Below, one piece after another: positions 1 to 64,000 of a stretch of 64,000 nucleotides of DNA. Origin of the DNA: Candidatus Doudnabacteria bacterium (GTDB taxonomy: Bacteria > Patescibacteriota > Doudnabacteria > UBA920); contig JACRDK010000025.1 of the NCBI GenBank assembly GCA_016218585.1, positions 27,637 to 91,636 on the forward strand, in the 5' to 3' direction. Under the pieces are notes generated by a model. The model was not told the DNA's origin. It did not search any database and saw only the letters and a list, made by a program, of their open reading frames with translations. Positions within the stretch are counted from its first letter, which is position 1, and every line of letters begins with the position of its first letter. The position numbers were made by a program, and so were the translations under genes.

Positions 1-108
1 AAAAAAATTACCGCGCAATCCCCTGCCCCGTATTGATTGTATGAAATTAAATTTCCTTTTACTATTATTTGTTCCGGCATAATTAAATCATATCACTACC
101 TTATATTA

Positions 109-133
109 TGACAAAACTCCGGTTTAACCGGAG
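109..133 (-). terminator. Hairpin ctccggtttaaccggag followed by a T-run on the minus strand. Likely terminator of the tRNA-Pro transcript.
   Basis: Perfect 8-bp inverted repeat 117-133, with an A-run at 111-116 on the plus strand (a U-run on the minus strand). Confidence 0.5.
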
Positions 134-239
134 CCTTACCGTGGCCGATATGTCTGTTAATTCGGCTCTTAAATGCCCTATCAGACAACAGAACCGCCAA
201 GCTGACATTAAACTTAAAATGATTAGCTTGTCGAATCCG

Positions 240-313
240 TGGTCGGGATGCTGGGAATCGAACCCAGTCTCCACGCACCCGAAGCGTGTGTACTACCGGT
301 ATACTACATCCCG
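240..313 (-). tRNA. tRNA-Pro (anticodon CGG)
   Basis: Hand-folded cloverleaf. T-loop TTCGATT, anticodon loop TTCGGGT, acceptor CGGGATG/CATCCCG, and 3' CCA is encoded. Confidence 0.85.
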
Positions 314-404
314 AAAACTAAATAATTATAGCTATTTTTGACTATTTTGGCAATGCTTATACACAAATTAAAACCCGCCTCAATGGGCGGGAGTTTTGTT
401 GAAT

Positions 405-480
405 TGGTGGACCCTACCGGATTTGAACCGGTCGCCTCTTCCATGCCATGGAAGCGCTCTACCAAATGAGCTAAGGGCCC
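405..480 (-). tRNA. tRNA-Ala (anticodon GGC)
   Basis: Cloverleaf with the G3:U70 Ala identity pair, anticodon loop ATGGCAT, T-loop TTCAAAT, and CCA encoded. A terminator hairpin lies at 371-399. Confidence 0.85.
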
Positions 481-486
481 AAAATA
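454..486. repeat. 33-nt direct repeat, copy 1. Covers the tRNA-Ala 5' half plus 6 nt of leader.
   Basis: gcgctctaccaaatgagctaagggcccaaaata is identical to 765-797. Confidence 0.9.
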
Positions 487-731
487 ATTTGCTCTTGCAC
501 TATTTTCTTAATAATTTCTTTGTTTTTATAATTTTTTAGCCTCAATTCTGTCTGCACCGCTTCTTCTCTTGATGAATACTGTTGTTTAAAAACTAGCCTC
601 CAAGGAATTCCATATTTAATGGATTTTGTCTTTCCTGAATTATGCTCAATAACTCTGTTTTCAGGATAGGCTGAAGACCCTATATAAAACCTACCATTTT
701 CATTTTGCAATATATAAACCCAGCAAATCAT
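471..731 (-). CDS. Small GIY-YIG nuclease domain protein (YhbQ/UPF0213-like). Start taken at the internal Met (MICWVYILQ...). The C-terminus overlaps the tRNA-Ala 5' end.
   Basis: Motif GRFYIGSSAYPENRVIEHNSG is the canonical GIY-YIG signature. The ~87-aa size is typical of the family. Confidence 0.75.
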   Translation of the reverse strand: MICWVYILQNENGRFYIGSSAYPENRVIEHNSGKTKSIKYGIPWRLVFKQQYSSREEAVQTELRLKNYKNKEIIKKIVQEQIILGP

Positions 732-764
732 ATAGTTCCTGTCGCCTCCCCGATGTACATCGGG

Positions 765-797
765 GCGCTCTACCAAATGAGCTAAGGGCCCAAAATA
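765..797. repeat. 33-nt direct repeat, copy 2. An orphan tRNA-Ala 5' half followed by the hairpin ccccgatgtacatcgggg, located upstream of the GIY-YIG gene.
   Basis: Exact 33/33 match to 454-486. The copies diverge immediately outside the repeat. Confidence 0.9.
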
Positions 798-841
798 TAT
801 GCCTTGATATTCTACATCATATTTCGTTTTCTTTCAATCCC

Positions 842-1201
842 CTATTGAGCCAATTGAACTTTAACTTGCCTGCCATCTGGCAAAATAATCGTCGTATCGC
901 CTGCTTGCTGACTACTGGTGCCGCTTTGTTGATTCTCCCCGCCAATATTCATTACTCTTTTCGCTTCATTAAAGAATAGTTGATAGTCTTTTAATTGCTG
1001 CTTAAATTGCGCGGTTAAGCCTAACTTATTTAAAAACCATCCTAAAATTACAGCAACTAAAGCCAAACCAACAATATAACCAAGAGCCGAAAACATGCCG
1101 TTAAAAAAAGATCTCCAAATTCCAGGACTCTTTTTTGCTTTAATTTCCGTTAAATGCAAGTTAATTCCCGAAAGGTAATTTTTTAGCTCTGGGTCTAACA
1201 T
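842..1201 (-). CDS. Hypothetical membrane protein (119 aa)
   Basis: ORF with a central hydrophobic segment and no recognisable motif. Confidence 0.4.
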   Translation of the reverse strand: MLDPELKNYLSGINLHLTEIKAKKSPGIWRSFFNGMFSALGYIVGLALVAVILGWFLNKLGLTAQFKQQLKDYQLFFNEAKRVMNIGGENQQSGTSSQQAGDTTIILPDGRQVKVQLAQ

Positions 1202-1230
1202 AAATTTTGTTTTGTTATTTTAATATTTTC

Positions 1231-1305
1231 TGGTGCCCTCGGCAGGAATCGAACCTACATCTCATCCTTAGGACGGATTTGCTCTATCCATTGAGCTACA
1301 AGGGC
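1231..1305 (-). tRNA. tRNA-Arg (anticodon CCT)
   Basis: Cloverleaf with D-arm GCTCAATGGATAGAGC, anticodon loop GTCCTAA, T-loop TTCGATT, and CCA encoded. Confidence 0.8.
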
Positions 1306-1427
1306 GACACAACTGTGAAAATTATAACATAAATATACTACTTATGTTAGAATCAAGGAGGATTGTTAAATTATGAAAATTTATTATTTATACAATAAAT
1401 ATTTAAAATAGTCAACTTATTATATAA

Positions 1428-2822
1428 ATGCCAAATCTTCCTATAAATAAGCTAAATATTGCCAAAGCTTTCTATCTCCTTTTTTTAGCAAGCCTTTTCT
1501 TCCCTTTAAGGTTCGTCTTTCCTACTAAAGATGCCTTTGAAACAGGAGCTTATTCTGATTTTACTTCAATTTCCTTATATTTAAGCGATATTTTTTTATT
1601 TTTGACTCTTTTATTTCTCTTTCTACCACGTGGGATTGCCTCTCTACCACGTGGTGAGGGTATTCCACCACGTGGTGAGATAGATATATCACGTGGTAGA
1701 ATTGCTTTTTTACTTAAAAATAAGCCATTATCTTTATTTATATTTTGTTTTTGGCTTATTTTAGGCTTATTTTGGCATTTTAAAACTCTTTCGGAAATAA
1801 ACTGGTGGTTCTTCTTTAAATACCTTGAATTAATTGTTGCATATGGAACAACTGCCTATTTGTTCAGAGAAACATCAATAAAAACCACATTTCTTAAGGT
1901 TTTTGTGTTTTTCTCAAGTTTTCAATCGATTTTGGCAATTTCACAGTTTTTTGCGCAAAAATCCATAGGATTGCAAAAAATAGGGGAACAGGTACTATCT
2001 CCTAGCATTTTGGGAATTGCTAAAATTGTTTCAAGTGGAACAACCTACATTAGAGGGTACGGAACCTTTCCGCATCCAAATTTACTTTCAGCCTTTCTAT
2101 GTGTTAGTTTAATAATCTGCTTGCACCTGCTTGTATCCAGCCGGAAGCCAATTGAAAAGATTAGTTACTTAGCTCTATTGATAATTAATGCAGTTGGGTT
2201 AACGGTAACTTTTTCCAGAGCTGGATTTTTAGGAGCCGGGGTTGCCATACTTATATTTTTTGGATTATTCTCATGGAAAAATTGGCAAAGTAATATTAAA
2301 ACAATTCTTTATTCGCTATTAATTATGGCCTTGCTAGGCTTGGGTCTAATTTTAATTTTTAAACCTTTCTTAGAAAGCAGGGCAACAGTTAGCGATCAAG
2401 CTTCGCTTGAGCGAATCTTTTACGCCAAAACTGCCTGGCAAATGATAAAACACCAGCCAATCTTTGGCGTTGGCATAGGGGAGAGTGTGATTCACATGCA
2501 ACAATACACTCAAATAAAACTTTGGCCGTGGCAAATCCAACCGGTCCATAACTATTTTATTTTAGCGACTGCCGAACTTGGCTTTCCTGGGGCCATTATT
2601 TTGCTCTGGATATTTTTCGCGCACATTAAAATTATTATTTTGAATTTAAAGAAAGAATTTTCTGAATATTCATTCCTACTGCTTGCGATTTTTCTGCCAT
2701 TCCTTATTCTCATGCAATTTGATCATTACTTTTATACTTTACAGCAAACCCAAATGCTACTTTGGATATTTTTGGGAATAATTCTTAGCCAACAAAAAAC
2801 TCCCCAAACAAGGGAGTTATAA
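1428..2822 (+). CDS. O-antigen ligase / Wzy_C family polytopic membrane protein. Contains an internal PRG-repeat segment.
   Basis: Multiple TM helices. FSRAGFLGAGVAILIFF resembles the Wzy_C core motif. Confidence 0.6.
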   Translation: MPNLPINKLNIAKAFYLLFLASLFFPLRFVFPTKDAFETGAYSDFTSISLYLSDIFLFLTLLFLFLPRGIASLPRGEGIPPRGEIDISRGRIAFLLKNKPLSLFIFCFWLILGLFWHFKTLSEINWWFFFKYLELIVAYGTTAYLFRETSIKTTFLKVFVFFSSFQSILAISQFFAQKSIGLQKIGEQVLSPSILGIAKIVSSGTTYIRGYGTFPHPNLLSAFLCVSLIICLHLLVSSRKPIEKISYLALLIINAVGLTVTFSRAGFLGAGVAILIFFGLFSWKNWQSNIKTILYSLLIMALLGLGLILIFKPFLESRATVSDQASLERIFYAKTAWQMIKHQPIFGVGIGESVIHMQQYTQIKLWPWQIQPVHNYFILATAELGFPGAIILLWIFFAHIKIIILNLKKEFSEYSFLLLAIFLPFLILMQFDHYFYTLQQTQMLLWIFLGIILSQQKTPQTREL

Positions 2823-2865
2823 TTCTGTAGGTTTCGGTAGTGTTTCAATTTCGTGGTTCTGTAGT

Positions 2866-3342
2866 TTATTTATGGTATTCTTTGCCGGCCAAGATTGTAC
2901 AAGCTCTATAAATTTGTTCTTCTAAAAGAATCCTTGCCATATTATGAGGGAAAGTAAGAGGGGACAAAGAAATTGAATAATTGGAATAACTTTTTAAACT
3001 AGAATGCAGCCCAACACCGCTGCCAATTACAAAAATTAATTCTTTGCCCAAGCCGCCAGTTCTTTCTAAAAATGTTGCAAAATCAGGAGAATTTCTTAAA
3101 GTTCCTTTTTCTTCAAGCAAAATAACTATTCCATTTTCCGGCAATTGCTTAATTATTTTTTCCGCTTCTTGTTCTTTAATTTTTTCTATTTCCTGATTTT
3201 TACCATAGCCAATTTCGGGTAATTCAATTACCTTAATTTTAGCAAAAGGGGATAAGCGCTTTAAATATTCCGCTTCCAATTCTTTGTAAGCTGATTCCTT
3301 AAATTTTCCTAAAACAATAATCTTTATTTTAAACATATTCAA
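2866..3342 (-). CDS. rlmH: 23S rRNA (pseudouridine1915-N3)-methyltransferase RlmH (SPOUT)
   Basis: ~155-aa SPOUT protein. The C-terminal LSLSPLTFPHNMARILLEEQIYRA is characteristic of RlmH/YbeA. Confidence 0.8.
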   Translation of the reverse strand: MNMFKIKIIVLGKFKESAYKELEAEYLKRLSPFAKIKVIELPEIGYGKNQEIEKIKEQEAEKIIKQLPENGIVILLEEKGTLRNSPDFATFLERTGGLGKELIFVIGSGVGLHSSLKSYSNYSISLSPLTFPHNMARILLEEQIYRACTILAGKEYHK

Positions 3343-3373
3343 ATAATACTACTGAATGCTCAATTTGAGCAAA

Positions 3374-3412
3374 TTAAAAAACAGCCTTCCGGTAAAGAAG
3401 GCTGTTTTTTAA
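3374..3412. terminator. Bidirectional rho-independent terminator
   Basis: Hairpin aacagccttccggtaaagaaggctgtt flanked by an A-run and a T-run. Confidence 0.75.
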
Positions 3413-3420
3413 TTTAGGAA

Positions 3421-6400
3421 CTACTTTTTAAACAAAGCTCCGGCCTGCGCCCAATTATCTGTCTTGGAAAGAGATAAGGTAGCGGCGACTGCGGAAGTTG
3501 TGGTTTGAATTTTGTAAGCCATAGCTAAAGGTTGATAGGTGCTGGCATTTTCATTTGTTACCGCAACCAGAGTAAACCCTGATCCTGCGCTGGTAACTTC
3601 GGTGTTGTCATGAGTACCCGCGGAAATTACCAGTTCGCCAGTTGCTACAGGAGTCATATTGCCGGAGGAAGGAGTGGAGCTGCGGCCAGTTGCGCCTGCT
3701 GTTTTGTCTAATGGCGCAGAAGTATTGGCCCCGGTAAATTCCGCAACAATAATTGAAAGCTCGCTGCCGCCGGATGCGGTTTTAAAAGTGATTGTATCGC
3801 TGCCGCCGGCAACATTTTTTGCGTAGTAAATTCCAGTATAAGCTCCGCCGGAAGTTTTTCTGGTAGTTCCGGCAAGGGTATATACATTACCAAGGCTGTC
3901 TGTGATTGCGGTGGCTGCTGGCGCGCTGGGCCAGCTGGAAATTGCTACTACAATTAAATTCCCGGCAGTAACTGGCGATGCTAAAGCAACAGTGGCCTGT
4001 GAAGTATTTAGTACATTATTTGAGCCTTTTTGTACCAGCGTTATTGAAGTTGGGGCTGTGTTTGAAACTGTAACATTTACAGTGGCGCTGGTGCCAACAT
4101 TGCCAGCCAGGTCATAGGCCTTGGCAATAATCGCATGAGATGCGTTATTGGACTGAGTAGTGTCATAAGACCATGCATACGGGGTGGAGGTATCTGTAGC
4201 CTTTAAAACTCCATCCAGATAAAATTCAACTCTAACTACACCCACATTATCCGAGGCTGATGCCGCAACATTAACGGTACCGGAAACAGCTGCTCCGTCT
4301 GTAGGGGAAGTAATGCTAACTATTGGGGCAGTGGCATCCGGAGCACTTGCAGTGGTGAATGTAAAATCTCCCGAGGCCGCAAGATTGCCCGCCGCGTCTT
4401 TTGACCTAACCCGAAAATGATAGGTTGTTGCGGCTGATAATCCGCTCAACAAAACAGAGTGAGAAACTGTAAGGTTTGTGTCTAGCGATGAAAGAGTGCC
4501 ATAACTTATTGTTGGCCCAAATTCTACCTGAGAATCAGAATTTTCATTAGTGGCCCAGGCAATTGTTGCTTGGGCAACGATTATTGAAGAAGAGGCAACG
4601 GAAGAAATTACCGGAGGTGTTACGTCTGCCTGGGTCTGCGTAGTTGCGCTTGCCGGATTTGACTGTGCAGAGTAATTTCCGGCTGCGTCAAAAGCGTCTA
4701 CCATGTAAGAATAAGTGGTTCCGGAATTTAAGCCTGAGTTGTTATAACTTGCTGATGTTGTAGTTGCAATTTGTACGCCATTTCTGTACACACGATAACC
4801 GACAACGCCTACGTTATCTGTAGCAGCTGTCCAAGTCAAACTTATTGTGGATACAGAGGTTGCGGTCGCAATAAGATTGGTTGGAACCGTTGGCGCAGTT
4901 GTGTCAGGCGTTATTGTTCCCACAGTAACCGCCACATCAACCCAATAATTTGTCGCCATATAAGACGATGACGGGAACACTCTGGAAGACCCATATGCAT
5001 ACAGGCCGGCATTTACCGGAGCGTGAAGGGGAGAGTTATCATACTTCACGGTGAAATAATTTTTATCAAACGCATAGTGAGCAGAAGGCGCATGGTAAGA
5101 AACAACATAAGTTGTGCCTGCGGTAATTGCTACTGGCGAAGACAGGGTAACTGTTTGCCAGCCTGAAGAAGTTTCATTGCTGGCAGTGCCGCTTGCTAAA
5201 AGAGTGCCACTGTTGCTCCACAAAGCAACCGTATGGGTTCCGGTGTTTGCCGCAGACTTATAAAATTTTATAGCTGTAACTTGTCCGGCAAAATCAGAAG
5301 TAAACTTTATGCCCAATTCAACCGAACTGTCTGTACCAACATCAGCCACAGTTGGAACATTAGAACCAAACAGTGTATAAGTTTGGGAGGCGCTGGCTAA
5401 AGTGGATGTAGCAAAGCCGGCAGACAGCGCGGAATAATTTCCAGAAGCGTCAAAAGCGCTTACGTTATAGGTATAAGCGGTACTAGCCGAAAGACCGGTA
5501 TTGCTATAACTTAACGCTGTTGTGGTGGCAATTTGCACACCGCCGCGGAACAATTTATAACCCGCTACGCCGACATTGTCGGTAGAAGCTGACCAGGATA
5601 AATTAATTGAAGAGGAGGTAACATTCGTAGCGGTTAACCCTGTTGGAACAGACGGCGCTGATAAATCTGGATTTAAAGTTGTCGCCGAAACGCTGCCAGA
5701 TTGAGCAGAAATATTTAATGATGCGTCGTAAGCCGCAACTGTATAGGCATACTGAGTTCCCGCTGCAAGTCCGCCATCGGCATAGTTAAGGGCTGTTGTA
5801 GTGGCGACTAAATTGCCGTCTCTAAAAATTTGATATCCGGCAACCCCCACGTTGTCGGTTGCCGCAGACCAAGACAAATTAATTACCGCAGCGGAAACCG
5901 GTTGAGCAGTTAGGTTTGCCGGAATAGATGGAGCTTCTATGTCTGGACTAAACGTGGTCGCGTTTGAAGCTGTCGACTGCGCTGAAGAATTACCAGCTGC
6001 ATCGTAAGCGGATACGGTATAGCTATACTGCGTGCCAGCAGAGAGATTCATATCTGCAAAATTGGTTATTGTCGTGGTGGCAATTTGCAAGCCATCGCGA
6101 AAAACTTTGTAACCCGCAACCGAAACATTGTCGGTACTAGCAGACCATGACAGATTAATTTGAGTAGTAGACACAGGCGAAGCTGAAAGATTTGTCGGAA
6201 CTGAGGGACTGGTGGTGTCAGGGGCATTATTTAAAACTATCGCTTTATAGTACAGGGTGGCATGATGATCATATCCGGCTGTGCCGTCATTTTCATCGTA
6301 AAAAAGCACGTCGATAATTCCCGGGTTATTATCACGCAAGGGATCAAAACGCACTGAGGCAGAACCGTCTAATCCGGGAGTTCCGGCTGTAGTATTGGTG

Positions 6401-7626
6401 CTATTGCGCGGGTCAAGCTGGGAATATGCGCTCCAAGAATTTCCAGGGCCGCCAATTTGATATTCATAGCCGCCACCCGAAATATTAATATCGTGGCCAA
6501 GAAAAACCCAAGGATCTCCGGTTTGAGAATAATACATTTGGGGCGAGTGAGTGTACCATGTTCCATTAGGGTTGCTTGGTCCGCCTGCTGTTCCTGGGGG
6601 AGTATTATCGGTCCATACTCCGGTAGAATTGCGATAACGCAAACGAACATAATTGTCCGGACCATTTGGGACACCATCTAAATATAAAACATGAGGCTGG
6701 CTATTTAAGTCTGTAGTAATGTTTGGACCCTGGTCGTCATTGGTAGTAGACAATACTAAGCTATCTCCAGCGCTAACTGTTTCTACCGCACTCCAAACGC
6801 CGCTTGCGTCTCTATGCGCATACTTAATAATTGAATGGGTTGCCAAAGAATTATCCAGCCAGGCCGCATGAAGCGTGCCGTCTAAAGCGGTAACTAATGA
6901 TCCGTGCATAACATTCGTACCGGTTGCGATTGTCGTTGGAGAGCTCCAAGTCCCGCCAATCTTATTTACATACCTCATACTATTTGAGGTGCCGGAGCTG
7001 GGATAAATAATATTAGGAACATCGTTTGCGTCCAAAGTCATTGCCAACTGACCGGTACGGGTCCATCCGGTTCCGGAGGAAGTTAAGGCGCCTGTTGCCG
7101 CAACTTCTCGAGCGCCCCAAGTATCGGTTATAGTTGAATAAGTCTGATAATAGACGTTTCCATTACTGCCATCAATATAAGCGACACCAATTATACCATT
7201 AGAGTTTAAACGAATATCCGGACTAAGCAGGGTTGACGCAACGCCTCCGGCAAACACACAGCTTCCGCTTACTGCAGCGGTCGGACGGTTTGCCGCATCT
7301 TGTTCTGTAAAACTAGTTGGCACCGCGCTATTACTAGCTTGTGCGCCAAGGCCCTTCCAAATATGAATAACGCCTTTCCCTCCGACTTGGCAAGGATTAT
7401 CATCTGCGGTTACAACGTAAACCACATTATTACTTGTGCGAACAACTTGCCTGGTAGTGTGCTCAACAAATCCGGAACCCACTGTTAACCCAACCTGGCT
7501 TGCCGCCGGAACTGGGGTAGGGGCTGCGGCATAGGCATTCAAGCCGCCGGCTAAAAACAAAAAAAGAATACTGGACAAAAAACTTATTTTTTTTCCAATA
7601 CCCTTAAAAAACAACACATTGTTCAT
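3421..7626 (-). CDS. Giant secreted surface protein (1401 aa). Has a signal peptide, three or more tandem fibronectin-III-like modules, a DUF4082-like domain, Ig-like (Big) domains, and an N-terminal beta-rich region.
   Basis: N-terminal signal peptide with an AYAAAP cleavage-like site. Repeated ~95-aa units (INLSWSA.TDNVGVAGY.[IVL]FR.G...GN.SAQS). DSSVELGIKFTSDFAGQVTAIKFYK is DUF4082-like. Ser/Thr-rich throughout. Confidence 0.7.
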   Translation of the reverse strand: MNNVLFFKGIGKKISFLSSILFLFLAGGLNAYAAAPTPVPAASQVGLTVGSGFVEHTTRQVVRTSNNVVYVVTADDNPCQVGGKGVIHIWKGLGAQASNSAVPTSFTEQDAANRPTAAVSGSCVFAGGVASTLLSPDIRLNSNGIIGVAYIDGSNGNVYYQTYSTITDTWGAREVAATGALTSSGTGWTRTGQLAMTLDANDVPNIIYPSSGTSNSMRYVNKIGGTWSSPTTIATGTNVMHGSLVTALDGTLHAAWLDNSLATHSIIKYAHRDASGVWSAVETVSAGDSLVLSTTNDDQGPNITTDLNSQPHVLYLDGVPNGPDNYVRLRYRNSTGVWTDNTPPGTAGGPSNPNGTWYTHSPQMYYSQTGDPWVFLGHDINISGGGYEYQIGGPGNSWSAYSQLDPRNSTNTTAGTPGLDGSASVRFDPLRDNNPGIIDVLFYDENDGTAGYDHHATLYYKAIVLNNAPDTTSPSVPTNLSASPVSTTQINLSWSASTDNVSVAGYKVFRDGLQIATTTITNFADMNLSAGTQYSYTVSAYDAAGNSSAQSTASNATTFSPDIEAPSIPANLTAQPVSAAVINLSWSAATDNVGVAGYQIFRDGNLVATTTALNYADGGLAAGTQYAYTVAAYDASLNISAQSGSVSATTLNPDLSAPSVPTGLTATNVTSSSINLSWSASTDNVGVAGYKLFRGGVQIATTTALSYSNTGLSASTAYTYNVSAFDASGNYSALSAGFATSTLASASQTYTLFGSNVPTVADVGTDSSVELGIKFTSDFAGQVTAIKFYKSAANTGTHTVALWSNSGTLLASGTASNETSSGWQTVTLSSPVAITAGTTYVVSYHAPSAHYAFDKNYFTVKYDNSPLHAPVNAGLYAYGSSRVFPSSSYMATNYWVDVAVTVGTITPDTTAPTVPTNLIATATSVSTISLTWTAATDNVGVVGYRVYRNGVQIATTTSASYNNSGLNSGTTYSYMVDAFDAAGNYSAQSNPASATTQTQADVTPPVISSVASSSIIVAQATIAWATNENSDSQVEFGPTISYGTLSSLDTNLTVSHSVLLSGLSAATTYHFRVRSKDAAGNLAASGDFTFTTASAPDATAPIVSITSPTDGAAVSGTVNVAASASDNVGVVRVEFYLDGVLKATDTSTPYAWSYDTTQSNNASHAIIAKAYDLAGNVGTSATVNVTVSNTAPTSITLVQKGSNNVLNTSQATVALASPVTAGNLIVVAISSWPSAPAATAITDSLGNVYTLAGTTRKTSGGAYTGIYYAKNVAGGSDTITFKTASGGSELSIIVAEFTGANTSAPLDKTAGATGRSSTPSSGNMTPVATGELVISAGTHDNTEVTSAGSGFTLVAVTNENASTYQPLAMAYKIQTTTSAVAATLSLSKTDNWAQAGALFKK

Positions 7627-7801
7627 AAAATATTTTTAATTATTATTTTGAACTTGATTGGATAATAACCCGAGCAGGGGAATATTGCAACAACCCTATA
7701 ATCCACAGGACTGCGGGCTATTTTACAGCCCAATCCCTTTACCAAAATCCCCAGATGAGTTAAAATTAGTCAGTATTTAATAGGAAAATATTAAACGCCG
7801 T

Positions 7802-7875
7802 GGGCCTGTAGTAAAGTGGTATTACGCGGCATTCGCATTGCCGAGGCGGGGGTTCGATTCCCCCCAGGTCCACCA
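7802..7875 (+). tRNA. tRNA-Ala (anticodon CGC)
   Basis: G3:U70 pair, anticodon loop TTCGCAT, T-arm GGGGG-TTCGATT-CCCCC, and CCA encoded. Confidence 0.85.
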
Positions 7876-7916
7876 AAGAAAAATCCCGATTTAAAAAATC
7901 GGGATTTTTCTTTGGT
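7876..7916. terminator. Bidirectional terminator
   Basis: Hairpin aaaaatcccgattt...aatcgggattttt. Confidence 0.75.
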
Positions 7917-7927
7917 GTGAAAAAAAT

Positions 7928-8689
7928 TTATTTAAAAAATTCTTTGCGAATAGTTTGGACGTGATGAATAAAATCCGCTTCCAGCTCGCGCCTAGGGTAG
8001 GGAAGCTCTATATTATAAATATTTTTTTCTTTTCCCGACTTCATTAACATAATTCTTCCGGCCAAGCTTACTGCCTCTTCTATAGAGTGGGAAACCATAA
8101 CTATTGTCTTTTTTGTTGTTTTCCAAATTTTTATTAAATCTTTATGCAGTTCTTCCGTAGTTCCTGTGTCCAAAGCGGAAAATGGTTCATCGAGCAGCAA
8201 AACTTTTGGACTAACCGCCAGCGCCCTGGCTAAACCCACGCGCTGCCGCTGTCCGCCGGAGAGGTCTCGCGGATATTTGTTTTCGTAATCGGACAATCCA
8301 ACCATTTCAATAAATTTATAAGCTTCTTCTTTCATCCAGGCGTTGCTTACCCCTTTGGCCTTTAACCCCAAGCAGACATTTTCAAAAACATTTAGCCATG
8401 GCAGCAGCGCGCCGCTCTGAAAGACCATCGCCACCTTGTCTGGCTTTACAACTTCCCCGGAAGTTTCTTCTTCCAAGCCGGCAATAATTTTTAAAATGGT
8501 TGATTTCCCGCAGCCGGACGGGCCAACAATGCAAAAAAATTCTCCATCGGCCACTTCAAAATTTAAACCGGCCAAGCTTGGCAGCGGGTTGCCGGAATAA
8601 ATTTTTGCAACATCTTTAAAGCTAATTAAATTTATAGCCTTAACGCTTTCTTCCGCATGCTGTTCAGTTTTCTTTGCTTCAGTTTGCAT
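7928..8689 (-). CDS. ABC transporter ATP-binding protein (NitT/TauT/SsuB-like)
   Basis: Walker A GPSGCGKST, signature LSGGQRQRV, and Walker B LLLDEPFSALD. Confidence 0.85.
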   Translation of the reverse strand: MQTEAKKTEQHAEESVKAINLISFKDVAKIYSGNPLPSLAGLNFEVADGEFFCIVGPSGCGKSTILKIIAGLEEETSGEVVKPDKVAMVFQSGALLPWLNVFENVCLGLKAKGVSNAWMKEEAYKFIEMVGLSDYENKYPRDLSGGQRQRVGLARALAVSPKVLLLDEPFSALDTGTTEELHKDLIKIWKTTKKTIVMVSHSIEEAVSLAGRIMLMKSGKEKNIYNIELPYPRRELEADFIHHVQTIRKEFFK

Positions 8690-8692
8690 ATT

Positions 8693-9544
8693 CTATTCAA
8701 ATTTAAACTTTTCCGAATATTTTAAAAGCTTTTGCCAAACAAAAAAATTCATCAATGCAACAAATACCACCAAGCCGGTTAAGGCCATCAAAAAGTCTCT
8801 CTGATTATTGGAAGCCGAAGTGGCAACCAGCACGCTGCCAATACCAAACAAATCCATGGCCCCGCTGCCGCCGGGAATATAAGTATGTAAAACCTCTGCC
8901 ACAATAATTATGTTCCAGCCGCCGGCCCAAGCCAGCAGCGAACCGGTAACCAAATAAGGAACTACGGCGGGGAGAAGAATTTTATCAATATAATTTATTC
9001 CGGTTAGGCCAAAAACTTTTGCCGCGGACTTAATGTCGGAAGGAATTACCTGCAGGCCGCCAACCATGCTAAAAACAATGCTCCAGGCCATTGTCACCAA
9101 CAATACAAAAATTGCCGCTCCGTTATAAAAGTTATAATGAACAAAAAATAAAATTACTACAGGAAAAAATGCCAAGACCGGCACCGACTGGATTACATCA
9201 AACAGCGGAAATAATATCCTTTCAATCTTTGGGCTGTAGTTTATTAGCAGAGCTAAGGGAATTGCTATTAATAAAGCCAAAACATAAGCTAAAAGCAGCC
9301 TGGCAAAGGTAACAATTAACGCGGAAAAAACATAACCCCAGGTTATGCTTTCTCGCAAAGCAAAGCCTTGCCCGCCAAATTTAGACAGAACTACAAAAAC
9401 TAAAATAAAAGAAAGAATTGGCACTAACACAAAAGAATACAGCCTTTGCCGCAGAGAAACAGCATAGCTTACGCTCATATGCCTGTGGTAGCGATGAATA
9501 TGTTTGTTTTGGTTTGTCATGCAATTTTTATATCCTGCTTTCAT
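8693..9544 (-). CDS. ABC transporter permease (SsuC/TauC-like, BPD_transp_1)
   Basis: Polytopic membrane protein immediately upstream of the ABC ATPase in the same operon. The true start is probably the internal Met (MSVSYAV...). Confidence 0.7.
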   Translation of the reverse strand: MKAGYKNCMTNQNKHIHRYHRHMSVSYAVSLRQRLYSFVLVPILSFILVFVVLSKFGGQGFALRESITWGYVFSALIVTFARLLLAYVLALLIAIPLALLINYSPKIERILFPLFDVIQSVPVLAFFPVVILFFVHYNFYNGAAIFVLLVTMAWSIVFSMVGGLQVIPSDIKSAAKVFGLTGINYIDKILLPAVVPYLVTGSLLAWAGGWNIIIVAEVLHTYIPGGSGAMDLFGIGSVLVATSASNNQRDFLMALTGLVVFVALMNFFVWQKLLKYSEKFKFE

Positions 9545-9568
9545 TATACCACCAAAACATTTAACAAC

Positions 9569-10144
9569 TTATAATTCTTTTTGCAGCCTTCTGTTTAATA
9601 AGTACTGTCCTAAAAAGAAAAGGACAAAAATTGCCAAAAAACCCTCTTGCCCAAAAGCCAAAAATTTATTTATAGCTTCAACGGAAACGCCAAAGGCCAA
9701 GCCTAAACTTAAAATAATTAGCAGCCACAAGGTGGTAGATTTAATAGTGGCCTGCAAAAATTTGCGGAAACCAATTTTTAGCATGCCGCAGCGCATAAGG
9801 ACAGCGCGATGAAAACCATAAACAAATTTAGACACAATTAGCGAGCGAAAAGTTTTATGCAAAAAATGGCTGTCATATTTGCCTACGGTTTTATTTATCC
9901 AGTCGGCAAGGCGTCCGGTTCTCGCCAAAAATAAACCAATGACATAATAAAAAAATTGTTCTAAAAAAGCGCCTAAAGCCAAAATTCCAACAACGCCGCC
10001 GGGATTAAAAAGTCTTTGGCTAATTAGCACCGCCCCCGCTAAAATCGTTATGTTTGCCTCAACAAACATCCCTAAAAATAAAGCCCCATAAACCGCTAGC
10101 TGAGCATGGGGCAAATTTTGAAATAATAAAGGATTTATTTCCAT
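9569..10144 (-). CDS. DedA family membrane protein (VTT/SNARE-associated domain)
   Basis: ~190 aa with TM helices and DedA-like hydrophobic organisation. Confidence 0.55.
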   Translation of the reverse strand: MEINPLLFQNLPHAQLAVYGALFLGMFVEANITILAGAVLISQRLFNPGGVVGILALGAFLEQFFYYVIGLFLARTGRLADWINKTVGKYDSHFLHKTFRSLIVSKFVYGFHRAVLMRCGMLKIGFRKFLQATIKSTTLWLLIILSLGLAFGVSVEAINKFLAFGQEGFLAIFVLFFLGQYLLNRRLQKEL

Positions 10145-10145
10145 A

Positions 10146-11666
10146 TTAAAAACTGTGTAAAATTTCTATTTTCGCGCCAAGCGCACTTAGCCGGCTAACT
10201 AAATTTTCATAACCGCGATTTATGGAGTAAACATTGCGCAAAACCGAAGTTCCTTTGGCCGCCAACATTGCAATTAAAATTATTGCCGCGGGCCTTAAAG
10301 CCGGAGGGCAAATTATTTCTGCCGCTTTCAACTCACTCGGACCTTCCACATAAACGCGATGAGGATCTGCCAAAATTATGCTGGCGCGCAATTTATTTAG
10401 TTCCATATAATAAATTGCCCGGTTTTCATAAACCCAATCGTGAATAAGAGTGGTGCCTTTGGCTTGAGTAGCAACAGGCACAAAAAATGGCAGGTTGTCG
10501 ATGTTTAATCCCGGATAGGGTAGGGGATGAATTTTTTCTTCCAGCGCGGTGAGTTCGGAAGGAAGAGTTTTAATGTCTACTAAGTTAGTATGGTTATTAT
10601 AACTCTTATATCGCTTGGTGATCTTATAATTAAAACCCATTTTTTCCAATTTTAAAAGTTCTAGTTCCAAAAAATCAATTGGGCAGCGCTCAATGGTAAT
10701 GGCCGACTTGGTCGTGGCGGCCAGGGACAAAAACAGCATTGCCTCAATAGGATCTTCGCTTAAATGATAAACCGCTCTGGTATTTATTTGTGGCTTGCCG
10801 TGAACAGTTAGTGTGGTGGTACCAATTCCTTCAATTTTCACGCCTAAAACATTTAAAAAGTAACATAAATCCTGCACCATATAATTGGAAGAGGCGAGTT
10901 TAATGGTGGTGACTCCGGGAAGTTTAGCGGCAGCCATCAGGGCATTTTCCGTTACGGTGTCGCCCATTTCATACAACACAACTTCCGCCGGCTTTAAGTT
11001 ATGGGCGGAAACGGAATAATGGTCATGATGGGTTTTTATTCCCATACCCAATTTTTCCAGCGCATACAAATGCGGGCGAACGGTGCGCGCCCCTAATTTG
11101 CAGCCGCCTGCCAAAGGCAGGGTAAAATTATCCAACAAATGAGCCAACGGACCAAGCAGCATTAATACGCTCCTGGTTTTTATAGCTGCCTCTTTGTTTA
11201 TTTTTTTTATATCAATTTTTTTTGGGGGAACAATTTCAACATCTGCCCCCTGCCATTTTACGGAAACGCCCAAGCTAACCAAAACTTCAATCACCCGATG
11301 TACTTCTTCTATTTTAGGTACGCTTTTTAAAATAGTTTTACCGGAATTTAATAGAGAAGCACAAAGCAAAGCCACCGCGGCATTTTTTGAGGTGTTAACA
11401 GCAATATTGCCGGAAAGCTTATGTCCGCCTTCAATCTTAAAATTAACCGATTTATCCGCTAAGGTAATTATTTCCTGATTTAACACGCTGCTGATTTTTG
11501 CCAGCATTTCAGTGGTCATATTTTGCTGGCCTTTTTCCATTCGCGCCACTGCCGACTGGCTGGTTTTTAAGCTGCGAGCAAACTCGCTTCTGGTAAAACC
11601 CTTTAACTCCCTAATTTCTTGAATAAATTTGCCAATTTTTTGGCGATCTTGCAAAGTTGATTTCAT
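10146..11666 (-). CDS. murA: UDP-N-acetylglucosamine 1-carboxyvinyltransferase MurA with an N-terminal XRE-type HTH domain fused
   Basis: N-terminal ~65 aa has an HTH_XRE pattern (IQEIRELKGFTRSEFARSLKTSQSAVARMEKGQ). The rest carries MurA motifs, including GGCKLGARTVRPH with the catalytic Cys. Confidence 0.8.
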   Translation of the reverse strand: MKSTLQDRQKIGKFIQEIRELKGFTRSEFARSLKTSQSAVARMEKGQQNMTTEMLAKISSVLNQEIITLADKSVNFKIEGGHKLSGNIAVNTSKNAAVALLCASLLNSGKTILKSVPKIEEVHRVIEVLVSLGVSVKWQGADVEIVPPKKIDIKKINKEAAIKTRSVLMLLGPLAHLLDNFTLPLAGGCKLGARTVRPHLYALEKLGMGIKTHHDHYSVSAHNLKPAEVVLYEMGDTVTENALMAAAKLPGVTTIKLASSNYMVQDLCYFLNVLGVKIEGIGTTTLTVHGKPQINTRAVYHLSEDPIEAMLFLSLAATTKSAITIERCPIDFLELELLKLEKMGFNYKITKRYKSYNNHTNLVDIKTLPSELTALEEKIHPLPYPGLNIDNLPFFVPVATQAKGTTLIHDWVYENRAIYYMELNKLRASIILADPHRVYVEGPSELKAAEIICPPALRPAAIILIAMLAAKGTSVLRNVYSINRGYENLVSRLSALGAKIEILHSF

Positions 11667-11749
11667 AAATATATCGTATATGGTATAAGTACTAGTATTT
11701 TACCACTCAAAAAACTCTTAAGTCAAGAAAATTATACCACATATGACAA

Positions 11750-11776
11750 TCCCGCCCTTTCTTTTGAAAGGGCGGG
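11750..11776. other. GC-rich hairpin cccgccctttc-ttttg-aaagggcggg. Lacks a clear flanking U-run, so it is only a possible terminator.
   Basis: Perfect 11-bp inverted repeat. Confidence 0.4.
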
Positions 11777-11805
11777 ATAAATATTCGCTTATTTTTGCCG
11801 GATTA

Positions 11806-12018
11806 TTAGAAGTGCAATATTTTGGAAAACCACTTATCCATATAGTGAGACTGGAGATTGGTGTAGTAGAGGAACATTAAAGCGGCTAAATATATAACAT
11901 TTAACACCACAACTTTAATTAAATCTCCCTTAATTATTGCATATTCCGCCTCATGGGACAGGGAGTGCACGCCGGTTGGAGAAGAGGAATTTTGATTATG
12001 CTGATGTTTTTTGCTCAT
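11806..12018 (-). CDS. Small hypothetical membrane protein (70 aa)
   Basis: ORF with one or two TM segments. Confidence 0.35.
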   Translation of the reverse strand: MSKKHQHNQNSSSPTGVHSLSHEAEYAIIKGDLIKVVVLNVIYLAALMFLYYTNLQSHYMDKWFSKILHF

Positions 12019-12102
12019 GGCTAAAATTCGATTATCTAATTTTCAAGTTATTTAATGCTCATATTATAACACTTTCAGCCATTTGAAAGCAACGGCTTAA
12101 CA

Positions 12103-12594
12103 GTGCTACAATGTCTAAAGCTTATGAATTTCAATTTGTCCATCTTCAACTTAATTTTAATTGTCCTGACGCTTATGGGACTAGGTTATTGCCTGTGGCA
12201 AATAACGTCTCTTAACCGCCTGCGCAAAAGTTTTTTTAAAAGCTCCGACGGCTTAGACTTGGAACAGGTGATATATTCTTTATCTTCCTCCCTGCAAGAC
12301 GGACAAAGGCAGCAACAGGCTCTGGAAAACGCTTTAATTGAATTAAGAGAGAAAACTTCCTTTGCAGTGCAAAAAGTTGGCCTAGTAAGATTCAACCCAT
12401 TTGACGATGGGGGAGGAAATTTTAGTTTCTGCCTTGCTCTATTAGACGAACATAACAGCGGCGTAGTAATTACCAGCATGCACGGACGGCAACAGAACAG
12501 GATTTATACCAAAAAAATTGACGACGGCAAAAGCGATTCTCAGTTAAACGACGAGGAACTCCAGGCCGTAAAAAATGCACATTATAAAAATTAA
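12103..12594 (+). CDS. DUF4446-like protein (N-terminal TM plus conserved C-terminal domain)
   Basis: Pattern VGLVRFNPFDD...VITSMHGRQQNRIYTK recalls the DUF4446 family. This is from memory, not verified. Confidence 0.45.
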   Translation: MLQCLKLMNFNLSIFNLILIVLTLMGLGYCLWQITSLNRLRKSFFKSSDGLDLEQVIYSLSSSLQDGQRQQQALENALIELREKTSFAVQKVGLVRFNPFDDGGGNFSFCLALLDEHNSGVVITSMHGRQQNRIYTKKIDDGKSDSQLNDEELQAVKNAHYKN

Positions 12595-12648
12595 TTTATT
12601 ATTCTACAATTAACCTTAGGCGCAGGAACCTAAAAAAGGAAAATATTT

Positions 12649-13050
12649 ATGGAAAGAACACTGGATGACTCATTAAATGCCCCGTCCGAAACAGTAGTAG
12701 GACCAAGTGTAAAAATCCAGGGGGATTTAAACAGCGAAGGCAACATAAAAATAGAAGGACAAGTGAGCGGAAAAGTTAAAACCAGCCAGAGCGTGTTTGT
12801 AATCCCGGGAGCAAAAATTGCCGCCGATGTTTTGGCCGGAAATGCTGTTATAGGGGGAGAAATCCAGGGTAATTTAAAAATTGCCGGGCATTTGGTTTTG
12901 CAAAGCACGGCAAAAATTTTAGGAGACATTGCCTGTTCTGTCCTTCGCGTAGAAGACGGCGCCCAATTTAGCGGTAAATGCGTAATGGGTGTTAGCGGCA
13001 ACGGCAAAAAGAATGGTTCCAGCCAAGACCCGGAAATAGAGCCGGAATAA
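12649..13050 (+). CDS. Bactofilin (DUF583/CcmA) cytoskeletal protein
   Basis: Repetitive beta-helical G/V-rich pattern (GNIKIEGQVSGKVK...GNAVIGGEIQGNLKIAGHLV) typical of bactofilins. Confidence 0.7.
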   Translation: MERTLDDSLNAPSETVVGPSVKIQGDLNSEGNIKIEGQVSGKVKTSQSVFVIPGAKIAADVLAGNAVIGGEIQGNLKIAGHLVLQSTAKILGDIACSVLRVEDGAQFSGKCVMGVSGNGKKNGSSQDPEIEPE

Positions 13051-13118
13051 GCGTTTAATTTCAAATTACCAATTTCAAATATTAAACAAGCACTAGCCAC
13101 GATTCTAACTTTGGCATT

Positions 13119-14006
13119 TTGCTTTTTATTTGGAATTTGGAATTTGATATTTGGAATTTAAAATTGTATTACTACATCCTCGATCAAAACGGATTACCCA
13201 TAGAAAAATTTGAAAAGCTGCAAACTGAGCTGCAAGGTTTGTTGGCGGAATTTAAAATTGCCGGGGAAACAGCCCGAGTCACACCGCTCCGCTCGGTTCA
13301 AGATTTAGTAGACACTGCCAGCCAGCGCGGAGCCAAAACTTTGGTTGCTTGCGGCACCGACGACACTTTTAATATGATGCTAGCAGCCCTAAAGGGGAGA
13401 GATTTTACCCTGGCCTATATTCCATTTGAGGAAGATTCTGTGCTGGCCAAAATTTTAGGAGTAGATTCCGTATATTCCGGAGTAAAAACAGTGGCCGGGC
13501 GGCGCATTGAAAAAATAGATCTGGCCAAAATTTATGACAACTATTTTATTAGCTACCTGGAATTCGGAGTTATGTCACACCGCTTAAAAAACACAGGGCT
13601 TTGGCAAAGCTTAAAATTACTTTCTTCCGAGGCCCGCAGCTTTACCATCAGGGTAGACGACTCTTACAACGTTACTATTAACGGCTTAGGGGGGTTGGTT
13701 GCAAACATACGCGCCGCTTCAAGCAAAGACGAAAAAATCGGCAACCCAACCGATGGAAACTTAGACCTGCTAATTTTGGAAAAATTAAATAAACTGCAAA
13801 TTATGACGTATCGCGGCGATATTGCGCAAGGAAGTTTGGAAAAAGTTCCAAATGCCACAGTCATAAAATGCAAAAAAATCCAATTCCTTGAGCCTCGCGG
13901 CTTTAACCTAACAATGCTCGGCCGCGTGGTTGCAAAATTCCCTGCCACAGTAGAAATAATCCCTCAGCGCCTGCGAATGATAGTCGGCAAAAACCGAACT
14001 TTTTAA
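13119..14006 (+). CDS. Diacylglycerol/lipid kinase catalytic-domain protein (DAGK_cat, YegS-like)
   Basis: LVACGTDDTFNMMLAAL resembles the GGDGT motif region. ~290-aa size fits. The true start is uncertain. Confidence 0.5.
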   Translation: MLFIWNLEFDIWNLKLYYYILDQNGLPIEKFEKLQTELQGLLAEFKIAGETARVTPLRSVQDLVDTASQRGAKTLVACGTDDTFNMMLAALKGRDFTLAYIPFEEDSVLAKILGVDSVYSGVKTVAGRRIEKIDLAKIYDNYFISYLEFGVMSHRLKNTGLWQSLKLLSSEARSFTIRVDDSYNVTINGLGGLVANIRAASSKDEKIGNPTDGNLDLLILEKLNKLQIMTYRGDIAQGSLEKVPNATVIKCKKIQFLEPRGFNLTMLGRVVAKFPATVEIIPQRLRMIVGKNRTF

Positions 14007-14061
14007 AAATCACGGATTACGCCTGCCTGCAGGCAGGAATAAAAAACAGATAACTCAGGTG

Positions 14062-14120
14062 GTAAAAAATAACCCGGCAACTGTTTTGGCACTCTCCTTT
14101 GTGCCTAATAGTTACCGGGT
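14062..14120 (-). terminator. Strong minus-strand terminator downstream of the 202-aa gene
   Basis: cccggcaactg...tagttaccggg stem with two G-U wobbles that pair only in the minus-strand RNA, plus an inner ggcac/gtgcc stem, followed by a U-run (plus-strand A-run at 14064-14070). Confidence 0.6.
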
Positions 14121-14153
14121 TTTACTGCAAGCAACTCAAACCATACACTCAAA

Positions 14154-14762
14154 TTATCTTGGATAGGATTTGAGAAAAACTGTCTCTTTTTTCACCTGCT
14201 CTTGGCCGAACCCACGGGTTTCAACCACTGCTTTTTTAGTCGAGACTAAAGCTACAGTTACGGTCTTTTCACCAATGCCGCTTAGCGGGAGCTCAAAATC
14301 ATGAACAACCGAGCCAACATCCTTATCGGTAACAACAGTGAGCCCAAAAGATTTTCCAGGTCTTTCCCTCGCTCTAAAAACAAAACGACCTTCGTCATCA
14401 GTATGGTAACTAACCTCGAAGCGAGAAGAAGACCCTCTCCAACTTCCACCTCCTCCGGCCGATGTCAAAAAATCGCTACGATCTACTGTGACCGTTGCTA
14501 GCGCAATCAACTTTTCAGGTTCCATTCCCAATCCCTTATGGTACTTGCCTGGCGAACAGATACGCCCGCACCCATCAAGGACAAATAGCTCAAGAGAATC
14601 CTCGGTATAGTTAGGGTGCTGCGTAGAACACTCTGTTACCACATACCATAGGTCTTCATTGTTTAGGCGCTGCACCACTTCCTTAACCTTAACATCCAGA
14701 TACCAAAACTGCCCCTGATGCCTGCGGTCAAGAATCCTTTTAGCCTCTTCTAACTTGGTCAT
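14154..14762 (-). CDS. Hypothetical protein (202 aa). Its GC is visibly higher than the surroundings.
   Basis: Long ORF with biased codon usage and a Gly-rich segment GGGGSWRGSSS. No recognisable motif. Confidence 0.5.
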   Translation of the reverse strand: MTKLEEAKRILDRRHQGQFWYLDVKVKEVVQRLNNEDLWYVVTECSTQHPNYTEDSLELFVLDGCGRICSPGKYHKGLGMEPEKLIALATVTVDRSDFLTSAGGGGSWRGSSSRFEVSYHTDDEGRFVFRARERPGKSFGLTVVTDKDVGSVVHDFELPLSGIGEKTVTVALVSTKKAVVETRGFGQEQVKKETVFLKSYPR

Positions 14763-14804
14763 GCTTTCTCCTTCATGTTTAATCTCGCCTGTTGTTGTAG
14801 GAAT

Positions 14805-14993
14805 TTAGAGGAACAACCTCATCATCAGACAGAAAAAATAGATGACAGCAACTGCCGCCAACCAACGCGCAACCCCTTTCAAAGGATCGCCCCTCTGACT
14901 CTCTGAAAATGTAGTGTACCAATCCATAAGATACCCAATCCCTACAATGGATTGGATTAGGATAAAGACTATTACCCAAACCGCAATTTCCAT
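14805..14993 (-). CDS. Small 2-TM membrane protein (62 aa), co-operonic with the 202-aa ORF
   Basis: Strong RBS GAGGAGGAG 6 nt upstream on the minus strand. Two hydrophobic helices. Confidence 0.5.
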   Translation of the reverse strand: MEIAVWVIVFILIQSIVGIGYLMDWYTTFSESQRGDPLKGVARWLAAVAVIYFFCLMMRLFL

Positions 14994-15066
14994 AACTCCT
15001 CCTCAAATTTCGCGTATTCATACCCAGCCGGGTGTTTTTGTTTTAACAAATAACAATATAATAGAA

Positions 15067-15081
15067 TTGACAAAACGTCAA
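15067..15081. promoter_or_regulatory. Inverted repeat TTGAC-N5-GTCAA (operator-like), site 1
   Basis: ttgacaaaacgtcaa with perfect 5-bp arms. Confidence 0.5.
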
Positions 15082-15118
15082 AAAATATGTCATAAAATGA
15101 TATAAGAAATAGCTTAAT

Positions 15119-15167
15119 TTGCTTATATTTATTATGTTTGTTATACTGTTGACGTAAAAAACGTCAA
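15119..15167 (+). promoter_or_regulatory. Putative sigma70 promoter (-35 TTGCTT, 17-nt spacer, -10 TATACT) overlapped by the perfect palindrome TTGACGT-AAAAA-ACGTCAA at 15149-15167
   Basis: The palindrome sits between the -10 element and the ATG of the TrmB-like gene, suggesting autoregulation. Confidence 0.5.
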
Positions 15168-15171
15168 TTTT

Positions 15172-15924
15172 ATGCAAGATGTCAAACAGACTTTAAAAGA
15201 ATACGGATTAGAAGATGCAGAAGCCTCTTTATATCTGGCCGGTTTAAAATTAGGGGAAGCCGGCATGTCAGAATTAGCCAGGGAAGCGCAAATAAAACGC
15301 ACTTCCGCGTATGTGATTTTTCAAAGCTTAGAAAAGAAAGGCTTAATGGGCAGCTTTAAAATGCGCGGCCGTCATAAGTTTGTCGCAACCAGGCCTGATT
15401 TGTTAGTTTCTCAAACAGAAAAAGAACTGCAAGATTTAAAATTAATCTTACCTCAACTAAATAGCCTCACCCAAAAAAAAGATCAACGGCCGCAAATTAC
15501 TTATTACGAAGGAAAGGCCGGATACTTTTTAGCTTCCGAAGAATCACTAAGCACAGCAAACTCCACGGTTTACCATATTGGCTCCATAAGCGAGACGCAT
15601 AAAGTGGTGGGGGAGGATTGGGATTTAAACTATTACATCCCATCTCGCCTAAAGAAGCGCATTCGCTTTAAGGCCCTATATTTTAAATCTCAAATGCCAC
15701 AGAGTTTTTTAAAAAGCAACCATTCAGAACTTCTGCGGGAAGTTCGCTATTTGCCCGAAACTCAGATTTTTGGCACTTCCAAATTAATCTACGGAAACAA
15801 AGTGGCAATTTTTAGCTCCCAAAAAGAATTAATTACTGTTATTATTGAAAGCCCTGACATTGCTGACGGCGAAAGAAAAAATTTTGAATCTTTTTGGCAA
15901 CTAACAGGCCCGTTAAGCGCTTAA
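15172..15924 (+). CDS. TrmB family transcriptional regulator
   Basis: N-terminal winged-HTH LYLAGLKLGEAGMSELAREAQIKRTSAYVIFQSLEKKGL is typical of TrmB. Paralog of the 57992..58750 ORF. Confidence 0.7.
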   Translation: MQDVKQTLKEYGLEDAEASLYLAGLKLGEAGMSELAREAQIKRTSAYVIFQSLEKKGLMGSFKMRGRHKFVATRPDLLVSQTEKELQDLKLILPQLNSLTQKKDQRPQITYYEGKAGYFLASEESLSTANSTVYHIGSISETHKVVGEDWDLNYYIPSRLKKRIRFKALYFKSQMPQSFLKSNHSELLREVRYLPETQIFGTSKLIYGNKVAIFSSQKELITVIIESPDIADGERKNFESFWQLTGPLSA

Positions 15925-15980
15925 TCTTTCCCTTGATTTTATTGAAGATTTCTGGTATGGTTAATTAGTTAAACTTATAT

Positions 15981-17906
15981 ATGAACCTCTCTTCACTCTC
16001 CAGCCAACTGAATATGTCCATCCAAGATCTCCGCGTGAAAGCAAAAGAGAAAGGTTTTTTTATTTCCCCAAAAGCAAATAAAGTAGATAACTACGTCGCC
16101 AGAAAACTCTTAGAAGCTTTTGGCGAACCAGTAAAGCCTGTTTCATCCGGCCCGCAGGAAATAAAAAAAATTAAACTTCCGTCTTTTATTAAAGTCCGCG
16201 ATTTTTCAGATATTCTGAAACTCCCTGTTACCACGGTAATAAAAGAGCTTATTAAAAATGGCATTATGGCCACGATTAATGAGGAAGTAGACTTTGACAC
16301 AGCCAGCATTGTGGCTCAAGACTTGGGTTTTGAAGTGGAAGTAGAAGCGGATAAAACCGTAACGGAATTTGGCTTGGGTTTTTTGCAAGATGTTTTAAAA
16401 TCAGAAAAAGAAGAAAACTTAAAACAGCGTCCGCCAATTGTGGCAATTATGGGACACGTTGACCACGGAAAAACCACGCTGCTCGACACAATCCGCAAAA
16501 CTAAAGTGGCCGAGGGCGAAAGCGGCGGCATTACCCAGCACATCGGTGCTTATCAAATTAAGAAAAACGGTAAATTTATTACTTTTCTGGACACTCCGGG
16601 CCACGAAGCTTTTAGCGAAATGCGCGCCAGAGGCGCCAACGTTACGGATATTATTGTTTTGGTGGTTGCGGCAGACGACGGCGTAAGGCCGCAAACCGTG
16701 GAAGTTGTTAACCGCGCCAAGTTTACCAACACGCCGATGATTGTTGCCATAAACAAAGTAGACAAGCCGGATGCCAACATTATGCGCGTAAAGCAGGAAC
16801 TGTCGGGCATTGGCGTACTCACGGAAGAGTGGGGCGGCAAAACTATTGCCGTGGAAATCTCCGCCAAACAAAATAAAGGAATAGATAATCTGTTGGAAAT
16901 GATTTTATTGACTGCCGAAATTGAAAACTTCCGCGCCAATCCGTCGGGCAAAACCATCGGCACAATTATTGAAAGCAAAATTTCTCAGGGAAAGGGAGCC
17001 ACTGCTTCTGTAATAATTCAAAATGGCACGCTTAAAGTTGGCGACATAATCGCCGCCGGAGCTGCTTTCGGGCGCATTCGTTCCTTGGAAGATGAAACCG
17101 GCAAAAAACTTAAAGAGGCCTTGCCGTCTATGCCGGTACAAATTTCCGGCTTTTCCGAAGTGCCAAAAGCCGGCGATATTTTACAAACCACCGCCGACTT
17201 AGATGCTGCCAAACAAATTGCCGTTACCGTACAAAAGAAAAACCAGAGCCACAGAATGGCCAGCAAGCAGGGGATTGTTGGAGACATTGCCAACAAAACT
17301 TTAAACCTGATTATAAAAACCGATGTTGGCGGATCTTTGGAAGCAATCAAGCAATCCATCGCCAAGTTAAAAAATGATGAAGTAAAAATCAACATTTTAA
17401 GCGAAGGCGTAGGCGAAGTAAATGAATCTGATATTTTATTAGGAGCCAACTCTAAAGCCTCAGTTATTGCCTTCCGCACCAAAGTTAACCCCAAAGCAGC
17501 TAATTTAGCCAAGCAGCAAAAAGTTGTAGTAGACAGCTACGAAGTAATTTATGAGCTGCTAGAAGATATTACTTCTGCGGTTATTAAAATGTTTACTCCG
17601 GAACTGGAAAAAATTTCCAACGGCAAAGCTAAAGTTTTAGCAATCTTCCGCACTGAAAAGGGACAAATGATTATTGGCGGAAAAGTGGAAGAAGGAGAGT
17701 TGAAAAAGAACAGCCAAATTATGATTTTGCGTGCCGGCGCCGAACTTGGCCGGGCGGAAATTATGGAACTTCAACAAAGCAAAGTCGGCGCAAAAACTAT
17801 TGGCCGCAACGAAGAATTCGGCATTAAATTAAAAACCCCCATAAAAATTTTAGAAGGGGATGTGTTGGAAAGCTTTGAAGAGAAGATCAAGCAAAAAACA
17901 CTTTAA
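15981..17906 (+). CDS. infB: Translation initiation factor IF-2
   Basis: G-domain GHVDHGKTTLLD, DTPGHEAF, NKVD, plus the C-terminal beta-barrel domains. Confidence 0.95.
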   Translation: MNLSSLSSQLNMSIQDLRVKAKEKGFFISPKANKVDNYVARKLLEAFGEPVKPVSSGPQEIKKIKLPSFIKVRDFSDILKLPVTTVIKELIKNGIMATINEEVDFDTASIVAQDLGFEVEVEADKTVTEFGLGFLQDVLKSEKEENLKQRPPIVAIMGHVDHGKTTLLDTIRKTKVAEGESGGITQHIGAYQIKKNGKFITFLDTPGHEAFSEMRARGANVTDIIVLVVAADDGVRPQTVEVVNRAKFTNTPMIVAINKVDKPDANIMRVKQELSGIGVLTEEWGGKTIAVEISAKQNKGIDNLLEMILLTAEIENFRANPSGKTIGTIIESKISQGKGATASVIIQNGTLKVGDIIAAGAAFGRIRSLEDETGKKLKEALPSMPVQISGFSEVPKAGDILQTTADLDAAKQIAVTVQKKNQSHRMASKQGIVGDIANKTLNLIIKTDVGGSLEAIKQSIAKLKNDEVKINILSEGVGEVNESDILLGANSKASVIAFRTKVNPKAANLAKQQKVVVDSYEVIYELLEDITSAVIKMFTPELEKISNGKAKVLAIFRTEKGQMIIGGKVEEGELKKNSQIMILRAGAELGRAEIMELQQSKVGAKTIGRNEEFGIKLKTPIKILEGDVLESFEEKIKQKTL

Positions 17907-17946
17907 CCCGATCCGAATCAACGAATACTATGCGAATTATCCGAAT

Positions 17947-17970
17947 AAAACCCCGCGAACACGGGGTTTT
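17947..17970 (+). terminator. Terminator after infB
   Basis: aaaaccccgcgaacacggggtttt. Confidence 0.7.
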
Positions 17971-17981
17971 ATAATGGGCTT

Positions 17982-18007
17982 GCCACGTCGCTCGCGAGCG
18001 ACGTGGC
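17982..18007. repeat. Perfect 26-nt GC-rich palindrome gccacgtcgctcgcgagcgacgtggc
   Basis: Self-complementary. Related to the element at 25788-25811. Confidence 0.8.
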
Positions 18008-18085
18008 TTGATAAAATGGCAAAAATTGACTATACTATATAGTCATCTTACACTTTGTGTATATTTGAAATTAATTTAAAACTAT

Positions 18086-18439
18086 ATGAAGCCAATAAAA
18101 AAAGACACCAACCGCATAGCTAAAGTAAATTCCTTAATTGAAAAAGAATTAGGGCCGGTTCTGCGCGAATTTTTAGATTGGCAAAAAGGCTTGGTTACTA
18201 TTACCAAAGTGGAAACCAGCCGCGATATGAAGTACGCCAAAGTTTGGATTTCTATTTTCAACGGGGATGACGAAAAAATTCTGGACCATCTGACAAAAAA
18301 TATTTATGACATTCAAGGCGAATTAAATAAAAGCTTCCAAACTAAAATTATCCCGAGGATAAGTTTTCACTTAGATACTTCTCCCCGCTACGTAGAACAC
18401 ATTGATGAGCTAATTCGTGAAGTACATGAAGAAAAATAG
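18086..18439 (+). CDS. rbfA: Ribosome-binding factor A
   Basis: ~117 aa with a KH-like fold pattern, located downstream of infB. Confidence 0.85.
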   Translation: MKPIKKDTNRIAKVNSLIEKELGPVLREFLDWQKGLVTITKVETSRDMKYAKVWISIFNGDDEKILDHLTKNIYDIQGELNKSFQTKIIPRISFHLDTSPRYVEHIDELIREVHEEK

Positions 18440-18520
18440 AATTATGAAGTATGAATCAAGAATTAAGCAAAAGGGTACCGGCCTTAATTCATAATTCCTG
18501 ATTCTTAATTCAATTCCATT

Positions 18521-19516
18521 ATGGAACAGTCTTTTGAACAAGCTAAAAATCTAATTGATAATTCAGCCAACATATTGCTCACCATGCACGAACGCATGGA
18601 CGGGGACGATGGCGGCGCGCTTTTGGCTATGGGCCACCAATTAGAGAGCTTGAATAAAAATGTAACTTATTCAATTAAAAAAGGAGTCCCTCCAAATTTA
18701 TCTTTTTTGCCGAAAAGCCATAAAATTTTAGATGACATAAGCGAACAAGACAACTTCGACTTATTAATAACCTTTGGCTGCTCAAGCATTGAAAGAACTG
18801 GCTCAGAAAAAATTACCAACCTGCAATCGCCTAAGCCTTCAGCTTATGGCGGGCAGGAAAATTTAAAAATTAAGGTTATAAATATTGACCACCATCCGGA
18901 CAATACCGGCTTTGGGCAGGTTAATTTGGTTGACGCGGCTAAATCTTCGGTAGCGGAATTAGTTTACGATTTTTTCATTTTTCACAATTGGGAAATTAAC
19001 AAAGATATTGCCACCTGCCTGCTAACGGGAATAATTACCGATACTGGATCTTTTATGCATGCCAACACGCAGAGCTCCACCTTAAAAGCCGCGGCCGAAC
19101 TTATGCGCAAAGGCGCGCAGGTTAGCAAAATAGTCAGGCAAACTTACAAAAATAAATCGCCGCAAATCCTCAAAGCCTGGGGCAGGGCTTTAAAGAATGC
19201 CTATTATGATTCCAAAAATAAAATAATTTATTCAGTAATGACGGAAAATGACTTAGCGGAATTTTCCGCCCTGCCCCAGGCCGCTTTTGAAGGGTTTGTG
19301 GAAACTTTAAACACAGTCCCTGAAGCTAAGTTCGCCATGTTCTTAAGGCAAGACGGGAATATAATTAAAGGAAGCCTGCGCAGCGACACTTTTAAAAATA
19401 CCGATGTATCCCAAATCGCCCGTATTTTTGGCGGCGGCGGACACAAATTAGCCTCCGGCTTCTCCGTTGCCGGAAAGCTTATGAAAGACGAAATGGGGAA
19501 GTGGAAAGTGGCGTAA
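18521..19516 (+). CDS. nrnA: DHH/DHHA1 phosphoesterase, NrnA-like (bifunctional oligoribonuclease/pAp phosphatase)
   Basis: DHH motifs HERMDGDDGGA and NIDHHPDN, and the DHHA1 motif GGGGH. Confidence 0.75.
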   Translation: MEQSFEQAKNLIDNSANILLTMHERMDGDDGGALLAMGHQLESLNKNVTYSIKKGVPPNLSFLPKSHKILDDISEQDNFDLLITFGCSSIERTGSEKITNLQSPKPSAYGGQENLKIKVINIDHHPDNTGFGQVNLVDAAKSSVAELVYDFFIFHNWEINKDIATCLLTGIITDTGSFMHANTQSSTLKAAAELMRKGAQVSKIVRQTYKNKSPQILKAWGRALKNAYYDSKNKIIYSVMTENDLAEFSALPQAAFEGFVETLNTVPEAKFAMFLRQDGNIIKGSLRSDTFKNTDVSQIARIFGGGGHKLASGFSVAGKLMKDEMGKWKVA

Positions 19517-19554
19517 AATCACAGACGCGCAAATTAATCCAGATTACACAGATT

Positions 19555-19588
19555 AAAAAACCATCGCCTTAGGGCGATGGTTTTTTAT
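19555..19588. terminator. Bidirectional terminator
   Basis: aaaaaaccatcgccttagggcgatggtttttt. Confidence 0.75.
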
Positions 19589-19593
19589 CCGCG

Positions 19594-20178
19594 TTATTTG
19601 TCAGTATCCGCGTATTTGCGATTTTTTAAAGTTTCCGCCCACCAGGTAAGGCTGCCAAGCAAACCTTCAATTTTTTTGTCCAAAGCAGGTTCCAGCAACT
19701 GACCTTCGTCATTAAAATACTTTTCCACCGGGCCAATCATAATTGTTTCCCTCATTGCTACGGCGGCAAAATTTTCTATAATTGTTCTAAGCTGTTCAAT
19801 AACCCGAGCGCCGGAAACCGTGCCGTTGGAAACCCCAACTAAACCAAACGGTTTTCTTTCAAACTCTGTATACAGCCAGTCCAGCGCGTTTTTTAAAACC
19901 GCCGGGTATCCGTGATTGTATTCCGGGGTAACAATTATAAAAGCGTCTGCGGCCCGGGCAATATTGCTCCACTTTTGAGCGTTCTCATTTGGATAACCTT
20001 TTTTATAATAAACCACGGGAACTGTTGGCCCGTTATAAAACGGCAAAGACAATTCTTTAAAATCAACTAAGATTGATTCATGTCCGGCTGCCCTAACTTT
20101 TTGGTGAATATATTTTGCCGCAGCCTCGCTCTTCCTGCCCTCGCGTACGCTGCCTAAAATTATTGGGATGTTAAGCAT
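19594..20178 (-). CDS. NAD(P)H-dependent FMN reductase family flavoprotein (flavodoxin-like fold)
   Basis: LNIPIILGSVREGRKS...FIIVTPEYNHGYPAVLKNALDW is typical of the FMN_red family. Start taken at the internal Met. Confidence 0.65.
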   Translation of the reverse strand: MLNIPIILGSVREGRKSEAAAKYIHQKVRAAGHESILVDFKELSLPFYNGPTVPVVYYKKGYPNENAQKWSNIARAADAFIIVTPEYNHGYPAVLKNALDWLYTEFERKPFGLVGVSNGTVSGARVIEQLRTIIENFAAVAMRETIMIGPVEKYFNDEGQLLEPALDKKIEGLLGSLTWWAETLKNRKYADTDK

Positions 20179-20251
20179 TTTATTTTTTCCTTTCCACAAA
20201 CTAATTATAGCCCAAAATTAAAAAAACGTCCTATAAATTAGAACGGTTTTT

Positions 20252-20335
20252 TGGTGCCCGAGGAGGGACTCGAACCCTCAAGCCAAAGGCATACGCACCT
20301 CAAGCGTACGTGTATACCAATTCCACCACCCGGGC
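20252..20335 (-). tRNA. tRNA-Leu (anticodon GAG), with a long variable arm
   Basis: Acceptor GCCCGGG/CTCGGGC, anticodon loop TTGAGGT, long extra arm, T-loop TTCGAGT, and CCA encoded. Confidence 0.8.
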
Positions 20336-20340
20336 GCGTT

Positions 20341-20991
20341 TTAGCTTTTTTTATCTTTAACTAAGATATTATACGCTTTTTTATATTTTCTTTCAAGCCT
20401 TGGAACAGTGTGGTTATAATACATCTTGTTAATTAGCAATCTGGAATCGTTCTTTGCAAAAACCAACTTATATGCGCCAGCATATGCCTGTTTGCTCAAA
20501 CTGCCTTTTATCTCAATGAATCCCTTAATTTTTTTCCTTAACCAGGATAAATGGTTAAAGCTCGCGGAAGCAAAATTAATATAGAATGCGAAACTATTTT
20601 TCCATCTTTCGTCATAATAAGAATAAACTGTCCCATCTCCATCAAAAGAACCTCGTAAAAAGTCAAAAAAATAAATATCTGGGACTTTTATAACGCCAAT
20701 GGTTTTTGACTTGTTCGGAGTCAACCCTAAACTAAGAAGAAAATTATAGAAATTTACATCGCCAAACTGAACCCAATAAGAAAAACTTCCACCGACAAAG
20801 CCACTCTTTTTCTTTAGGATTTTAACCTCTAAACCTAAACACTTCATGAAAACCTTAATTAACTGCAAATCTTTCGATATAAAAGCCATATGTCTTTTGT
20901 CATTATATAAGCAACCATCAGTTGCAATCAGACCAATGGCATAAGCCAATTCTGGTGACCATATTGTAGAAATTTTCTTCTGTGGTTTCAT
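20341..20991 (-). CDS. Free-standing double-motif LAGLIDADG homing endonuclease family protein
   Basis: Two motifs, LAYAIGLIATDGCL and FLRGSFDGDGTV, spaced ~100 aa apart. The stop codon lies 5 nt upstream of the tRNA-Leu 5' end on the same strand. Confidence 0.8.
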   Translation of the reverse strand: MKPQKKISTIWSPELAYAIGLIATDGCLYNDKRHMAFISKDLQLIKVFMKCLGLEVKILKKKSGFVGGSFSYWVQFGDVNFYNFLLSLGLTPNKSKTIGVIKVPDIYFFDFLRGSFDGDGTVYSYYDERWKNSFAFYINFASASFNHLSWLRKKIKGFIEIKGSLSKQAYAGAYKLVFAKNDSRLLINKMYYNHTVPRLERKYKKAYNILVKDKKS

Positions 20992-21156
20992 ATCTCAAAG
21001 CTAAAGCGTATACCAATATTATATCATATAAATTATTAATATTCCTCTTGATTAAAACCGCTCCTAGGTGTATGATTGCGACAATCAAAAGGAGGCTCGA
21101 TAAGCTGTAAAAGCATACTCGGACCTTCTTTTTACTTTCACGTGAAAGAGGAAAAT

Positions 21157-21963
21157 ATGACCAGAGAAGATGCGCGGTCGCGTATTATTGTTGCACTCGA
21201 CGTCAACAGTGTCGAGAAAGCCATTGAGCTCGTGTCCAAACTGAAAGGTAAGGTCGGCGGGTTCAAAATCGGTTTCGAATTCATCTACTCAATGTTCGCC
21301 ACGTTGGTAACATCGTCGGCGGAAGTCGCCCACCAGACCCTCGACCAGCTTCGCGAACTATTTGCCAATCTTGATCACCAGGAATTTCTGGACGGGAAGA
21401 TTGCAGATATTGGCAACACAGTCGCCGGCGCCTGCAAAGCAATTTGTCGGCTACAGCCGCTGATGTTCAATGTTCACGCTTTCGCTGGAGAACCCGCCAT
21501 GAAAGCGGCACGTAAAGCCGTGGACGAAATGTCGACCACACTCGAACTTGAACGCAAGCCGTTACTCTTAGCAGTCACCGTTCTCACTAGCCTCGGAGAG
21601 GAACACTTGATACAACTCAGTCTCAAAACCGAGGAAGACAAGGCTCCTCGCCGCCTTGAACTAGTTATCAAATACGCCATGCTGGCTCAAGCCTGTGGCT
21701 GCGACGGCGTTATTGCTTCACCTTTGGAGGTCTCAGCTATCCGCACAGCCTGCGGGCCGAACTTCCTCATCTTCACACCCGGCGTGCGTCTGCCCGGCTC
21801 AAGCAAAGGGGATCAAGTGGCAGTCAGCACCCCAGGAAATTCCATCCTCGACGGCGCCACTGGCGTTGTGGTGGGTCGCGACATTACTGGGGCTGAAGAC
21901 GTGGTCGAAGCCGCCGAACGTGTAATCGACAACATCCTCACGACCGTCAACGAACAGATTTAG
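21157..21963 (+). CDS. pyrF: Orotidine 5'-phosphate decarboxylase
   Basis: IIVALDV...KIGFE...DGKIADIGNTVAGA active-site pattern (D-x-K-x-x-D). RBS GAGGAAAAT. High-GC codon usage. Confidence 0.8.
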   Translation: MTREDARSRIIVALDVNSVEKAIELVSKLKGKVGGFKIGFEFIYSMFATLVTSSAEVAHQTLDQLRELFANLDHQEFLDGKIADIGNTVAGACKAICRLQPLMFNVHAFAGEPAMKAARKAVDEMSTTLELERKPLLLAVTVLTSLGEEHLIQLSLKTEEDKAPRRLELVIKYAMLAQACGCDGVIASPLEVSAIRTACGPNFLIFTPGVRLPGSSKGDQVAVSTPGNSILDGATGVVVGRDITGAEDVVEAAERVIDNILTTVNEQI

Positions 21964-21976
21964 AAGGAGAGCTAGA

Positions 21977-22672
21977 ATGACCGACGACCAAGTCTTTCGC
22001 GCGCTTCAAAATTGCGGCGCGGTCAACATCAAAAGCCATTTTTGTCTGACCCCCAAAGAGATTCCACCGGGATCAGGCATTAAACGGCACTTTCACTCTG
22101 ACACCTTCATCGCCAAAGACAGGGTGTTTGAATATGCCAGAGAGCTCTACTGTCTTGCCCAGGAAATTGCCGACCGGCATCTGATGCAGACTCAAAACCG
22201 CCCCTGCGACTTTGTGCTGGGTTTAGAAAAAGGGGCTATTGCCCTTGCAAACCTGGTATGTCACCATCTGCAAATATCCGGACACGACCATGTTCGCGCT
22301 GGTTACGCTGAAGCCAAACCCGGCGGCGGTTTTACCATCGGCCGAGGCTTCGCCCGCAACTACACCGGACGCACGGTTCTAATAGTTGAAGATATCGTGG
22401 TTTCCGGCACTTCTGTAAGAGACGCCATGGAAGCGGTTCGCGAAAACGCTGGCATACCCTTTGGCATCTGGGCAATCTGCTTGCGAGGCGACGCGGACAC
22501 CGGTGGTGTCCCGCTCAACTACCTTTGCAAGGTCGACGGCGCTCAAATGTGGGCGGAAGAGGAATGTCCTCTTTGCGCTGACCCCAAGTGGGGGCCGACA
22601 TCGGTCCGCACGGACATCAACAAGCACGGGCCGGAATTCTTCAAGCGGATGAACCTGCCTATTCCACTGTAA
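21977..22672 (+). CDS. pyrE: Phosphoribosyltransferase, probable orotate PRTase
   Basis: Type I PRTase PRPP-binding motif VLIVEDIVVSGTSVRDAMEAV. Its position between pyrF and other pyr genes supports the call. RBS GAAGGAG. Confidence 0.6.
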   Translation: MTDDQVFRALQNCGAVNIKSHFCLTPKEIPPGSGIKRHFHSDTFIAKDRVFEYARELYCLAQEIADRHLMQTQNRPCDFVLGLEKGAIALANLVCHHLQISGHDHVRAGYAEAKPGGGFTIGRGFARNYTGRTVLIVEDIVVSGTSVRDAMEAVRENAGIPFGIWAICLRGDADTGGVPLNYLCKVDGAQMWAEEECPLCADPKWGPTSVRTDINKHGPEFFKRMNLPIPL

Positions 22673-22705
22673 CGCTGGGTCCATATTTACAGCAACCATC
22701 CAAAA

Positions 22706-22751
22706 GCGCCGCGATCCCAACCGGGTTGCGCGGCGCTTTTTCAATTAAAAA
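22706..22751 (+). terminator. GC-rich terminator, copy 1 of a ~45-bp repeat
   Basis: cgccgcg...atcccaaccgggttgcgcggcg followed by ctttttcaattaaaaa. Nearly identical to 25233-25279. Confidence 0.75.
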
Positions 22752-22819
22752 CACAAACGACCTGTCCAAAATCTTTCGATTCCAAACAGGTCGTTTTAAA
22801 GTTGCAAGTGCAAGGGAGA

Positions 22820-23779
22820 TTACTTGTAAACTTCCAAAGCGTGGCGGATAATGCCGCGAACCCGCCATGGACGAAGCATTGCAACGCTGCCAATGCAAAC
22901 TGCGTCGGCTCCGGCTTCTTTTAGAACATCCACCGCGGTGGCGTTGAGAATTCCGCCGCCTGCCGCAATTGGTTTTTCCAAACCCGCATCTCGCGCCGCC
23001 TTCACCCAGTCAGCAGTCAGAGGCAACAATGGCCAGCCGGAGAGCCCGCCGCCGCCGAATTTCTTTAGCGGCGACTCCTTGGTCCCAAACAGTTCCTGCC
23101 AATCAATTTTCTCCGGCAACTTCCCCCACGGCACTGTATTGGAAACACAGACCGCCGAAAGACAAGGATGCCGCGAGATTGCCACCGCTGTTTCCGGCTC
23201 GGTGGTTACTGAATACTTGTCGACAATGGGCACACCCAACATCGACAGAACACCCAAGTGCCGCCACGATTCGTCAATGAATTCGTCTGGTGAAATTTTC
23301 TCGAGCCCGACATTCGGACAGGAAGCGTTGCGCTGAATGGCGATGTTGGCTTTAAACTCAGACAGGCGCGGCTTCAAAACATCCACAAACTCCTTTGTCT
23401 CCGCCAAACGTTCGCCCGCCGTTGCTGCCACCGACATAAACGAAATCATAAACGGTTCTCTGCGCGCTTGCCACTTGCCGGTATCAAGCAAAGCCTTTAA
23501 ACCGTGCCCGCTCAAACCAACCGCGTTAAGCGCAACGCCGGCGAAAGGCTTAACCACAATACATTTGGGTTTCAGCTCAGCCGGAGTCGTGCCGTCTTTT
23601 TTCAGTGGCATGTTGCCAACGCGCGGGGCAACTGTCGTGGTCTTGGCCACAAAAGTAATCCCCGAAAAATCCAAGCCAAAAGGTTTACAGAACTTATGGA
23701 AAGGGTAGCCCTCACCAAAAAAATTCTGTATGCCCGATTGACCCCAAACGGAGCCAAAATCAACACCTCGCAATTTCAT
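22820..23779 (-). CDS. pyrD: Dihydroorotate dehydrogenase family protein (TIM-barrel flavoenzyme)
   Basis: Motifs NAVGLSGHG, NASCPNVG and GGGGLSG...AAGGGI match the DHOD/DHPD family. The antisense ORFs on the plus strand are composition artefacts. Confidence 0.65.
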   Translation of the reverse strand: MKLRGVDFGSVWGQSGIQNFFGEGYPFHKFCKPFGLDFSGITFVAKTTTVAPRVGNMPLKKDGTTPAELKPKCIVVKPFAGVALNAVGLSGHGLKALLDTGKWQARREPFMISFMSVAATAGERLAETKEFVDVLKPRLSEFKANIAIQRNASCPNVGLEKISPDEFIDESWRHLGVLSMLGVPIVDKYSVTTEPETAVAISRHPCLSAVCVSNTVPWGKLPEKIDWQELFGTKESPLKKFGGGGLSGWPLLPLTADWVKAARDAGLEKPIAAGGGILNATAVDVLKEAGADAVCIGSVAMLRPWRVRGIIRHALEVYK

Positions 23780-23913
23780 AAGGCCTCCTTCAGGTCTTCA
23801 AATAGCCAAATCATAATACAGAACTATGTGAAATAGGTCAAAATAAATGCTTGTCTTTTTTTAGACTTTCTGTAATACTCCTGTAAGAAATCGCAAGCCC
23901 TTAAGGAGGCACA

Positions 23914-25215
23914 ATGACCGGAGTAAAGAATATCTTGATTAACGGAGAAGAGCCCGGGGCCATCGTTTTTGATGGCAAGTTGATCCACGCTGTTTACAAG
24001 CCGGGAGACACCTTACCGCCCGATGTGGACTGGATTGACGGACACGGCTGCGAGGCCTATCCTGCCGGCGTAGATATGCATGTCCACGACAGGTGGGGCG
24101 AACCCAAACGTGAAGATCCGCAACACTTGGAAGCGGCTTGCATCGCGGGTGGCACGGCGACTATCGTTACCATGCCAAACACAATACCGCCTTTTGACCA
24201 AGCAAATCAAACCAGAACAAGACTTGCGGGGTTTAATTCCATCAATGTCCTGGCTTGGATAGCAGCCACGCGAACCAACTACACAGAACGGGAGATGGCC
24301 TATCATTATTTTTCGCGTCAAATTCCTGGTGCGAAACTGATGATGGCTTCTACCAACAACCCAGAAACCCTGGTAGACGACGGCCTGTCACAACGTCGTA
24401 TCCTGGAAGAGAATGCTGACCTCGATTGCATTACAACGATTCACGCTGAGGCTGAAGACCTAATCAAGAGGAATGTACAAGAATATAAGCAGCTGTACGG
24501 CCGGCTGCTTCGCCAACACCACTGCAAAATCCGTGAAAGCCAAGTTGAGGTTGAAGGCATCCGCCGCATCCTCAACATTCATCACGATGTTGGAGCCGGG
24601 CGCATTCACATAGCGCATGTGTCTACCGCAGACGGCATAAAGCTAATTCTAAGAGCCAAGTCCCGGGGACAGAACGTGACATTTGAAACCTGCCCCCACT
24701 ACTGGACATTCAACAATTTCTGGGTAGAGGCGGGTAACGGCGGGTTCTACAAAATGAATCCCGCCCTCAGGTCACCGGAAGAGCAGTTGATTGTCTTGCA
24801 ACACTTGTGCAACGGTGATGTCGATGTTTCTGCCACCGATCATGCCCCTCACCCTCGCGAAGCCAAGACAAATCCAGGCCTCGACGAATGCTCCAGCGGG
24901 GTTCCTGGAGTGGAGACGAATATCCCGTTGTTGTATGACCTGAAAACTCGTCGGATGATCTCCACCAAGAGGTTCATCGACCTGACCTCAAGAAACGCGG
25001 CAAAAATCCTGGGACTCAACAAAGGGTCGCTGGCGGCCGGGTTTGATGCCGACATGATTCTCATCGACCCATTCGCAAAATTCAAGATTGATGATTCTGG
25101 CGTCAAAAGCAAATGCGGTTGGACCCCGTACGCCGGAATGACCGTCAACAAAATTGTTTTCGTCGTAATTAGCGGCCAAGTGGTCGCACAAAATTTCGTC
25201 GAACAACAAACATGA
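23914..25215 (+). CDS. pyrC: Cyclic amidohydrolase, dihydroorotase-like
   Basis: Metal-binding motifs DMHVHDR and TDHAPH. ~430-aa type I dihydroorotase/allantoinase family. RBS AAGGAGG. Confidence 0.65.
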   Translation: MTGVKNILINGEEPGAIVFDGKLIHAVYKPGDTLPPDVDWIDGHGCEAYPAGVDMHVHDRWGEPKREDPQHLEAACIAGGTATIVTMPNTIPPFDQANQTRTRLAGFNSINVLAWIAATRTNYTEREMAYHYFSRQIPGAKLMMASTNNPETLVDDGLSQRRILEENADLDCITTIHAEAEDLIKRNVQEYKQLYGRLLRQHHCKIRESQVEVEGIRRILNIHHDVGAGRIHIAHVSTADGIKLILRAKSRGQNVTFETCPHYWTFNNFWVEAGNGGFYKMNPALRSPEEQLIVLQHLCNGDVDVSATDHAPHPREAKTNPGLDECSSGVPGVETNIPLLYDLKTRRMISTKRFIDLTSRNAAKILGLNKGSLAAGFDADMILIDPFAKFKIDDSGVKSKCGWTPYAGMTVNKIVFVVISGQVVAQNFVEQQT

Positions 25216-25232
25216 ACACTCCACAACAAGAC

Positions 25233-25279
25233 GCCGCGCGATCCCAACCGGGTTGCGCGGCGCTTTTTCAATTAAAAAA
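25233..25279 (+). terminator. GC-rich terminator, copy 2 of the ~45-bp repeat
   Basis: Near-identical to 22706-22751. Confidence 0.75.
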
Positions 25280-25367
25280 TATTTGTTAAACTACCTTTAC
25301 TACAACCTCTCTGTCCCGACAAGTCGGGACATCTCCCCTCAAAAGGGGAGAAAATAATGTAAAAACT

Positions 25368-25685
25368 ATGTCTACTAAATTCATTCGCAAAATTGAAGAC
25401 TTTAAATGCGGGCATTGCGGCAAAAAAACCAAAGGCAATGGTTATACAAACCACTGCCCAAAATGCCTTTGGAGCAAACACCTAGACAATTACCCGGGGG
25501 ACAGAGCTAACCCCTGCGGCGGACTTATGGAGCCTGTTGGTTTGGAACTGGAAAAAGGGGTATATCACATTATCCATCAATGCGAGACCTGCGGCGCCCG
25601 CGCCCGCTGCAAAAGTTCGCAGGAAGACAGCATTGAAGCCCTAACCGCGCTATCTGAGAGCCTTGCCAAAAAGCTAATGTTTTGA
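25368..25685 (+). CDS. RNHCP-domain zinc-ribbon protein (105 aa)
   Basis: GYTNHCPKCLWSKH plus CGHCG and CETCG cysteine pairs match the RNHCP domain signature. Confidence 0.6.
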   Translation: MSTKFIRKIEDFKCGHCGKKTKGNGYTNHCPKCLWSKHLDNYPGDRANPCGGLMEPVGLELEKGVYHIIHQCETCGARARCKSSQEDSIEALTALSESLAKKLMF

Positions 25686-25715
25686 TATAGTATTCAAGCG
25701 ATTAATTTACAATTT

Positions 25716-25790
25716 GGGCAATTAGCTCAGTGGTAGAGCGACTCGTTTACACCGAGTAGGCCGTAGGTTCAATCCCTACATTGCCCACCA
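25716..25790 (+). tRNA. tRNA-Val (anticodon TAC)
   Basis: Cloverleaf with anticodon loop TTTACAC, T-loop TTCAATC, and CCA encoded. Confidence 0.85.
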
Positions 25791-25811
25791 CGTAGTTCGC
25801 GAACGACGTGG
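25788..25811. repeat. GC-rich palindromic element ccacgtagttcgcgaacgacgtgg, overlapping the CCA end of tRNA-Val
   Basis: Shares the CCACGT-N-TCGCGA-N-ACGTGG design with 17982-18007. Confidence 0.7.
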
Positions 25812-25915
25812 CCCACCAGGTATAATTAGTTTATCAAGTTAAAAGTTATCAAGTTTATGAAGTTTGGTTGTAGGAACTTTATAACCTTTACCTTTACGAA
25901 CTTTATTACTTCCGT

Positions 25916-25990
25916 GCCGGGCTAGCTCATCGGTAGAGCGCTGCCCTGAAGAGGCAGGCGTGCCCAGTTCGACTCTGGGGCCCGGCACCA
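25916..25990 (+). tRNA. tRNA-Phe (anticodon GAA)
   Basis: Anticodon loop CTGAAGA, T-loop TTCGACT, and CCA encoded. Confidence 0.85.
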
Positions 25991-26048
25991 TAAATATACT
26001 TGCCAAAGAGTATAAAAAATTGATAGAATAGTATTTGAAAATTAGTTC

Positions 26049-26122
26049 GCGGCTATGGTTCAATGGTAGAACTTCTCCTTGCCATGGAGAGGATAGGGGT
26101 TCGATTCCCCTTAGCCGCTCCA
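26049..26122 (+). tRNA. tRNA-Gly (anticodon GCC)
   Basis: Anticodon loop TTGCCAT, T-loop TTCGATT, discriminator U, and CCA encoded. Confidence 0.85.
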
Positions 26123-26130
26123 AAAGAATT

Positions 26131-26164
26131 TGCCTCACCCTAACGGGTGGGGCATTTTCTTTTG
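26131..26164 (+). terminator. Terminator after the tRNA cluster
   Basis: gcctcaccctaacgggtggggc followed by a T-run. Confidence 0.7.
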
Positions 26165-26169
26165 TGCAG

Positions 26170-26282
26170 ATAAGGATAGATGAGAAACCCAGGCTCGACT
26201 AAAAGTCCGCCATAGCTTTAGCGACGGCGGATTCCCCTCGAAGATTCCGACTTCATGTCGGGGTTAGCCGCTCCACAAAAAA
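26170..26282 (+). other. Structured ~110-nt element ending in a tRNA-Gly 3'-half mimic (hairpin plus TTAGCCGCTCCA)
   Basis: The 3' end GGGGTTAGCCGCTCCA duplicates the tRNA-Gly T-stem and acceptor 3' strand. Internal hairpins gtccgcc/ggcggat and ccgac-ttcat-gtcgg. Followed by the terminator at 26275-26308. Confidence 0.4.
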
Positions 26283-26308
26283 CATCTGTTATATACAGGT
26301 GTTTTTTG
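26275..26308 (+). terminator. Terminator
   Basis: aaaaaacatctgttatatacaggtgtttttt. Confidence 0.7.
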
Positions 26309-26348
26309 TTATACTACTAAACAAAGATTGAATTAGATAATAAAGCGT

Positions 26349-26651
26349 ATGAAAAAAAATATTCTTGGTTCTATAACCCTAATTATATTCTCCATACTAG
26401 CTTGGATTTGGTGGCGAGGGAACCAACCCGGAACCGGACTAGGGTTAATTGCCTATATACCTATAATAATTATATTGCTGTTTTTAGGATGTATATCTTT
26501 AATCTTCTGGTTGGACTCAATGAAACCCACCTCGGTGCCAAGCGTTGGTGAAACAAGTAAAAAAATAATAACTTCGGTTATTATTGTTATTGTAACAATC
26601 GGAGTAATTTATCTAGGATACCACTTACTTATGGTGCAACTAGGAATATAA
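26349..26651 (+). CDS. Small hypothetical membrane protein (100 aa, 3 TM)
   Basis: Hydrophobic ORF with no recognisable motif. Confidence 0.4.
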   Translation: MKKNILGSITLIIFSILAWIWWRGNQPGTGLGLIAYIPIIIILLFLGCISLIFWLDSMKPTSVPSVGETSKKIITSVIIVIVTIGVIYLGYHLLMVQLGI

Positions 26652-26694
26652 TCTTAATAAATCTTTTTAATCAAATAACTAAATAAAATAATTT

Positions 26695-27000
26695 ATGAAA
26701 AAATTTTTAATTTACTGGAGCATAATCCTATTGGCGCTTACCGGAGCCGACTATTGGATGTCATATTATGGATCCAAAGCCACTTCTCTTTTTCATGGGT
26801 GGTTTTCTTTTATGGTGTTTGGCATTGCAATTCTTTGCATTATGCTCCCATCACTCCTAATTGGTTTTATTCTTACACGTCCGAACAATTCCCAAAACCC
26901 GTCCGACTCTCAAAATTTTTCAAATACCACCAAAACAATTCTTGTAATAATTGTACTTTTAGCAGCGCTATTCATAACTCGCTCAATATTTTTTAGGTAA
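26695..27000 (+). CDS. Small hypothetical membrane protein (101 aa)
   Basis: Hydrophobic ORF. The overlapping alternative-frame ORF 26754..26996 is rejected. Confidence 0.4.
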   Translation: MKKFLIYWSIILLALTGADYWMSYYGSKATSLFHGWFSFMVFGIAILCIMLPSLLIGFILTRPNNSQNPSDSQNFSNTTKTILVIIVLLAALFITRSIFFR

Positions 27001-27036
27001 GCTTGCCTGTTAAGTCACCCTAACTAATGCAATAAC

Positions 27037-27067
27037 AAAACACCCCTCACAAACTGGGGTGTTTTTT
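27037..27067 (+). terminator. Terminator
   Basis: aaaacacccctcacaaactggggtgtttttt. Confidence 0.7.
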
Positions 27068-27231
27068 AAATATTACCTTAGCTATGGGGGCTAAGAAAAA
27101 CGTTTCAGATTTTCTGAATTTGGCAAAATTCTGCTAAAAATCTGGCTTAAATAAAAGTAATTTTTTTGCTTATTTTAAGAGTTAAAAAAGGTTTTTCCTC
27201 ATATTTAAGCCAAAATAAGGCAAAAAACCCT

Positions 27232-27260
27232 TGATTTTTTCCCCGATAAAGCGTATAATG
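27232..27260 (+). promoter_or_regulatory. Near-consensus sigma70 promoter (-35 TTGATT, 17-nt spacer, -10 TATAAT)
   Basis: ttgatt + ttttccccgataaagcg + tataat. The promoter sits ~275 nt upstream of the next start codon. Confidence 0.55.
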
Positions 27261-27540
27261 CTTCTACAGAGTGCAGTTTGGCACTTTTTTGTTTACCCCG
27301 TTAAATTTGAGTTAACCCTCTTATTTTCCAGGGTACACCCAATTTAATCAATGTTTATAGTCATATATTATGGTTATTTACAAAGATTTAACTGGGTGAA
27401 ATAAGCACTCTTAAAGGAAACTGCTTTTAGCAGCAACCTTACGACTGTCGTTCAAAAATTCGGACGGGTCCAACAGTCGAACCTTAACAATATTTCTTCC
27501 CGATTTATCGGGATGAGGAGAAAGGAGTTTGATTCTAAGA

Positions 27541-28242
27541 ATGAAAGCTCTTTCTACCTTGAGGTCTGCCATTAGCCAAAGCTCCAATTTCGGCATTATT
27601 GCTTTGGTTATGCTAATTCCGGTTATTATGCCGCATTTAGCATTAGCTGCCGAGCTTCAGACCGCGGGGCAAACAAAAGCTCAAATTTTTGAAATCAAAG
27701 TTTCTGACCCAAATTTAGTCATACAAACTTTAAAAACAAACGACAGCAATTCACTTACTATAGATTCCATTCAGGATAACGACCCATTAGTAGTTAAACT
27801 GAAAGCTTATTTGGAAAAAAATGATTCTCCGTTAGGCATTTACGCCGACCAGATTATTTTACAGCCACAATGGCAAAGAGCTTTAGCTATTAGCTATGTG
27901 GAAAGCCATATGGGCCGCGATTGTTTTGATAACAATTGTAGCGGTATCGGTGTGAAGCCCGGACATCCGTCTTGGCGCAAATACCAGACTAAACTTGATT
28001 GGTTCGTTGACTTAAACACTTTATTGGAAAAACCAATTTATAAAGAAAAATATACAACCTTCGCTAAAATGAAAGGGGTATATGTACAACCAGGTAGCGC
28101 AAATTGGGTAAATGGTGCTCAAAGAAAATACGATGAGCTTATGGCCATTACCGAACAAGCTGAGGCTGAAAGACAAGAATTAGCTCAAAAGCACGTAATT
28201 ACTGTTGCTTCCTTGTCTACTTTCTCTAGCGATGCTAACTAA
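27541..28242 (+). CDS. Secreted hypothetical protein with signal peptide (~233 aa)
   Basis: N-terminal hydrophobic signal (IIALVMLIPVIMPHLALAA). RBS GGAGAAAGGAG. No recognisable catalytic motif. Confidence 0.5.
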   Translation: MKALSTLRSAISQSSNFGIIALVMLIPVIMPHLALAAELQTAGQTKAQIFEIKVSDPNLVIQTLKTNDSNSLTIDSIQDNDPLVVKLKAYLEKNDSPLGIYADQIILQPQWQRALAISYVESHMGRDCFDNNCSGIGVKPGHPSWRKYQTKLDWFVDLNTLLEKPIYKEKYTTFAKMKGVYVQPGSANWVNGAQRKYDELMAITEQAEAERQELAQKHVITVASLSTFSSDAN

Positions 28243-28276
28243 ACAAAACCCCTCCTTAAATGGAGGGGTTTTCGTT
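28243..28276. terminator. Bidirectional terminator
   Basis: aaaacccctccttaaatggaggggtttt. Confidence 0.75.
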
Positions 28277-28284
28277 TGTATAAA

Positions 28285-28371
28285 TGGTGCCCGAGGAGGG
28301 AGTCGAACCCTCAATCCCGTAAGGGCGACTGATCTTAAGTCAGTAGCGTATGCCAGTTCCGCCACTCGGGC
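28285..28371 (-). tRNA. tRNA-Leu (anticodon TAA), with a long variable arm
   Basis: Acceptor GCCCGAG/CTCGGGC, anticodon loop CTTAAGA, long extra arm, and CCA encoded. Confidence 0.8.
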
Positions 28372-28431
28372 ACGTATTCAGTTTTTGCCCCTAACTTTTT
28401 TGGAGCTAAAAAATCCGCGTTTCGAATTTTC

Positions 28432-28506
28432 TGGAGGTGCAGATGGGAATCGAACCCATGCATTGCGGTTTTGCAGACCGCCGCGTTACCACTTCGCCAC
28501 TGCACC
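28432..28506 (-). tRNA. tRNA-Cys (anticodon GCA)
   Basis: Anticodon loop CTGCAAA, discriminator U73, T-loop TTCGATT, and CCA encoded. Confidence 0.8.
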
Positions 28507-29006
28507 ATAGCCATTATTTTAGTGGAAAACGCGACTAAAATCAAGGCTTAACCTGGCGGAAGTAAATTTATCTTCTTAAACGGATAAAAAACCACGCGTC
28601 GTTCTTTGTCTGCTGCAAACCCAAACAACACTATATATTGTAATGCAATTGCCTCTGGTTTGACAAACCATTTCCTTGGGTGTAAATTATGTTTACAATT
28701 AATTTAGCTTAGGAGTTGGCAAGAATAAAAAACCAAAACTTTTTAAACCACAACGCAAGCAAGTCAACCCAATGGCTTAATTTACTGTAAACGGATTTCT
28801 TTGAGATCACGTTTTTTTTATTCCTGTAAAATCAGTATTCCTTGTAGTTGCTCGATTTATCGAGCTGCAATGGCCTGATAAATCAGGCAACTACAGCCAA
28901 GACAAATCTTGTTATTTGCCAAACCCTTGACAAATTTCTCAATTTCCAGTACAATATTATGTTTTGTGCGTAAAGAGCATTTTAATCAATCATAATTCTA
29001 AAGTAA

Positions 29007-30392
29007 ATGACCACAAAAACCGCCAGCAAAAAAAAGAATGGGTTCCGCAAATTTTGGCGCCTTGGCGCTGAAGAGCACAACACCCATAATTTTGACATTA
29101 GCCCCGACGGGGAACTGGTAGTCCGCGAAGGCAACTATCAATACAATATTTTTGATATTGTAAAAAAATACGGCACTTCCACGGAAATTGTTTTTCCTAC
29201 TATTATAGAAAACCGCGTGCGCGACTTAATTGAAACTTTTAATGCTTACATTAAAGTCTTGGGTTATCGCGGCCGCTTTTTCTATCACTACGCCATGAAG
29301 GTCAACCAAAATAAGGAATTTGTTTTGCCGGCCGTTGCCGAAGGCGCCAACCTGGAAGTCTCCAGCGCCAATGAACTTTTCCTGGTAAAACGGATGATTG
29401 AGCAGGATAAATTTAACGCAAAAATTCGGGTTATTTGTAATGGGCCGAAAACTGAAAAATATATTAGCCTGGTGGAAGAACTAAAGAGCAAGGGCTTGGT
29501 TGTTATTCCGATTATTGAAGACTATACCGAACTGGAACGCTTAAAAAAATTCAAAGGCGAAGTGGGTATTCGGGTAAACCTGAATATCAAAATCAACAGC
29601 CACTGGGATAAAAAGTTTAACCGTTTTGGTTTTACCGAAGAAGAAATTTTAAAAATCGGCAAAGTCCGCGGGCTTTCCGTTTTGCACTACCATATTTCCA
29701 GCCAGATTGAAAAAGTTGACGGACTGGTTAAGCCTTTAAAGCGCGCCATAGAACTTTACGCTGTTATGCGCGAAAAAAATCCAGGGTTAGACACCATAGA
29801 CATTGGCGGGGGAGCGGGCGTATCTTATGAAAAGAAAAAACATTTTTATACAGCCAAAAATTTAATCCAGCAGCTGATAAAAAATGCAAAAGCTTCCTGC
29901 GACAAACTTGGAGTAAAACATCCAGACATTATTGTGGAATGGGGACGCTATGTTGCAGCGCCGGCGCAAATTACCATTTATAAAATCTTGGCGGAAAAAA
30001 CCGTAGAGAACAAAGGCAAGAACAAATGGTATGTGGTCAACGGCAGCTTTATGAATGACCTTATAGACACCTGGGCCATTCACCAAAAATGGCACGTAAT
30101 CCCGGTTAACTCCATGAACACCAAGAAGCTGGAAAAAGTCTGGCTGGCGGGCAGTTCCTGCGATTCAGACGACAAGTACACGGCTGGCGGCGGCTACATT
30201 TTACTGCCAAGGCTTTCAGATAACGAAGAACTGTATATTGCCTTCTTAGACACCGGCGCCTACCAGGACTCTTTAGCCTCTCACCACTGTTTACTTTCTT
30301 CTCCGGCAAAACTTATTGCTCAAAATGGAGAAATAAAAGTTGCCCGCAAACGCGAAAGCTCGGAAGAAGTCGGAAAAATGTTTGGTTGGTAA
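29007..30392 (+). CDS. PLP-dependent decarboxylase of the Orn/DAP/Arg decarboxylase family (alanine-racemase fold, group IV)
   Basis: YAMKVN (PLP-lysine), DIGGGAGV, and LAGSSCDSDD motifs. Confidence 0.7.
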   Translation: MTTKTASKKKNGFRKFWRLGAEEHNTHNFDISPDGELVVREGNYQYNIFDIVKKYGTSTEIVFPTIIENRVRDLIETFNAYIKVLGYRGRFFYHYAMKVNQNKEFVLPAVAEGANLEVSSANELFLVKRMIEQDKFNAKIRVICNGPKTEKYISLVEELKSKGLVVIPIIEDYTELERLKKFKGEVGIRVNLNIKINSHWDKKFNRFGFTEEEILKIGKVRGLSVLHYHISSQIEKVDGLVKPLKRAIELYAVMREKNPGLDTIDIGGGAGVSYEKKKHFYTAKNLIQQLIKNAKASCDKLGVKHPDIIVEWGRYVAAPAQITIYKILAEKTVENKGKNKWYVVNGSFMNDLIDTWAIHQKWHVIPVNSMNTKKLEKVWLAGSSCDSDDKYTAGGGYILLPRLSDNEELYIAFLDTGAYQDSLASHHCLLSSPAKLIAQNGEIKVARKRESSEEVGKMFGW

Positions 30393-30423
30393 CAAATAGA
30401 TAAAAGATTTTAGATTATAGATA

Positions 30424-30453
30424 AAAAACCCTTCGCTTCGCGAAGGGTTTTTT
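30424..30453 (+). terminator. Terminator
   Basis: aaaaaacccttcgcttcgcgaagggttttttt. Confidence 0.75.
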
Positions 30454-30545
30454 TGGGGATAACTAATTCGCTTTTATTAAGGCCAGTAGTATAATAGAAT
30501 TATAAAAGGAATTTTAGTTTGCTATAACAAATCCTTTGAGAGGGG

Positions 30546-30776
30546 GTGAACAAAATGAAAGCTTTACATATGACAGCCTGGGTTTTAGTGGTTATTGGCG
30601 GTTTAAACTGGCTTCTAACCGCATTTCACTGGAACCTCGTTGAAAAAATCTTTGGCGTTGGCTCTACCATCACCATGATTATTTACATCCTTGTCGGACT
30701 ATCAGCGCTTTACGAATTATTCACCCACAAATCAACCTGCAAGATGTGTTCTTCCGGCAGCCAGCCGACAATGTAG
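30546..30776 (+). CDS. DUF378 family small membrane protein
   Basis: IGGLNWLLTAF...GVGSTITMIIYILVGLSALY matches the DUF378 pattern. Confidence 0.55.
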   Translation: MNKMKALHMTAWVLVVIGGLNWLLTAFHWNLVEKIFGVGSTITMIIYILVGLSALYELFTHKSTCKMCSSGSQPTM

Positions 30777-30788
30777 TATAAATTAAAA

Positions 30789-30828
30789 TAACCCGCCCCG
30801 ACAAAATCGGGACGGGTTATTTTTTTGT
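30789..30828. terminator. Bidirectional terminator
   Basis: aacccgccccgacaaaatcgggacgggtt followed by a T-run. Confidence 0.7.
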
Positions 30829-32003
30829 TATTTAGACTCTGTTTCAGCTGGCGCTTCTTCTTTTTTTTCTTCTTTTTTCGGAGCTTCAGTTAAAGCTTTA
30901 AGCGACAGGCCTAAGCGATGTTCGGCCGGTTCAATAGAAATAATTTTGAATTCTTTCTCTTCACCGGGCTTAAGAATTTCTTCCGGATTCTTAATGGCTT
31001 CGTGGGACAATTCCATTACGTGGGCCAATCCTTGAATATCTTTATCTAATTCCACAAATACGCCAAATGGCATAATTTTTATAACTTTGCCTGTGACAGC
31101 CTGGCCGATTTGGTATTTCTTTACCGCTTCCAACCAAGGATCTTCCTGCAATTGTTTTATAGACAACGACACGCGGCCTTTGTCGATGGAAATTACTTTG
31201 GCCTGAACCTTCTGCCCGACTTTTACAATGTCTTTCGGGTTATCAATTCTCTGCCAAGCCAATTCGGAAATGTGGACCAAACCTTCTAATTCGCCAAATT
31301 TCACAAAAGCTCCAAAATCTACCACGCCGGTAATTAAGCCTTCCACCACCATACCGATCTTAAGTTGAGACAATTTGCTTTCCATCTCTTTTTCAAAGAC
31401 GGCTTTTTCGCTGACAATCAATTTTTCTTCATCGCTGTCGGCGGTAATAATTTGAACATCAAACATTTGTCCGACATAGGACTGCAAAACGGAAAGAATG
31501 CGGTTCTTGTCGCCATCTTCCACGCGGGGATAGTGTTCTAAGGACAACTGAGATACCGGCAAGAAACCGGTAACATTGTTAATCTCTACCATAAGCCCGC
31601 CTTTGTTAGCTTCCAAAATTTTGGTGCGAACCAATTCGCGGCTTTCCATTTTTTCACGCAAAGTCTGCCATACTCTTTCCTGGCCGGCCTGGCGCAAAGA
31701 CAATTCAACAATGCCTTCCTTGTTTTCCGGTTCCACTACGGAGACAAAAATTTTGTCGCCCGGCTTTAAGGAAGCCAAGGTGGCTTCGTCGTCGTACAAT
31801 TCGCGTCCGCGAACTACGCCTACGCCGTAGCCTTCCAAATCTACATAAACTTCATTCTTTCCCACGGAAATAAGCGAGCCTTCGACCATATCGCCTGGCT
31901 TTAACACTTTAATTTCCACCCCGCTGGAGAGCAGGTCAGCCATAGTTTGAGCTTTGGCTGCGGCAGCCGGGATTACGGCTGCGGCTTGAGTTTCTTCTGA
32001 CAT
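30828..32003 (-). CDS. rpsA: 30S ribosomal protein S1 (four S1 domains, short form)
   Basis: Repeated S1 OB-fold motifs (G.VV.G.V.......G.FV...) and a KE-rich C-terminal tail. Confidence 0.85.
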   Translation of the reverse strand: MSEETQAAAVIPAAAAKAQTMADLLSSGVEIKVLKPGDMVEGSLISVGKNEVYVDLEGYGVGVVRGRELYDDEATLASLKPGDKIFVSVVEPENKEGIVELSLRQAGQERVWQTLREKMESRELVRTKILEANKGGLMVEINNVTGFLPVSQLSLEHYPRVEDGDKNRILSVLQSYVGQMFDVQIITADSDEEKLIVSEKAVFEKEMESKLSQLKIGMVVEGLITGVVDFGAFVKFGELEGLVHISELAWQRIDNPKDIVKVGQKVQAKVISIDKGRVSLSIKQLQEDPWLEAVKKYQIGQAVTGKVIKIMPFGVFVELDKDIQGLAHVMELSHEAIKNPEEILKPGEEKEFKIISIEPAEHRLGLSLKALTEAPKKEEKKEEAPAETESK

Positions 32004-32225
32004 AAATAATTCCTATTGACCAAAATTAAATAAATTCGTTGTTAATTGGGCAAAATTGCTCTGAGACAAAATAAAACAACGGCTAATCGTTGTCCAATTA
32101 AAAACCTTATTGCATTTGGTTAATTGTTAAAACGCTCTTCTAAATAAACTTATTTGGGGATTAATATTTTTTAACTTAGAGCGTTGCGCCAAATAAGTAA
32201 ACGCATTATAGCATTTACAAACCCT

Positions 32226-32254
32226 CTTGGCAAGTCTTTAAAAAGTTTCTATGA
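32226..32254 (+). promoter_or_regulatory. Putative promoter (-35 TTGGCA, 17-nt spacer, -10 TATGAT)
   Basis: Spacing and hexamers are close to consensus. Located upstream of the Cys-rich small ORF. Confidence 0.45.
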
Positions 32255-32273
32255 TAGTTACGAAGGGGGATAG

Positions 32274-32534
32274 ATGAGCGAAAAAAATATCCGTTGCGCG
32301 TTAATTAGACCAGGGGCAAAAGAAGCCTGCGGCGGGGAAGTGATCCCTTGCGCAGGTTTTCCTGAACCATGGCAGTCAGGACACATAACCTGGTTTAGGT
32401 TGTACGGACTAACCAACTACCAAGCTGCCAAAGCCAACCCTGACAAGGCAATTTGTCTGCAATGCGGAGAAGTTCAGACCCTTCCTGGAGCTGAAAATAT
32501 CCCGCCTGAGTGGACTGATACCTGCCCGATTTAA
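32274..32534 (+). CDS. Small Cys-rich hypothetical protein (86 aa)
   Basis: RBS GAAGGGGGA. Eight Cys, including a CLQCGE pair, which suggests a possible metal-binding fold. Confidence 0.4.
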   Translation: MSEKNIRCALIRPGAKEACGGEVIPCAGFPEPWQSGHITWFRLYGLTNYQAAKANPDKAICLQCGEVQTLPGAENIPPEWTDTCPI

Positions 32535-32636
32535 AGGGCGACGAAGACCATGCTAAGCCTTGGACCCATGTTGTTCCAAGGCTTCACTTTTTGCCTAAAA
32601 AAGTATATAATTTAACTACAAAATCGCAAAAATTCA

Positions 32637-32704
32637 CTACAGATACCTACAGAAATTGTCTGTAGGCATCTGTAGATTAGTATTAATTATTAGTAATTCT
32701 GTAG
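32637..32704. promoter_or_regulatory. Cluster of five CTACAG/CTGTAG hexamers, including the inverted repeat CCTACAGA-N5-TCTGTAGG
   Basis: Two CTACAG copies followed by three CTGTAG copies within 68 bp, directly upstream of the MBL-fold gene. Confidence 0.45.
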
Positions 32705-32708
32705 ACCT

Positions 32709-33335
32709 ATGCAAATTCAGTATTTTGGCCTTTCTTCATTCAAAATTAGCACTAAGGAAGCCGTAGTAATTACCGACCCGTTCCATAAAGACTCCGGTCT
32801 AACCCCGCCGAGAGGAGCTGCCGATATTTTAATTCTCTCCCAAAAAAACAAAAGCCTTTATTCGGCAATTTCCGGCATTTCCGGAGAGCACTTCGACATA
32901 ACCGATCCAGGCGAATACGACGTTAAAGGGGTTACCGTTACCGGCATTCCTTTAAAACAGGAAGATAAATATGTCACGATTTATTTAATTGAGAGCGAAG
33001 AAATTAGAATTCTAAATCTTTCGCATATAAAAGAATTCAACTTAAAAGAAGACGAGCTAGAAGAGCTTGGCGATATAGATATTTTAATTTTGCCTGTTGG
33101 CGGCAACACAGTAATGTCCGCCTCTACTGCGAGCAAGGTCGTTAACGAAATTGAGCCAAAAATTGTTATCCCTTCCCACTACAAAATGGGGGATTTAATT
33201 TTAGATTTGGATTCGGTAGAAAAATTTGTAAAAGAAATGGGCGGTAAAAAAGAAGAGATGGATAAGCTAACCGTAAAAAAGAAGGATCTGCAGGAAGAGG
33301 GGACAAAACTCATTGTGTTAGAACCGCTAAGGTAA
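32709..33335 (+). CDS. MBL-fold metal-dependent hydrolase (UPF0173/Lactamase_B_3-like)
   Basis: ILILPVGGNTVMSASTASKVVNEIEPKIVIPSHY is typical of UPF0173 metallo-hydrolases. Confidence 0.6.
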   Translation: MQIQYFGLSSFKISTKEAVVITDPFHKDSGLTPPRGAADILILSQKNKSLYSAISGISGEHFDITDPGEYDVKGVTVTGIPLKQEDKYVTIYLIESEEIRILNLSHIKEFNLKEDELEELGDIDILILPVGGNTVMSASTASKVVNEIEPKIVIPSHYKMGDLILDLDSVEKFVKEMGGKKEEMDKLTVKKKDLQEEGTKLIVLEPLR

Positions 33336-33403
33336 TTAAGGCTTGGTGATTGAGGTTAAATTTTAATCTTTCAATCATCTAATCTTTAAATTTTAAAATT
33401 ATT

Positions 33404-33607
33404 ATGTCCTGGATTCAAAACATACAAAATAAAACTCAGGCGGAAAAGCTGCGGATTATTTGGGCGGTGGCGATTGTGGTAGGAATTTTGTTAATCGCGG
33501 TTTGGGTTATTAGCTACCGTATGCATAAAAATGCCCCTGCCGATACCACCCTGTTTCAAACCATTGGCCGCGGCTTTAAAGATGTAAAAGATAATTTTAA
33601 AAAATGA
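33404..33607 (+). CDS. Small membrane protein (67 aa)
   Basis: One TM helix. Overlaps the next ORF via ATGA. Confidence 0.4.
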   Translation: MSWIQNIQNKTQAEKLRIIWAVAIVVGILLIAVWVISYRMHKNAPADTTLFQTIGRGFKDVKDNFKK

Positions 33608-34245
33608 ACCCGAGAAAACCACACGAATTAAGCCCTGAGTTAAAACAAAATTTTTTAACAAAAGAATATCTTACAAATTTTGTTAAAGAAGACAATGGGG
33701 AGAAAGCCAAGATTTTTTTAAACCGTTTGGATAAAATATCCGACTGGCTTAATAAATCAAAAAATTCTTTTACGGAATACATGATTGCAAAAAAAGAATG
33801 GGAGAGGTGGAAGAAAGAAGGGATGGCAACCAGAAAACCGCAAGCCGAAGAACTAACACAACTCAACTTGGACATTCACCCGGAATTTAGTAAGGCCAGG
33901 CAGGACTACAAAGAAAAAAAAGCCGCTTACTACCAAACCATAAGAGATGCCAGATTAAGAAAAAACTCAAAAAGCGGAATAGGCTTACAACACGACGAAA
34001 GATTAAAATTAATTAAACAGATAAATGAGTTTGCGGAAAACCTAAACATCCAAGCACCGAATTTTGAAAATCTTTTTTTGCCCGATGAATCAATAACGGT
34101 AACGGAAGAAGATATAAATAACCCGGACAAAGAAATTAATTACCCATTCTTAGAATATTTTTTTACAATAAACGAAATTCGAACAATAATTGGAAATCAA
34201 CTCAGAAGTTTTAAACTAGAACAAAACAAGAATTTACCATTATAA
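33604..34245 (+). CDS. Hypothetical K/E-rich protein (213 aa)
   Basis: Translationally coupled to the upstream ORF. No recognisable motifs. Confidence 0.4.
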
Positions 34246-34249
34246 ACTT

Positions 34250-36715
34250 ATGCCAAAAGATTCAAAAGCAGAACTTAGCAACGATATAGGCACAATCAAA
34301 GCGCGCGACATTCAAACCGAAATGCAAGAGTCATATTTAGACTATGCTATGTCGGTAATTGTTGCCCGCGCCTTGCCAGATGTGCGCGACGGACTCAAGC
34401 CGGTACATCGCAGAATTTTATATGTAATGCACGAATTAGGCCTGCGCCACAACGTTAAATTCCGCAAATCCGCGGCTGTAGTCGGTGATGTGCTTGGTAA
34501 GTACCACCCGCACGGCGACGTGGCTGTTTATGACTCTATGGTGCATATGGCGCAACTGTTTGCCATGCGTTACCCGCTAATCGACGGGCAGGGAAACTTT
34601 GGTTCTATGGATGGCGATGGCGCGGCTGCTATGCGTTATACTGAAGCCAGAATGTCGGCCTTGGCTGAGGAGCTATTAACGGATTTAGACAAAGAAACTG
34701 TTGACTGGAGAGACAACTATGATGCTACCAGAAAAGAGCCTGTTGTCTTGCCCGGCAAACTTCCTAATTTGCTGCTTAACGGCACTCTTGGCATTGCCGT
34801 TGGTATGGCCACAGACATCCCGCCGCACAATTTAAACGAAATTAGCGATGCAATTATAAAGCTAATTGAAGACCCGGAAGCCACCACGGAAGACTTAATG
34901 GAATTTGTTAAAGGCCCGGATTTTCCAACCGGCGGAATTATTTATGATGTTGCTGCCATAAAAAACGCCTACGCTACCGGCAAGGGTGGAATTGTTATGC
35001 GCGCCAAAACCGAAATTACCGAAAGCAAAACCGGAGCTTTCCAAATTTTAGTCCACGAAATTCCTTACCGCGTTAACAAAGCTACTTTGCTGGAAAAAAT
35101 TGCCGAACTGGTTCGCGACAAAAAAATTGAAGGCATTAGAGACGTACGCGACGAATCCGACAAAGACGGCGTGCGTATTGTGGTGGACTTAAAAAAAGAC
35201 GGTTTGCCAAACAAAATTTTAAACCAACTTTTTTCCTACACGCAATTGCAGGAAACTTTCCATTTGAATATGCTGGCTTTAGTGGATGGTATTGAACCGC
35301 ACGTTTTAAACTTGAAAACCGTTTTAGAAAAATATTTGGAGCACCGCCAAATTGTGGTTAAGCGCCGCACGGCTTATGAACTAAAAAAAGCCAAAGAACG
35401 CGAACATATTTTGGAAGGGTTAAAGAAAGCTTTGGACCATATTGACGAGGTTATTAATACCATTAGAAAATCACCGACCAAAGAAGAAGCCAAAGTTAAC
35501 TTAATTAAAAAGTTCAAGCTCACCGACATTCAGGCCGATGCCATATTGGAAATGCGCTTGCAAACCTTGGCCGGTTTGGAACGCAAAAAGATTGACGACG
35601 AATTAAAAGAAAAGAAAGCGTTAATTGCGGAACTGGAAGGCATCTTGCATTCCAACAAAAAAATCCTGGGGATTATTAAAAAAGAAGTTCAGGAAATGAA
35701 AGATAAGTACGGCGACGACCGCCGCACTGCGGTAGTAAAAAATGCCATTGGCACTTTCTCCGCCGAAGACCTTATTCCGGAAAGCAATGTAATTATTACC
35801 ATTACCAAATCCGGCTACGTAAAACGTTTAGCTCCCGACACCTACAAAACCCAAAGCCGCGGCGGCAAAGGTGTTATTGGCCAGACTTTAAAAGAGGAAG
35901 ATGTTGTCGACAAATTAATTTCCTCCAACACTCACGACGACATTTTGTTCTTTACCAACAAAGGCCGCGTTTTCCAAACCAAAGTTTACGAACTGCCGGA
36001 AGGCAGCCGCACCAGCCGCGGACAGGCCCTGGTAAACTTCCTGCAATTACAAAACAATGAAATTGCCCAGGCAGTCTTAACCTTCTCTAAAAAAGACACT
36101 TCCAAATTCCTGGTAATGTCCACCAAGAATGGTTTAATAAAAAAAGTTTCCCGCGACGAATTTGCCAAAGTAAGGCGAAGCGGCATGATAGCCATTTCGC
36201 TCAAAGGCGACGACGAATTAATGTGGGTAGAAACCTCCGCCGGCGATGACCAAATAATGCTCTCCACCGAAAACGGGCAGGCCATCCGCTTTAATGAAAA
36301 AGATGTTCGCCCAATGGGACGCAATGCCAGCGGCGTTACCGGTATGCGCATAAAGAAGGACGACCATATTATTTCTATGGACATTATCCGCAAAGATATA
36401 AACGTGAAAGATTTGGAAGTGTTGGTGGTTACCGAAAATGGTTTAGGCAAAAAAACCGAGGCCGCTTACTATAAAATACAAAAGCGCGGCGGCAGCGGCA
36501 TTAAGACGTTGAAAGTCACGCCCAAAACCGGAAAAATTGTGGCAATGTATATTCTCAACAATTCCGAAGAACACGACCTGGTTATTATCTCCAAGTCCGG
36601 ACAGACTATTCGCACTCCGCTTAATGCCATTTCCACGCTTGGACGCGCCACACAAGGCGTCCGCGTTATGCGCCTGGAAGAAGGGGACAAAGTCGCCTCA
36701 GCAACAATTATCTAG
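34250..36715 (+). CDS. gyrA: DNA gyrase subunit A
   Basis: [27 protein letters not shown] (active-site Tyr region) and the C-terminal beta-pinwheel repeats. Confidence 0.95.
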
Positions 36716-36770
36716 ATATTCAAATGCTTTTAAATAAAATAAAGTCCATCTGGTCTTCCTTTGCCAAAAA

Positions 36771-36847
36771 CTTTCGGGCCTGACCCGAAAGGGGAGTTTT
36801 TGAAATACAAAACTTCGAGGCCTGCCCTTTCGGACAGGTCTTTTTTG
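36771..36847 (+). terminator. Tandem terminator hairpins after gyrA
   Basis: ctttcgggcctgacccgaaag followed by T's, and cctgccctttcggacagg followed by tttttt. Confidence 0.65.
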
Positions 36848-36864
36848 TTTGGCAAGGAGGTAAA

Positions 36865-37464
36865 ATGTGGCATCAGAGTGTTGGAGACAAAATCGCTGTG
36901 AACCTGGCAAGCTTAAAACTTCCCATCAGCGATAGCGCAGCGTTGGATATTTTAGAAAGCATGGGTTTTTTGCGGTGTGATATGAGTGTGACCGCTATTG
37001 CGCGTGGTCTTGTTGGAAAATCTCAGTATCGGAGAGGCGCAAACCCCTACTTGGCTCCTGAAATTGTGGATTGCAGCAGCATGACAAAGTGGATTTTTGG
37101 TGAGATCGGCATTTGGATGCCCAGACATTCAATTGATCAAAGAGATATGGGCAGACGAGTTACCAAACCAAGGGAGGGTGATTTAGTTTTCACCTCCGGA
37201 TGGAGAAACTACTACTGGGACGATCAAAATGATGGCGTTGGACATGTAGGAATAGTAACCAAAGACTCGACGGTCATTCATGCCGCAAACTCAAAAGTCG
37301 GAGTGGTTGAAACAAAACTTAAAATGTTTTGTCATGATCCTAAAAATCTAAGAGGGATTACGAGAATCTTGGCGACCACAGACAGATTTCTCACGCTGCG
37401 GATGACGAAGCGCATCGCCGAAACATCACAAGAATTGCGATGGATTATCTTGCAACACATCTAA
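36865..37464 (+). CDS. NlpC/P60 family cell-wall peptidase
   Basis: DCSSMTKWIF (catalytic Cys) and GHVGIVTKDSTVIHAA (His) in the NlpC/P60 arrangement. Confidence 0.65.
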   Translation: MWHQSVGDKIAVNLASLKLPISDSAALDILESMGFLRCDMSVTAIARGLVGKSQYRRGANPYLAPEIVDCSSMTKWIFGEIGIWMPRHSIDQRDMGRRVTKPREGDLVFTSGWRNYYWDDQNDGVGHVGIVTKDSTVIHAANSKVGVVETKLKMFCHDPKNLRGITRILATTDRFLTLRMTKRIAETSQELRWIILQHI

Positions 37465-37493
37465 AAAAGCGCCCCGTCACATGACGGGGCGCT
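37464..37493. terminator. Terminator
   Basis: aaaaaagcgccccgtcacatgacggggcgct. Confidence 0.7.
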
Positions 37494-37505
37494 AAATTAT
37501 TATTC

Positions 37506-37582
37506 TGGTGGGCGTGCCAGGATTCGAACCTGGGACCCTCAAGGTATAAGCTTGATGCTCTAACCAGCTGAGCTACACGCCC
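37506..37582 (-). tRNA. tRNA-Ile (anticodon TAT)
   Basis: Acceptor GGGCGTG/CACGCCC, anticodon stem TCAAG/CTTGA, loop CTTATAC, T-loop TTCGAAT, and CCA encoded. Confidence 0.75.
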
Positions 37583-37981
37583 TAGTATTTACTTAACCTA
37601 CACATTATATAAAATCCTGCGGTAATTATCAATACTTGAAAAAAGAAAATTACCCCTAGACAAGAGAGAAAATTTCTGCTATAATACCTATAGAAAAGTG
37701 AGTTCTTCATTAGAAGAAACAAAAATAAAAAACAATTCGACAAAAAACCAATCCCTCTAAACGTGGGATACTTATCGCCCTAATTTTCTGGGTGATCGGC
37801 TATAAGGTTATTCTTATGGCTCTAAGCTTCTTCTAACTTTTCTTAAAAACCCCTCTACCATGGTCAAATAATCCCAGACAGGATTAGACCAGAATAGGTC
37901 AGGGGTTTTTATTTTGTCCAAATTGGGCTAAAATATTAAAGTCAGCTAATTAATAACAAGGTTTACTGTAACCAAAATCTG

Positions 37982-38290
37982 TTGGTATCGGTAAATCTGT
38001 ATATTTATATGAAAGACCAAGAAGAAATACAAAATTTGTTCGAAGACAAGTATGAGGAAGCCTTGGGGTTAAGCTATAATGACTGGCTAGAAAAAGGCCC
38101 TCAAACCCAAGAGGAGGCCTATGCCAGATGCATAGCCATAGATAAAGAGCTGGAAGCCAGTTATGAGCAATGGTATGAGGCCAACGGCGAAACAAAAGAA
38201 CATTTAGGAGAACACCGCGACAAACTCAAAGCGGAATACGACCTTATAGAAGACGTCTTCGGACTCGAAGCGCAGGACAAAAACTTTTAA
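37982..38290 (+). CDS. Hypothetical acidic protein. The likely true start is the Met at 38009 (MKDQEE...).
   Basis: ORF with high E/D/K content and no recognisable motif. Confidence 0.4.
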   Translation: MVSVNLYIYMKDQEEIQNLFEDKYEEALGLSYNDWLEKGPQTQEEAYARCIAIDKELEASYEQWYEANGETKEHLGEHRDKLKAEYDLIEDVFGLEAQDKNF

Positions 38291-38392
38291 CCAAATGACA
38301 AGATTGACATAATTGAAAAGAATGACAAAAATTATGTCATCTTGAACATTCATGTCAATCATTTAAATCTTTTAATTCTTATTAATCAAAAA

Positions 38393-39151
38393 ATGCTTTA
38401 CGTTGTTGCTACGCCAATCGGAAATTTGGGGGACATAACATTGCGCGCCATAGAAATGCTGCGTAAGTGTGATTTTATCATTGCGGAAAATCCCGGCTAT
38501 TCAAAAAGATTACTGCAATATATAGACGGCCTGCCTATTGGTGTCATTCCGGCCTCCGAGCAGGAATCCAGCAATGAAACAAGTTCTGGATCCCGGATCT
38601 CGTCTGACTCGTCCGGGATGACAGCAAAAAAAGAGATTGTTCAATTCGCCGAACACAACGAACAACAAATTTTAAAAGAGTTAACCAGGCGATTAATTAA
38701 AGAAGATGCCTGCTTAATTACCGACGCCGGAACTCCGGGAATTTCCGATCCGGGTTTTCGACTGGTGCGCGAGTGCGTAAAAAACAGCGTCGCTGTTGTG
38801 CCAATCCCCGGAGCTAGTGCGGCCATTGCCGCGCTGTCTGCGTCGGGACTACCAACCGACAAATTTATGTTTTTAGGTTTCTTGCAAAAAACCGCTACCA
38901 AAACCGTAGAAGCCCTGTCTGCCGCGGCCACAGCCGAAGCAACGGCAATTTTCTATGAATCCCCGGAACGCATTTTAAAAACCTTAAGCTACATCGCCAA
39001 TGCTTTTCCCGCCAGCCAGGTTGTGGCGGCCAGAGAGCTTACCAAAATGCATGAAGAATTTATTCACGGCGACCCGTTGTCTGTAATACATCAACTAAAA
39101 CAAAAACCCGCCATAAAAGGCGAGTTTACGATATTAATTTCTTTTAAATAA
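38393..39151 (+). CDS. rsmI: 16S rRNA (cytidine1402-2'-O)-methyltransferase RsmI, with a Ser-rich insertion
   Basis: MLYVVATPIGNLGDITLRAIEMLRKCDFIIAEN is the tetrapyrrole-methylase-family RsmI N-terminus. A low-complexity insert SSNETSSGSRISSDSSG is present. Confidence 0.8.
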   Translation: MLYVVATPIGNLGDITLRAIEMLRKCDFIIAENPGYSKRLLQYIDGLPIGVIPASEQESSNETSSGSRISSDSSGMTAKKEIVQFAEHNEQQILKELTRRLIKEDACLITDAGTPGISDPGFRLVRECVKNSVAVVPIPGASAAIAALSASGLPTDKFMFLGFLQKTATKTVEALSAAATAEATAIFYESPERILKTLSYIANAFPASQVVAARELTKMHEEFIHGDPLSVIHQLKQKPAIKGEFTILISFK

Positions 39152-39153
39152 GA

Positions 39154-39465
39154 TTATTCCGCCGGAGGTAATTCTGATCTAATGGGTTTAGTATTTATAA
39201 TATGTGATTTAACCCAATCCATGATTATTTTTTGCGACTCGGGATCATTTTCACGATCTCCTGAAAGCACCCCCAAGGCATCCTGAATTTTTTGATCATC
39301 TTCATCTAATAAATCTATAGCGATTTTCTGCAAAACCCTAAGCGGATATTTGGTTTTAATTTCAGGGATAGTCATTAAGATCGACGTTATTTTACCCCTC
39401 TGTTCAAGCTCAAAAGCAGTCTCTGGATCGGCACCCCAACCCTTTAGTCTGTCATACATATCCAT
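39154..39465 (-). CDS. Hypothetical protein (103 aa)
   Basis: ORF only. Confidence 0.35.
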   Translation of the reverse strand: MDMYDRLKGWGADPETAFELEQRGKITSILMTIPEIKTKYPLRVLQKIAIDLLDEDDQKIQDALGVLSGDRENDPESQKIIMDWVKSHIINTKPIRSELPPAE

Positions 39466-39514
39466 AAAATTGATATTAATTTATAATAATATTAGTGTAT
39501 CATATTTAATTAGC

Positions 39515-40432
39515 ATGATCTATAAAAACGCAAAATTTGTAAATTTTAAAGCTACTGACAATCTGCCTTTGCCGGGTTTGTTGTTTAAAAAAAATAACAA
39601 CAAAAAGATTCTTATTAATCTTCACGGCAATGGGGGAGCATCCGTCTTTTACCGCCCGGATAAATATCAAGAAATGGCCAACGACGCCCACAAAGCCGGC
39701 TGGGATTTTTTTGCCTTTAATAATCGGGGGTCGGGGATAACCAATAAAATAAAAATAGTAAAAAATGGCAAGCTTCGCCGCTTTCAATGCGGCACTTCTC
39801 ACGAGCTGATTGGCGATTGCATAAAAGATATTGACGGGGCAATAAATTTTTTGAAAACTTTAGGCTACAAAACTTTCGCGCTTTCCGGTTTTTCCACCGG
39901 CGCAAACAAAATTTGCGTATACCATTATAAAAAGCCGCGCAATCAAATTACCAAAAATTTAATTATTTGCGGGGCGGATGATGCCGGGATATATTACAAC
40001 GAGTTTGGCAAAAAAAAGTTTTTTAATATCTTAAAATTGTGCAAGCAAAACATTAAAGCCGGCAAAGGCAAAGAGTTTATGGATCCCAAAACTATAGGCG
40101 GCCGTTGCTATTCTTACCAGGGAATGTACGACATTTTAAACCCTGAGGGACTGTATAATACTTTTCCTTTTTGGTCGGAATCGCAAAAAATAAATTTTTC
40201 CAAAAAACCTGCTTTTCGGGAAATTAAGGCGGTCAAAACGGACTCATTAATAATTTACGGCGGCAAAGATGAATACTCATTTGGACAAGTTGAAAAAAAT
40301 GTTTCAATCTTAAAAAATGCTTTAGCGGGGAAGAGTAACTTTGGCTTTGAAATAATAAAAAATGCCGACCACGGCTTTACCGGAAAAGAACGCGAGCTGG
40401 GCAAGCTAATAACCAATTTCCTAAAATCCTAA
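39515..40432 (+). CDS. Alpha/beta hydrolase fold protein
   Basis: Nucleophile elbow GFSTG, plus HGNGG (oxyanion region). Start taken at MIYKNAKF. Confidence 0.55.
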   Translation: MIYKNAKFVNFKATDNLPLPGLLFKKNNNKKILINLHGNGGASVFYRPDKYQEMANDAHKAGWDFFAFNNRGSGITNKIKIVKNGKLRRFQCGTSHELIGDCIKDIDGAINFLKTLGYKTFALSGFSTGANKICVYHYKKPRNQITKNLIICGADDAGIYYNEFGKKKFFNILKLCKQNIKAGKGKEFMDPKTIGGRCYSYQGMYDILNPEGLYNTFPFWSESQKINFSKKPAFREIKAVKTDSLIIYGGKDEYSFGQVEKNVSILKNALAGKSNFGFEIIKNADHGFTGKERELGKLITNFLKS

Positions 40433-40574
40433 GCCTCTACAAACAAGCTATGTACATCTACAACGTTTAATCTGCTTGGCAGGCGAGTATTCACGCCCGA
40501 TGAATCAGGCAACTACGCAGCTCTGATACTGCTACCAAGCTATAAGCTAATTACTAACACCAACAAGCTAATAT

Positions 40575-41294
40575 ATGTCCGGACATTCTAAATGGTCACA
40601 AATTAAAAGAACAAAAGGCGCGCTAGACCAGAAGCGCGGACTTTTGTTTTCTAAGCTTGGGAAGAAAATTTCAATTGCGGTAAAGGAAGGGGGCAGCAGC
40701 GGCGACCCGGCAGTTAACTACAAACTTAAGGCAACAATAGATTACGCTAAAGAACAGGGCATGCCCAACGACAATGTGGAAAGGGCTATTAAAGCGGCTC
40801 TTGGCAGCAATGCCGGAAGCATAAAAGAAGTAATTTACGAAGGCTACGGTCCGTTTGGCACGGCTTTTTTGGTAGAAGCCGCTACAGACAATACTAACAG
40901 AACCTTTAACAATGTCCGCAAAATCTTTTCTGAGCATGGCGGCACCATTGGAGCGCAAGGCTCGGTTGCCTGGCAGTTCTCGACTAAAGGCCAAATTCTC
41001 GTGGAAAGAGACAATAACCTAAATAATTTGGAACTCGCGGCAATAGATGCCGGAGCTGATGACGTGCGCGAATCGGAAGAGGGTTTAGAAGTTTACACTC
41101 AAGTAAATGACCTGCAAAAAATTAAACAAGTTCTTCATAAGGCCGGAGCAAAAATTGCCCGTGCGGAAATTATTCAAGAATCTTCTCAGGGAACTGACTT
41201 AACGGATGAACAAAAACCAAAAGTTGACGCGCTGTTTGCCGACCTGGAGAACGACGAAGATGTAATTGCGGTTCACACAAGCGCCAACCTCTAA
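40575..41294 (+). CDS. yebC: YebC/PmpR family DNA-binding regulator
   Basis: MSGHSKWSQIKRTKG N-terminus is diagnostic of the family. Confidence 0.9.
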   Translation: MSGHSKWSQIKRTKGALDQKRGLLFSKLGKKISIAVKEGGSSGDPAVNYKLKATIDYAKEQGMPNDNVERAIKAALGSNAGSIKEVIYEGYGPFGTAFLVEAATDNTNRTFNNVRKIFSEHGGTIGAQGSVAWQFSTKGQILVERDNNLNNLELAAIDAGADDVRESEEGLEVYTQVNDLQKIKQVLHKAGAKIARAEIIQESSQGTDLTDEQKPKVDALFADLENDEDVIAVHTSANL

Positions 41295-41374
41295 TTTTAA
41301 AGAATTAACAATCGAGAATTATGAATTAAGGGCTTGGCCCCGAACCATAATTCTTAATTCATGCTTCATAATTC

Positions 41375-41869
41375 ATGATTATATTAGGAATTGACCCCGG
41401 CACAGCCACCACCGGATTTGGAATAATCAAACAGGACAAAACAAAAAATGGTTTTGGCATTTTAGATTTTGGCGTAATTGCTACGGAAAAAACCTTAAGC
41501 GATGCCGAGCGTTTAAATATTTTAGGAAATGACTTGGAAGAAATTTTAAAAAAATTTAAGCCTGATGCAGTAGGGATTGAAAAGTTATTTTTTACTACCA
41601 ACCAAAAAACCGTTATGACCGTAAGCCAGGCTAGGGGAGTAGTGTTGTATTTAACCCAAAAGTATAAATTGCCGATTTTTGAATTTACTCCGCTCCAGGT
41701 AAAAAGTTTTATTTGCGGTTATGGCAAAGCGGACAAGAAACAGGTGCAGTACGTTGTGCAAAAAACTTTTCAATTAAAAAAAATTCCCAAGCCGGACGAT
41801 GCCGCCGACGCTTTAGCAATTGCTTTATGCGCTGCGCATTATTTTCCCAAAGCGGCCAAGCTTCGCTAA
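41375..41869 (+). CDS. ruvC: Crossover junction endodeoxyribonuclease RuvC
   Basis: MIILGIDPGTATTGFGII with the catalytic Asp, plus the C-terminal DAADALAIALC. Confidence 0.9.
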   Translation: MIILGIDPGTATTGFGIIKQDKTKNGFGILDFGVIATEKTLSDAERLNILGNDLEEILKKFKPDAVGIEKLFFTTNQKTVMTVSQARGVVLYLTQKYKLPIFEFTPLQVKSFICGYGKADKKQVQYVVQKTFQLKKIPKPDDAADALAIALCAAHYFPKAAKLR

Positions 41870-41992
41870 AAGTTATACACAACACGGTAAAAAAATAGAT
41901 AGACACAAAAAAAACCCGCTGGTATAATTGCCGTAAGCTCTTTATTTGAGCCCAAAAAAATTATGCCAATTTTGGCAAAAAGGAGAAGGCTT

Positions 41993-42100
41993 ATGTTATT
42001 TGACGACACTAATATGGATGACACCGCCACCGACGGCGGAACATCTACCACGGAAGAAACAACCGAAGAGACTCCTGATACTTCTGAAGAAACAATGTAA
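41993..42100 (+). CDS. Candidate small acidic Thr/Glu/Asp-rich peptide (35 aa)
   Basis: Good RBS AAAGGAGAAGG 7 nt upstream of the ATG. In-frame TAA. It is below the ORF-track cutoff. Confidence 0.3.
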   Translation: MLFDDTNMDDTATDGGTSTTEETTEETPDTSEETM

Positions 42101-42103
42101 AAA

Positions 42104-42141
42104 AATCCCCCAATCCGGCATTGCCGAGATGGGGGATTTTT
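42104..42141. terminator. Bidirectional terminator
   Basis: aaaaatccccca...tgggggattttt. Confidence 0.7.
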
Positions 42142-42151
42142 AAAATTTAAT

Positions 42152-43354
42152 TTATTCCGCTTTTATTTTTACAAACCTTCTTTTTCCGACTTGAAAGAGT
42201 ATTTCTTTTTTTCCAATTTCCAAATTTCCATCCGCTTTTACAACCTCGCTATCAATTTTCACCCCGCCTTGAGCAATTAACCTTCTAGCTTCGGACTTGC
42301 TTATACCCATTGTTGCGGCAATCACCCCGGAAATTAATTGCGAACCGGCAGGCAAAGTTTTTACTTCAATATCTTCCGGCAGCTCGCCTTTGGAAAACTG
42401 GCTTACAAAAGCCGCCTGGGCAGCTAAAGCTTTTTTCTCGCCATAAAACTTTTTAACTATTTCCAAAGCCACCTTAGCTTTTGCGTCGCGGGGACCTAAA
42501 TCCAAAATGGCCTTCTTTTCAGACAGCGGGATGCGGGTAACATTCACAAATAAAACTTCTATCATTTCATCCGGCTGCGCCATTACTGCCCCATACATTT
42601 CATTTGCCGGCGAGGATAAAAATACTCCGGTGCCCTGGCTCTTGGACATTAGCGCTCCTGTTTTCGGGTTGGCCATCAAGTTCACAGTAACCACATACTT
42701 GTCTTTGTTGTTCAGCCTCTTTTGCAACAACCTGCCTGCCAATGCGTTAAATGTTTGGTCGGTGCCGCAAAGCTCAACGTCAACATTCATAGCCACGCTA
42801 TCATAGCCTTGCATTAGCGGGTACAAAAATTCATGCAAATAAATCGGCACATTTTCATTCCAACGTTTCTCAAACATATCCCGCTCTATCATTTGCTGAA
42901 CCGTAAAATTAGATGCCAGCTTTATAACATCGCTAAGTGTTAATTTGGACAGCCATTTGCTGTTATAGGCTATTTTTGGGGGATTGACCTTGTCGGCAAA
43001 GTTCATTAGCGGCTTAATTTGTTTTAGCCAGTTTTTCACATTCTTTTTTATTTCAACAGCGGACAACTGAGGCCTGGCGGCATTTTTTCCCGTCGGATCG
43101 CCGATTTGCGCGGTAAAGTCGCCAAACAAAACAACTACTTCGTGGCCTAACTGCCTTAGCTCTTCCAAAAACATATAATTTTTTGCGTGGCTCAGGTGCA
43201 AAGAATTGGAAGTTGCGTCGGCCCCGATATATATTTTTAATCGCTCGCCCGACTGTAATTTTTTAATAAATTCTTCTTTAGAAGGAAGAACGTCTACCAC
43301 CACTCCTCGGTTAAAGATCTCTTCAATTCTGTTTTTATCTGTAATGGTTTTCAT
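42152..43354 (-). CDS. tyrS: Tyrosine--tRNA ligase
   Basis: HLSH (a HIGH variant), LMSKSQG (a KMSKS variant), and the C-terminal S4 domain. Confidence 0.85.
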   Translation of the reverse strand: MKTITDKNRIEEIFNRGVVVDVLPSKEEFIKKLQSGERLKIYIGADATSNSLHLSHAKNYMFLEELRQLGHEVVVLFGDFTAQIGDPTGKNAARPQLSAVEIKKNVKNWLKQIKPLMNFADKVNPPKIAYNSKWLSKLTLSDVIKLASNFTVQQMIERDMFEKRWNENVPIYLHEFLYPLMQGYDSVAMNVDVELCGTDQTFNALAGRLLQKRLNNKDKYVVTVNLMANPKTGALMSKSQGTGVFLSSPANEMYGAVMAQPDEMIEVLFVNVTRIPLSEKKAILDLGPRDAKAKVALEIVKKFYGEKKALAAQAAFVSQFSKGELPEDIEVKTLPAGSQLISGVIAATMGISKSEARRLIAQGGVKIDSEVVKADGNLEIGKKEILFQVGKRRFVKIKAE

Positions 43355-43529
43355 GTCAATTTCTTAGATTAATATACGGGTAAATATGATAAATATTAGC
43401 AAATTCACCAATGATATTATAGCATCTTTTACTTGAGCCTTAAAACAGCTATAATTACCCCATATCTAGCGTGGCCGATATGTTTGAATTAAAATGCCGC
43501 CTAGCAATATTTATAACGCATAATAAAAG

Positions 43530-46385
43530 ATGAAAATATATAGCTATAAGCCTCCTAAGGTTAACTCTGCAGGCAAAAGCCCGAGGAAGAAGATTTTTAG
43601 AAAATTCTCATTTAAATTCAAATTTAAGGCGAAAGGATTTTTTACCTGGGTCTTTCGTCTTTTTGCTTTGGGCATCTTAGCGGCAGCTTTGTTGTTTTTG
43701 TACTATTCCAAAGACTTGCCAGATCCAAACAAACTCCTTGAACGCAACGTCCCGGAATCCACTAAAATTTTTGCTCGCGACGGCAGCCTGCTCTATGAAA
43801 TCCACGGCGAATACAAACGCACGCTGGTTGAACTGGACCAAATTTCCCCGGACTTGAAAAACGCAACCGTAGCGGTGGAGGACAAAGATTTTTACAAGCA
43901 TGGGGGTATTTCCTTTACCGGCATAGCCCGCGCTATTGTTGTTGATATTTTGTCGGGCAAGAAAAGCCAAGGAGGCAGCACTATAACTCAGCAGTTTGTT
44001 AAAAAATCAATTCTTACGGACGACAAGTCCTGGGACAGAAAAATTCGAGAATTGATTTTGGCTGTGGCAATTGACTCGCGTTTTTCCAAAGAACAAATTT
44101 TAAAATTGTATTTAAACGAAATTCCATACGGCCGCAACGCCTATGGCATTGAGGCCGCCAGCCAGTCTTACTTTAATAAATCGGCAAAAGATCTGACCTT
44201 AGCGCAAAGCGCTTATTTAGCGGCAATGCCCCAAGCGCCAACCTTTTACAACCCGCTCGGGCCCAACCGCGCCAGCCTGGACAACAGAAAGAACACAATT
44301 TTAAGTTTAATGCAGCAGCAGGGATACATAAACGCCGAACAGGAAAAACAGGCCGAAGACGAAAAAGTGGAATTTAGCAAAATTACCACAGGCATTAAGG
44401 CTCCGCACTTTGTTTTGTGGGTGCAGGATTATCTGGCCAATAAATTCGGTGAAAAATCTTTAGAAGAAGGGGGTTTGAAAGTTTATACCACGCTCGACCT
44501 GCGTCTGCAGGGGATTGCGGAAACGGCCGTAAAAAATGGGGTAGAAAAAAGCAGTAAAAAATATAACGCCGACAATGCCGCGTTAGTTGCCATAGATCCG
44601 AAGACCGGACAAATTTTGGCAATGGTTGGAAGCAAAGATTATTTCGGCGACCCTGAGCCGGCCGGCTGCACTCCTGGAAAAAATTGCCAGTTTGAACCTA
44701 ACGTCAACGTCGCTCTTTCCCAGCGACAGCCCGGTTCCAGCTTTAAGCCTTATGTTTACGTAACTGCATTTAAAAAAGATTTCAAATACTCTCCGGCCAC
44801 AATGCTAATGGATGTGGTTACTAACTTTGGAACTTTTAACGGCAAGAGTTATATTCCCGGCAACTATAACGGCCAGAGCTATGGGCCAATTTCTATGCGC
44901 AAAGCAATGGCCGGAAGCCTTAACGTGCCGGCGGTAAAAACTTTGGCTTTAGTTGGGGTAGATAACGCCGTACAAACCGCCCGGGATTTGGGAATAACAT
45001 CTCCGCTGTCTAACTGCGGACTGTCTTTGGTTTTGGGCGGATGTGAAGTTAGGCTGCTCGACCACACTGCGGCCATGGCCACCATTGCCAACGAGGGAGT
45101 AAAAAATGAAAAAACTCCAATCTTAAAAATTGTCGACAAAGATGGCAACACTATTGAAGAATTTAAAAGCAACCCGCAAACTGTGTTAGACCCGCAAGCG
45201 GCTTATGAAGTAATTAGCATAATGACGGACAACGACGCCAGAAGTTATGTGTTCGGGCCAAACTCTCCTCTAATTTTGCCGGACCGAGTAGTGGCGGCAA
45301 AAACCGGAACAACCCAAAACTGGCACGACGGCTGGACAATGGGCTTTACCCCCAGCCTCGCAGCTGGAGTTTGGGCCGGCAACAATGACGGCACGCTTCT
45401 AAAAAAAGGAGCTGACGGGGTTTTGGTCGCCGCGCCAATTTGGCACGAATTTATGGCGGAAGCCTTAAAAGGAACTCCGGCGGAAAACTTTACCGTGCCA
45501 AATGGAATACAAAAAGTTGTGGTTGATGAAGTTTCAGGAAAATTGCCGACAGAAGCTACGCCTAATACAAAAACTGAAGTTTTTGCCGACTACTCAGTGC
45601 CTACCGACTATGACAATGTCCACATAAAAGTAGCGGTTGATTCTCAAACCGGATTGCCAGCCGATTCAAATACCCCGCCTGAAAGAATTTCCTACAAAGT
45701 TTATTCAGTTCTTCACAGCGAAATGAGAGACAATCCAAACTGGGAAAATCCGGTTGTAGAATGGGCTTTGGCGCACGGCTATAGCTACCCGCCCAATGAC
45801 GCGCAAATAATTCAGCCCGGCGGCAGCGGGCAAGCGTTGAGCGTAAATATTTCCGAACCAAGCGACGGCGCGGTAATTTCCAAACTGCCATTTCAAGTAA
45901 TTGTAAATCCAATTTCCTCGCAAAATATCAACAGGGTAGAATTGTCTATTAACGGGGAGCTGTTTCAAAATCTAACTCAGCAGCCTTTCCTGTTTAACAT
46001 AACCAAAAGCTTAAGTGACGGCTCATATACTATTGCCGCCAAAGCTTTTGACAGTGCGGGAGCCTCGGCAGACACCAGCATTAACATAACTGTTGCCGCC
46101 AACACGCCCTTAACTTTAACAGAACCGCAGGATCAAAATCTTTTATCCTTTCCGGTAAATCTTTCCGCGGAAAGCCCAAACCGCTATGACACGGTAAACT
46201 TCTACTACCAAAACGACAAAGGCCAAGCCAAATTAATTGGCACAGCCACCAACACCGACCACACAGGGGACACCTATCGTTATACTTTTAAATGGATTAC
46301 TCCGCCGCCGGCCGGCAGCTATAAAGTTTATGCTCAAGCCGGGAGCAATGTCATAACCAAAAAAGTTAGAGTAAGCGTACCGTAA
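43530..46385 (+). CDS. Class A penicillin-binding protein (glycosyltransferase GT51 plus transpeptidase), with a C-terminal Ig-like extension
   Basis: GT51 motifs EDKDFYKHGG and GGSTITQQ. Transpeptidase SSFK and KTGTT. Confidence 0.9.
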   Translation: MKIYSYKPPKVNSAGKSPRKKIFRKFSFKFKFKAKGFFTWVFRLFALGILAAALLFLYYSKDLPDPNKLLERNVPESTKIFARDGSLLYEIHGEYKRTLVELDQISPDLKNATVAVEDKDFYKHGGISFTGIARAIVVDILSGKKSQGGSTITQQFVKKSILTDDKSWDRKIRELILAVAIDSRFSKEQILKLYLNEIPYGRNAYGIEAASQSYFNKSAKDLTLAQSAYLAAMPQAPTFYNPLGPNRASLDNRKNTILSLMQQQGYINAEQEKQAEDEKVEFSKITTGIKAPHFVLWVQDYLANKFGEKSLEEGGLKVYTTLDLRLQGIAETAVKNGVEKSSKKYNADNAALVAIDPKTGQILAMVGSKDYFGDPEPAGCTPGKNCQFEPNVNVALSQRQPGSSFKPYVYVTAFKKDFKYSPATMLMDVVTNFGTFNGKSYIPGNYNGQSYGPISMRKAMAGSLNVPAVKTLALVGVDNAVQTARDLGITSPLSNCGLSLVLGGCEVRLLDHTAAMATIANEGVKNEKTPILKIVDKDGNTIEEFKSNPQTVLDPQAAYEVISIMTDNDARSYVFGPNSPLILPDRVVAAKTGTTQNWHDGWTMGFTPSLAAGVWAGNNDGTLLKKGADGVLVAAPIWHEFMAEALKGTPAENFTVPNGIQKVVVDEVSGKLPTEATPNTKTEVFADYSVPTDYDNVHIKVAVDSQTGLPADSNTPPERISYKVYSVLHSEMRDNPNWENPVVEWALAHGYSYPPNDAQIIQPGGSGQALSVNISEPSDGAVISKLPFQVIVNPISSQNINRVELSINGELFQNLTQQPFLFNITKSLSDGSYTIAAKAFDSAGASADTSINITVAANTPLTLTEPQDQNLLSFPVNLSAESPNRYDTVNFYYQNDKGQAKLIGTATNTDHTGDTYRYTFKWITPPPAGSYKVYAQAGSNVITKKVRVSVP

Positions 46386-46388
46386 ACT

Positions 46389-47606
46389 ATGGCTTATTTA
46401 TTCCTGCTCACATTACTATTGGCCCCCACTTACGCCATCCGTTTTAAATTAGGAGGCCTGCCCGCAAACTTATTAATGATTTGGGTATTTTTGTTTTGGC
46501 TGATATTTTTTTTCTACCTATTGGCCGGTAAAAATATTAAATCATTTTTTTCAAGTCCAATTAACAAATCGGTTCTAATCGGCACCGGATTGTTTTTCAT
46601 CTCCGGGCTGGTAAGCTTATTTGTTAAAGGACTTAGCAGGGAAAAAATTGGCCAGTTCATCGTTCTGTTTCTCCAGCCAATCAGTTTATTTTTTATAGGA
46701 AATTATCTTCTGCAAAAATTTCCCAACTTAAAAAAATATTTACTCTCGGCTATTTATTTTGCCTTAGCCGCAGCCGGACTGCTGGCTATTATACAATATT
46801 TCAGCCTGTGGAGCCTGCCCATGGCATTCTGGGGTAATAGCAACGAGCCAAAAAGAGCTGTGAGTTTTTTTGTGCATCCTAATTTTTACGCTTTGTGGTG
46901 CGCGCCGTTGTTAGCTTTTGTTCTGCCGGAAGCATTAAGTAATTTTAAACTTAAAATTTCCCGCCTGCAGTCGACCGATGCTCCAGCAGATGGCGGGCAG
47001 GTTAATTTAAAATTGCTGGCTTGGGGGTTGGGCTTAATTGGTTTAATTCTTTCTCTTTCCCGAGCCGGATGGCTTGGCTTCGGTTTTGCAACCCTGGTTT
47101 ATTTGATAGTCGCGGCGGACAAAAATATTCGCAAAATTGCCGGCGTTATTGCGGTTGTTCTTGTGGTAATTATTATTTCCGTGCCAAACCTTCGCTGGCG
47201 CTTTACCTTGCCATTTTACGGCGAGAAGTCCGCTGTTTCCCGCCTTTCTTTATGGCAGACCGGAATTAAGGGCATAAAAGAGTCTCCGGTGTTTGGTTTG
47301 GGTCTTACCGGATTTTCCCGCAATTGGGAAAGGCTTAATACTGACAAGGGGCTAACCGACGCTCATAATTTTCCCCACAATATCTTTCTTGACCTTTGGG
47401 TTGAAACCGGACTGTTAGGCTTAATTAGTTTTACCAGCCTATGTTTTTATTTAATTTATTTCGGCATAAAAAATCGCGCTAATCTACTTAAGCTTGGAGT
47501 GAGTTTATTTTTAATTGCCTTAATTTTCCAGGGGATGGTGGACAATCCTTATTTTAAAAACGACCTGGCTTTAGTTTTTTGGACAATCCTGGCCTTTGCA
47601 ATTTAA
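46389..47606 (+). CDS. O-antigen ligase / Wzy_C family membrane protein (second paralog)
   Basis: LSLSRAGWLGFGFATLVYLIV core motif. Polytopic. Confidence 0.6.
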   Translation: MAYLFLLTLLLAPTYAIRFKLGGLPANLLMIWVFLFWLIFFFYLLAGKNIKSFFSSPINKSVLIGTGLFFISGLVSLFVKGLSREKIGQFIVLFLQPISLFFIGNYLLQKFPNLKKYLLSAIYFALAAAGLLAIIQYFSLWSLPMAFWGNSNEPKRAVSFFVHPNFYALWCAPLLAFVLPEALSNFKLKISRLQSTDAPADGGQVNLKLLAWGLGLIGLILSLSRAGWLGFGFATLVYLIVAADKNIRKIAGVIAVVLVVIIISVPNLRWRFTLPFYGEKSAVSRLSLWQTGIKGIKESPVFGLGLTGFSRNWERLNTDKGLTDAHNFPHNIFLDLWVETGLLGLISFTSLCFYLIYFGIKNRANLLKLGVSLFLIALIFQGMVDNPYFKNDLALVFWTILAFAI

Positions 47607-47616
47607 CCCCACAAAC

Positions 47617-47650
47617 AAAAAACTCTCCCGAACTAAGGGAGAGTTTTTTT
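47617..47650. terminator. Bidirectional terminator, copy L of a 33-nt repeat
   Basis: aaaaaactctcccgaactaagggagagttttttt. Confidence 0.75.
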
Positions 47651-47670
47651 AAAATTTTACATCTTTTATA

Positions 47671-49227
47671 TTACTCAGGCGTTATTATAATTTCTCCCCG
47701 CTGGTCAATTTTATAAACCGGGCCAAACGCGTCAACTTTTGTCCGCCTTAATTGAACAGGCTTTAAAACCTTAACAGGAGTAGATCTTCCTTGTTCGCCA
47801 GGTTCAATGCGAAAATTTCCACCCTTTCCCATTTCGTGGCTTATATTTAAAGCTTTAAGATGTGCTATTCTGTTAGGACCTATTAATGAAGCACCTCTAT
47901 TTGGGATCAAATAAACCCTATCACCGACTTCTATGCCAAAACTGTCGGCATCCCCGACCACATTCTGAACCTTTAAACCAAACTCATAGATTAAAGTGGA
48001 CAAGGCCTTTTCAGTATTCTGTAAGCTGAAAGGCCTTGCTCCAATCTGGTTTAACAAACCCGATACTTCAGATGGTGTAAATTTTTTATTTGGATACACC
48101 TGATTGTTGAATAAGGCTATAAGTTGCTTTACTTGCTGAGGGAGTTTTTGATACTCCGGGTCTGATTCTAAATTTTTTGCCAGCAACTCATTATTAGCTT
48201 TAATAATGTTACTTTTATATTTTTCCCAATACGCATTTACAAATTCACGCACATCGGCAAATCCCTGAGCAATTCCTAAGGATTCAAACTTACGCTGCAT
48301 GGTTGGAATTTCGTTTTTAAGCGCTTCCTGATAAGCGTCATAGCCCCGGCTAACAAATCCTTCAAAAAACATACACGCCAACTTATTCGATTCTTCAATG
48401 TCCTTTGGCCATTTTATATCAGACTTACCATATCCTCTAGACATTTTGACTTCAAACTCCAATAAGCTCATTTCTCTTTGCCTGTCAGTTTTTGGTTCTT
48501 CACTTAAAATATTTTTTGGAGCTTCTTGAACAATACCATTACCGACCGTTGACGAAGAAGGTTTTTGGGGTTCGGGCTCTGCCGGTTTTTCTATTTTTTT
48601 CTCCTTTGCCGCATCCGACTCCAATGGCAAGTCCGGCATATTTTTTGCCTGGCTATACAACTGCACTATCTCGGTATACATATCATGATGAAATTCAAAT
48701 TTATCTAAGAGCTTGCCTAAAGCTAGCAGTTGTCGTTTAGAATAAACCCTGGGGCCAACCTCCTTCTTAAAACGATCCATAAAATTATTATAGCCATAAC
48801 CATTAGAGGCATAAGCAATTAAAAAATTACGCACAGCTCCAGGCAATTTATTGCCCGTAGCTGAAACAAAAGCCTGCTCAATAGCTGGAATTGCATTACT
48901 ATAAATTTGGGGGAATTTGTTTTCAGTTAATATTTTATTCAAAACAACAATATTAGACTCACCTAATTGCTCTGAATAATTTTCAGGAATCCAAATTAAA
49001 AGTTCAGGTTCTTTTGGTTTTAGCTCAACAGACTCTTTGGTGGGTTTCGGTACGGCTAAATCTGGCCGCTCGGCTAACATCTCTTTTTTTGCTCTTTCGA
49101 TTTGTTCTTCTGTGGCAATTAAAACACCATCTTCGGTCAAACTGGCGCCTTCTTCTAACATTTTACCTTGATTGATTAAGGCCTTTTTAAGATCTTCGGG
49201 TTGATATTTTGGAAATTCTTTTGTCAT
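47671..49227 (-). CDS. Large hypothetical cytoplasmic protein (518 aa)
   Basis: Long ORF with no recognisable motifs. It forms its own transcription unit with an extended -10 (TGTATAAT) upstream. Confidence 0.5.
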   Translation of the reverse strand: MTKEFPKYQPEDLKKALINQGKMLEEGASLTEDGVLIATEEQIERAKKEMLAERPDLAVPKPTKESVELKPKEPELLIWIPENYSEQLGESNIVVLNKILTENKFPQIYSNAIPAIEQAFVSATGNKLPGAVRNFLIAYASNGYGYNNFMDRFKKEVGPRVYSKRQLLALGKLLDKFEFHHDMYTEIVQLYSQAKNMPDLPLESDAAKEKKIEKPAEPEPQKPSSSTVGNGIVQEAPKNILSEEPKTDRQREMSLLEFEVKMSRGYGKSDIKWPKDIEESNKLACMFFEGFVSRGYDAYQEALKNEIPTMQRKFESLGIAQGFADVREFVNAYWEKYKSNIIKANNELLAKNLESDPEYQKLPQQVKQLIALFNNQVYPNKKFTPSEVSGLLNQIGARPFSLQNTEKALSTLIYEFGLKVQNVVGDADSFGIEVGDRVYLIPNRGASLIGPNRIAHLKALNISHEMGKGGNFRIEPGEQGRSTPVKVLKPVQLRRTKVDAFGPVYKIDQRGEIIITPE

Positions 49228-49276
49228 ATTTTTTGACTGTTAATGTTTAAATTATACACCCTTTCTTGCATATTTG

Positions 49277-49312
49277 AAACAAAAAAACTCCCCCTAAGTT
49301 CGGGAGAGTTTT
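49277..49312. terminator. Bidirectional terminator, copy R (near-exact reverse complement of copy L)
   Basis: aaaaaaactccccctaagttcgggagagttttt. It ends the jag operon. Confidence 0.75.
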
Positions 49313-49317
49313 TAAAT

Positions 49318-49788
49318 TTATCGTTTTAACCTTATAACAACTTTTCGGTAAGGTTCATTGCCAATGGAGGAACTTTCTACTTCCGGACAGTGCTCCTGCA
49401 AATATGCATGAACTAATCTTCTTTCATAGTTCGGCATTGGTTCCAAGCCTTGGGCGCGTCCGGTGAGCTTGGCTTTATCTGCGGCTGCTTTTGCGGTTTC
49501 TTTTAAAAACCATTCTCTTTTTCTTTTGTAATCATCAACATCCAGAGAAAACCAGAACGGGCCTTCCTGCCCAAATTTTCTGGAAACCACTGCCTGAACC
49601 AAAATTTGGAATGAATGGAGGGTTGAGCCTTGGCGCCCAATCAATAAGTAGGAATCGGGGGTGGAAATGTTAAACACCAAACCTTTGGTAATGCTCTCTT
49701 CAAATTCAACAGAGCCCTGAATCCCACACTTCTGCATTAATTCTAAAATAATATTTTTTACCGCTTCAATTTTATTGTAATCGGTCAT
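49318..49788 (-). CDS. jag: Jag/KhpB RNA-binding protein (KH plus R3H domains)
   Basis: R3H motif RRLVHAYLQEH. Located downstream of yidC as in the conserved operon. Confidence 0.8.
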   Translation of the reverse strand: MTDYNKIEAVKNIILELMQKCGIQGSVEFEESITKGLVFNISTPDSYLLIGRQGSTLHSFQILVQAVVSRKFGQEGPFWFSLDVDDYKRKREWFLKETAKAAADKAKLTGRAQGLEPMPNYERRLVHAYLQEHCPEVESSSIGNEPYRKVVIRLKR

Positions 49789-49857
49789 ATGGTCAGTATT
49801 AAGAATTATGAATTGGGAATTAAGAAATATTTTTCCTTAATTCCTGATTCTTATTTC

Positions 49858-50580
49858 CTAATTCTTGGGTTGCGGATGCTTTTTTATTATATAATACTGC
49901 TGGGCAACAGCAAAGAGAGTGGTAACAATCCAGTATAGCGGTAAGCCGGCCGGGAGCTTAATGGCAATAATTACGCTGATTACCGGCAAAACATAAGTTG
50001 TCTGCATAGCCATTGCCTTGGTAGTCATGTCCTGCTCGCCTGTGTTTTTTGGCATCATTAACTTTGACTGCCAGAATTGGGCCAAGCCGGCCAACACGCC
50101 AAACCAAATATTTGGCTTGGACAAATCTATTAGTCCTAAAAAGTTTGGATTCAAAAATTCCGGTCGGGCAATAAAAGAATACAAACCATTTAACCGGGTA
50201 GCAATATCAACATGTGGGTTTAATGCTTTGCCAAAAACCTGATACAAAGCAATTAAAATTGGCAGCTGAATAATTAACGGCAGGCAGGAGGACAGGGGAT
50301 TTATTTTATGTTCTTTATATAAATCCATCAAAGCTTTGGCTTGAGCTTCTTTATTGTCTTTGTGCTTCGCTTTTAACTCGTTCAGCTTCGGCTGAAGATC
50401 ATTCATAGCTTTTTGGCTTTTTAGGGACTTATGGAAGCTGGGAGCTAAAGCCAAACGAATGAGCAAGGTAAGTAAAATAATCACCACCCCAATATCATGG
50501 CCGGGGATAATGTTATAGAAAAATACCAGGAGGTTAAGCAGCGGGCGATAAATTACGTCGTTATAAATTGTTGAAAACAT
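49858..50580 (-). CDS. yidC: Membrane protein insertase YidC (short Oxa1-type)
   Basis: Conserved TM1 region IGVVIILLTLLIRLALAPS. 240 aa. Confidence 0.85.
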   Translation of the reverse strand: MFSTIYNDVIYRPLLNLLVFFYNIIPGHDIGVVIILLTLLIRLALAPSFHKSLKSQKAMNDLQPKLNELKAKHKDNKEAQAKALMDLYKEHKINPLSSCLPLIIQLPILIALYQVFGKALNPHVDIATRLNGLYSFIARPEFLNPNFLGLIDLSKPNIWFGVLAGLAQFWQSKLMMPKNTGEQDMTTKAMAMQTTYVLPVISVIIAIKLPAGLPLYWIVTTLFAVAQQYYIIKKHPQPKN

Positions 50581-50604
50581 TTAGATTAAAATAAATTATA
50601 AATT

Positions 50605-50871
50605 TTAAGGAATAGGGTCTACTTTTGGATCAACGAAAGGGTTGCACGTTAAAACTCTTTTTACCCCCAGTGCACCACCCTTGATAAGGCCAAATTTTGT
50701 TATTGCCTGTTTGGAATATTCGCTGCAAGTTGGATAATGGCGGCAGTAACCATGCGGATATTTGGCTTTAAACAAGCCATGATCCGGGGAAAGCGTAGCC
50801 TGATAAACTTTAATTAAGGCCACTGCTGTTTTTTTAGGCAAACTTGTTAATTTTGTAATGATTTCGCGCAT
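50605..50871 (-). CDS. yidD: Membrane protein insertion efficiency factor YidD
   Basis: CRHYPTCSEYSKQAI signature. Confidence 0.9.
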   Translation of the reverse strand: MREIITKLTSLPKKTAVALIKVYQATLSPDHGLFKAKYPHGYCRHYPTCSEYSKQAITKFGLIKGGALGVKRVLTCNPFVDPKVDPIP

Positions 50872-50874
50872 AGA

Positions 50875-51201
50875 TTATTTGGTCTTATTTAACAATAATT
50901 CCAGCGACGACAAGGCCTCAACCTCTTTTATTTTAGTAACTTTTGACTTGGCCATAATAACATATAAACCAGTATTTAAACCAGGCAGGCGTTTTTTTAT
51001 CAGTTCCCTAATTATGCGCTTTAACCTGTTTCGGTCAACGGCATTTTTATAAACTTTGGTAGAAACCACCACGGTTAATTTTTTTGCGCCGGCCGATGGT
51101 AAAAATTTTATGGTAAAAAAGGGATTAAAAAAAGTCCGCCCTTGGGCAAAGGCTGTGTGAATTTCTTTGCTTTTAGCCAGGCGGTTTACTTTTTTTAACA
51201 T
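50875..51201 (-). CDS. rnpA: Ribonuclease P protein component
   Basis: ~108-aa basic protein with an RNR-like motif. Located between rpmH and yidD. Confidence 0.85.
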   Translation of the reverse strand: MLKKVNRLAKSKEIHTAFAQGRTFFNPFFTIKFLPSAGAKKLTVVVSTKVYKNAVDRNRLKRIIRELIKKRLPGLNTGLYVIMAKSKVTKIKEVEALSSLELLLNKTK

Positions 51202-51221
51202 TTGCTTGTAGTTTTAATATC

Positions 51222-51359
51222 CTAGGCAACGGTGAGCTTTTTTCTACCCTTAGCTCTGCGCCTTGATAGTACATTGCGACCGGTCTTGGTTTCCATGCGC
51301 TTCAAAAAACCGTGTCTTCTCTTTCTTCTCTTTACTTTCGGTTGATATGTTCTTTTCAT
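51222..51359 (-). CDS. rpmH: 50S ribosomal protein L34
   Basis: Translation [45 protein letters not shown]. Not in the ORF track because it is under 60 aa. Confidence 0.9.
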
Positions 51360-51565
51360 AAATTCTCCTCAAATACGCGAGAACTACTTTAAAATAAATC
51401 TGCGGTATCTGATTTTAATCCGCGTATCCGCGGTCTTTAATTCTTGAATAATTATAAAGAAAAAGTTGGTTTTGGTCAACCCGGGCAGGCCGCCGAGCTT
51501 GGCCGCTAATTAAATTTGGTTTGGCGTTAGTAGTTACAAAACCCAAAACCCCTGCTTAGCACACC

Positions 51566-51640
51566 TTTTCCACAGCATATGAACACCTTAAGAAAAACCC
51601 CCTAAATTCAGGGGGTTTTCGTAATTTTACATGTTGATAA
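51566..51640. promoter_or_regulatory. DnaA-box-like 9-mers upstream of dnaA
   Basis: TTTTCCACA (51566-74) and TGTTGATAA (51632-40), each one mismatch from consensus. Confidence 0.4.
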
Positions 51641-51735
51641 CTCCCTGTTAGAATAGATTAGTAGCATATTTTTTAAACAAAAAAACTTAATCCAAACTGA
51701 GACAGACACACAAATAATTAGAAAAGAGTTACATT

Positions 51736-53088
51736 ATGACCAACCAACAGCTCTGGCAAGCAATCTTAGGAAGCATGGAAATCTCTTTAAGCAAAGCCAA
51801 TTTTAACACTTGGTTCAAAAATACCAGCATTGTAGAAAGAGGTGCAGATCATATTATTGTTGGGGTGCCGACAGCGTTTAATCGCGACTGGATTGCGGCA
51901 AAATATCACCAAGAAATGCTTAAGGCCTTAAAATCTTTAGCCCCGGAAGTAAAGGAAATTAAATACCAACTTGGCGGACAGCCACAACCAGCCCAACAAG
52001 GCCAAAATAAACCCCAGCAGAAAAGCCAAACCGAAAACCACGTTCAAAAAGACAGTTTTGGCACTAATTCCTCGGGACTAAACCCAAAATATACCTTTGA
52101 AACCTTTATTATAGGAAAAAACAACGAGTTGGCGCATGCTGCCAGCCAAGCTGTGGCTAAAAACCCGGGCACACAATACAATCCATTATTTATTTATGGC
52201 GGGGTGGGTTTAGGAAAAACCCATTTAATGCATGGTGTTGGGCACCGGCTGCTTCAGGCTAACCAAAAAGCCAAAATTCTTTACGTTACCAGCGAAAAAT
52301 TCACCAACGACTATATTAATGCCATTAGCCAAAAGCGAATGGATGAATTTAAAAAAACCTACCGTGAAATTGATGGTTTGTTAATAGATGATATTCAGTT
52401 TTTGGCAGGCAAAGAGGGTACACAGGAAGAATTTTTCCATACCTTCAACGAACTGCGGGATAAAGGCAAGCAAATTATTATTACTTCCGACCGTTTACCA
52501 AAAGATATTCCGGCCATTGAACAAAGACTGGTCTCCCGTTTTGAATGGGGGATGGTTGCGGATATTCAGGCGCCGGATCTGGAAACAAGAATGGCCATAT
52601 TAAGGACTAAGATGGAAAAAAAGGGTGTGGTAATAGCCGAAGACATTCTTTTTTATATTGCTGAGAGTATTCAAAACAACGTCAGGGAACTTGAGGGGGC
52701 TTTAAACAGATTGGCGGTTTACCAGCAAATGGAAAATAAAAGTCTGGCCTTAGAGCAGGCAAAAACAATTTTAGCCAGTATTATTGGCGTGAAAAAGAGA
52801 ATAACCTCAGCAAAAAAGATTGCTGAGTCGGTGGCAGAGTTTTATAACATCACCATGGAAGACCTTATTAAACAGTCGAGAAAAAAAGAGTTTGTTAAAC
52901 CAAGGCAGATTGCCATGTATTTAATAAGAAAAGAGTTAGATAATTCTTTTCCTTCTATTGGCGGTTTTTTTGGCGGGCGGGACCATACCACAGTAATGCA
53001 TGCAGTTGAAAAAGTGGAAAAGCTGATGACAACTAAAGATATATTCAAACAAGAAGTGGATTTAATTATGGATAAGTTGTTCACTTAA
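51736..53088 (+). CDS. dnaA: Chromosomal replication initiator DnaA
   Basis: Walker A GGVGLGKTHL, AAA+ boxes, and the C-terminal DNA-binding domain. Confidence 0.95.
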   Translation: MTNQQLWQAILGSMEISLSKANFNTWFKNTSIVERGADHIIVGVPTAFNRDWIAAKYHQEMLKALKSLAPEVKEIKYQLGGQPQPAQQGQNKPQQKSQTENHVQKDSFGTNSSGLNPKYTFETFIIGKNNELAHAASQAVAKNPGTQYNPLFIYGGVGLGKTHLMHGVGHRLLQANQKAKILYVTSEKFTNDYINAISQKRMDEFKKTYREIDGLLIDDIQFLAGKEGTQEEFFHTFNELRDKGKQIIITSDRLPKDIPAIEQRLVSRFEWGMVADIQAPDLETRMAILRTKMEKKGVVIAEDILFYIAESIQNNVRELEGALNRLAVYQQMENKSLALEQAKTILASIIGVKKRITSAKKIAESVAEFYNITMEDLIKQSRKKEFVKPRQIAMYLIRKELDNSFPSIGGFFGGRDHTTVMHAVEKVEKLMTTKDIFKQEVDLIMDKLFT

Positions 53089-53271
53089 AATATTGCCGCC
53101 ACCCTTGTTTGTTATTTGTTTCTCGTTGTCCACTTTCGCACAGTAGTTATGCACACAATTTTTATTTTACTTTTCTGTTTTGTCCCCGGTTTTCATTGAT
53201 CGGTTTTAGTTCTCCACATTTCAACAACCCTTATTACTATAATTATTTATTTTTATTTAATTTAATATATA
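53089..53271. promoter_or_regulatory. Candidate oriC: DnaA-box-like sites plus an AT-rich unwinding element between dnaA and dnaN
   Basis: TTATGCACA (53147-55) and TTCTCCACA (53210-18), each one mismatch. TTGTCCACT (53126-34), two mismatches. AT-rich tract 53221-53271. Confidence 0.5.
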
Positions 53272-54371
53272 TGAAAATTATTTGCACACAGGAAAACCTA
53301 AAAGCGGGTTTGTCTACAGTGGGGAGAATAATCTCTTCAACCAACACATTGCCAATTTTAAACAACATTCTATTAAAAACAGAAAATGGAACGCTAAAGA
53401 TTTCCTCCACCAACCTGGAAATAGCCATAACCACCCAAACCAGGTGCAAAGTGGAAGAAGAAGGGGAAATAACAGTAGCCAACAAAACTTTCACCGAACT
53501 TATTAACAGCCTGCCCAACAAAAACCTAACCCTACAAGCAGCTAACGGCGAACTGAAAATAGAAACCGAAAACTATCACACCTCGGTAAAAACCTTACCA
53601 GCAGAAGAGTTCCCATTAATCCCAACAGTAGAGAAAGATAAAACATTCACCATAGACACCCAAGAACTGAAAAAAGTTATTAACCAAGTTGCTTTTGCCG
53701 CCTCCAACAACCAAAACCAGCTGGAGATAACCGGGGTTTATATGAACCTGGAGGGTGAAGAGTTAAAAGTGGTGGCGACCGACAGATATCGCTTAGCGGA
53801 AAGAAAAATTAAAGCAAGCAACCCAAAACAAAGCCAGGCCGAAGCCATAGTTCCGCAAAAAGCCATAACCGAACTGTCCAGAATAATAGGAAACCAAAAA
53901 GAGCAGGTGGAAATAAGCTTAAACGAGAACCAAATATCAATCAGCCTAAACGAAACTCAAATAATCAGCCGGCTTATTGATGGCCAGTATCCGGACTATA
54001 AACAAATTATCCCAAACAATTTTTACACTACTACCACCATCCCAAAACAAGCATTAGCCAGCGCATTAAAAGCGGCGGCGATATTTGCCCAAAGCACCAA
54101 CAGTGTAAACTTTCAATTCTCCCCCGAAACCCAAAAGCTTATAATTACCACTGAATCACAGGAGTTGGGGAAGAGTGAAGTAGAGTTGCCATCAAAAATA
54201 GAAGGCCGGGAAGGAAAAGTTATTCTAAACCACCACTACGTTTTAGACTGCTTAAACAACATTGATGCGGAAAATATTGTAATAAAGGTTATTGACGACA
54301 GTTCTCCAAGCGTAATAGTTCAGGAAAATAACAACGAATATATTTATCTGGTAATGCCGATTAAAAATTAA
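53272..54371 (+). CDS. dnaN: DNA polymerase III beta sliding clamp
   Basis: Start at MKIICTQENLKAGL. Three-domain beta-clamp pattern. Confidence 0.9.
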
Positions 54372-54433
54372 AAAAACTTAACCGCGGATTCTTAAAGCGG
54401 AAAGTCCCTATCATCCGTAATTCCGTACATACT

Positions 54434-55525
54434 ATGAAAATAACAAACATTGAAATAAAGAATTTTAGAAACTATCCAAACTTAAATATTGAAATAAACA
54501 ACACAACTGTTATTTTAACCGGGCCAAACGCCGTGGGAAAAACCAACTTGCTCGAGTCGGTTTATTTTGCCTCATTGTTTAAGTCTTTTCGCGACGACAC
54601 GGAGTTTATATTTTTAAAAGACGCCTCAAATTTGTCCTTAAAGCTAACCCTGGAAAAAAGCGGGGAAACCAGAACGCTGGAAATCTTTTTAGAAAAAAAA
54701 GAAAAGATTTACGCGAATTTTATGATTGACGGGGTTAAGAAAAAACGCCGCGAAGCCCAAGGATTTATGAGTGTGGTAATTTTTGACCCGACCGATGTTG
54801 ATATGTTCACCAAAACCCCGGAATCAAGAAGAAAATATTTGAATATGGTTTTAAGCCAAAAAAACCTGGCTTACTTAGACGCTTTGGGAAATTACAAAAA
54901 AGCTTTGTTAATGAAGAATCGCTTATTGCAAGATATGAAAGCCGGCCGCAGCCAGGGGCAGGACTTGGCCGAATGGGATGACCAACTGGTTTCCTTAGGA
55001 AGCTATATTATTTTAGAGAGAAAAAAGTTTGTAAATTTTCTTAACACCAGCGTGGCGGAAATATATGCCAATATTTCCGGTTTCCATCGCCCGGTCGAAG
55101 TTTTTTACGAAACCCTTGCCGGGGATACCGTGGAAGAAATTGCGGAAAATTTCCGCCAGAAACTTTCCCAGGTAGCGGCAAAAGAAAAAATGCTGGCCAC
55201 CTGCTTGGTTGGCCCGCACCGCGACGATTTCTCTTTAAAAAGCGAAGGTTTGTATTTGTCCCCATTTTCTTCCCGCGGGGAATTAAGAAGCCAGGTTCTA
55301 TCGCTGAAAATTTTAGAGCTTGAATACTTGAGCCATGGCGACGAAAAACCGATTTTGTTGCTCGACGATGTTTTGTCGGAACTGGATGAAACCAGAAGGA
55401 CTTTCCTTTTAAAGTATTTGCAAAACCGTTTTCAAACTTTTATTACCACAACTCATCCGCTGGAAATGCCGGCGCAACACATTACCCTTACCCCGGCCTT
55501 GGAAGAAGAGGAAGTGGAAAGCTAA
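54434..55525 (+). CDS. recF: DNA replication and repair protein RecF
   Basis: Walker A GPNAVGKTNLLE and signature and Walker B LLLDDVLSELD. Confidence 0.9.
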   Translation: MKITNIEIKNFRNYPNLNIEINNTTVILTGPNAVGKTNLLESVYFASLFKSFRDDTEFIFLKDASNLSLKLTLEKSGETRTLEIFLEKKEKIYANFMIDGVKKKRREAQGFMSVVIFDPTDVDMFTKTPESRRKYLNMVLSQKNLAYLDALGNYKKALLMKNRLLQDMKAGRSQGQDLAEWDDQLVSLGSYIILERKKFVNFLNTSVAEIYANISGFHRPVEVFYETLAGDTVEEIAENFRQKLSQVAAKEKMLATCLVGPHRDDFSLKSEGLYLSPFSSRGELRSQVLSLKILELEYLSHGDEKPILLLDDVLSELDETRRTFLLKYLQNRFQTFITTTHPLEMPAQHITLTPALEEEEVES

Positions 55526-55545
55526 ATAATATTACAAAAATAAAA

Positions 55546-55863
55546 ATGCCTAATTATAATAATTATCAAAAAGGTTTTTCCAGGATAGACAAAGTAATTT
55601 ACCGGACCGCAAAGAATCATAATTTTGACACAGCCCTGCATAAACACAAGGCCATAAAACACTGGCACGAGGTAGCGGCCTCCTTTGTTGAAGATGTAAA
55701 AAATACCACCCAGGCAATTAACTTAGAAAAAGGCGTGCTAACCGTGGCGTGCTTGTCTTTAGAGGTGGCCCGCAAGCTTAAAATCTTGGCCCAGCGAATT
55801 ATTTTTGCCCTTAATGAGATAATAGGTCATCGTGTTATTTTTGCCTTGAATTTGGAGGTTTAA
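55546..55863 (+). CDS. DUF721 (DciA-like) protein
   Basis: The pattern W..VA..........A..L..GVLTVAC.S...A..L......I...LN...G........ resembles DUF721. The position after recF is typical. Confidence 0.55.
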   Translation: MPNYNNYQKGFSRIDKVIYRTAKNHNFDTALHKHKAIKHWHEVAASFVEDVKNTTQAINLEKGVLTVACLSLEVARKLKILAQRIIFALNEIIGHRVIFALNLEV

Positions 55864-55868
55864 ATTAT

Positions 55869-56585
55869 ATGCCTTATTTTTTAAGCGAACAAAATTTAAA
55901 AATTGGACAGGAAGTTAGCATTGCCGGGGACGAAGCCAGGCACATTCTTCTTTCGCACAGAATTAAGGTTGGGGAAAAAATTAAACTGCAGGGTCCGGAC
56001 AAACAAAGATTTTTATGCGGCGTTAAACATGTTTTAAAAAACGGCTTAACAGTTGAGCCGCTAGAGAGAATTGAATTGCCGAAGGAACCGGCAGTGGAAA
56101 TTTTTTTGTTTCAATCGGCGGTCTCCGAAAAAGCGCTGGATTTTATTTTCCAAAAAAGCACGGAGCTGGGAGTAAAAAATATTATTCTTTTTAATTCTGC
56201 AAGAACCGCCACAAAACTATCGCCGGAAATTTTTAAGAAAAAGCAGCAGCGCTGGCAAAAAATAATCACCGAAGCGGCAAAACAAAGCGAGCGCGCCGAG
56301 GTTCCAGTTTTAGAGTTTTTAACCGGAATTGACCAAGTAATAAAAAAAGCGCAGAATTTAGATATTAGCTGTGTAATGGATATTACCGGCAATTCCAAAG
56401 CAGTAAATAAAAATATTGGATCAATTGGCTTAGTGGTGGGCCCGGAAGGCGGTTTTGATGATTCAGAGTTGGAAATTTTTAAGCAGGCCAAGTTTTCTTT
56501 TTTGAAAATCGGAGACATTTTATTAAGGGCGGAAACGGCAGCTTTGGCCGGGGTGGTGGCGGTTAGAACAAGCTTTGGGTTTTAA
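55869..56585 (+). CDS. rsmE: 16S rRNA (uracil1498-N3)-methyltransferase RsmE (SPOUT)
   Basis: VGPEGGF...LGDILLRAETAALAGV, the C-terminal RsmE motif. Confidence 0.8.
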   Translation: MPYFLSEQNLKIGQEVSIAGDEARHILLSHRIKVGEKIKLQGPDKQRFLCGVKHVLKNGLTVEPLERIELPKEPAVEIFLFQSAVSEKALDFIFQKSTELGVKNIILFNSARTATKLSPEIFKKKQQRWQKIITEAAKQSERAEVPVLEFLTGIDQVIKKAQNLDISCVMDITGNSKAVNKNIGSIGLVVGPEGGFDDSELEIFKQAKFSFLKIGDILLRAETAALAGVVAVRTSFGF

Positions 56586-56596
56586 GTTAAAACTTT

Positions 56597-57184
56597 ATGG
56601 GTTATTGGTTTGCCAAATTATTAATATATAAATATTTTATTGCTTTCCCGCTGGCTATTGTCGAAGGACCAATTATTATGGTCGCCTGTGGGTTTTTGTT
56701 AAGATTAGGGGCCTTTAGTTTTTGGCCCATTTATTTGGCTTTGGTTCTCGGGGACTTTGTTGCGGATATTGGCTGGTATTTTGTCGGTTTTTATGGCGCT
56801 AGAAAATTCGCCGTCCGCTGGGGAAAGTATTTTAGCGTAAGCCCGGAGAGTCTGGAAAAGCTGGAGAAAATTTTTGAAAAGCATCACGATAAAATTTTGT
56901 TTATTTCTAAAATTACCATGGGTTTTGGTTTTGCCCTTGGAACTTTAATTGCCGCGGGCATGGCTCGGGTGCCTTTGAAAAAATATGCGCTGTATAATTT
57001 TTTCGGCGGTTTTATTTGGACCGCGCTTTTAATCGGCATGGGTTATTTCTTCGGGCATCTTTACACGCTAATAGACAAAAGTTTTAAAATTGCATTTTTG
57101 GTATTCTTAGCGTTCCTGTTAGTAGCCGCTCTTTATGGGGCCGGCAAATATTTTAAAAATAACGTGGCAAAAAAGTATTTATAA
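56597..57184 (+). CDS. DedA family membrane protein (second paralog)
   Basis: VTT-domain pattern FISKITMGFGFALGTLIAAGMARVP. Confidence 0.6.
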   Translation: MGYWFAKLLIYKYFIAFPLAIVEGPIIMVACGFLLRLGAFSFWPIYLALVLGDFVADIGWYFVGFYGARKFAVRWGKYFSVSPESLEKLEKIFEKHHDKILFISKITMGFGFALGTLIAAGMARVPLKKYALYNFFGGFIWTALLIGMGYFFGHLYTLIDKSFKIAFLVFLAFLLVAALYGAGKYFKNNVAKKYL

Positions 57185-57193
57185 ATTATTGTT

Positions 57194-57937
57194 ATGGAAA
57201 ATCAGCAATTAAAAATTTCTTTTATTATCCCTACGCTGAACGAAGAAAAGGTTTTAGCCGGGCTAATTAATAACTTAAGGGAGATTAAGGCTTTTCCCTA
57301 TGAAGTAATTGTTTCCGACGGCGGCAGCAATGATTCAACCATTGCTATTGCAAAACAACTGGCCGACAAAACCGTAGAGCATAAAGAAAAAAGCCGCCAG
57401 ACTATTGGCCAGGGGCGCAATGCCGGCGCCGCCGCAGCCGCCGGAGAATATTTAGTATTTCTGGATGCCGATGTTCATATTTTTGAACCGGATAAATTCT
57501 TTGCCAAATCGCTGGCGCATTTTTCTAGCAATTCTAATTTGGTTGGTTTGGGTGGCTGGTTGAGGGTGTTTAAAAACCAGGAGACATGGGCGGACAGAAT
57601 TGGTTATGGAATTTTATCTAACCGCACCTTCTCGTTTTATAATAATTGGATAAAAGTCGGCGCTAATTGCGGAGAGTTTGGCATGGTAAAAGCTGAAGTG
57701 TTTAAAAAAATTGCCGGCTACCGCGAAGATTTGCCGGTGGATGAGGATCGGGAATTGTTTCATCGCTTGGCGAAAATTGGGCGGACGCTTACGGATTCAA
57801 AATTGATTGTTTACCACACCGGACGCAGGCCGCATACCATAGGCTGGCCAAAACTTTTATGGGAATGGATAATTAACGCCGTCTGGCTCGCCCTGTTTAA
57901 TAAATCCGCCAGCAAGGAATGGAAAGTCATTAGGTAA
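57194..57937 (+). CDS. Family 2 glycosyltransferase
   Basis: FIIPTLNEE, VIVSDGGSND and DAD motifs. Confidence 0.75.
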   Translation: MENQQLKISFIIPTLNEEKVLAGLINNLREIKAFPYEVIVSDGGSNDSTIAIAKQLADKTVEHKEKSRQTIGQGRNAGAAAAAGEYLVFLDADVHIFEPDKFFAKSLAHFSSNSNLVGLGGWLRVFKNQETWADRIGYGILSNRTFSFYNNWIKVGANCGEFGMVKAEVFKKIAGYREDLPVDEDRELFHRLAKIGRTLTDSKLIVYHTGRRPHTIGWPKLLWEWIINAVWLALFNKSASKEWKVIR

Positions 57938-57947
57938 AACTAACAGT

Positions 57948-57987
57948 CAAAAAACCACTCTATTACTATAGTGTAATAGAGTGGTTT
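57948..57987. terminator. Bidirectional terminator
   Basis: aaaaaaccactctattactatagtgtaatagagtggtttt. Confidence 0.75.
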
Positions 57988-57991
57988 TGTT

Positions 57992-58750
57992 TTAAGTTAT
58001 TGATTTCCAAATTCCTTTAAAGACTTCCCGAAGGTTGGCGGCCAGCAGGGCGTCGTTTATTTCCACTAAGTAGTAAGGTTTTTGGTTTGTAGCTATCATT
58101 ACCACGTAGTCGCCAAGAATCCAGGTGGTAGCGGAAAAATTATGACTCTCTTTCCAGAATTTGATTTGCCGGCGATCAAATTTTTTCTTTTTTATTTCTT
58201 CCGCCGACTCATTGCTTAAAAGTTTAAGTGTGGTTTTTGGATTAGATCCTTTTTCCCAATACCAATCAATCCATTTTTCATAATTTTGCACAAAGGTGTT
58301 GTCCTGAAAGCCCCACCAGCATCCGTCATATTTTAAAATACTTTCATCCCAAACCGGAGTTTGCTTGTATAAATGGTTTTCTACTTCGTCTTGCGCCATA
58401 AAAACTATTTTCGGAACGGTGTACTGGGTGGCTTTGGTAATGGCTTGTAGTTCGCCAATGGCGTTTTGAATTACTGCTTTTTTATCCTGCAGCTGTTTTT
58501 CTTCCTTTTGGGCCAACATGTTCAGATCCGCCGGAGGTTTAGCAACTAAAAATAAGGTTTTCCCTCCCAAGTCTTCGGCAATCACTCCTTTGCCCACCAA
58601 CTCTTTTGCTGTGCTATAAACTGTTGTTCGGTTAATTCCGACAATCTTTGCCAGGGAAGCCGGGGTGAGTTTGCCGTGCTGAAGCAGGGTAACATAGACC
58701 AAAATTTCTTTATCGCCAAACCCCAATGTTTTTAAAAGCTCGTTTATCAT
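57992..58750 (-). CDS. TrmB family transcriptional regulator (paralog 2)
   Basis: N-terminal HTH ILVYVTLLQHGKLTPASLAKIVGINRTTVYSTAKELVGKGV. Same architecture as the 15172..15924 ORF. Confidence 0.7.
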   Translation of the reverse strand: MINELLKTLGFGDKEILVYVTLLQHGKLTPASLAKIVGINRTTVYSTAKELVGKGVIAEDLGGKTLFLVAKPPADLNMLAQKEEKQLQDKKAVIQNAIGELQAITKATQYTVPKIVFMAQDEVENHLYKQTPVWDESILKYDGCWWGFQDNTFVQNYEKWIDWYWEKGSNPKTTLKLLSNESAEEIKKKKFDRRQIKFWKESHNFSATTWILGDYVVMIATNQKPYYLVEINDALLAANLREVFKGIWKSIT

Positions 58751-58770
58751 AACTTAATGATATCATGTTG

Positions 58771-58864
58771 TTGAAAATTTGTCAACAGTATTTTCACCAA
58801 TAAAAACAAGCTTTTTGCGTTATCTATAAGATAGATTGTTGCATTATTATTGACAATTTGTCAA
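58771..58864. promoter_or_regulatory. Two operator-like palindromes in the divergent TrmB/NCS2 promoter region
   Basis: TTGAAAATTTGTCAA (58771-85, one mismatch) and the perfect TTGACAATTTGTCAA (58850-64). They share TTGAC..GTCAA half-sites with the sites near 15.1 kb. Confidence 0.5.
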
Positions 58865-59014
58865 TTTTCTGGTATTCTGTTTTGTTAGTGACGATGCCGA
58901 GCGATTAATAATTTTACTTGGCAATTCTTTCCAGCAGAAAAATAGTAAATTTGTCTGCGGAAACAGAGTTAAAAATTTATATTTTCCCTTTAGAGGGAAG
59001 AGAAAGGAATCATT

Positions 59015-60313
59015 ATGAAAGAATTATTGGAAAAAGTTTTTAGTATTGATAAATTAAAATCCAGTCTCAAAGTTGAGGTCTTGGCAGGGATTTCCACTTT
59101 TCTTTCTTTGTCTTATATTTTTGTGGTTAATCCAGCAATTTTGTCTGCGGCTGGCATTCCTAAATCCGCGGCTTTCTTTGCCACAATTGTTGGTTCAGTA
59201 GTAACCACTTTAGCAATGGGGCTGTGGGCTAACAAGCCTTTTGCTGTTGCTCCGGGCCTTGAGATGAATGCTTATGTGGCATTTGTGGTAGTTGGTTCTT
59301 TAGGATTTTCTTGGCAAGGGGCTATGGGCGCGGTTTTTTGGTCCGGAGTTTTAACTGTAATTTTAAGTTTAACTTCACTTCGAGTAAATATAATCAAAGC
59401 CATTCCGGATAAATTAAAATTCGGTCTGTCTGCTTCGGTTGGCGTGTTCTTAATGCTGATTGCTTTAAAGGTTTCAAACTTAACTGCCTATCAAGGTATT
59501 CAAATAATTGGCCTTGGAAAAATTGTTTCTAAAGAAGCTTTGGTGTTTCTGGTCGGGTTGGCGCTAGTTTTAGTCTTGAAAAAATTTAAAGTTAAAGGTT
59601 CTGTGCTAATAAGTATTATTGGCGCATCGGTGCTCGCTAATTTAATTGGATCAAGTCAGAGCATTGAGCCGATAAAATTAGGCAGAGAAATGTTTAGCGG
59701 AACATTTGCTTTAGATCTGTCGGTAATATTAAATCCAAAAATTTGGTCGGTGGTTATTATCTTGTTTATCTTGGACTTTTATGGAAGCATTGCCAAATTT
59801 ATAGGTCTTACCCAAAACACCTTAATTGTTGATGAACAGGGAAATTTACCAAAAATGAAAGAAGCTTTGATTATAGATGGTGCTGGTACAGTGTTGGGGG
59901 CGAGCTTGGGCACATCCAACTTAATTACTTTTGTGGAAAGCGCTGTGGGTATTGGTGAGGGTGGTAGAACCGGGCTTGTGGCAGTGGTTTGTGGGGTTTT
60001 AATGAGCTTGTTTTTGTTTTTAACCCCGCTGGTTAACTTGGTGCCCGTGGTTGCCACAGCCGGAGCTTTATTCTTTGTTGGATGGTCATTGTTACCAAAG
60101 CTTGATGATGTAAAAAAATATACTTGGGCGGAAATAGTTTCTCTGGCGGCAATGATATTGGTAACAATTTGGACTTTTGGTTTAGATAAGGCAATGTTTG
60201 CAGGGTTTGTAAGTTTTACTGTGTTCGGCTTAATTGTCAATTTTAAACAAAAACCTAACTACTACCTTTGGGGTTCCACTATAGTATTACTAGTGAGCAT
60301 ATTACTTTCTTAA
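59015..60313 (+). CDS. NCS2-family nucleobase permease (AzgA-like purine transporter)
   Basis: N-terminal FSIDKLKSSLKVEVLAGISTFLSLSYIFVVNPAIL is typical of AzgA-like permeases. About 12 TM segments. Confidence 0.75.
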   Translation: MKELLEKVFSIDKLKSSLKVEVLAGISTFLSLSYIFVVNPAILSAAGIPKSAAFFATIVGSVVTTLAMGLWANKPFAVAPGLEMNAYVAFVVVGSLGFSWQGAMGAVFWSGVLTVILSLTSLRVNIIKAIPDKLKFGLSASVGVFLMLIALKVSNLTAYQGIQIIGLGKIVSKEALVFLVGLALVLVLKKFKVKGSVLISIIGASVLANLIGSSQSIEPIKLGREMFSGTFALDLSVILNPKIWSVVIILFILDFYGSIAKFIGLTQNTLIVDEQGNLPKMKEALIIDGAGTVLGASLGTSNLITFVESAVGIGEGGRTGLVAVVCGVLMSLFLFLTPLVNLVPVVATAGALFFVGWSLLPKLDDVKKYTWAEIVSLAAMILVTIWTFGLDKAMFAGFVSFTVFGLIVNFKQKPNYYLWGSTIVLLVSILLS

Positions 60314-60379
60314 GAGTAGGTTAATTAATTACAAGAGTTTATTTTTCCCGCAAAGAAATTTGGGGGGAAGGGGGCTCTT

Positions 60380-61087
60380 GTGTCCGAAAGGAAATTTATG
60401 AACAATAACATTATGGTAAAGTCAATTGACTTCCAAAATCAATGGCATCAAGTTGCAGGGGAATTAGAAAAAGAAAATATTAAATTAATGTCTTACGACC
60501 AAACACTTATTGAGCAAGTTGAAACTTGGCAAGGAAAAAAAGTTCTCGATTACGGAGCGGGTCCGGGAGTATTGGCTGTAACTTTGCAAAGGCTGGGCGC
60601 GGATGTGAAAGCTTACGATATTAGTTTGGAAATGAGAAGTAAATTGGAGCAGCGCGTTGGGTACGGAAATGTTTACTCATCTGCTACAGAACTCCCCAAA
60701 AATTATTTCGATATAATTATTTGTAATTTGGTGTTGTGCATTGTATCTGAAGAAGAAGTGGAAAATATTATGTCGAACATTAGGATATGTTTAAAACCAG
60801 GAGGCGTGGCTTTTATAGGGTTTTGTAATCCAAAAATTCATAATGTGGCAGAATCACAGTTGGATTTTAGATTTTTTTCAGGGCGCCATTATCAAGAAAA
60901 CCACACTTACAAAAAAATCAAAAAAGAAGGCTTATATGAAATAGTAGAAACTCATAGGCCAGTAGATTGGTATTCCAAAGTTTTTCAGGGTTGTGGGTTA
61001 ATTCTGCTTGATATTATATTAACGCCGGAATATAAAATTCGCGACCAAAGAATTAACGATTTTACTATCTTTAAATTAGAAAAATAA
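60380..61087 (+). CDS. Class I SAM-dependent methyltransferase
   Basis: Motif I VLDYGAGPGVLA, and post-I acidic residue D. Confidence 0.65.
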   Translation: MSERKFMNNNIMVKSIDFQNQWHQVAGELEKENIKLMSYDQTLIEQVETWQGKKVLDYGAGPGVLAVTLQRLGADVKAYDISLEMRSKLEQRVGYGNVYSSATELPKNYFDIIICNLVLCIVSEEEVENIMSNIRICLKPGGVAFIGFCNPKIHNVAESQLDFRFFSGRHYQENHTYKKIKKEGLYEIVETHRPVDWYSKVFQGCGLILLDIILTPEYKIRDQRINDFTIFKLEK

Positions 61088-61121
61088 AAATACCCCCTCG
61101 TTATAATGAGGGGGTATTTTT
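61086..61121. terminator. Bidirectional terminator
   Basis: aaaataccccctcgttataatgagggggtattttt. Confidence 0.75.
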
Positions 61122-61587
61122 ATTTTGCATTTTCCGCAGCTTTTTTTATTAGCCAGCTGGAGCTCTGAATTTTTCCATGCTTCCCAACATTAAACACCAT
61201 CTCAATGCCTAATTTTTTGCAGGTCTCTATATCGTAGTATAAAGACGAGTTTGGGTCTTTGGCGTTTTTTTCATCCCTGTCTCCGCCGTTAGCAAAAATA
61301 TCCGGTTTAATTTTTTCCAGCTCCGCGCTCACGGACATTTCCTTGGCGCCTTGCGGATTTTCGGGGTGGCTGGATATTACCACTTCGTCTACGTAACGTA
61401 TGGCTTCTATAATTGCTTTTCTTTCCTTGTCTTCCATAAACGGCACGCCTTTTTTCTTTTTTATCCAGTTGTCGTTATTGATGATAACAATAAGTTTGTC
61501 GCCTAAAGCTTTAGCCTCTTTCATCATTTCCACGTGGCCGATGTGAAGAGGATCAAACCCGCCTGAGACTACAACAGTTTTTGCCAT
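61120..61587 (-). CDS. Cytidylyltransferase-like nucleotidyltransferase (HxGH superfamily)
   Basis: VVVSGGFDPLHIGHVEMMKEAK has the (T/H)xGH motif. ~155 aa, like TagD/RfaE-II/RibL-type enzymes. Confidence 0.6.
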   Translation of the reverse strand: MAKTVVVSGGFDPLHIGHVEMMKEAKALGDKLIVIINNDNWIKKKKGVPFMEDKERKAIIEAIRYVDEVVISSHPENPQGAKEMSVSAELEKIKPDIFANGGDRDEKNAKDPNSSLYYDIETCKKLGIEMVFNVGKHGKIQSSSWLIKKAAENAK

Positions 61588-61607
61588 AGATTTGTGTTTA
61601 ATTAAAA

Positions 61608-62159
61608 TTATTTTTCTTCTTCCAGTCCCTCTTTAGCGAAGTTGGAATTTTTTTCGTATAAGTCCAAAATAAGTTTTTCTATTCCGGCCGGGTCAGGGAC
61701 ATTTTGGAATTCAAAGCGCTCTACTGTGCCGGCGGTTTGAATATAAACATCGCCATAATTGAAAATGGTGCCAAAAATTCCATTGGTGTTGCTGGTGGCG
61801 TCTTCCATTTTATCAATATGCAGCTCGGAGATGGTGTGGGAGAATAACCCGGTTTGAGTTATATCGACAATGCGGATGTTAGTAATAATTTGAACGTTCA
61901 AATAGTAAAAAACAAAAATTAAGAACAGGGCCAAAGCTAAAAACAGGGTGTAGACTTGGACAAATAAACCGGTCACAGTGCCCCAAACGCCTTCTAAAAT
62001 TCCCGGGAGATAGGTTGCGGCAAAACGGTTAAATAAAACTAGGGCGGCGGCAAAGAAAACCCACACTAATGTTTTTAGAACCAATGAGACCCAGTGTTCA
62101 CGAACAACCAAGTAGACAGTCTCGCTTTCGAGTTGGCTGGGAAAAAGCTTTTTGGGCAT
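61608..62159 (-). CDS. Hypothetical membrane protein (183 aa)
   Basis: Two or three TM helices. No recognisable motif. Confidence 0.4.
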   Translation of the reverse strand: MPKKLFPSQLESETVYLVVREHWVSLVLKTLVWVFFAAALVLFNRFAATYLPGILEGVWGTVTGLFVQVYTLFLALALFLIFVFYYLNVQIITNIRIVDITQTGLFSHTISELHIDKMEDATSNTNGIFGTIFNYGDVYIQTAGTVERFEFQNVPDPAGIEKLILDLYEKNSNFAKEGLEEEK

Positions 62160-62165
62160 AAAATT

Positions 62166-62378
62166 TTATGAAAGTAAGATGTTTAAAGTTTGATAAGTCT
62201 CTGCCAGTATCCTTAAAAAGAAAAAACAAAAAACCAGAGAAATGGTTAAGGCAAGCGGAGTAGAGCGGCCGTAGCGAATCAGAATATAAACCCCGAAAAT
62301 TGAAAAGAAACATAAAATGCCGACAATAACATAATATACGCCGGCAATTAACAGATTGGTTGGTGAACTTAGGTTCAT
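62166..62378 (-). CDS. Small membrane protein (70 aa)
   Basis: Two TM helices. Lies between the membrane ORF and ruvB. Confidence 0.35.
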   Translation of the reverse strand: MNLSSPTNLLIAGVYYVIVGILCFFSIFGVYILIRYGRSTPLALTISLVFCFFFLRILAETYQTLNILLS

Positions 62379-62383
62379 TTGTT

Positions 62384-63436
62384 TTAGATTAAAGTTTTTT
62401 GTCCCGTCGGCGCGTCCGGCGGAGTTATTCCTAAATGTTTATAAGCGGCTTCTGTGGCCACCCGTCCTTTTGGGGTTTTGGCAATAAGCCCGAGGCGGAT
62501 TAAAAAGGGTTCGTGAATGTCGGTTATGGTGTCTTCTTCTTCCCCGGTAGCCGCGGCTAAAGTATTTAAGCCGACCGCGCGTCCGGAAAATTTATGCACC
62601 AAAGTTTCCAAAACCCGGCGGTCATTTTTATCCAAGCCAAGTCCGTCGATTTCCAGAAGCTCAAGAGCCTGGCGAGCAGTTTCTAAAGCAATTGTATCAT
62701 AGCCTTTTACCTGCGCAAAGTCTCTCACGCGTTTTAATAAGCGGTTGGCAATGCGGGGAGTAAAGCGGCTGCGGCGGGAAAGTTCGGCGGCGGCCGGCCC
62801 GTCAATTTTTGCATTTAAAATTAAACTGTTGCGGTCAATAATTTTTTGCAAGTCTTCTTCCGGATAATATTCCAGTCGGTAAGTGGCGCCAAAGCGATCG
62901 CGCAGCGGACTGGAAATTAAGCCAATTCTGGTAGTCGCTCCAACTAAGGTAAACCTCGGCAGCTCCATTCTTATGCTTCTAGCTCCCGGGCCTTTTCCCA
63001 AGACAATATCAAGCACATGATCTTCCATTGCCGGATAAAGCACTTCCTCCACAGCCTTATTCAGGCGGTGAATTTCGTCTATAAATAAAACATCGCCTTC
63101 GCTTAAATTAGTAAGCAGGGAAGCTAAATCGCCGGCCCGTTCAATCGCCGGCCCGGAAGTTACTTTTATATTGCTCCCCATTTCTTTGGCAACTATAAAA
63201 GCCAGTGTGGTCTTGCCCAAACCAGGCGGCCCGTAAAATAATAAATGTTCCAGAACCTCGCTGCGCTGTTTGGCCGCTTGAATAATAATATTTAAATTGT
63301 TTTTTAAAGTTTGTTGCCCGACGTAATCCGCCAAAGTTTGCGGCCTTAGGGTTTGCTCTATAATAATTTCCTCTTCGTCGAGATTTTCGGCGTCTGCCGG
63401 AGAACTGGCTTGGTTGTCTTGTTGTGATTGAATCAT
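62384..63436 (-). CDS. ruvB: Holliday junction branch migration ATPase RuvB
   Basis: Walker [12 protein letters not shown], Walker [10 protein letters not shown], and sensor/arginine-finger regions. Confidence 0.95.
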
Positions 63437-63579
63437 AAAGCTACAGAACTACAAATTAATACAAATTTACACCTGCCCGCCATACTTACCTATTTTATCA
63501 ACTTAATAAGTTGCTTGATAGATTGGTTATTTTAATTTAGTCAAACAATTTGGCAGGCGGGGATACCCACAGATCAGAA

Positions 63580-64000
63580 TCAATTGGTGATAGTGGCTGG
63601 GGTAAAGTTTGGAGCCGTTTGTGCCGGAGTGGAAGTGGTTGAGACAAACTGTTCTTCCTTATGGTACAAAGCAGGGGATTGATAAATTGATTTAAAAGTT
63701 GAAGAACTGGTTTCTCCGTCTTTGGTAATGATTCTGGTCCAGCTGGCTTTTAGCGAACCATCCGGTTTCCTGTCATACTGAATCGGTTTTTCCAGAGTTA
63801 CCTGCCGGTCGTCCTTAGTTCCGTAAAAATCAAAAATTAAAGTATCTTTGTCTTTAAAATACGGCCAGACTAAAATCGAGCCCGGAGTGTTGTTAACAAA
63901 TTTTAAATCAACAACGCCAGGATAAATGGTGGCGTCTGTTCCTTGCGGGGCGTAATACTGAACCGCGTAAGCATGGTTTCGGCGCTGGGTAATCGGCAAT
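63580..64000 (-). CDS. Hypothetical protein, C-terminal part only. The ORF continues past the window end.
   Basis: Open frame to the window edge. Confidence 0.3.
   Translation of the reverse strand, partial: LPITQRRNHAYAVQYYAPQGTDATIYPGVVDLKFVNNTPGSILVWPYFKDKDTLIFDFYGTKDDRQVTLEKPIQYDRKPDGSLKASWTRIITKDGETSSSTFKSIYQSPALYHKEEQFVSTTSTPAQTAPNFTPATITN

Follow-up and report, generated by a model that had tools for sequence, protein, structure and literature searches.

The window, which is the whole 64-kb stretch of DNA analysed, carries on its minus strand a promoter, a leader followed by positions 1-27 of tRNA-Ala, an 18-nt palindrome, an 86-aa GIY-YIG ORF, a complete tRNA-Ala(GGC) gene and a terminator, in that order. 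The individual features are listed below.

809..837, minus strand: sigma-70-like promoter, TTGAAA-17-TAGAAT, upstream of the dead copy of the tRNA
765..797, minus strand: upstream repeat, made up of the 6-nt leader TATTTT and tRNA-Ala positions 1-27 (acceptor 5' strand and D arm)
748..765, minus strand: perfect 18-nt palindrome, CCCCGATGTACATCGGGG, termed the type A hairpin
738..747, minus strand: remnant of the variable loop and the 5' strand of the T stem
471..731, minus strand: 86-aa stand-alone GIY-YIG ORF, with ATG at 731-729 and stop codon TAG at 473-471
454..486, minus strand: downstream repeat, made up of the leader TATTTT and tRNA positions 1-27, identical to 765-797 at 33 of 33 nt
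405..480, minus strand: intact tRNA-Ala(GGC) with G3:U70 and an encoded CCA (ARAGORN; Rfam, 61.9 bits)
374..391, minus strand: intrinsic terminator, CCCGCCCATTGAGGCGGG followed by TTTTAATTT

The longest exact repeat was 33 nt long (TATTTTGGGCCCTTAGCTCATTTGGTAGAGCGC, at 765-797 and 454-486), confirming the orphan tRNA-Ala 5' half that the preliminary description had reported as identical to the real gene; the hairpin, the small GIY-YIG ORF, the complete tRNA-Ala(GGC) overlapping the ORF stop and the terminator were all found as described there. The downstream repeat doubles as the coding end of the ORF (I-L-G-P-stop), the stop codon TAG being U8-A9-G10 of the downstream tRNA-Ala. Past the palindrome, similarity to the tRNA picks up again at tRNA positions 44-53 (AGGCGACAGG versus AGGCGACCGG), and the upstream piece is therefore a copy of the tRNA truncated in the T stem, here called the dead copy. 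Its anticodon arm (17 nt, positions 27-43) has been swapped exactly for the 18-nt palindrome, and the likely Shine-Dalgarno sequence of the ORF, AGGA (740-737), falls within the variable-loop/T-stem remnant.

The dead copy was the sole partial tRNA copy in the 64-kb window (blastn-short, E 2e-10), which also contained a single type A hairpin. The search for further tRNA half-duplications that had been proposed thus found none elsewhere in the window, and many beside related ORFs in other genomes. A possible second relic 3' of tRNA-Gly(GCC) scored no better than shuffled controls, Rfam gave no match for the dead copy or the hairpin, and the RNA fold of the 5' region was not significant (z = -1.8). 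Two other identities of the upstream copy were considered and rejected: a tRNA with a giant intron, in which the upstream 5' part would be spliced to the downstream 3' part, given that the T-stem remnant is mismatched and decaying in the related locus L001 and that an intact tRNA is present; and a quadruplet-decoding tRNA with an 8-nt loop, given that the copy lacks the T arm and the 3' acceptor strand.

The insert measures ~311 bp, and the GIY-YIG gene is its only ORF; no integrase or transposase was found in it. The ORF matched the Pfam GIY-YIG family PF01541 (48.4 bits versus a cut-off of 22.6, E 1.2e-12), its only domain, and the catalytic residues were conserved, with Y6, Y16, G18, R26, E29, H30, N31 and E62 invariant among nine homologues. 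A separate DNA-binding domain, as in enzymes of the I-TevI/SegB type, was absent from the 86-aa ORF, which scored 16.5 bits with TIGR01453 (group I intron endonuclease; cut-off 56.05). The best PDB matches were the UPF0213 proteins 1ZG2 (E 3e-6) and 1YWL (E 1e-5), and the single minimal domain resembles those of bacterial Slx1-like/UPF0213 stand-alone GIY-YIG proteins. A weak match to PHROG 314 ('homing endonuclease') was obtained (E 4e-4), and PADLOC gave no defence-system match at the locus. Exact-protein look-up returned no match for the ORF, and a record 100% identical to the protein was recovered by homologue search. The dN/dS ratio of the ORF against that of L001 was 0.16, within the range of 0.08-0.22 for comparisons in the family (dS being saturated in the window's clade), and the ORF is under purifying selection.

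Related genomes had been suggested as a place to look for an empty tRNA-Ala(GGC) site, and such sites are present. The syntenic loci L085-L098 (SPOUT, Wzy_C, tRNA-Arg, a 119-aa gene, tRNA-Ala) carry neither the ORF nor the hairpin, tRNA-Ala(GGC) coming straight after the same upstream gene; there is thus presence/absence polymorphism at a conserved target site, as is looked for in homing endonucleases. The promoter and leader of L085 are the same as those of the window, and the leader, TAGAATATCAAGGCA(A/T)T(T/A)ATTTT, lies directly before the tRNA in L085 and before the dead copy in L001 and L070. Judging from these sequences, the promoter at 809..837 is the native tRNA-Ala promoter, now upstream of the dead copy. 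The earlier suggestion of a tRNA being rebuilt was therefore half right: the downstream tRNA is intact and is the working gene, and it is the dead copy that occupies the place of the original start.

L001 and L070 have the same arrangement as the window. Identity among the three ORFs is down to 59-65% and dS is saturated, so the perfect repeat is old and not a fresh target-site duplication. Dead copies nevertheless match their own tRNA closely (mean of 0.75 mismatches, versus 5.06 against same-anticodon tRNAs of other loci), the own tRNA being the closer match in 51 of 52 cases. L001 has a lineage-specific C6>T6 change and L003 a G>A change in the T stem, each of them present in both copies. 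That an old repeat still matches its own tRNA indicates either concerted evolution or constraint. The Wzy_C proteins of the filled loci (window and L070) are 68% identical and group apart from those of the empty loci (44-52%), so that a single ancient gain suffices, and the cassette looks old and vertically inherited in the window's lineage. Several independent gains had been argued from the 119-aa neighbour protein; this was dropped when Wzy_C gave a conflicting order.

Relatives of the ORF were sought in 223 candidate stretches from GTDB species genomes, 205 of which encoded them; 80 loci were fetched, and the survey set comprised 84 loci with 94 ORFs. A co-oriented tRNA gene was directly adjacent in 76 of the 84 loci, and the tRNA started between -25 and +15 nt from the ORF end for 52 of the 94 ORFs. 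For 30 ORFs the stop codon lay inside the tRNA, and 13 of these had it at U8A9G10, like the ORF of the window. Among the 67 ORFs with a downstream tRNA, 57 had an upstream copy of tRNA nt 1-21 (39 perfect), compared with none of 63 control windows. These upstream copies were nearly always broken by a GC-rich palindrome. The neighbouring tRNAs represented at least 15 different isoacceptors in many phyla; the same anatomy thus recurs beside many different tRNAs over many phyla. Together with the empty sites, this bears out the proposal of a nuclease cassette tied to tRNA genes, and it disposes of the contrary case, a housekeeping paralogue with no association to repeats, since the relatives carry the same partial-tRNA duplication.

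The geometry of the duplication varied between clades. Its length ranged from about 22 nt to the full tRNA, the part duplicated was the 5' end here and the 3' part in the Ser clade, and the ORF junctions fell at defined tRNA positions, namely the T stem (clade A), the anticodon loop (clade B) and the T arm (Ser clade). A classical target-site duplication from a recent insertion, the form in which the repeat had first been read, does not describe this arrangement: the repeat spans tRNA positions -6 to about +53, is interrupted by the hairpin, is variable in length and is old. Protein pairs from different phyla were 73-82% identical, compared with 59-65% within the window's own clade. Tandem arrays were found in L023, L037, L040, L044, L060 and L067, and 3' copies bearing the hairpin, which start 6-8 nt upstream of it, lay downstream in L003, L006 and L070. 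Decayed ORFs and ORF-less, hairpin-marked tRNA fragments were also present among the relatives. Within the reach of HMMER the family comprised 2,653 clusters at 50% identity. No relatives were found in the plasmid search, and the viral-contig and phage searches gave one weak match each, so that no transfer vector is evident.

A GC-rich palindrome lay within 130 nt upstream of 73 of the 94 ORFs. Type A (NCCCGATG-NN-CATCGGGN) takes the place of the anticodon arm at tRNA-Ala, tRNA-Gly and tRNA-Ile loci of Patescibacteria (CPR), and type B (CCTGCCTGCCGGCAGGCAGG) forms a clean insertion between raw positions 22 and 23 of tRNA-Arg and tRNA-Met, further type B positions being 9 and 10, 12 and 13, 39 and 40, and 57 and 58. 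Type A hairpins were 97.4% paired, with double-sided changes at three pairs and a covariation score above 500 of 500 shuffles; the core G5A6T7/A12T13C14 (CGAT/ATCG) was invariant and the outer pairs covaried. A neighbour-joining tree of the proteins split by hairpin type and tRNA isotype. Hairpins were present too in copies followed by no ORF. Metagenome contigs scanned for CCCGATGNNCATCGGG alone yielded mostly random matches in GC-rich DNA and were uninformative; among the 83 matches listed, three were near a tRNA and one was near a GIY-YIG ORF.

Among known systems, the Ssn nucleases, exemplified by SsnA of Neisseria meningitidis (CDD cd10448), are small single-domain GIY-YIG enzymes that bind flanking hairpin repeats and cut ssDNA upstream (PMC11893778). 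Ssn proteins and the present family alike are small and single-domain and lack a DNA-binding domain, the 86-aa ORF falling below the 150-aa size limit applied to Ssn-type proteins. Inverted repeats of 20-50 nt, which form hairpins and co-evolve with the protein, flank the Ssn genes in an IS-like repeat-gene-repeat layout (PMC11893778), and here the frequency of upstream palindromes, their tracking of protein clades and the covariation of their stems are of the same kind. In contrast to Ssn, the hairpin sequences differ and sit within tRNA gene copies at defined tRNA positions, and the repeats are not dispersed in hundreds of copies, the 64-kb window holding one type A hairpin. The Ssn SRM motif, HGTCWYN(0-2)YYVSBRHN(0-5)WNVSBRGN(0-2)RNCYNB, was found in none of the 94 ORF neighbourhoods (≤500 nt of the gene), the same expression matching the NTS control, and tRNAs are not mentioned in the Ssn paper (PMC11893778). 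The system is thus best read as a stand-alone nuclease with a cognate hairpin that is analogous to Ssn, the likeness being one of layout.

SegB, a free-standing GIY-YIG homing endonuclease among the tRNA genes of phages T4 and T6, recognizes a T-loop motif (PMC2330249) and drives tandem amplification of tRNA plus segB (PMC13096335). The resemblance is that a GIY-YIG gene sits amid tRNA genes, that conserved tRNA sequence sets the target, that the gene homes together with the tRNA DNA beside it, and that tRNA and nuclease gene are amplified in tandem, the 3' end of the ORF joining the 5' end of the tRNA. SegB differs in being multi-domain and phage-borne, not chromosomal, and in lacking a hairpin or a hairpin-marked partial tRNA copy. 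Collections of phages and viruses contain next to nothing of the present family. The closest solved relatives, the bacterial Slx1-like/UPF0213 proteins BH0048 (1ZG2) and EF2693 (1YWL), share the minimal GIY-YIG domain of ~90-100 aa (PMC1564403). UPF0213 proteins are regarded as vertically inherited genes of repair or unknown function, and neither nesting in tRNA genes nor a cognate hairpin has been described for them. Integrase islands also use a tRNA gene as their site and keep it functional by partial duplication, but they duplicate the 3' part, encode a tyrosine integrase and are kilobases long, unlike the ~0.3 kb, integrase-free insert seen here. In fungal mitochondria, free-standing GIY-YIG ORFs come with a second copy of one end of the host gene, as in the Allomyces atp6 hybrid gene; there too a nuclease ORF lies in an essential gene with a restoring partial copy, the displaced fragment being a pseudogene. 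The host gene in that case is protein-coding and organellar, an in-frame fusion supplies the restoring 3' end, and a conserved hairpin is lacking.

On balance, and with moderate confidence, the locus is regarded as belonging to a widespread class of selfish cassettes lodged in tRNA genes. The cassette is best read as a hairpin plus a gene for a minimal, stand-alone Slx1/UPF0213-like GIY-YIG protein, set between a dead copy and a working tRNA; we infer nuclease activity of the protein and mobility of the cassette. No published description of small GIY-YIG cassettes nested in tRNA genes was found in a literature search, and the class is apparently undescribed.

In the mechanism that we propose, the dead copy, hairpin, ORF and tRNA would form one transcript from the tRNA promoter, as no promoter-like site turned up in a scan between the ORF and the tRNA that it overlaps. 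Silencing of the cassette would then shut off the tRNA as well. By cutting at the 5' end of the tRNA, RNase P would remove the stop codon of the ORF, so that a single transcript would give either the complete protein or the mature tRNA. By analogy with Ssn, the hairpin may be the cognate recognition element of the nuclease in single-stranded nucleic acid. Nicks or breaks beside it, in DNA homologous to the tRNA, could be mended from the intact tRNA copy, a gene conversion that would keep the repeat identical and could also yield the tandem arrays of partial tRNA and ORF and the 5'-truncated hairpin copies. Following transfer of DNA, repair of this kind could also carry the cassette over to an empty tRNA allele, with the highly conserved tRNA sequence providing homology arms, which would amount to homing-like spread. 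The 'duplication' would thus consist of the displaced original 5' part and a restoring copy, and would not be the footprint of a staggered cut. Several points caution against a selfish cassette. The intact tRNA is kept in cis, only the dead copy being disrupted by the hairpin, so that an enzyme cutting tRNA genes would leave the allele non-immune; and a cut at the hairpin would be a break in the donor, for which simple models favour loss over spread. The apparent age and vertical inheritance of the cassette in the window's lineage, the failure to find a transfer vector, the absence of the SRM motif and the chance that the hairpin is instead an RNA-level element count against it too.

More tentatively, the enzyme may act on single-stranded, cloverleaf-folded tRNA-gene DNA, as part of a new mobile system that parasitizes tRNA genes in many phyla. 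It would then write or propagate the 18-20-nt hairpin at stem/loop boundaries of redundant tRNA copies (between positions 22 and 23, 39 and 40, or 57 and 58, or by exact swap of the anticodon arm) and drive the partial tRNA duplications, a recombination-dependent insertion that would require neither transposase nor integrase.

A classical dsDNA homing endonuclease of the SegB/I-TevI kind, which would cut intact tRNA genes, possibly close to the ORF junctions at the T loop or anticodon loop, and whose cassette would enter by break repair, is considered doubtful. The defined positions of these junctions, the empty sites, the T-psi-C motif of tRNA genes that SegB recognizes (PMC2330249) and the PHROG 314 match are all consistent with such an enzyme, and dead copies with the host's own sequence would be expected from break repair of a resident gene. 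The palindrome would then merely break up the repeat, shielding it from deletion or the dead copy from cleavage, which leaves its conservation across phyla and its co-variation with protein clade unexplained. An 86-aa protein that lacks a DNA-binding domain, scores 16.5 bits against a TIGR01453 cut-off of 56 and has Slx1-like UPF0213 proteins, not homing enzymes, as its nearest solved relatives also argues against this explanation, as does the intact, cleavable tRNA still in cis.

It is improbable that the ORF is a resident, non-mobile gene with a host role in tRNA/RNA metabolism or DNA repair, co-transcribed with tRNAs and flanked by partial copies from ordinary local tandem duplication. The hairpin is found 12-25 nt ahead of the start codon in most loci, adjacent to the Shine-Dalgarno sequence, and would in this reading be an RNA-level element such as a 5'-UTR operator, stabilizer or processing site; G-U wobble pairs in its sense strand fit the same explanation. 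So do the purifying selection and ancient upkeep in the clade of the window, L001 and L070, the fusion of bacterial Slx1-like proteins to a TrmH-like tRNA methyltransferase (PMC1564403), and the outcome of the plasmid and phage searches. A resident gene is hard to reconcile, however, with absence from related genomes at the same syntenic site, with neighbours of at least 15 different isoacceptors, with protein identity that is higher across phyla than within the window's clade, and with hairpins in copies lacking a following ORF. Selfish DNA typically leaves tandem arrays, decayed ORFs and tRNA fragments that bear a hairpin but have no ORF.

Where a direct repeat flanks a foreign ORF at a tRNA gene, a classic integration site, an att or target-site duplication left by an integrase-type island or a transposon might be suspected, but this reading, like that of chance or an assembly artefact, is effectively refuted, as the ~311-bp insert encodes the GIY-YIG protein alone, with no integrase or transposase, the 5' end and not the 3' end is duplicated, in an interrupted repeat of variable length, and the architecture recurs in dozens of independent assemblies.

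The selfish, tRNA-nested cassette, if true, would add to bacterial genomes a class of element that is widespread but has so far escaped annotation, hidden in tRNA loci under the mere label 'GIY-YIG nuclease family protein'. Genome annotation is affected: tRNA copies disrupted by a hairpin go undetected or are called wrongly, ORF predictions extend too far, into the dead tRNA copy, and many stop codons lie inside tRNAs. The pairing of a small nuclease with a cognate hairpin, known from Ssn, would be extended to new specificities, Ssn-type enzymes being of biotechnological interest as ssDNA cutters. The minimal Slx1/UPF0213-like proteins of bacteria gain a genomic context, and with it a testable function, and the arrangement predicts that tRNA maturation and nuclease translation compete on a single transcript.

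All elements of the locus lie on the minus strand between positions 837 and 374, in a window of 41.6 % G+C. The 33-nt duplicate, hairpin, GIY-YIG ORF, overlapping intact tRNA-Ala and terminator named in the preliminary description were all found there.

837..809, minus strand: sigma-70-like promoter TTGAAA-17-TAGAAT
797..765, minus strand: 33-nt repeat, an exact copy of 486..454, comprising the 6-nt leader TATTTT and tRNA-Ala positions 1-27
765..748, minus strand: perfect palindrome CCCCGATGTACATCGGGG
747..738, minus strand: AGGCGACAGG, with one mismatch to tRNA positions 44-53 (AGGCGACCGG)
731..471, minus strand: 86-aa ORF with a clear Pfam GIY-YIG match
480..405, minus strand: intact tRNA-Ala(GGC)
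391..374, minus strand: intrinsic terminator

Residues U8-A9-G10 of the tRNA form the TAG stop codon of the ORF, whose product is 100 % identical to a protein from a Candidatus Doudnabacteria MAG (125-kb contig). The duplicate had been described as half a tRNA; its 33 nt are indeed exact, but the copy is longer than that, since the match to the tRNA resumes beyond the palindrome (positions 44-53). It is a tRNA-Ala copy cut off in the T stem, in which the 17-nt anticodon arm has been exchanged exactly for an 18-nt palindrome. This hairpin-marked ‘dead copy’ is the sole partial tRNA copy within the 64-kb window, which holds one GIY-YIG ORF only, that at tRNA-Ala. Mechanical ORF calling gave a 101-aa product (471-776) with a TTG start within the dead copy, and many database relatives are 100-125 aa long and match only from residue 25-40 onward, which suggests that automatic gene prediction routinely starts such ORFs too early, within the pseudo-tRNA and hairpin. 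Elsewhere in the window (37506-37582) there is a tRNA-Ile with the anticodon UAU, as opposed to the usual lysidine-modified CAU type.

The four fetched contigs of the nearest homologues in the database (48-65 % identity) all kept the order of tRNA-Ala 5' part, palindrome, ORF and tRNA-Ala(-like) copy; in each, the palindrome (NNCCGATG-NN-CATCGGNN) occupied the place of the anticodon arm and the downstream copy supplied the stop codon. Among GTDB species, each represented by one genome, a scan identified 205 relatives, and the loci of the best 80 were fetched (loci are numbered with the prefix L throughout). Hosts of these best 80 belonged to Patescibacteria, Bacteroidota (among them many cultured Flavobacterium species), Margulisiibacteriota, Neomarinimicrobiota, Omnitrophota, WOR-3, Stahlbacteria, Ignavibacteria, Chlorobiota and Lentisphaeria, with one Bacillota MAG. 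A co-oriented tRNA gene directly adjoined in 76 of 84 loci. Relative to the ORF end, the tRNA start lay between -25 and +15 nt in 52 of 94 cases, and the stop codon was inside the tRNA for 30 ORFs, including 13 at U8A9G10. Adjacent tRNAs included Arg (four anticodons), Ala, Gly, Ile, Ser, Pro, Met, Asp, Val and Phe. A copy of the first 21 nt of the tRNA was present at most 170 nt upstream of 57 of the 67 ORFs with a downstream tRNA (39 perfect), compared with none of 63 control windows; the layout of duplicated tRNA plus nuclease recurs beside many tRNAs and in many phyla. The family comprises 2,653 clusters at 50 % identity within HMMER reach, and essentially no members were found in viral contigs, phages or plasmids. 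Cross-phylum identities of 73-82 % (Lentisphaeria/Neomarinimicrobiota and WOR-3/Stahlbacteria), which exceed those within the window's own clade, suggest horizontal transfer, bearing in mind that the binning of MAGs can be misleading.

GC-rich palindromes were located within 130 nt upstream of 73 of the 94 ORFs and were mainly of two types. Type A (core CGATG-NN-CATCG) exactly replaces the anticodon arm in the tRNA-Ala, Gly and Ile copies of Patescibacteria (CPR). Type B (CCTGCCTGCCGGCAGGCAGG) is 20 nt long and cleanly inserted, with tRNA bases neither lost nor duplicated; it usually lies at raw positions 22/23, the D-loop/D-stem boundary of tRNA-Arg and tRNA-Met, and otherwise at 9/10, 12/13, 39/40 or 57/58, sometimes twice per copy. 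One tRNA-Arg(TCT) copy (L083, 2370-2700) carries type B palindromes at both 22/23 (D-loop/D-stem boundary) and 39/40 (anticodon arm, beside the canonical tRNA intron site); the copy has a truncated 5' acceptor strand but is otherwise identical in exon sequence. The neighbour-joining protein tree split by hairpin type and tRNA isotype, not simply by host. In type A hairpins 97.4 % of cells were paired, both sides had changed at three of eight pairs and the core was invariant; the covariation score exceeded 500 of 500 shuffles and all slid controls. A compensated C:G to T:A change (CCTGTC...GACAGG) was found in type B hairpins of one Flavobacterium subclade. A sequence-specific core, a covarying stem and protein-clade specificity together have the look of a cognate hairpin recognized by the protein.

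Two further hairpin sites were seen in the window. The palindrome CCTGCCTGCAGGCAGG (14022-14037), closely related to type B of Bacteroidota cassettes, sits 16 nt past the stop of the ORF at 13119-14006, with no tRNA or GIY-YIG gene near. The segment at 26200-26275 lies 3' of tRNA-Gly(GCC) (26049-26122) and the terminator of that gene. In it, two small hairpins (TCCGCC..GGCGGA and CCGACttcatGTCGG) are interspersed with GATTCCCCT and with 12 nt that exactly repeat the 3' end of the tRNA (TTAGCCGCTCCA), ahead of a second terminator. It is a possible 3' relic, marked by hairpins and lacking an ORF, but in gapped alignment it scored no better than shuffles.

Syntenic loci were located via the upstream 119-aa gene. 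Empty tRNA-Ala(GGC) sites in related genomes, proposed as a check in the preliminary description, were present: in L085-L098, tRNA-Ala(GGC) comes straight after the genes for a SPOUT methyltransferase, Wzy_C, tRNA-Arg(CCT) and the 119-aa protein, in that order, and ORF and hairpin are both absent. The sequence TAGAATATCAAGGCAATTATTTT preceding the tRNA in L085 is the promoter and leader found before the dead copy in the window and in the filled loci L001 and L070, so the dead copy occupies the original gene start. The three filled loci share the arrangement, though their ORFs are only 59-65 % identical; with dS about 1.6 or saturated, the arrangement is not recent as judged by divergence, and dN/dS was 0.16, denoting purifying selection on the ORF. 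Wzy_C identity placed the filled loci together, at 68 % between the window and L070 (both filled) and 44-52 % for empty loci, and one ancient gain would be enough to explain the filled/empty pattern. Two quite different tRNA-Ala(GGC) sequences occur at this syntenic site, one in L085, L092 and L096 and the other in the three filled loci and in L089, which is empty. This is a hint that the tRNA allele may move together with the cassette, or that repeat recombination removed the cassette from L089. L096, empty at tRNA-Ala, also has a weak, apparently degenerate GIY-YIG-like ORF (3310-3495, E 0.02) upstream of tRNA-Pro(CGG).

The post-hairpin segment has decayed across the window, L001 and L070 (AGGCGACAGG, AGGGGACATA and AGGCGAGGGG). 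The 5' copy stays identical to its own tRNA in all three, and the lineage-specific C6>T6 change of L001 is in both copies. Family-wide, dead copies had a mean of 0.75 mismatches to their own tRNA versus 5.06 to same-anticodon tRNAs elsewhere, the own tRNA being the closer match in 51 of 52 cases. On these comparisons the repeats show either concerted evolution or selection for identity. The exact repeat had first been likened to a target-site duplication; a fresh one cannot explain an old arrangement whose dead copies match their own tRNA. The clearest exception to this identity is L005 (1875-1925), where the 5' tRNA-Ala copy with the hairpin has many differences from the intact tRNA-Ala(GGC) next to it and may have been brought in from another tRNA or host.

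Several loci showed signs of local rearrangement. Tandem units of hairpin-marked tRNA copy and ORF ending in a tRNA were found in L023, L037, L040, L060 and L067, and the reverse order, a tRNA followed by units of ORF and marked copy, in L044; each array seen had exactly one hairpin-free tRNA copy. In each of L003, L006 and L070, partial 3' copies recur, starting 6-8 nt upstream of a type A hairpin. The layout is mirrored in a tRNA-Ser(TGA) clade (L035, 1900-2330; L036, 1900-2253): the intact tRNA is followed 4 nt on by the ORF and then by a hairpin-marked 3' part that begins in the T stem and carries TCCCGCC..GGCGGGA hairpins. These hairpins look like the core of the NTS repeat of Neisseria. 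ORF-less 5' copies, each bearing a type B palindrome, lie immediately upstream of intact tRNA-Pro(CGG) in L001 (790-890) and tRNA-Arg(CCT) in L006 (1345-1410); the GIY-YIG gene of these Patescibacteria (CPR) genomes belongs to the type A clade, at tRNA-Ala, so that two hairpin types meet in one locus.

Integrase islands and transposon footprints were rejected as the identity of the cassette, and the group I intron endonuclease model failed on the window protein. SegB likewise lives among tRNA genes and forms tandem tRNA-nuclease units (PMC2330249, PMC13096335), but it has a DNA-binding domain and a phage context, both of which the present protein lacks. Nearest by sequence are the bacterial Slx1-like UPF0213 proteins (1ZG2, 1YWL; PMC1564403), the window protein being a minimal stand-alone GIY-YIG domain. 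The most similar way of working, by analogy, would be that of the Ssn proteins; these are small GIY-YIG enzymes with a single domain, which bind a hairpin flanking their gene and cleave ssDNA immediately upstream (PMC11893778). The Ssn paper does not mention tRNA, and the present cassette is provisionally kept apart from that family (cd10448) on the absence of the published SRM motif (0 of 94 neighbourhoods). No description of a tRNA-nested small GIY-YIG architecture was found in the non-subscription literature searched, and an earlier one is possible.

The following mechanism is proposed. The unit is probably a single transcript from the promoter upstream of the dead copy, given that the ORF overlaps the tRNA; no promoter-like site was found between the two at the window locus. 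The cassette would have taken over the tRNA promoter, and the ORF would lose its stop codon when RNase P cuts at tRNA +1. By analogy with Ssn, the hairpin may be the nuclease's recognition site in single-stranded nucleic acid. Breaks beside it, within tRNA-homologous DNA, would be repaired from the intact tRNA, which would yield the homogenized repeats, the arrays and the truncated copies starting just 5' of the hairpin. Finally, tRNA sequence could serve as homology arms for spread to empty alleles; the resident 5' part would become the dead copy, and a complete tRNA would be restored downstream. The proposal is weakest on immunity and directionality: the intact tRNA stays in cis, and a break in the donor alone does not promote spread. 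We favour this composite of four steps only slightly over its being wrong. That the locus is a selfish tRNA-nested nuclease cassette and not a housekeeping gene we hold with good confidence; the suggestion of a mobile nuclease cassette targeting tRNA genes is upheld in substance. More widely, the finding leads to a variant of selfish nuclease elements that is widespread and apparently undescribed.

Follow-up and report, generated by a model that had tools for sequence, protein, structure and literature searches.

Gene content and base composition of the locus

The window, the whole stretch of 64,000 nucleotides (64 kb) that was analysed, has a GC content of 41.6% and contains a block of four pyrimidine genes set between conserved tRNA and protein-coding genes. 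It also holds dnaA, dnaN, gyrA, infB and a PBP1 gene, and its host is a Candidatus Doudnabacteria (CPR) MAG. The features of the block and its surroundings are the following:

19594–20199, minus strand: gene for an NADPH-dependent FMN reductase, which anchors the slot on the left (PF03358, 122 bits; host-like GC of 0.43)
20252–20335, minus strand: tRNA-Leu(GAG), conserved left anchor (ARAGORN and Rfam)
20341–20991, minus strand: free-standing LAGLIDADG endonuclease gene (PF14528, 28.4 bits, cutoff 22.5; GC 0.33)
21048–21076, plus strand: promoter-like site TTGATT-17-TATGAT, 5' of pyrF (promoter scan)
21087–21132, plus strand: leader hairpin followed by a U-run, 5' of pyrF, a putative attenuator
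21157–21963, plus strand: pyrF, OMP decarboxylase type 1 (GC 0.54)
21977–22672, plus strand: PRT_A, divergent Thermus-type orotate phosphoribosyltransferase (OPRTase)-like gene of a rare family (GC 0.55)
22697–22751, plus strand: terminator hairpin T, copy 1, closing the pyrF-PRT_A unit (repeat scan and intergenic fold)
22755–22796, minus strand: terminator of the dihydroorotate dehydrogenase (DHOD) gene, 19-bp stem, separate from T (terminator scan and fold; conserved in L006)
22820–23779, minus strand: divergent class-1-like DHOD gene (GC 0.54)
23841–23813, minus strand: promoter-like site of the single-gene DHOD unit
23914–25215, plus strand: dihydroorotase (DHOase) gene, type I, 'multi' class (GC 0.52)
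25224–25278, plus strand: terminator hairpin T, copy 2, closing the DHOase unit (repeat and terminator scans)
25368–25685, plus strand: RNHCP-domain protein gene, conserved right anchor (PF12647, 90.6 bits; GC 0.48)
25716–26122, plus strand: tRNA-Val(TAC), tRNA-Phe(GAA) and tRNA-Gly(GCC) cluster, conserved right anchor

The four pyrimidine genes (21157–25215) have per-gene GC contents of 0.515–0.549 and GC3 values of 0.578–0.603. The remaining 56 ORFs of the window average a GC3 of 0.410 (sd 0.056, maximum 0.519), and the four occupy the top four GC3 ranks among 60 non-overlapping ORFs (z = 3.0–3.5). In 300-nt windows, GC is 0.33–0.41 at 20400–21299 and then 0.50–0.58 over 21150–25199, with a single dip to 0.41–0.44 near 23780–23913, the AT-rich divergent intergenic region; beyond 26250 it is back to 0.30–0.40. 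The excess is seen at all three codon positions, and is absent from the directly adjoining flanking genes and from the LAGLIDADG gene. These recomputed values bear out the compositional jump reported in a preliminary description of this DNA, although the 55–60% GC quoted there is slightly high for the genes. The tRNA, LAGLIDADG and RNHCP neighbours it had placed around the block were all recovered with ARAGORN, Rfam and Pfam.

Identification of the four enzymes

The first transcription unit would comprise the promoter, the leader hairpin, pyrF, PRT_A and terminator T. The pyrF promoter and leader are rich in AT and show conservation among relatives (sequences used for comparison carry L numbers). 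The leader hairpin (dG -20.2 kcal/mol, z = -2.3) has no match in Rfam and is equivalent to the folds of the pyrF leader in L095, L011, L002 and L007. The N-termini of homologs favour the ATG at 21157 as the start of pyrF; the longest ORF begins with TTG at 21076. The protein scores 142.6 bits with TIGR01740 (cutoff 92.3) and 192.7 bits with NF001273 (cutoff 193). Its best PDB match is 3tr2 (115 bits), with the motif D-G-K-I-A-D aligned to DLKFYD of that entry, and its orthologs in L002, L007, L011 and L094 are 48–66% identical. PRT_A is weak by sequence (33.7 bits with PF00156; 61 bits with TIGR01367, cutoff 150), and every NCBIfam equivalog score lies far under its cutoff. The family is rare, with just 13 relatives among 5.8 billion proteins, seen only in similar contexts. 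The protein carries a PRPP loop, VLIVEDIVVSGTS, and CPLC at the C-terminus, and its predicted structure (pLDDT 91.6) matches HP1257 best, then OPRTases. OPRTase activity is predicted from this fold, the motifs and the gene context. PRT_A is 100% identical to HY918_04565 of a Candidatus Doudnabacteria MAG.

The second unit would consist of the DHOD gene alone, on the minus strand, with its own promoter-like site and terminator. The protein is also weak by sequence (39.3 bits with PF01180; 46.7 bits with NF005574, cutoff 269), with every NCBIfam equivalog score far under cutoff. Its catalytic-Cys motif NASCPNV and its GGLSG motif have aligned counterparts in L. lactis PyrDB (PDB 1ep1), and all of the top 50 PDB folds for its predicted structure (pLDDT 93.4) are DHODs (50/50). 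Fold, motifs and gene context together predict DHOD activity. The protein is 100% identical to HY918_04570 of a Candidatus Doudnabacteria MAG. Neither a PyrK partner nor another electron acceptor is evident for it.

The third unit would be formed by the type I DHOase and the second T copy. The DHOase scores 266.9 bits with TIGR00857, just below the cutoff of 279. Its best PDB match is the dihydroorotase 7uof (159 bits), with allantoinases and hydantoinases scoring lower, and its HxH motif DMHVHDR is aligned with a PDB dihydroorotase. Orthologs occupy the identical position in L002, L005/L006, L007 and L092 (49–89% identity). The four proteins would thus lead from carbamoyl-aspartate through dihydroorotate, orotate and OMP to UMP. 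As for the four consecutive steps of UMP synthesis previously assigned to the block, the assignment stands for pyrF and the DHOase, while the OPRTase-like and DHOD-like genes are weak by sequence and backed by fold.

Some features of these proteins would also fit a locus outside UMP synthesis, in which the amidohydrolase and the DHOD-like flavoenzyme belong to hydantoin or reductive pyrimidine catabolism or use a different substrate, and the phosphoribosyltransferase (PRT) serves in salvage. The DHOase matches allantoinase, hydantoinase and dihydropyrimidinase models at 170–190 bits and is retained without pyrD, pyrE or pyrF in L092. The DHOD-like family consists mostly of stand-alone genes in other genomes, and neither it nor PRT_A comes near an equivalog cutoff. 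However, dihydroorotase models and PDB entries give the best DHOase scores, the catalytic Cys motif and DHOD folds are present, and OPRTase folds come first for PRT_A. Further, pyrF exceeds an equivalog cutoff and is co-transcribed with PRT_A in the predicted unit, and sister genomes hold bona fide class-2 DHOD and pyrE-type genes at the DHOD and PRT positions. In a Uhrbacteria genome, a gene of the DHOD-like family directly precedes a pyrC_dimer dihydroorotase (403 bits), with 9 nt between the stop and the next start. A role outside UMP synthesis therefore appears improbable.

Genes for pyrB, carAB, pyrK and pyrH were not found in a Pfam scan of 55 ORFs of the window (five shorter than 150 aa and 50 of that length or more; four ORFs of 155–158 aa, too short for pyrB or carAB, were left out), in agreement with the earlier placement of pyrB and carAB outside the block. 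Carbamoyl-aspartate, dihydroorotate or orotate may be supplied from outside the cell.

Terminator repeats

The two T copies make up a 55-nt direct repeat (D1) whose final 42 nt are identical, so that the GC-rich terminator noted earlier as duplicated in the block is indeed so. The repeat has only two copies in the window, where the chance expectation is none. The terminator scan itself called copy 2 only; the stem-loop of copy 1 is visible in the fold of the intergenic region 22670–22822. The copies match each other at 47/47 positions within the window and at 45/50 within L005/L006, and between genomes at just 38–42/49. The two copies evolve in concert in both the window and L005/L006.

In L011, L094 and L095, the DHOD-DHOase module is absent and the RNHCP gene directly follows pyrF-PRT_A. 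L094 and L011 each have a single T, flanked on the left as copy 1 is and on the right as copy 2 is. The presence or absence of the DHOD-DHOase module is due to an insertion/deletion with breakpoints inside the T repeats.

Comparison with relatives

About eight relatives were compared at this slot, several of them on short contigs. RbfA, DHH, the FMN reductase and tRNA-Leu on the left, and RNHCP and tRNA-Val/Phe/Gly on the right, are common to L002/L003, L007 and L092. The FMN reductase is syntenic in L002, L007 and L092 (54–73% identity). L095 begins with the tRNA-Leu(GAG), which L002 and L007 have at the corresponding place, and the tRNA-Val, -Phe and -Gly genes have the identical order in L002 and L007. 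RNHCP directly follows the cargo in L002, L005, L007, L011, L092, L094 and L095; its GC content in relatives is 0.39–0.46, and its identity to the window tracks that of the host marker orf237. On both sides, it is the 5' end of the neighbouring tRNA that faces the block and not the 3' end. The tRNA genes and RNHCP represent conserved synteny, not insertion scars.

The LAGLIDADG gene lies 5 nt from tRNA-Leu and encodes two motifs, LIATDG and FDGDG. A homolog (52% identical) occurs at the corresponding site in L007. L002 and L095 lack the gene at this site; their homologs adjoin other tRNAs. This association with different tRNAs in different relatives speaks against the gene as an island boundary, as had been proposed; it is a separate mobile element, neither boundary nor pyrimidine cargo.

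In all sampled relatives, the slot is filled with pyrimidine-metabolism genes more GC-rich than the flanks. Cargo GC is 0.52–0.59 against 0.34–0.47 for the flanks in L002, L005/L006, L011, L092, L094 and L095, and the excess is weak in L007 (0.49–0.52 against 0.43–0.48). Synonymous sites are saturated between most relatives (dS > 1.5 relative to the window). The contents of the slot vary widely, with three unrelated PRT types, three DHOD types (class-2, class-1-like, or the divergent type of the window in either orientation) and two pyrF types (type 1 or type 2). For PRT_A, no similarity could be detected to the PRT of L002, L006 or L007. The DHOD of the window shares 23% identity with that of L002/L004 and bears essentially no relation to the class-2 DHOD found in L007 (NF003652, 418 bits). 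The pyrF of L006, available as a 77-aa C-terminal piece only, does not match that of the window, is 53% identical to pyrF_sub2 of L011, and is presumably of type 2. In L092, a UPRTase and a radical-SAM gene, equally GC-rich, replace pyrF, the PRT and the DHOD.

The PRT and DHOD genes are thus non-orthologous between relatives, whereas pyrF and the DHOase are orthologous. Identity of pyrF is 60–67% in every pair among the window, L094, L011 and L002. RNHCP and orf237 are 81–86% identical within the window, L094 and L011 and 45–53% identical to L002. The divergence of pyrF therefore looks star-like and incongruent with these host markers. Between the window and L005/L006, dS is 0.59 for the DHOase, 1.53 for the DHOD and 0.93 for RNHCP. 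The DHOase is 66% (L002) and 49% (L007) identical to that of the window, compared with 74% and 65% for DHH.

Origin of the locus

The block had been described as a horizontally acquired tRNA-associated genomic island. On such a model, one segment from a GC-rich bacterium would have been integrated beside a tRNA gene and would recently have brought in the four-step pyrimidine module. GC and GC3 depart sharply from the rest of the window, with boundaries that match the gene block, tRNA genes flank it on both sides, and the shift at all three codon positions is expected after long residence in a GC-richer genome. The DHOD family also has members in GC-rich non-CPR genomes (e.g. L010, GC 0.65). 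However, no integrase or recombinase was found among the Pfam-scanned ORFs of the window and no att-type flanking repeat at the block in the repeat scan, and the tRNA genes face the block with their 5' ends. Relatives with saturated dS have both the tRNA/RNHCP frame and a GC-rich cargo, so the anomaly is old or renewed and does not go back to one recent import. The histories of the four genes differ, and PRT_A belongs to a rare family confined to similar contexts. A GC-rich donor lineage or 'pool' genome was likewise not found; the best DHOase match in 185,579 species genomes, from a CPR bacterium (Harrisonbacteria), has only 38% identity. The single-island model is largely refuted by these observations, and we consider it quite unlikely. 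Even less can be said for an assembly chimera, in which the contig of a GC-rich organism was joined into an AT-rich CPR contig. The abrupt compositional boundaries are its sole support and its probability is negligible; recurrence of synteny and junctions in independent assemblies excludes it. The left junction (tRNA-Leu, LAGLIDADG where present, leader and pyrF) recurs in L007 and L095, the right junction (DHOase, T and RNHCP) in L005 and L006, and the entire frame in L002 (JGI) and L003 (ENA). The AT-rich leader region of pyrF is itself conserved, and the Logan contig L001 is 100% identical to window positions 22710–23958.

A stronger competitor, although still an unlikely one, is an ancestral pyr operon of this Doudnabacteria clade, inherited vertically and held at high GC by a force specific to the genes or the locus (codon or mRNA selection, or GC-biased gene conversion), with rare replacement in situ and no ongoing exchange. 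At this locus, the window, L002 and L007 share orthologous pyrF and DHOase genes that have diverged to much the same degree as the flanks. A GC excess that persists despite saturated dS fits an equilibrium, not a transient state, and the concerted T copies show that gene conversion acts in the locus. Against this, equivalent positions hold at least three PRT types with no relation to one another, three types of DHOD and two of pyrF, and the star-like pyrF identities do not follow the host markers. The UPRTase and radical-SAM cargo of L092 is non-pyrimidine-biosynthetic and equally GC-rich. In addition, no regional conversion gradient is seen, since the adjoining flank genes and the LAGLIDADG gene have no GC excess.

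These observations suggest that the block is probably a modular, recombination-prone accessory locus for distal UMP synthesis, with a fixed slot whose contents are remodelled gene by gene. The presence of the same slot with differing modules in relatives argues that the locus was built in this way in situ. It would have been assembled, and would still be remodelled, by gene-by-gene displacement, inversion and deletion, with no arrival of the whole locus by one integrase-mediated insertion. The junctions point to exchange by homologous or homology-facilitated recombination, in which the conserved tRNA genes, RNHCP and the T hairpins may serve as recombination arms. The lasting high GC could reflect either repeated replacement from a GC-richer pool or a bias of the locus such as GC-biased gene conversion. 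Vertical inheritance may simply account for part of the cargo, because pyrF and the DHOase are orthologous and have diverged roughly in step with the flanks. In one strain, L005, the DHOD is truncated and is decaying.

A fixed slot with variable contents

The best-supported reading of the four GC-rich pyrimidine genes at 21157–25215 is a modular accessory locus for distal UMP synthesis in a fixed slot. The slot extends from FMN reductase and tRNA-Leu(gag) on the left to an RNHCP gene and three tRNA genes on the right, and the genes between are called the cargo. In the window the relevant features are:

20252–20335 (-), tRNA-Leu(gag)
20341–20991 (-), LAGLIDADG ORF
21157–21963, pyrF
21977–22672, PRT_A (OPRTase-like gene)
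22697–22751, T copy 1 (repeated terminator hairpin)
22820–23779 (-), DHOD-like gene
23914–25215, DHOase
25224–25278, T copy 2
25368–25685, RNHCP protein
25716–26122 (+), tRNA-Val(tac), tRNA-Phe(gaa), tRNA-Gly(gcc)

The tRNA genes on both sides, the LAGLIDADG gene and the RNHCP gene are placed as in the preliminary description, which saw in them the bounds of a horizontally acquired island. In contigs with close relatives of the DHOase or PRT, the left frame consists of (IF-2)–RbfA–DHH/DHHA1–FMN reductase(-)–tRNA-Leu(gag), and the right frame of RNHCP–tRNA-Val(tac)–tRNA-Phe–tRNA-Gly.

Table. Cargo of the slot in the window and in contigs of relatives (L numbers), with DHOase identity to the window and GC of cargo and flanks. 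PRT_B and PRT_C are other PRT types found in relatives.
Window: LAGLIDADG; pyrF type 1–PRT_A; DHOD of divergent type (-); DHOase
L006: DHOase 88%; pyrF of other type–PRT_B; window's DHOD type (-); DHOase; cargo GC (L005/L006) 0.50–0.53, flanks 0.38–0.44
L005: DHOase protein same as L006; DHOD cut off after ~150 residues and joined to an unrelated tRNA/HNH context; GC as for L006
L002/L003/L004: DHOase 66%; pyrF type 1–PRT_C, pyrE(TIGR00336)-like–289-aa class-1-like DHOD (+)–DHOase; L002 cargo GC 0.55–0.59, flanks 0.41–0.46
L007: DHOase 49%; LAGLIDADG; pyrF type 1–PRT_B–quinone-dependent class-2 DHOD (bona fide, 418 bits)–DHOase, genes overlapping; cargo GC 0.49–0.52, flanks 0.43–0.48
L092: DHOase 49%; UPRTase (-); radical-SAM protein; DHOase; cargo GC (UPRTase, radical SAM, DHOase) 0.52–0.54, flanks 0.38–0.44
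L011, L094, L095: no DHOase; pyrF type 1–PRT_A, then directly RNHCP; L011 cargo GC 0.54–0.58, flanks 0.38–0.46; L094/L095 cargo GC 0.55–0.58, flanks 0.34–0.39

Three PRT families, three DHOD types and two pyrF types occupy the slot. The pyrF of L006 is presumably of type 2, typed only from a 77-aa C-terminal piece that is 53% identical to pyrF_sub2 of L011. No pairwise similarity is detectable among PRT_A, PRT_B and PRT_C; within PRT_B, the proteins of L006 and L007 share 41% identity. The window's DHOD shares 23% identity with the DHOD of the L002 type and has essentially no relation to the class-2 enzyme. Since the frame is conserved and the contents differ, the tRNAs and RNHCP are conserved anchors rather than insertion scars, and the cargo is a mosaic.

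Several of these loci have features of their own. In L092 (2570–4882), UPRTase and a 490-aa radical-SAM protein at GC 0.53–0.54 replace pyrF, PRT and DHOD, with DHOase and RNHCP kept. In L011 (1–3414) two pyrF+PRT pairs are found back to back, the first comprising a class-2 DHOD, pyrF_sub2, a Thermus-type pyrE (132.8 bits) and PRPP synthase. This extra cluster has host-like GC (0.40–0.43) and stands beside the GC-rich pyrF type 1–PRT_A pair; either the pairs duplicate each other's function, or PRT_A/pyrF type 1 acts on a different substrate. The RNHCP-domain protein lies directly 3' of the cargo in every relative, whatever the cargo type. Its divergence tracks the host, its GC in the window is intermediate (0.48), and a literature search returned no account of RNHCP function.

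The four enzymes

The preliminary description assigned four consecutive steps of UMP synthesis to the block. The assignment stands by sequence for pyrF and is probable for DHOase, which scores just under the cutoff; the sequence matches of the DHOD-like and OPRTase-like proteins are weak, and their putative assignment draws on motifs, fold and context. The pyrF product scores 142.6 bits against TIGR01740 (cutoff 92.3), and its DGKIAD aligns with DLKFYD of PDB 3tr2, the catalytic DxKxxD of solved OMP decarboxylases; PyrF membership is indicated both by this motif and by a score above the equivalog cutoff. Its start is placed at ATG 21157 because the N-termini of relatives begin MTR.DA.SRIIVALD. 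The DHOase reaches 266.9 bits against TIGR00857, slightly below the cutoff of 279.05, and no equivalog model reaches its own cutoff. The HxH metal motif is present as HVH, and the best seven PDB matches are dihydroorotases (159–125 bits), followed by allantoinase (124 bits), with hydantoinases also behind.

PRT_A belongs to a rare family (13 proteins among 5.8 billion searched) and gives weak profile matches (PF00156, 33.7 bits; TIGR01367, 61.4 bits against a cutoff of 150). It carries the PRPP loop VLIVEDIVVSGTS and the C-terminal CPLC motif of Thermus-type OPRTases, both common to more typical relatives at 30–34% identity. A fold search with its model (pLDDT 91.6) places H. pylori HP1257 first, followed by a long list of OPRTases (TM 0.54–0.67). 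The DHOD-like protein scores 39.3 against PF01180 (cutoff 27) and only 46.7 against NF005574 (cutoff 269). Its NASCPNV catalytic-cysteine loop and GGLSG motif (aligned as GGGLSG) match L. lactis PyrDB (PDB 1ep1), and the top 50 PDB folds for its model (pLDDT 93.4) are all DHODs, at TM of only 0.67–0.70.

The DHOD-like family is large, with 1,146 matches, more than 100 of them at 51–58% identity. Members are found in many CPR genomes as well as in GC-rich non-CPR genomes, usually as stand-alone genes; in an Uhrbacteria genome the gene is directly followed by a pyrC_dimer dihydroorotase (403 bits). Distances among 120 family proteins are star-like. Closer relatives are weakly more 'GC-rich' in amino-acid make-up (rho = -0.32), which may be a compositional artefact.

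Among the scanned ORFs of the 64-kb window there is no pyrB, carAB, pyrK or pyrH, in keeping with the earlier statement that pyrB and carAB are outside the block. Four consecutive steps to UMP are the best functional reading of the enzyme evidence and slot context; in this reading the activities of the DHOD and the OPRTase, and likewise the electron acceptor of the DHOD, are inferred. The slot in turn lends context-based support to DHOD function in a large, poorly annotated family, and to OPRTase function in the rare PRT_A family. A catabolic role for the amidohydrolase and DHOD-like pair was considered and ranked low.

Evidence for exchange and recombination

Identity of pyrF is 60–67% in all pairs among the window, L094/L095, L011 and L002. 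The host markers RNHCP and orf237 (a gene near the block) are 81–86% identical within the window/L094/L011 group but only 45–53% identical to L002. This incongruence is evidence for exchange. Neighbouring genes also diverge unevenly: when the window is compared with L005/L006, DHOase has a dS of 0.59, the DHOD next to it 1.53 and RNHCP 0.93. Decay of the DHOD is seen in L005, where the gene is truncated.

The terminator T is a 55-nt direct repeat with the last 42 nt identical. Exactly two copies are present in the window, with zero expected by chance, where the preliminary description had placed a duplicated terminator. Copy 2 is called as an intrinsic terminator by a terminator scan, and copy 1 folds to the same stem-loop. 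L006/L005 likewise have two copies, after PRT_B and after DHOase, and T is kept in L006 although the upstream genes (pyrF of other type, PRT_B) differ from the window's. The copies are more alike within a genome (47/47 in the window; 45/50 in L005/L006) than between genomes (38–42/49), a pattern of concerted evolution. L094 and L011 each have a single T, whose upstream flank is that of window copy 1 (TTACAGCAACCA.CCAAAAGCG) and whose downstream flank is that of window copy 2 (AAAAAATATTTGTTAAACTAC). These hybrid flanks indicate that a 2.5-kb segment (DHOD terminator–DHOD(-)–divergent promoters–DHOase–T) is an insertion/deletion with breakpoints in T. Either the segment was lost by looping out between the direct repeats, or it was gained by the opposite event, an insertion.

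Between T copy 2 and RNHCP there is a ~70-nt stretch (25300–25345) with two small perfect hairpins, GTCCCGAC..GTCGGGAC and TCTCCCCT..AGGGGAGA. The intergenic regions of L005, L094 and L011 align with the window's except for this stretch, which they lack.

Base composition

In 300-nt windows, GC is 0.50–0.58 over 21150–25199 against 0.33–0.41 over 20400–21299. A single dip inside the block (0.41–0.44) coincides with the AT-rich divergent intergenic region near 23780–23913, and beyond 26250 the values are back at 0.30–0.40. The whole window has a GC of 41.6%, and its remaining 1-kb bins are all at or below 0.472. The pyrF, PRT, DHOD-like and DHOase genes have a GC of 0.515–0.549 and a GC3 of 0.578–0.603, the top four GC3 values among 60 non-overlapping window ORFs (z = 3.0–3.5); the other ORFs have a mean GC3 of 0.410 (sd 0.056, maximum 0.519). 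GC1 and GC2 are raised too, and amino-acid composition is therefore also shifted. The compositional step noticed in the preliminary description is confirmed by these recomputed sliding-window and codon-position values, and the block genes have the atypical composition and codon usage associated with genomic islands (GC3 0.58–0.60 against 0.41±0.06).

The excess is shared among relatives. Cargo is clearly richer in GC than its flanks in every listed locus but one, regardless of gene content. dS between the window and L002, L007, L094 or L011 is at least 1.5 or not computable, in cargo and flanks alike, and synonymous sites are saturated for all outgroups available. With GC excess shared at saturated dS, a single import that has not yet ameliorated fails as an explanation. 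Either the cargo has been repeatedly renewed from a GC-richer source, or its equilibrium GC is held above that of the genome. For the lasting excess there are two candidate explanations, a GC-richer pool that keeps renewing the cargo and GC-biased conversion specific to the locus. That conversion does act in the slot is shown by the concerted evolution of T, yet GC is not in excess in the immediate flanks or in the LAGLIDADG gene (GC 0.33). The locus is a case of a compositional offset that outlasts saturation of synonymous sites, and standard amelioration reasoning, in which atypical GC denotes recent transfer, would misread it.

Mobility and donor

The tRNA-associated genomic island proposed in the preliminary description lacks an integrase, att repeats, 3'-end geometry and relatives with an empty site. 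The ORFs scanned between 18 and 29 kb are free of integrase and other recombinase domains (RbfA, DHH, FMN_red, LAGLIDADG, the four pyr genes, RNHCP, a small membrane protein at 26349–26651, and orf237, which has no Pfam match); a second small membrane ORF (26695–27000, 101 aa) was read as sequence only. A repeat search revealed no att-type or tRNA-derived repeat bracketing 21060–25280. The neighbouring tRNA genes both have the 5' end towards the block (tRNA-Leu at 20335, tRNA-Val at 25716), and the arrangement typical of islands, downstream of a tRNA 3' end and between attL/attR repeats, is not found. None of the sampled relatives has an empty slot. Each carries some pyrimidine-metabolism gene, and content varies by module rather than as a unit.

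One tRNA 3'-end repeat does occur, outside the pyr block. The 3' end of tRNA-Gly(gcc), TTAGCCGCTCCA (26111–26122), is repeated 142 nt downstream at 26264–26275, with 16/18 nt matching over the extended repeat. It is the sole repeat of this kind, is absent from L002 and L007, and may have been left, att-like, by an element since excised, or else come from a tRNA fragment that has decayed.

Searches did not turn up a GC-rich donor. Among 185,579 species genomes the DHOase alignment matched distant DHOases only, the best being 38% identical and from the CPR Harrisonbacteria, followed by assorted CPR bacteria, Firmicutes and archaea at ~30–33%. An exact-protein look-up gave no match for DHOase and only a 1.2-kb Logan contig for DHOD. 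The single DHOase had no match in reference genome contigs, and PRT_A had none in metagenome contigs, where the clade DHOase alignment recovered L002 again and one 2-kb contig. An exhaustive pyrF search returned metagenome proteins only, and no donor lineage emerged. Scans of IMG/VR viral contigs with the DHOase alignment and with pyrF brought up no relatives, so nothing points to a phage as vehicle. Pyr clusters at host-like GC in Harrisonbacteria, Kerfeldbacteria, a Patescibacteria SAG and Peribacteria indicate that pyrimidine genes are not foreign to CPR as such.

Comparison with known systems and proposed history

Mosaic operons arising by xenologous or non-orthologous gene displacement in situ were reportedly described by Omelchenko, Makarova, Wolf, Rogozin and Koonin in 2003. 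As in these, a coherent cluster keeps its position and pathway while single genes are replaced by distant or unrelated isofunctional versions. The pyr slot differs in that, as a whole, it stays compositionally offset from its genome in nearly all lineages, and in that its modules are separate transcription units, inverted or deleted, with a repeated terminator marking the breakpoints. With tRNA-associated integrative islands (P4-type integrase; pathogenicity or metabolic) it shares atypical GC, metabolic cargo, tRNAs at the edges and variable content; however, it has neither an integrase nor an att site derived from a tRNA 3' end, it lies at tRNA 5' sides, and no empty slot was sampled. Integron cassette arrays likewise consist of modules each ending in a similar imperfect palindrome, with presence/absence breakpoints in that repeat, but T is a ~35–45-nt hairpin with a U-run, i.e. 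a terminator shorter than attC, and the modules have their own promoters. An integron reading of T was rejected because IntI is absent and because the repeat falls short of attC length and does not carry both attC core sites (R''/R'). The slot evolves like a mosaic operon under xenologous displacement in situ, and it is not an integron.

On the best-supported account, self-contained modules have been displaced, inverted and deleted in situ, and the locus was both built and reshaped in this way; the conserved tRNA genes, RNHCP and the T hairpins likely served as recombination arms. A more speculative reading, to which we give only a minor chance, is that the slot is an integrase-free cassette-exchange site. 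Modules would circulate among Doudnabacteria-like CPR genomes, swapped at the tRNA/RNHCP anchors and the concertedly evolving terminator repeat, with GC kept up by renewal from a GC-richer shared pool or by strong local GC-biased gene conversion. If true, this would represent a standing 'community-owned' metabolic module in reduced symbionts. Irrespective of that, the slot is a clean natural case of gene-by-gene displacement within a fixed slot, and it is of interest mainly because, in a reduced CPR genome, modules turn over while the compositional offset is long-lived.

CPR bacteria are regarded as host-dependent for nucleotides. Here, one CPR lineage keeps a flexible, strain-variable entry to UMP, by the full distal pathway, from orotate only, or by uracil salvage. 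Judged by gene content, the window strain would convert carbamoyl-aspartate, dihydroorotate or orotate to UMP, and sister strains would be limited to orotate to UMP or to uracil salvage. Such a variable pathway would fit a symbiont drawing differing pyrimidine intermediates from its surroundings, and the slot marks which of these intermediates the cells may take from hosts. A literature search found no description of the locus, only general statements on CPR nucleotide synthesis and on Doudnabacteria ubiquinol oxidase operons. Soil CPR genomes lack most nucleotide-synthesis genes, and Doudnabacteria acquired ubiquinol oxidase operons laterally (PMC8407418), which makes the quinone-dependent DHOD of L007 less odd.

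The pyrF leader and the LAGLIDADG gene

A conserved promoter and ~85-nt leader lie upstream of pyrF (window 21048–21156, L095:185–315, L011:3500–3610, L002:7240–7360, L007:7085–7185). The leader forms a hairpin in which the 5' arm is the Shine-Dalgarno-like AAAGGAGG and the 3' arm is CCUUCUUUU, followed by a U-run, and the same fold occurs in all five lineages. In L002 and L007 an ORF of 19 or 15 codons begins just past the SD-like arm, runs through the hairpin and overlaps pyrF by ATGA; this ORF is not conserved in the window or L095. There is no Rfam match, including to the PyrR site, and five sequences alone provide no covariation support. The leader looks like a putative pyrimidine-type transcription attenuator. 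Canonical leader attenuators of this pathway include the UTP-sensitive attenuation of E. coli pyrBI and pyrE and the PyrR attenuation of Bacillus. The likeness of the slot to canonical pyr operons lies in co-transcription of pyrF with a pyrE-like gene and in the conserved hairpin and U-run upstream of pyrF. It differs in lacking pyrB, carAB and pyrR, and in that the 5' arm of the hairpin is itself SD-like.

The LAGLIDADG ORF scores 28.4 against PF14528 (cutoff 22.5) and has the motifs LIATDG and FDGDG in one chain. Score, paired motifs and variable position are those of a LAGLIDADG homing endonuclease, and the product is a predicted endonuclease. Free-standing homologs 45–52% identical lie beside differing tRNA genes. 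Those of the window and L007 (6369–7022) adjoin tRNA-Leu(gag), and those of L002 (11979–12728 and 17381–18052) lie between tRNA-Val and tRNA-Phe and between tRNA-Cys and tRNA-Leu(taa); the window counterparts of the L002 sites (25791–25915 and 28372–28431) are empty. The window ORF is flanked by tRNA-Leu(gag) and by a degenerate 24-nt copy of the anticodon-to-D-arm stretch of that tRNA (CTCAAAGCTAAAGCGTATACCAAT; 20298–20321 against 20993–21017), and the layout is the same in L007 (7023–7060). The alignment score of the copy is 21, against 13.9±2.1 for shuffles with a shuffle maximum of 25. The arrangement suggests that the endonuclease gene entered at this tRNA gene with partial duplication of the target.

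Host and wider window

Two hypothetical proteins on a 125-kb contig of a Candidatus Doudnabacteria MAG, HY918_04570 and HY918_04565, match the DHOD-like protein and the PRT, respectively, at 100% identity. The window also encodes DnaA, DnaN, RecF, GyrA, IF-2, RbfA, S1, TyrRS, RuvB/C, YidC and a class-A PBP, and represents an unremarkable stretch of a CPR chromosome close to the origin of replication. The origin region itself is included, as indicated by dnaA-dnaN-recF at 51736–55525, and the pyr slot lies ~27 kb from dnaA. A transporter of the xanthine/uracil permease family (59015–60313; PF00860, 93 bits), ~34 kb from the pyr block, is a possible route of nucleobase uptake. At 10146–11666 an EPSP-synthase-family (MurA-like) protein carries an N-terminal HTH_3 domain, an unusual fusion.

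Follow-up and report, generated by a model that had tools for sequence, protein, structure and literature searches.

Several described systems resemble, in one respect or another, the tRNA-linked endonuclease gene analysed here. In the passages on SegB in one paper (PMC13096335, citing Brok-Volchanskaya et al., 2008), this free-standing GIY-YIG homing endonuclease of the T-even phage tRNA gene cluster cuts the tRNA genes of genomes that do not carry it and is inherited by co-conversion, its carrier genome being presumed to be shielded by sequence differences. Like the LAGLIDADG open reading frame (ORF) considered below, the SegB gene is carried by neither an intron nor an intein and neighbours tRNA genes; as portrayed in those passages, however, SegB has the GIY-YIG rather than the LAGLIDADG fold, is borne by phages rather than a bacterial chromosome, has many cut sites and no isotype preference, whereas the present family is tied to one isoacceptor, and comes without a tRNA 5′-half relic. 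At atp6 of Allomyces, a GIY-YIG endonuclease ORF is flanked by a partial duplicate of its host gene. Elsewhere in fungal mitochondria, LAGLIDADG ORFs are found between cob or atp6 and the C-terminal duplications of these genes (PMC6279837). Such ORFs likewise stand free at a conserved gene whose function is saved by duplication of a part, with a partial copy beyond the ORF, but they involve protein-coding genes, 3′-terminal duplications, and organelles instead of a tRNA, a 5′ half, and a bacterial chromosome, and only the present cassette combines a relic conserved across phyla with a presumed promoter of the target gene inside the ORF.

Group I introns of bacterial tRNA-Leu and other tRNAs sit in the anticodon loop, and tRNA genes are among those that bacterial group I introns invade. 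As presumed for the cassette, these introns are mobile elements with tRNA-Leu as target, and both have a junction at the anticodon loop; the cassette differs in having no intron RNA, an uninterrupted tRNA, and an ORF with its own promoter-like box. The invasion of tRNA genes, among others, by bacterial group I introns is documented in PMC3984707. In CPR bacteria, LAGLIDADG endonucleases are known within rRNA insertions (PMC11270868); the paper describing them makes no mention of tRNA, and in the CPR literature searched, rRNA insertions are the sole reported location of LAGLIDADG genes. These insertions share with the cassette the host group, the protein superfamily, and the apparent targeting of a conserved RNA gene, and the archaeal intron-encoded I-Tsp061I (PDB 2dch), the closest solved structure, shares the superfamily and an RNA gene target. 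In both cases the endonuclease lies within an insertion or intron that interrupts the rRNA gene, whereas the ORF of the cassette lies outside an intact tRNA gene. Free-standing LAGLIDADG genes on bacterial chromosomes have been little studied, and no description of a LAGLIDADG-tRNA-Leu cassette was found in the literature searched, the coverage of which was incomplete.

The window, a 64-kb stretch of DNA from a Doudnabacteria genome, contains such a gene immediately upstream of tRNA-Leu(GAG). The following features make up the gene pair:

20341-20991, minus strand: LAGLIDADG endonuclease ORF (216 aa, ATG start, monomeric double-motif type, stop codon counted in)
20914-20946, minus strand: LAGLIDADG motif 1, AYAIGLIATDG, residues 16-26, with the Asp25 codon at 20917-20919
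20632-20661, minus strand: LAGLIDADG motif 2, FLRGSFDGDG, residues 111-120, with the Asp119 codon at 20635-20637
20336-20340, minus strand: 5-nt spacer from the ORF stop codon to tRNA nucleotide 1
20252-20335, minus strand: intact tRNA-Leu(GAG) with encoded CCA (ARAGORN; Rfam tRNA 52 bits, gathering score 29)
20227-20245, minus strand: hairpin and T-run resembling a terminator, 7 nt past the tRNA

The ORF list, ARAGORN, and Rfam bear out the arrangement recognised in an earlier, sequence-only reading of this DNA, namely a two-motif LAGLIDADG ORF whose stop codon (20341-20343) is separated by 5 nt from the tRNA 5′ end at 20335. The family proposed there is confirmed by a profile search, in which the protein matches PF14528 (LAGLIDADG_3) at 28.4 bits against a Pfam cut-off of 22.5. 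The AlphaFold2 model (pLDDT 92.5) shows tandem alpha-beta-beta-alpha-beta-beta-alpha elements in the order expected of the LAGLIDADG fold with its DNA-binding saddle, and Foldseek against the PDB ranks I-Tsp061I first (just 19% sequence similarity), followed by inteins, I-AniI, I-DmoI, and I-SceI, matches that include DNA-cleaving members of the superfamily. The predicted catalytic pair, D25 and D119, is invariant in 85/85 family members, and a single copy among these carries an in-frame stop, the other 84 being intact. Homologues number 1820 at E ≤ 1e-3, and a search of NCBIfam returned no named family. LAGLIDADG endonucleases make site-specific double-strand cuts at targets of about 20 bp and leave 4-nt 3′ overhangs; the profile match, model, and catalytic residues support placement of the ORF in this superfamily, and cleavage by its product is predicted.

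The gene is free-standing, as had been claimed: it possesses a start and a stop codon of its own, ends before tRNA nucleotide 1 is reached, and is contained in neither an intron nor an intein. An intron within tRNA-Leu(GAG) is ruled out by the contiguous, complete tRNA and by Rfam, which detected no intron family at 19500-21500 (E ≤ 1). Nor does the locus have the make-up of an integrase island, since nothing but the LAGLIDADG ORF and the tRNA separates the pyr genes from the FMN-reductase gene, which leaves no space for an integrase, and the repeat at the locus copies the 5′ half of the tRNA and not, as in integrase-type islands, its 3′ end.

This repeat and the box adjoining it lie just upstream of the ORF:

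20994-21017, minus strand: tRNA-Leu(GAG) 5′-half relic ATTGGTATACGCTTTAGCTTTGAG, corresponding to about tRNA nt 14-37 plus one extra base
21018-21026, minus strand: candidate extended -10-like box TGATATAAT, directly adjoining the tRNA-like leader; presumed ORF promoter

A degenerate tRNA-Leu fragment had been noted here as a 14-mer at 21004-21017, placed 13 nt upstream of the start codon and aligned to the tRNA with a 6-nt deletion. The 14-mer is present, at 12 nt from the ATG, and falls inside a longer relic that makes up the leader and Shine-Dalgarno-like region of the ORF; the deletion is replaced by a better alignment of 24 columns, in which tRNA nt 14-37 pair with 20994-21017 across a single 1-nt insertion in the fragment, so that the fragment reaches through the anticodon loop (TTGAG). 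The resemblance exceeds chance, as the best local alignment reaches a score of 21 (null 12.7 ± 2.0, p = 0.003), a 7+gap+7 match like that of the earlier reader arises in 1/2000 dinucleotide shuffles, and the relic pattern occurs once in the window.

Comparison between loci settles the matter. At about 54 of the 84 related loci, the ORF is preceded by the leader TTGGTAKACGC-N8-TGAGG, a tRNA-Leu 5′ half (approximately nt 14-38) with one base added; in these loci the element was never found on the opposite strand, and elsewhere it occurred only within real tRNAs. Its internal spacing is 8 nt in 50/54 cases, compared with 7 nt in real tRNAs, its anticodon tracks that of the cognate tRNA (GAG in 54/54, and TAG in 4/4 loci of a sister subfamily at tRNA-Leu(TAG)), and three loci (L021, L023, and L044) have a relic reaching back as far as tRNA position 1. 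These observations support derivation of the fragment from tRNA-Leu, as first thought, and point to a conserved leader with +1-nt spacing and a cognate anticodon instead of a random scrap. Re-copying of the relic from the resident tRNA in each genome is ruled out, given that relic and tRNA differ within a locus and their pairwise alignments are mostly weak; together with the shared +1 spacing, these differences suggest a single origin followed by carriage with the ORF. An RNA hairpin or anticodon-arm mimic is rejected family-wide (185 pairs vs a shuffled-partner null of 183 ± 6.4, p = 0.4, 50 relics); three relic loci had looked compensatory before this pairing test. The positional conservation of the relic far exceeds what a neutral scar would be expected to show, none of the explanations tested accounts for this, and it weighs against the homing-cassette reading given below.

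The association of ORF and tRNA had been taken for a peculiarity of an island boundary, a view that gives way on comparison of tRNA-Leu(GAG) loci: the pairing is a conserved cassette across many CPR phyla. A tRNA-Leu gene (anticodon GAG in 78 cases, AAG in one) adjoins or overlaps the ORF downstream on the same strand in 79/80 related loci from about 20 CPR phyla, at distances of -48 to +34 nt, and the one unlinked locus is a contig end. All syntenic Doudnabacteria orthologues share the arrangement, and a sister subfamily shows the same architecture, with a TAG relic, at tRNA-Leu(TAG) in 4/4 independent loci. With this sister, the family comprises 328 clusters (50% identity, E ≤ 1e-30) and is found in at least 556 species-level genomes.

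The extended -10-like box is presumed to be the promoter of the endonuclease ORF, a role suggested by its position and by the TGnTATAAT or TATGAT boxes found at the equivalent place in four syntenic Doudnabacteria loci (L002, L003, L007, and L009). A further candidate lies within the ORF:

20368-20396, minus strand: candidate sigma-70-type promoter TTGAAA-17-TATAAT (11/12 consensus match)

Located in the final ~20 codons of the ORF (L-E-R-K...Y-N), with about 32 nt between it and the 5′ end of the tRNA, this element had been missed by the sequence-only reading. Matches of at least 10/12 occur in the final 90 nt before the tRNA at 28/83 loci, compared with 21/498 control windows drawn from within these ORFs (p = 1e-13), and the promoter is found in two different codon registers across loci. 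We presume that TTGAAA-17-TATAAT, within the terminal ~60 nt of the ORF, is the tRNA-Leu promoter and that the terminator-like hairpin marks the end of the transcription unit.

Loci without the ORF were sampled through the neighbouring FMN-reductase gene, which yielded five lineages of one class; a metagenome scan with FMN reductase returned a single locus. An intact ORF is present in 0/5 of these lineages, all of which keep the tRNA, so that an essential gene universally fixed in CPR is rejected by this unbiased sampling. In the closest relative, L091 (FMN reductase 82% identical), only the last 21 ORF codons survive, with the promoter intact among them, and a segment of ~630 nt (about 20404-21032) is missing. 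Its left edge is set by the following region:

21033-21095, minus strand: upstream flank, pyrF leader region, collinear with L091

The local alignment of this flank with L091 scores 36 (null 20.6 ± 2.2). A GC-rich block of pyrimidine genes was also considered as tied to the endonuclease and is excluded, because L091 shares the block and has lost the ORF. Syntenic loci are polymorphic, with the ORF present, a 3′ remnant only (L091), or a bare tRNA (L090, L093, and L097); the ORF is dispensable and patchy among syntenic relatives, and this polymorphism is the chief evidence for mobility. The closest LAGLIDADG homologue is at most 67% identical, although FMN-reductase relatives reach 82%. Similarities of ORF and host genes also appear to be at odds: L007 and L009 are 76% identical in the ORF and 61/70% in host genes, and L002 and L009 are 68% identical in the ORF and 83/82% in host genes, an inverted rank order that involves few taxa in a family whose tree is partly taxonomic. 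On a tree of host genes (neighbour joining, few taxa), loci in the three states are intermixed. A cassette that recurs at tRNA-Leu across phyla yet is missing from the nearest relative looks like a mobile specialist of one tRNA gene. A phage-borne element is rejected, the sole match among viral contigs (IMG/VR) being distant (28% identity).

The tRNA itself differs between alleles. The D-arm and anticodon-stem core of the window tRNA (GGTATACAC GTACGC) is unlike both the relic and the ORF-less tRNAs, and the bare ORF-less core, GGYAKACGC-N7-TGAGG, equals the relic consensus (the L097/L093-type gene reads GGTATACGCACTACCTTGAGGTGGTAG). The strict relic core is present in 3/3 bare ORF-less tRNAs, 0/2 post-deletion tRNAs, 0/8 ORF-linked Doudnabacteria tRNAs, and 5/83 overall, a contrast (p = 0.03-0.005) that is phylogenetically confounded and draws on an ORF-less sample of five lineages. 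In the bare alleles the tRNA has the reverse orientation, so these are no simple empty sites.

The locus is probably a free-standing LAGLIDADG homing-endonuclease cassette, without intron or intein, dedicated to tRNA-Leu(GAG) of CPR bacteria (Patescibacteria). It would consist of four parts: the 5′-half relic, the ORF with both catalytic Asp residues, the promoter inside the ORF end, and the intact tRNA-Leu(GAG). The relic, spanning the D-loop to the anticodon loop with one added base, would now serve as promoter and leader of the ORF. The enzyme would cut ORF-less tRNA-Leu(GAG) alleles, at a guess within the D-loop-to-anticodon sequence that matches the relic consensus, and the ORF would be copied in when the break is repaired with a chromosome that carries the cassette as template. 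We propose that the tRNA of the cassette escapes cleavage because of its diverged core, and the relic because of its +1 spacing. As the presumed tRNA promoter lies within the ORF, any deletion of the ORF would have to leave its 3′ end in place.

A possible but doubtful extension makes the relic a working part, that is, a copy of the endonuclease target rendered uncleavable by its +1 spacing and kept through enzyme binding (autoregulation at its own promoter), as an upstream homology arm, or both. Such an arm, with the intact tRNA downstream, would permit homing into any tRNA-Leu(GAG) by tRNA sequence alone, whatever the flanks, which would explain the conservation of the relic across phyla, its tracking of the cognate anticodon, and the spread of the cassette over very different genomic contexts. 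By bringing the tRNA promoter within its ORF, the element would also make its own clean loss costly. The cassette may, further, have arisen from an archaeal-type intron at tRNA position 37/38.

Domestication is unlikely. The ORF would then descend from an ancient insertion in a CPR ancestor and be inherited vertically for the benefit of the host, for example as a regulator that binds DNA at the tRNA-like leader to control an ORF-tRNA-Leu(-Val-Phe-Gly) unit. Consistent with such a role are the extremely wide and tight linkage over phyla, the strong conservation of a protein that is almost always intact and has 46 invariant columns in A1, and the conserved leader of ~24 bp, which is close in length to a LAGLIDADG site. 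Star-like in shape, the ORF tree follows taxonomy in part, and ORF GC tracks host GC (r = 0.78), which together indicate much vertical inheritance; under the homing-cassette reading, horizontal movement may be restricted to close relatives. WhiA, a domesticated LAGLIDADG fold, is also among the fold matches, but WhiA has lost its catalytic acidic residues and gained a C-terminal helix-turn-helix, whereas the cassette protein keeps both Asp residues invariant and, in Pfam and the AlphaFold2 model, has no domain beyond LAGLIDADG. Domestication also sits poorly with the absence of the ORF from the nearest relative and four other syntenic lineages that keep the tRNA, with the apparently incongruent similarities of ORF and host genes, and with an ORF GC below that of the flanks in 77/77 loci.

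Somewhat less probable again is an ORF that began within an intron (archaeal-type or group I) in the anticodon loop of tRNA-Leu, was saved when the 5′ exon was duplicated, and is now an immobile, slowly decaying fossil. Homology between relic and tRNA stops at nt 37-38, where tRNA introns of archaea and eukaryotes canonically lie, and the nearest relative of solved structure, I-Tsp061I, is encoded by an archaeal intron. The tRNA is intact, however, with no intron RNA family detected; the near-universal integrity of the ORF and its invariant catalytic residues speak against decay, and gain, loss, and the apparent incongruence point to present-day dynamics. As this account concerns origin, it is compatible with a homing cassette. 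An ordinary hypothetical gene beside a tRNA with an accidental tRNA-like 14-mer, for which a gapped 14-nt match and one gene pair would by themselves be weak counter-evidence, is refuted by the near-complete linkage, the recurrence of the relic at the same place, and the window shuffles.

The cassette represents a large LAGLIDADG family tied to single tRNA-Leu isoacceptors and illustrates how an element may capture the promoter of its target gene, and its filled, deleted, and bare alleles offer a natural series on the persistence of homing endonucleases at an essential RNA gene. If a tRNA-Leu target of ~22 bp is confirmed, the family would supply a varied set of small monomeric meganucleases (about 215 aa) whose targets are related. 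For annotation, the cassette accounts for a recurrent "hypothetical protein" plus tRNA fragment in CPR genomes. It may also drive fast evolution of tRNA-Leu(GAG), which in three close pairs has diverged further than any other tRNA of its cluster. Lastly, the GIY-YIG ORF overlapping tRNA-Ala(GGC), to which the sequence-only reading had likened this locus, is real.

The locus is best read as the cassette of a free-standing LAGLIDADG homing endonuclease dedicated to tRNA-Leu(GAG), a reading founded on its architecture, its conservation, an intact active site, presence/absence polymorphism with a deletion remnant, and incongruent similarities. Its components in the window, besides the tRNA-Leu-like fragment (the relic) discussed below, are these:

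20245-20227, minus strand: terminator-like hairpin after tRNA-Leu(GAG)
20252-20335, minus strand: tRNA-Leu(GAG) (ARAGORN; Rfam tRNA model, 52 bits)
20396-20368, minus strand: promoter-like TTGAAA-17-TATAAT, 11/12 match (consensus scan)
20341-20991, minus strand: LAGLIDADG ORF, 216 aa, with its TAA stop 5 nt before tRNA nucleotide 1
21018-21026, minus strand: extended -10-like box TGATATAAT, abutting the relic

The LAGLIDADG assignment proposed in the sequence-only reading was borne out by profile search (LAGLIDADG_3, 28.4 bits against a curated Pfam threshold of 22.5), and no NCBIfam model was found for the ORF. An AlphaFold2 model built on 29 homologues (pLDDT 92.5) predicts two alpha-beta-beta-alpha-beta-beta-alpha halves; among solved structures it is closest to I-Tsp061I, an archaeal intron-encoded enzyme, and next to intein endonucleases, I-AniI, I-DmoI, and I-SceI. 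The penultimate Asp of both motifs (D25 and D119) is invariant in 85/85 family members, only one of which carries an in-frame stop; the database record of the identical protein is from a Candidatus Doudnabacteria MAG.

The closest homologues of the ORF (61-67% identical) occupy the same syntenic place in other Doudnabacteria, where the gene order is pyrimidine genes, LAGLIDADG ORF, FMN reductase, DHH phosphoesterase, RbfA, and IF-2, and where tRNA-Leu(GAG) begins 0-5 nt past the ORF in every case. A scan of one genome per species yielded at least 556 relatives, the best 80 loci of which were retained; these span about 20 named CPR lineages of the Parcubacteria and Microgenomates groups, plus Peregrinibacteria and Berkelbacteria. 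Among these best 80, a same-strand tRNA-Leu lies directly downstream of the ORF in 79 (78 GAG, 1 AAG) at a gap of -48 to +34 nt, the sole exception being a contig that ends 3 nt past the ORF. In many loci tRNA-Val(TAC), tRNA-Phe, and tRNA-Gly come next; in the window tRNA-Val(TAC), tRNA-Phe(GAA), and tRNA-Gly(GCC) (25716-26122, plus strand) lie on the opposite strand from tRNA-Leu, 5 kb off and beyond the pyrimidine genes. Many ORFs run into the tRNA gene, and a common 36-nt overlap (many loci among L016-L084, as related loci from other genomes are labelled) stops at a TGA corresponding to U33-G34-A35 of the anticodon loop. At the Berkelbacteria locus L077 (2340-2500), 3 nt separate the end of a complete tRNA-Leu(CAG) from the ATG of the ORF, and a degenerate piece starting GCCCGGGTGGTGAAAT lies just upstream of that tRNA.

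The TTGAAA-17-TATAAT sequence, a putative tRNA promoter, sits inside the codons L-E-R-K...Y-N about 32 nt before the tRNA. In 28/83 loci the 90 nt that precede the tRNA contain a match of at least 10/12, as against 21/498 control windows taken from within those ORFs (Fisher p = 1e-13). The occurrence of TTGAAA in two codon registers (cTT-GAA-A and TTG-AAA) suggests that the DNA motif, and not only the protein, is under selection.

Upstream of the ORF, the 14-mer previously noticed at 21004-21017 proved to be real and no chance resemblance, as a comparable 7+gap+7 match arose in 1/2000 dinucleotide shuffles. The best local alignment pairs 20994-21017 with tRNA nt 14-37, with one extra base in the fragment (score 21 vs a null of 12.7 +/- 2.0; p = 0.003, shuffle test); the fragment thus spans the D-loop, the 3' strand of the D-stem, the 5' strand of the anticodon stem, and the anticodon loop (TTGAG), and ends 2 nt before the ATG. 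In approximately 54/84 loci, the 100 nt or so preceding the ORF contain the pattern GGYANAYGY, 5-8 nt, TKAG, always on the ORF strand (consensus aTTGGTAkACGCTATnACCTTGAGGTAT). Other matches in the 84 loci fall almost solely within real tRNA genes, save one weak stray match in L088, and the whole 64-kb window holds a single match. Because the ACGC-to-TGAG spacing is 8 nt in 50/54 relics and 7 nt in every real tRNA, the relics are united by a derived character and descend from a common ancestor; since relic and downstream tRNA differ in sequence within one locus, the relic was not recently copied from the resident gene. No conserved relic hairpin was supported (185 pairs vs a null of 183). In Doudnabacteria, the relic is closely preceded by TGnTATAAT, and GAGG occurs some 5 nt ahead of the ATG, whereas in many Parcubacteria TATAAT comes after the relic's TTGAGG, at a distance of 0 to about 35 nt, and 6-9 nt separate it from the ATG; given this difference between clades, promoter use, if these boxes indeed act as promoters, is by itself an insufficient reason for the relic sequence to be kept.

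In L021, L023, and L044 the relic reaches back to tRNA position 1. The relic may be the product of an insertion near nt 37-38 that duplicated the 5' half. The ORF may have an intron origin: the relic junction falls at about nt 37-38, a site that archaeal tRNA introns occupy, and the closest structure is that of an archaeal intron enzyme.

As a search by the ORF favours loci that have it, further loci were sampled via the neighbouring FMN reductase. All five lineages so sampled retain synteny and tRNA-Leu(GAG), and an intact LAGLIDADG ORF was found in 0/5. The closest relative, L091 (FMN reductase 82% and RbfA 84% identical; the window's sister on the host tree), has an upstream flank collinear with window 21033-21095 fused directly to the last 21 ORF codons (CLEINRIKAYNALVVNKNNP*), with TTGAAA-17-TATAAT intact and then the tRNA; L091 has lost about 630 nt (about 20404-21032), and the promoter-like sequence was left in place. 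In L095 the ORF is absent, the orientation of the tRNA is unchanged, and CTTGAAA-N17-TATAAT precedes the tRNA. L090, L092-L094, and L097-L099 carry a bare tRNA with neither ORF nor relic, inverted relative to the FMN-reductase gene as compared with ORF-bearing and remnant alleles and lying on the strand of the Val-Phe-Gly tRNAs; this orientation may be ancestral. The database holds no LAGLIDADG homologue more than 67% identical and eight FMN-reductase clusters at 80-83%, a ceiling in keeping with absence of the ORF from the nearest relatives.

The three states (ORF, remnant, bare) are interleaved on the host-gene tree, and ORF and host-gene similarities are incongruent (L007-L009: ORF 76% vs host genes 61/70%; L002-L009: 68% vs 83/82%). 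The GC content of the ORF is below that of its flanks in 77/77 loci, yet correlated with it (r = 0.78). The main rival explanation, a domesticated host factor, is disfavoured by the dispensability of the ORF in the nearest relatives and by its invariant catalytic residues. A homing cassette would persist by repeatedly invading, being deleted from, and re-invading related genomes. Separately, the adjacent pyrimidine block (21157-25215; pyrF, phosphoribosyltransferase, pyrD-like, dihydroorotase-like) has 52.5% GC vs 41% in its neighbours, a contrast common to sister locus L091 and absent from other relatives, so it is probable that transfer replaced the block ahead of their divergence, in an event unrelated to the endonuclease. 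A small RNHCP-domain protein gene (25368-25685, plus strand) adjoins tRNA-Val; L007 and L091 show the same pairing.

The enzyme would cleave ORF-less tRNA genes, and the resident tRNA and the relic would both be immune to it. The bare tRNAs GCCCAGGTGGCGGAATTGGTATACGCACTACCTTGAGG (L097) and GCCCGGGTGGCGAAATGGCAGACGCACTACCTTGAGG (L093) are nearly identical to the long relics of L021 and L023, save for the extra base. The strict relic core GGYAKACGC-N7-TGAG occurs in 3/3 bare ORF-less tRNAs, 0/2 post-deletion tRNAs, and 0/8 ORF-linked Doudnabacteria tRNAs (5/83 ORF-linked tRNAs overall), a contrast drawn from small, phylogenetically non-independent samples (Fisher p 0.005 overall, 0.035 within class). 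Such a pattern, which is indirect evidence, would be expected if the enzyme recognises the D-loop-to-anticodon stretch and cassette-bearing genomes hold resistant variants. Likewise, tRNA-Leu(GAG) has diverged more than any other tRNA of its cluster between close relatives (window vs L091: tRNA-Leu 79%, tRNA-Phe 100%; window vs L007: 77% vs 95, 96, and 89% for the cluster's other tRNAs).

Two described systems come nearest to this one: SegB of T-even phages, a free-standing GIY-YIG enzyme with cleavage sites inside tRNA genes and a widespread co-location with those genes (PMC13096335), and LAGLIDADG ORFs of fungal mitochondria that have a gene on one side and its partial duplicate on the other (PMC6279837). 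LAGLIDADG enzymes of CPR bacteria have been described inside rRNA insertions, in a paper that does not mention tRNA (PMC11270868). No account of a LAGLIDADG-tRNA-Leu cassette was found in the literature searched, coverage of which was incomplete.

A related arrangement exists at tRNA-Leu(TAG). In L002, a second, more distant LAGLIDADG gene runs into this tRNA behind a leader, ATTGGCAGACGC-TTTATGCT-TTAGG, with the TAG anticodon and 8-nt spacing, and its protein has a large relative set of its own. The same arrangement recurs at three further independent loci (L100, L104, and L106/L109), with relics of the form GGCAAACGC-N8-TTAG followed by TATAAT or TAAAAT. Across GAG and TAG loci, the relic anticodon is that of the cognate tRNA in 58/58 cases. 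The stop codon in the TAG subfamily can be the TAG anticodon itself (L002 3448-3484; L106 2629-2666). A third isoacceptor, tRNA-Leu(TAA), has a LAGLIDADG neighbour at L037, where a distant paralogue (4179-4991, minus strand) begins 5 nt past the 3' end of the tRNA, here lying downstream of it, and is followed by a terminator-like hairpin. Lastly, a 101-aa GIY-YIG ORF in the window (471-776, minus strand; PF01541, 47.7 bits) overlaps the 5' end of tRNA-Ala(GGC) (405-480) by 10 nt, and an 83-aa GIY-YIG ORF in L106-L108 (L106 2729-3037) overlaps the 5' end of tRNA-Cys by 18 nt; these ORFs may represent a second nuclease-before-tRNA pattern in CPR bacteria.
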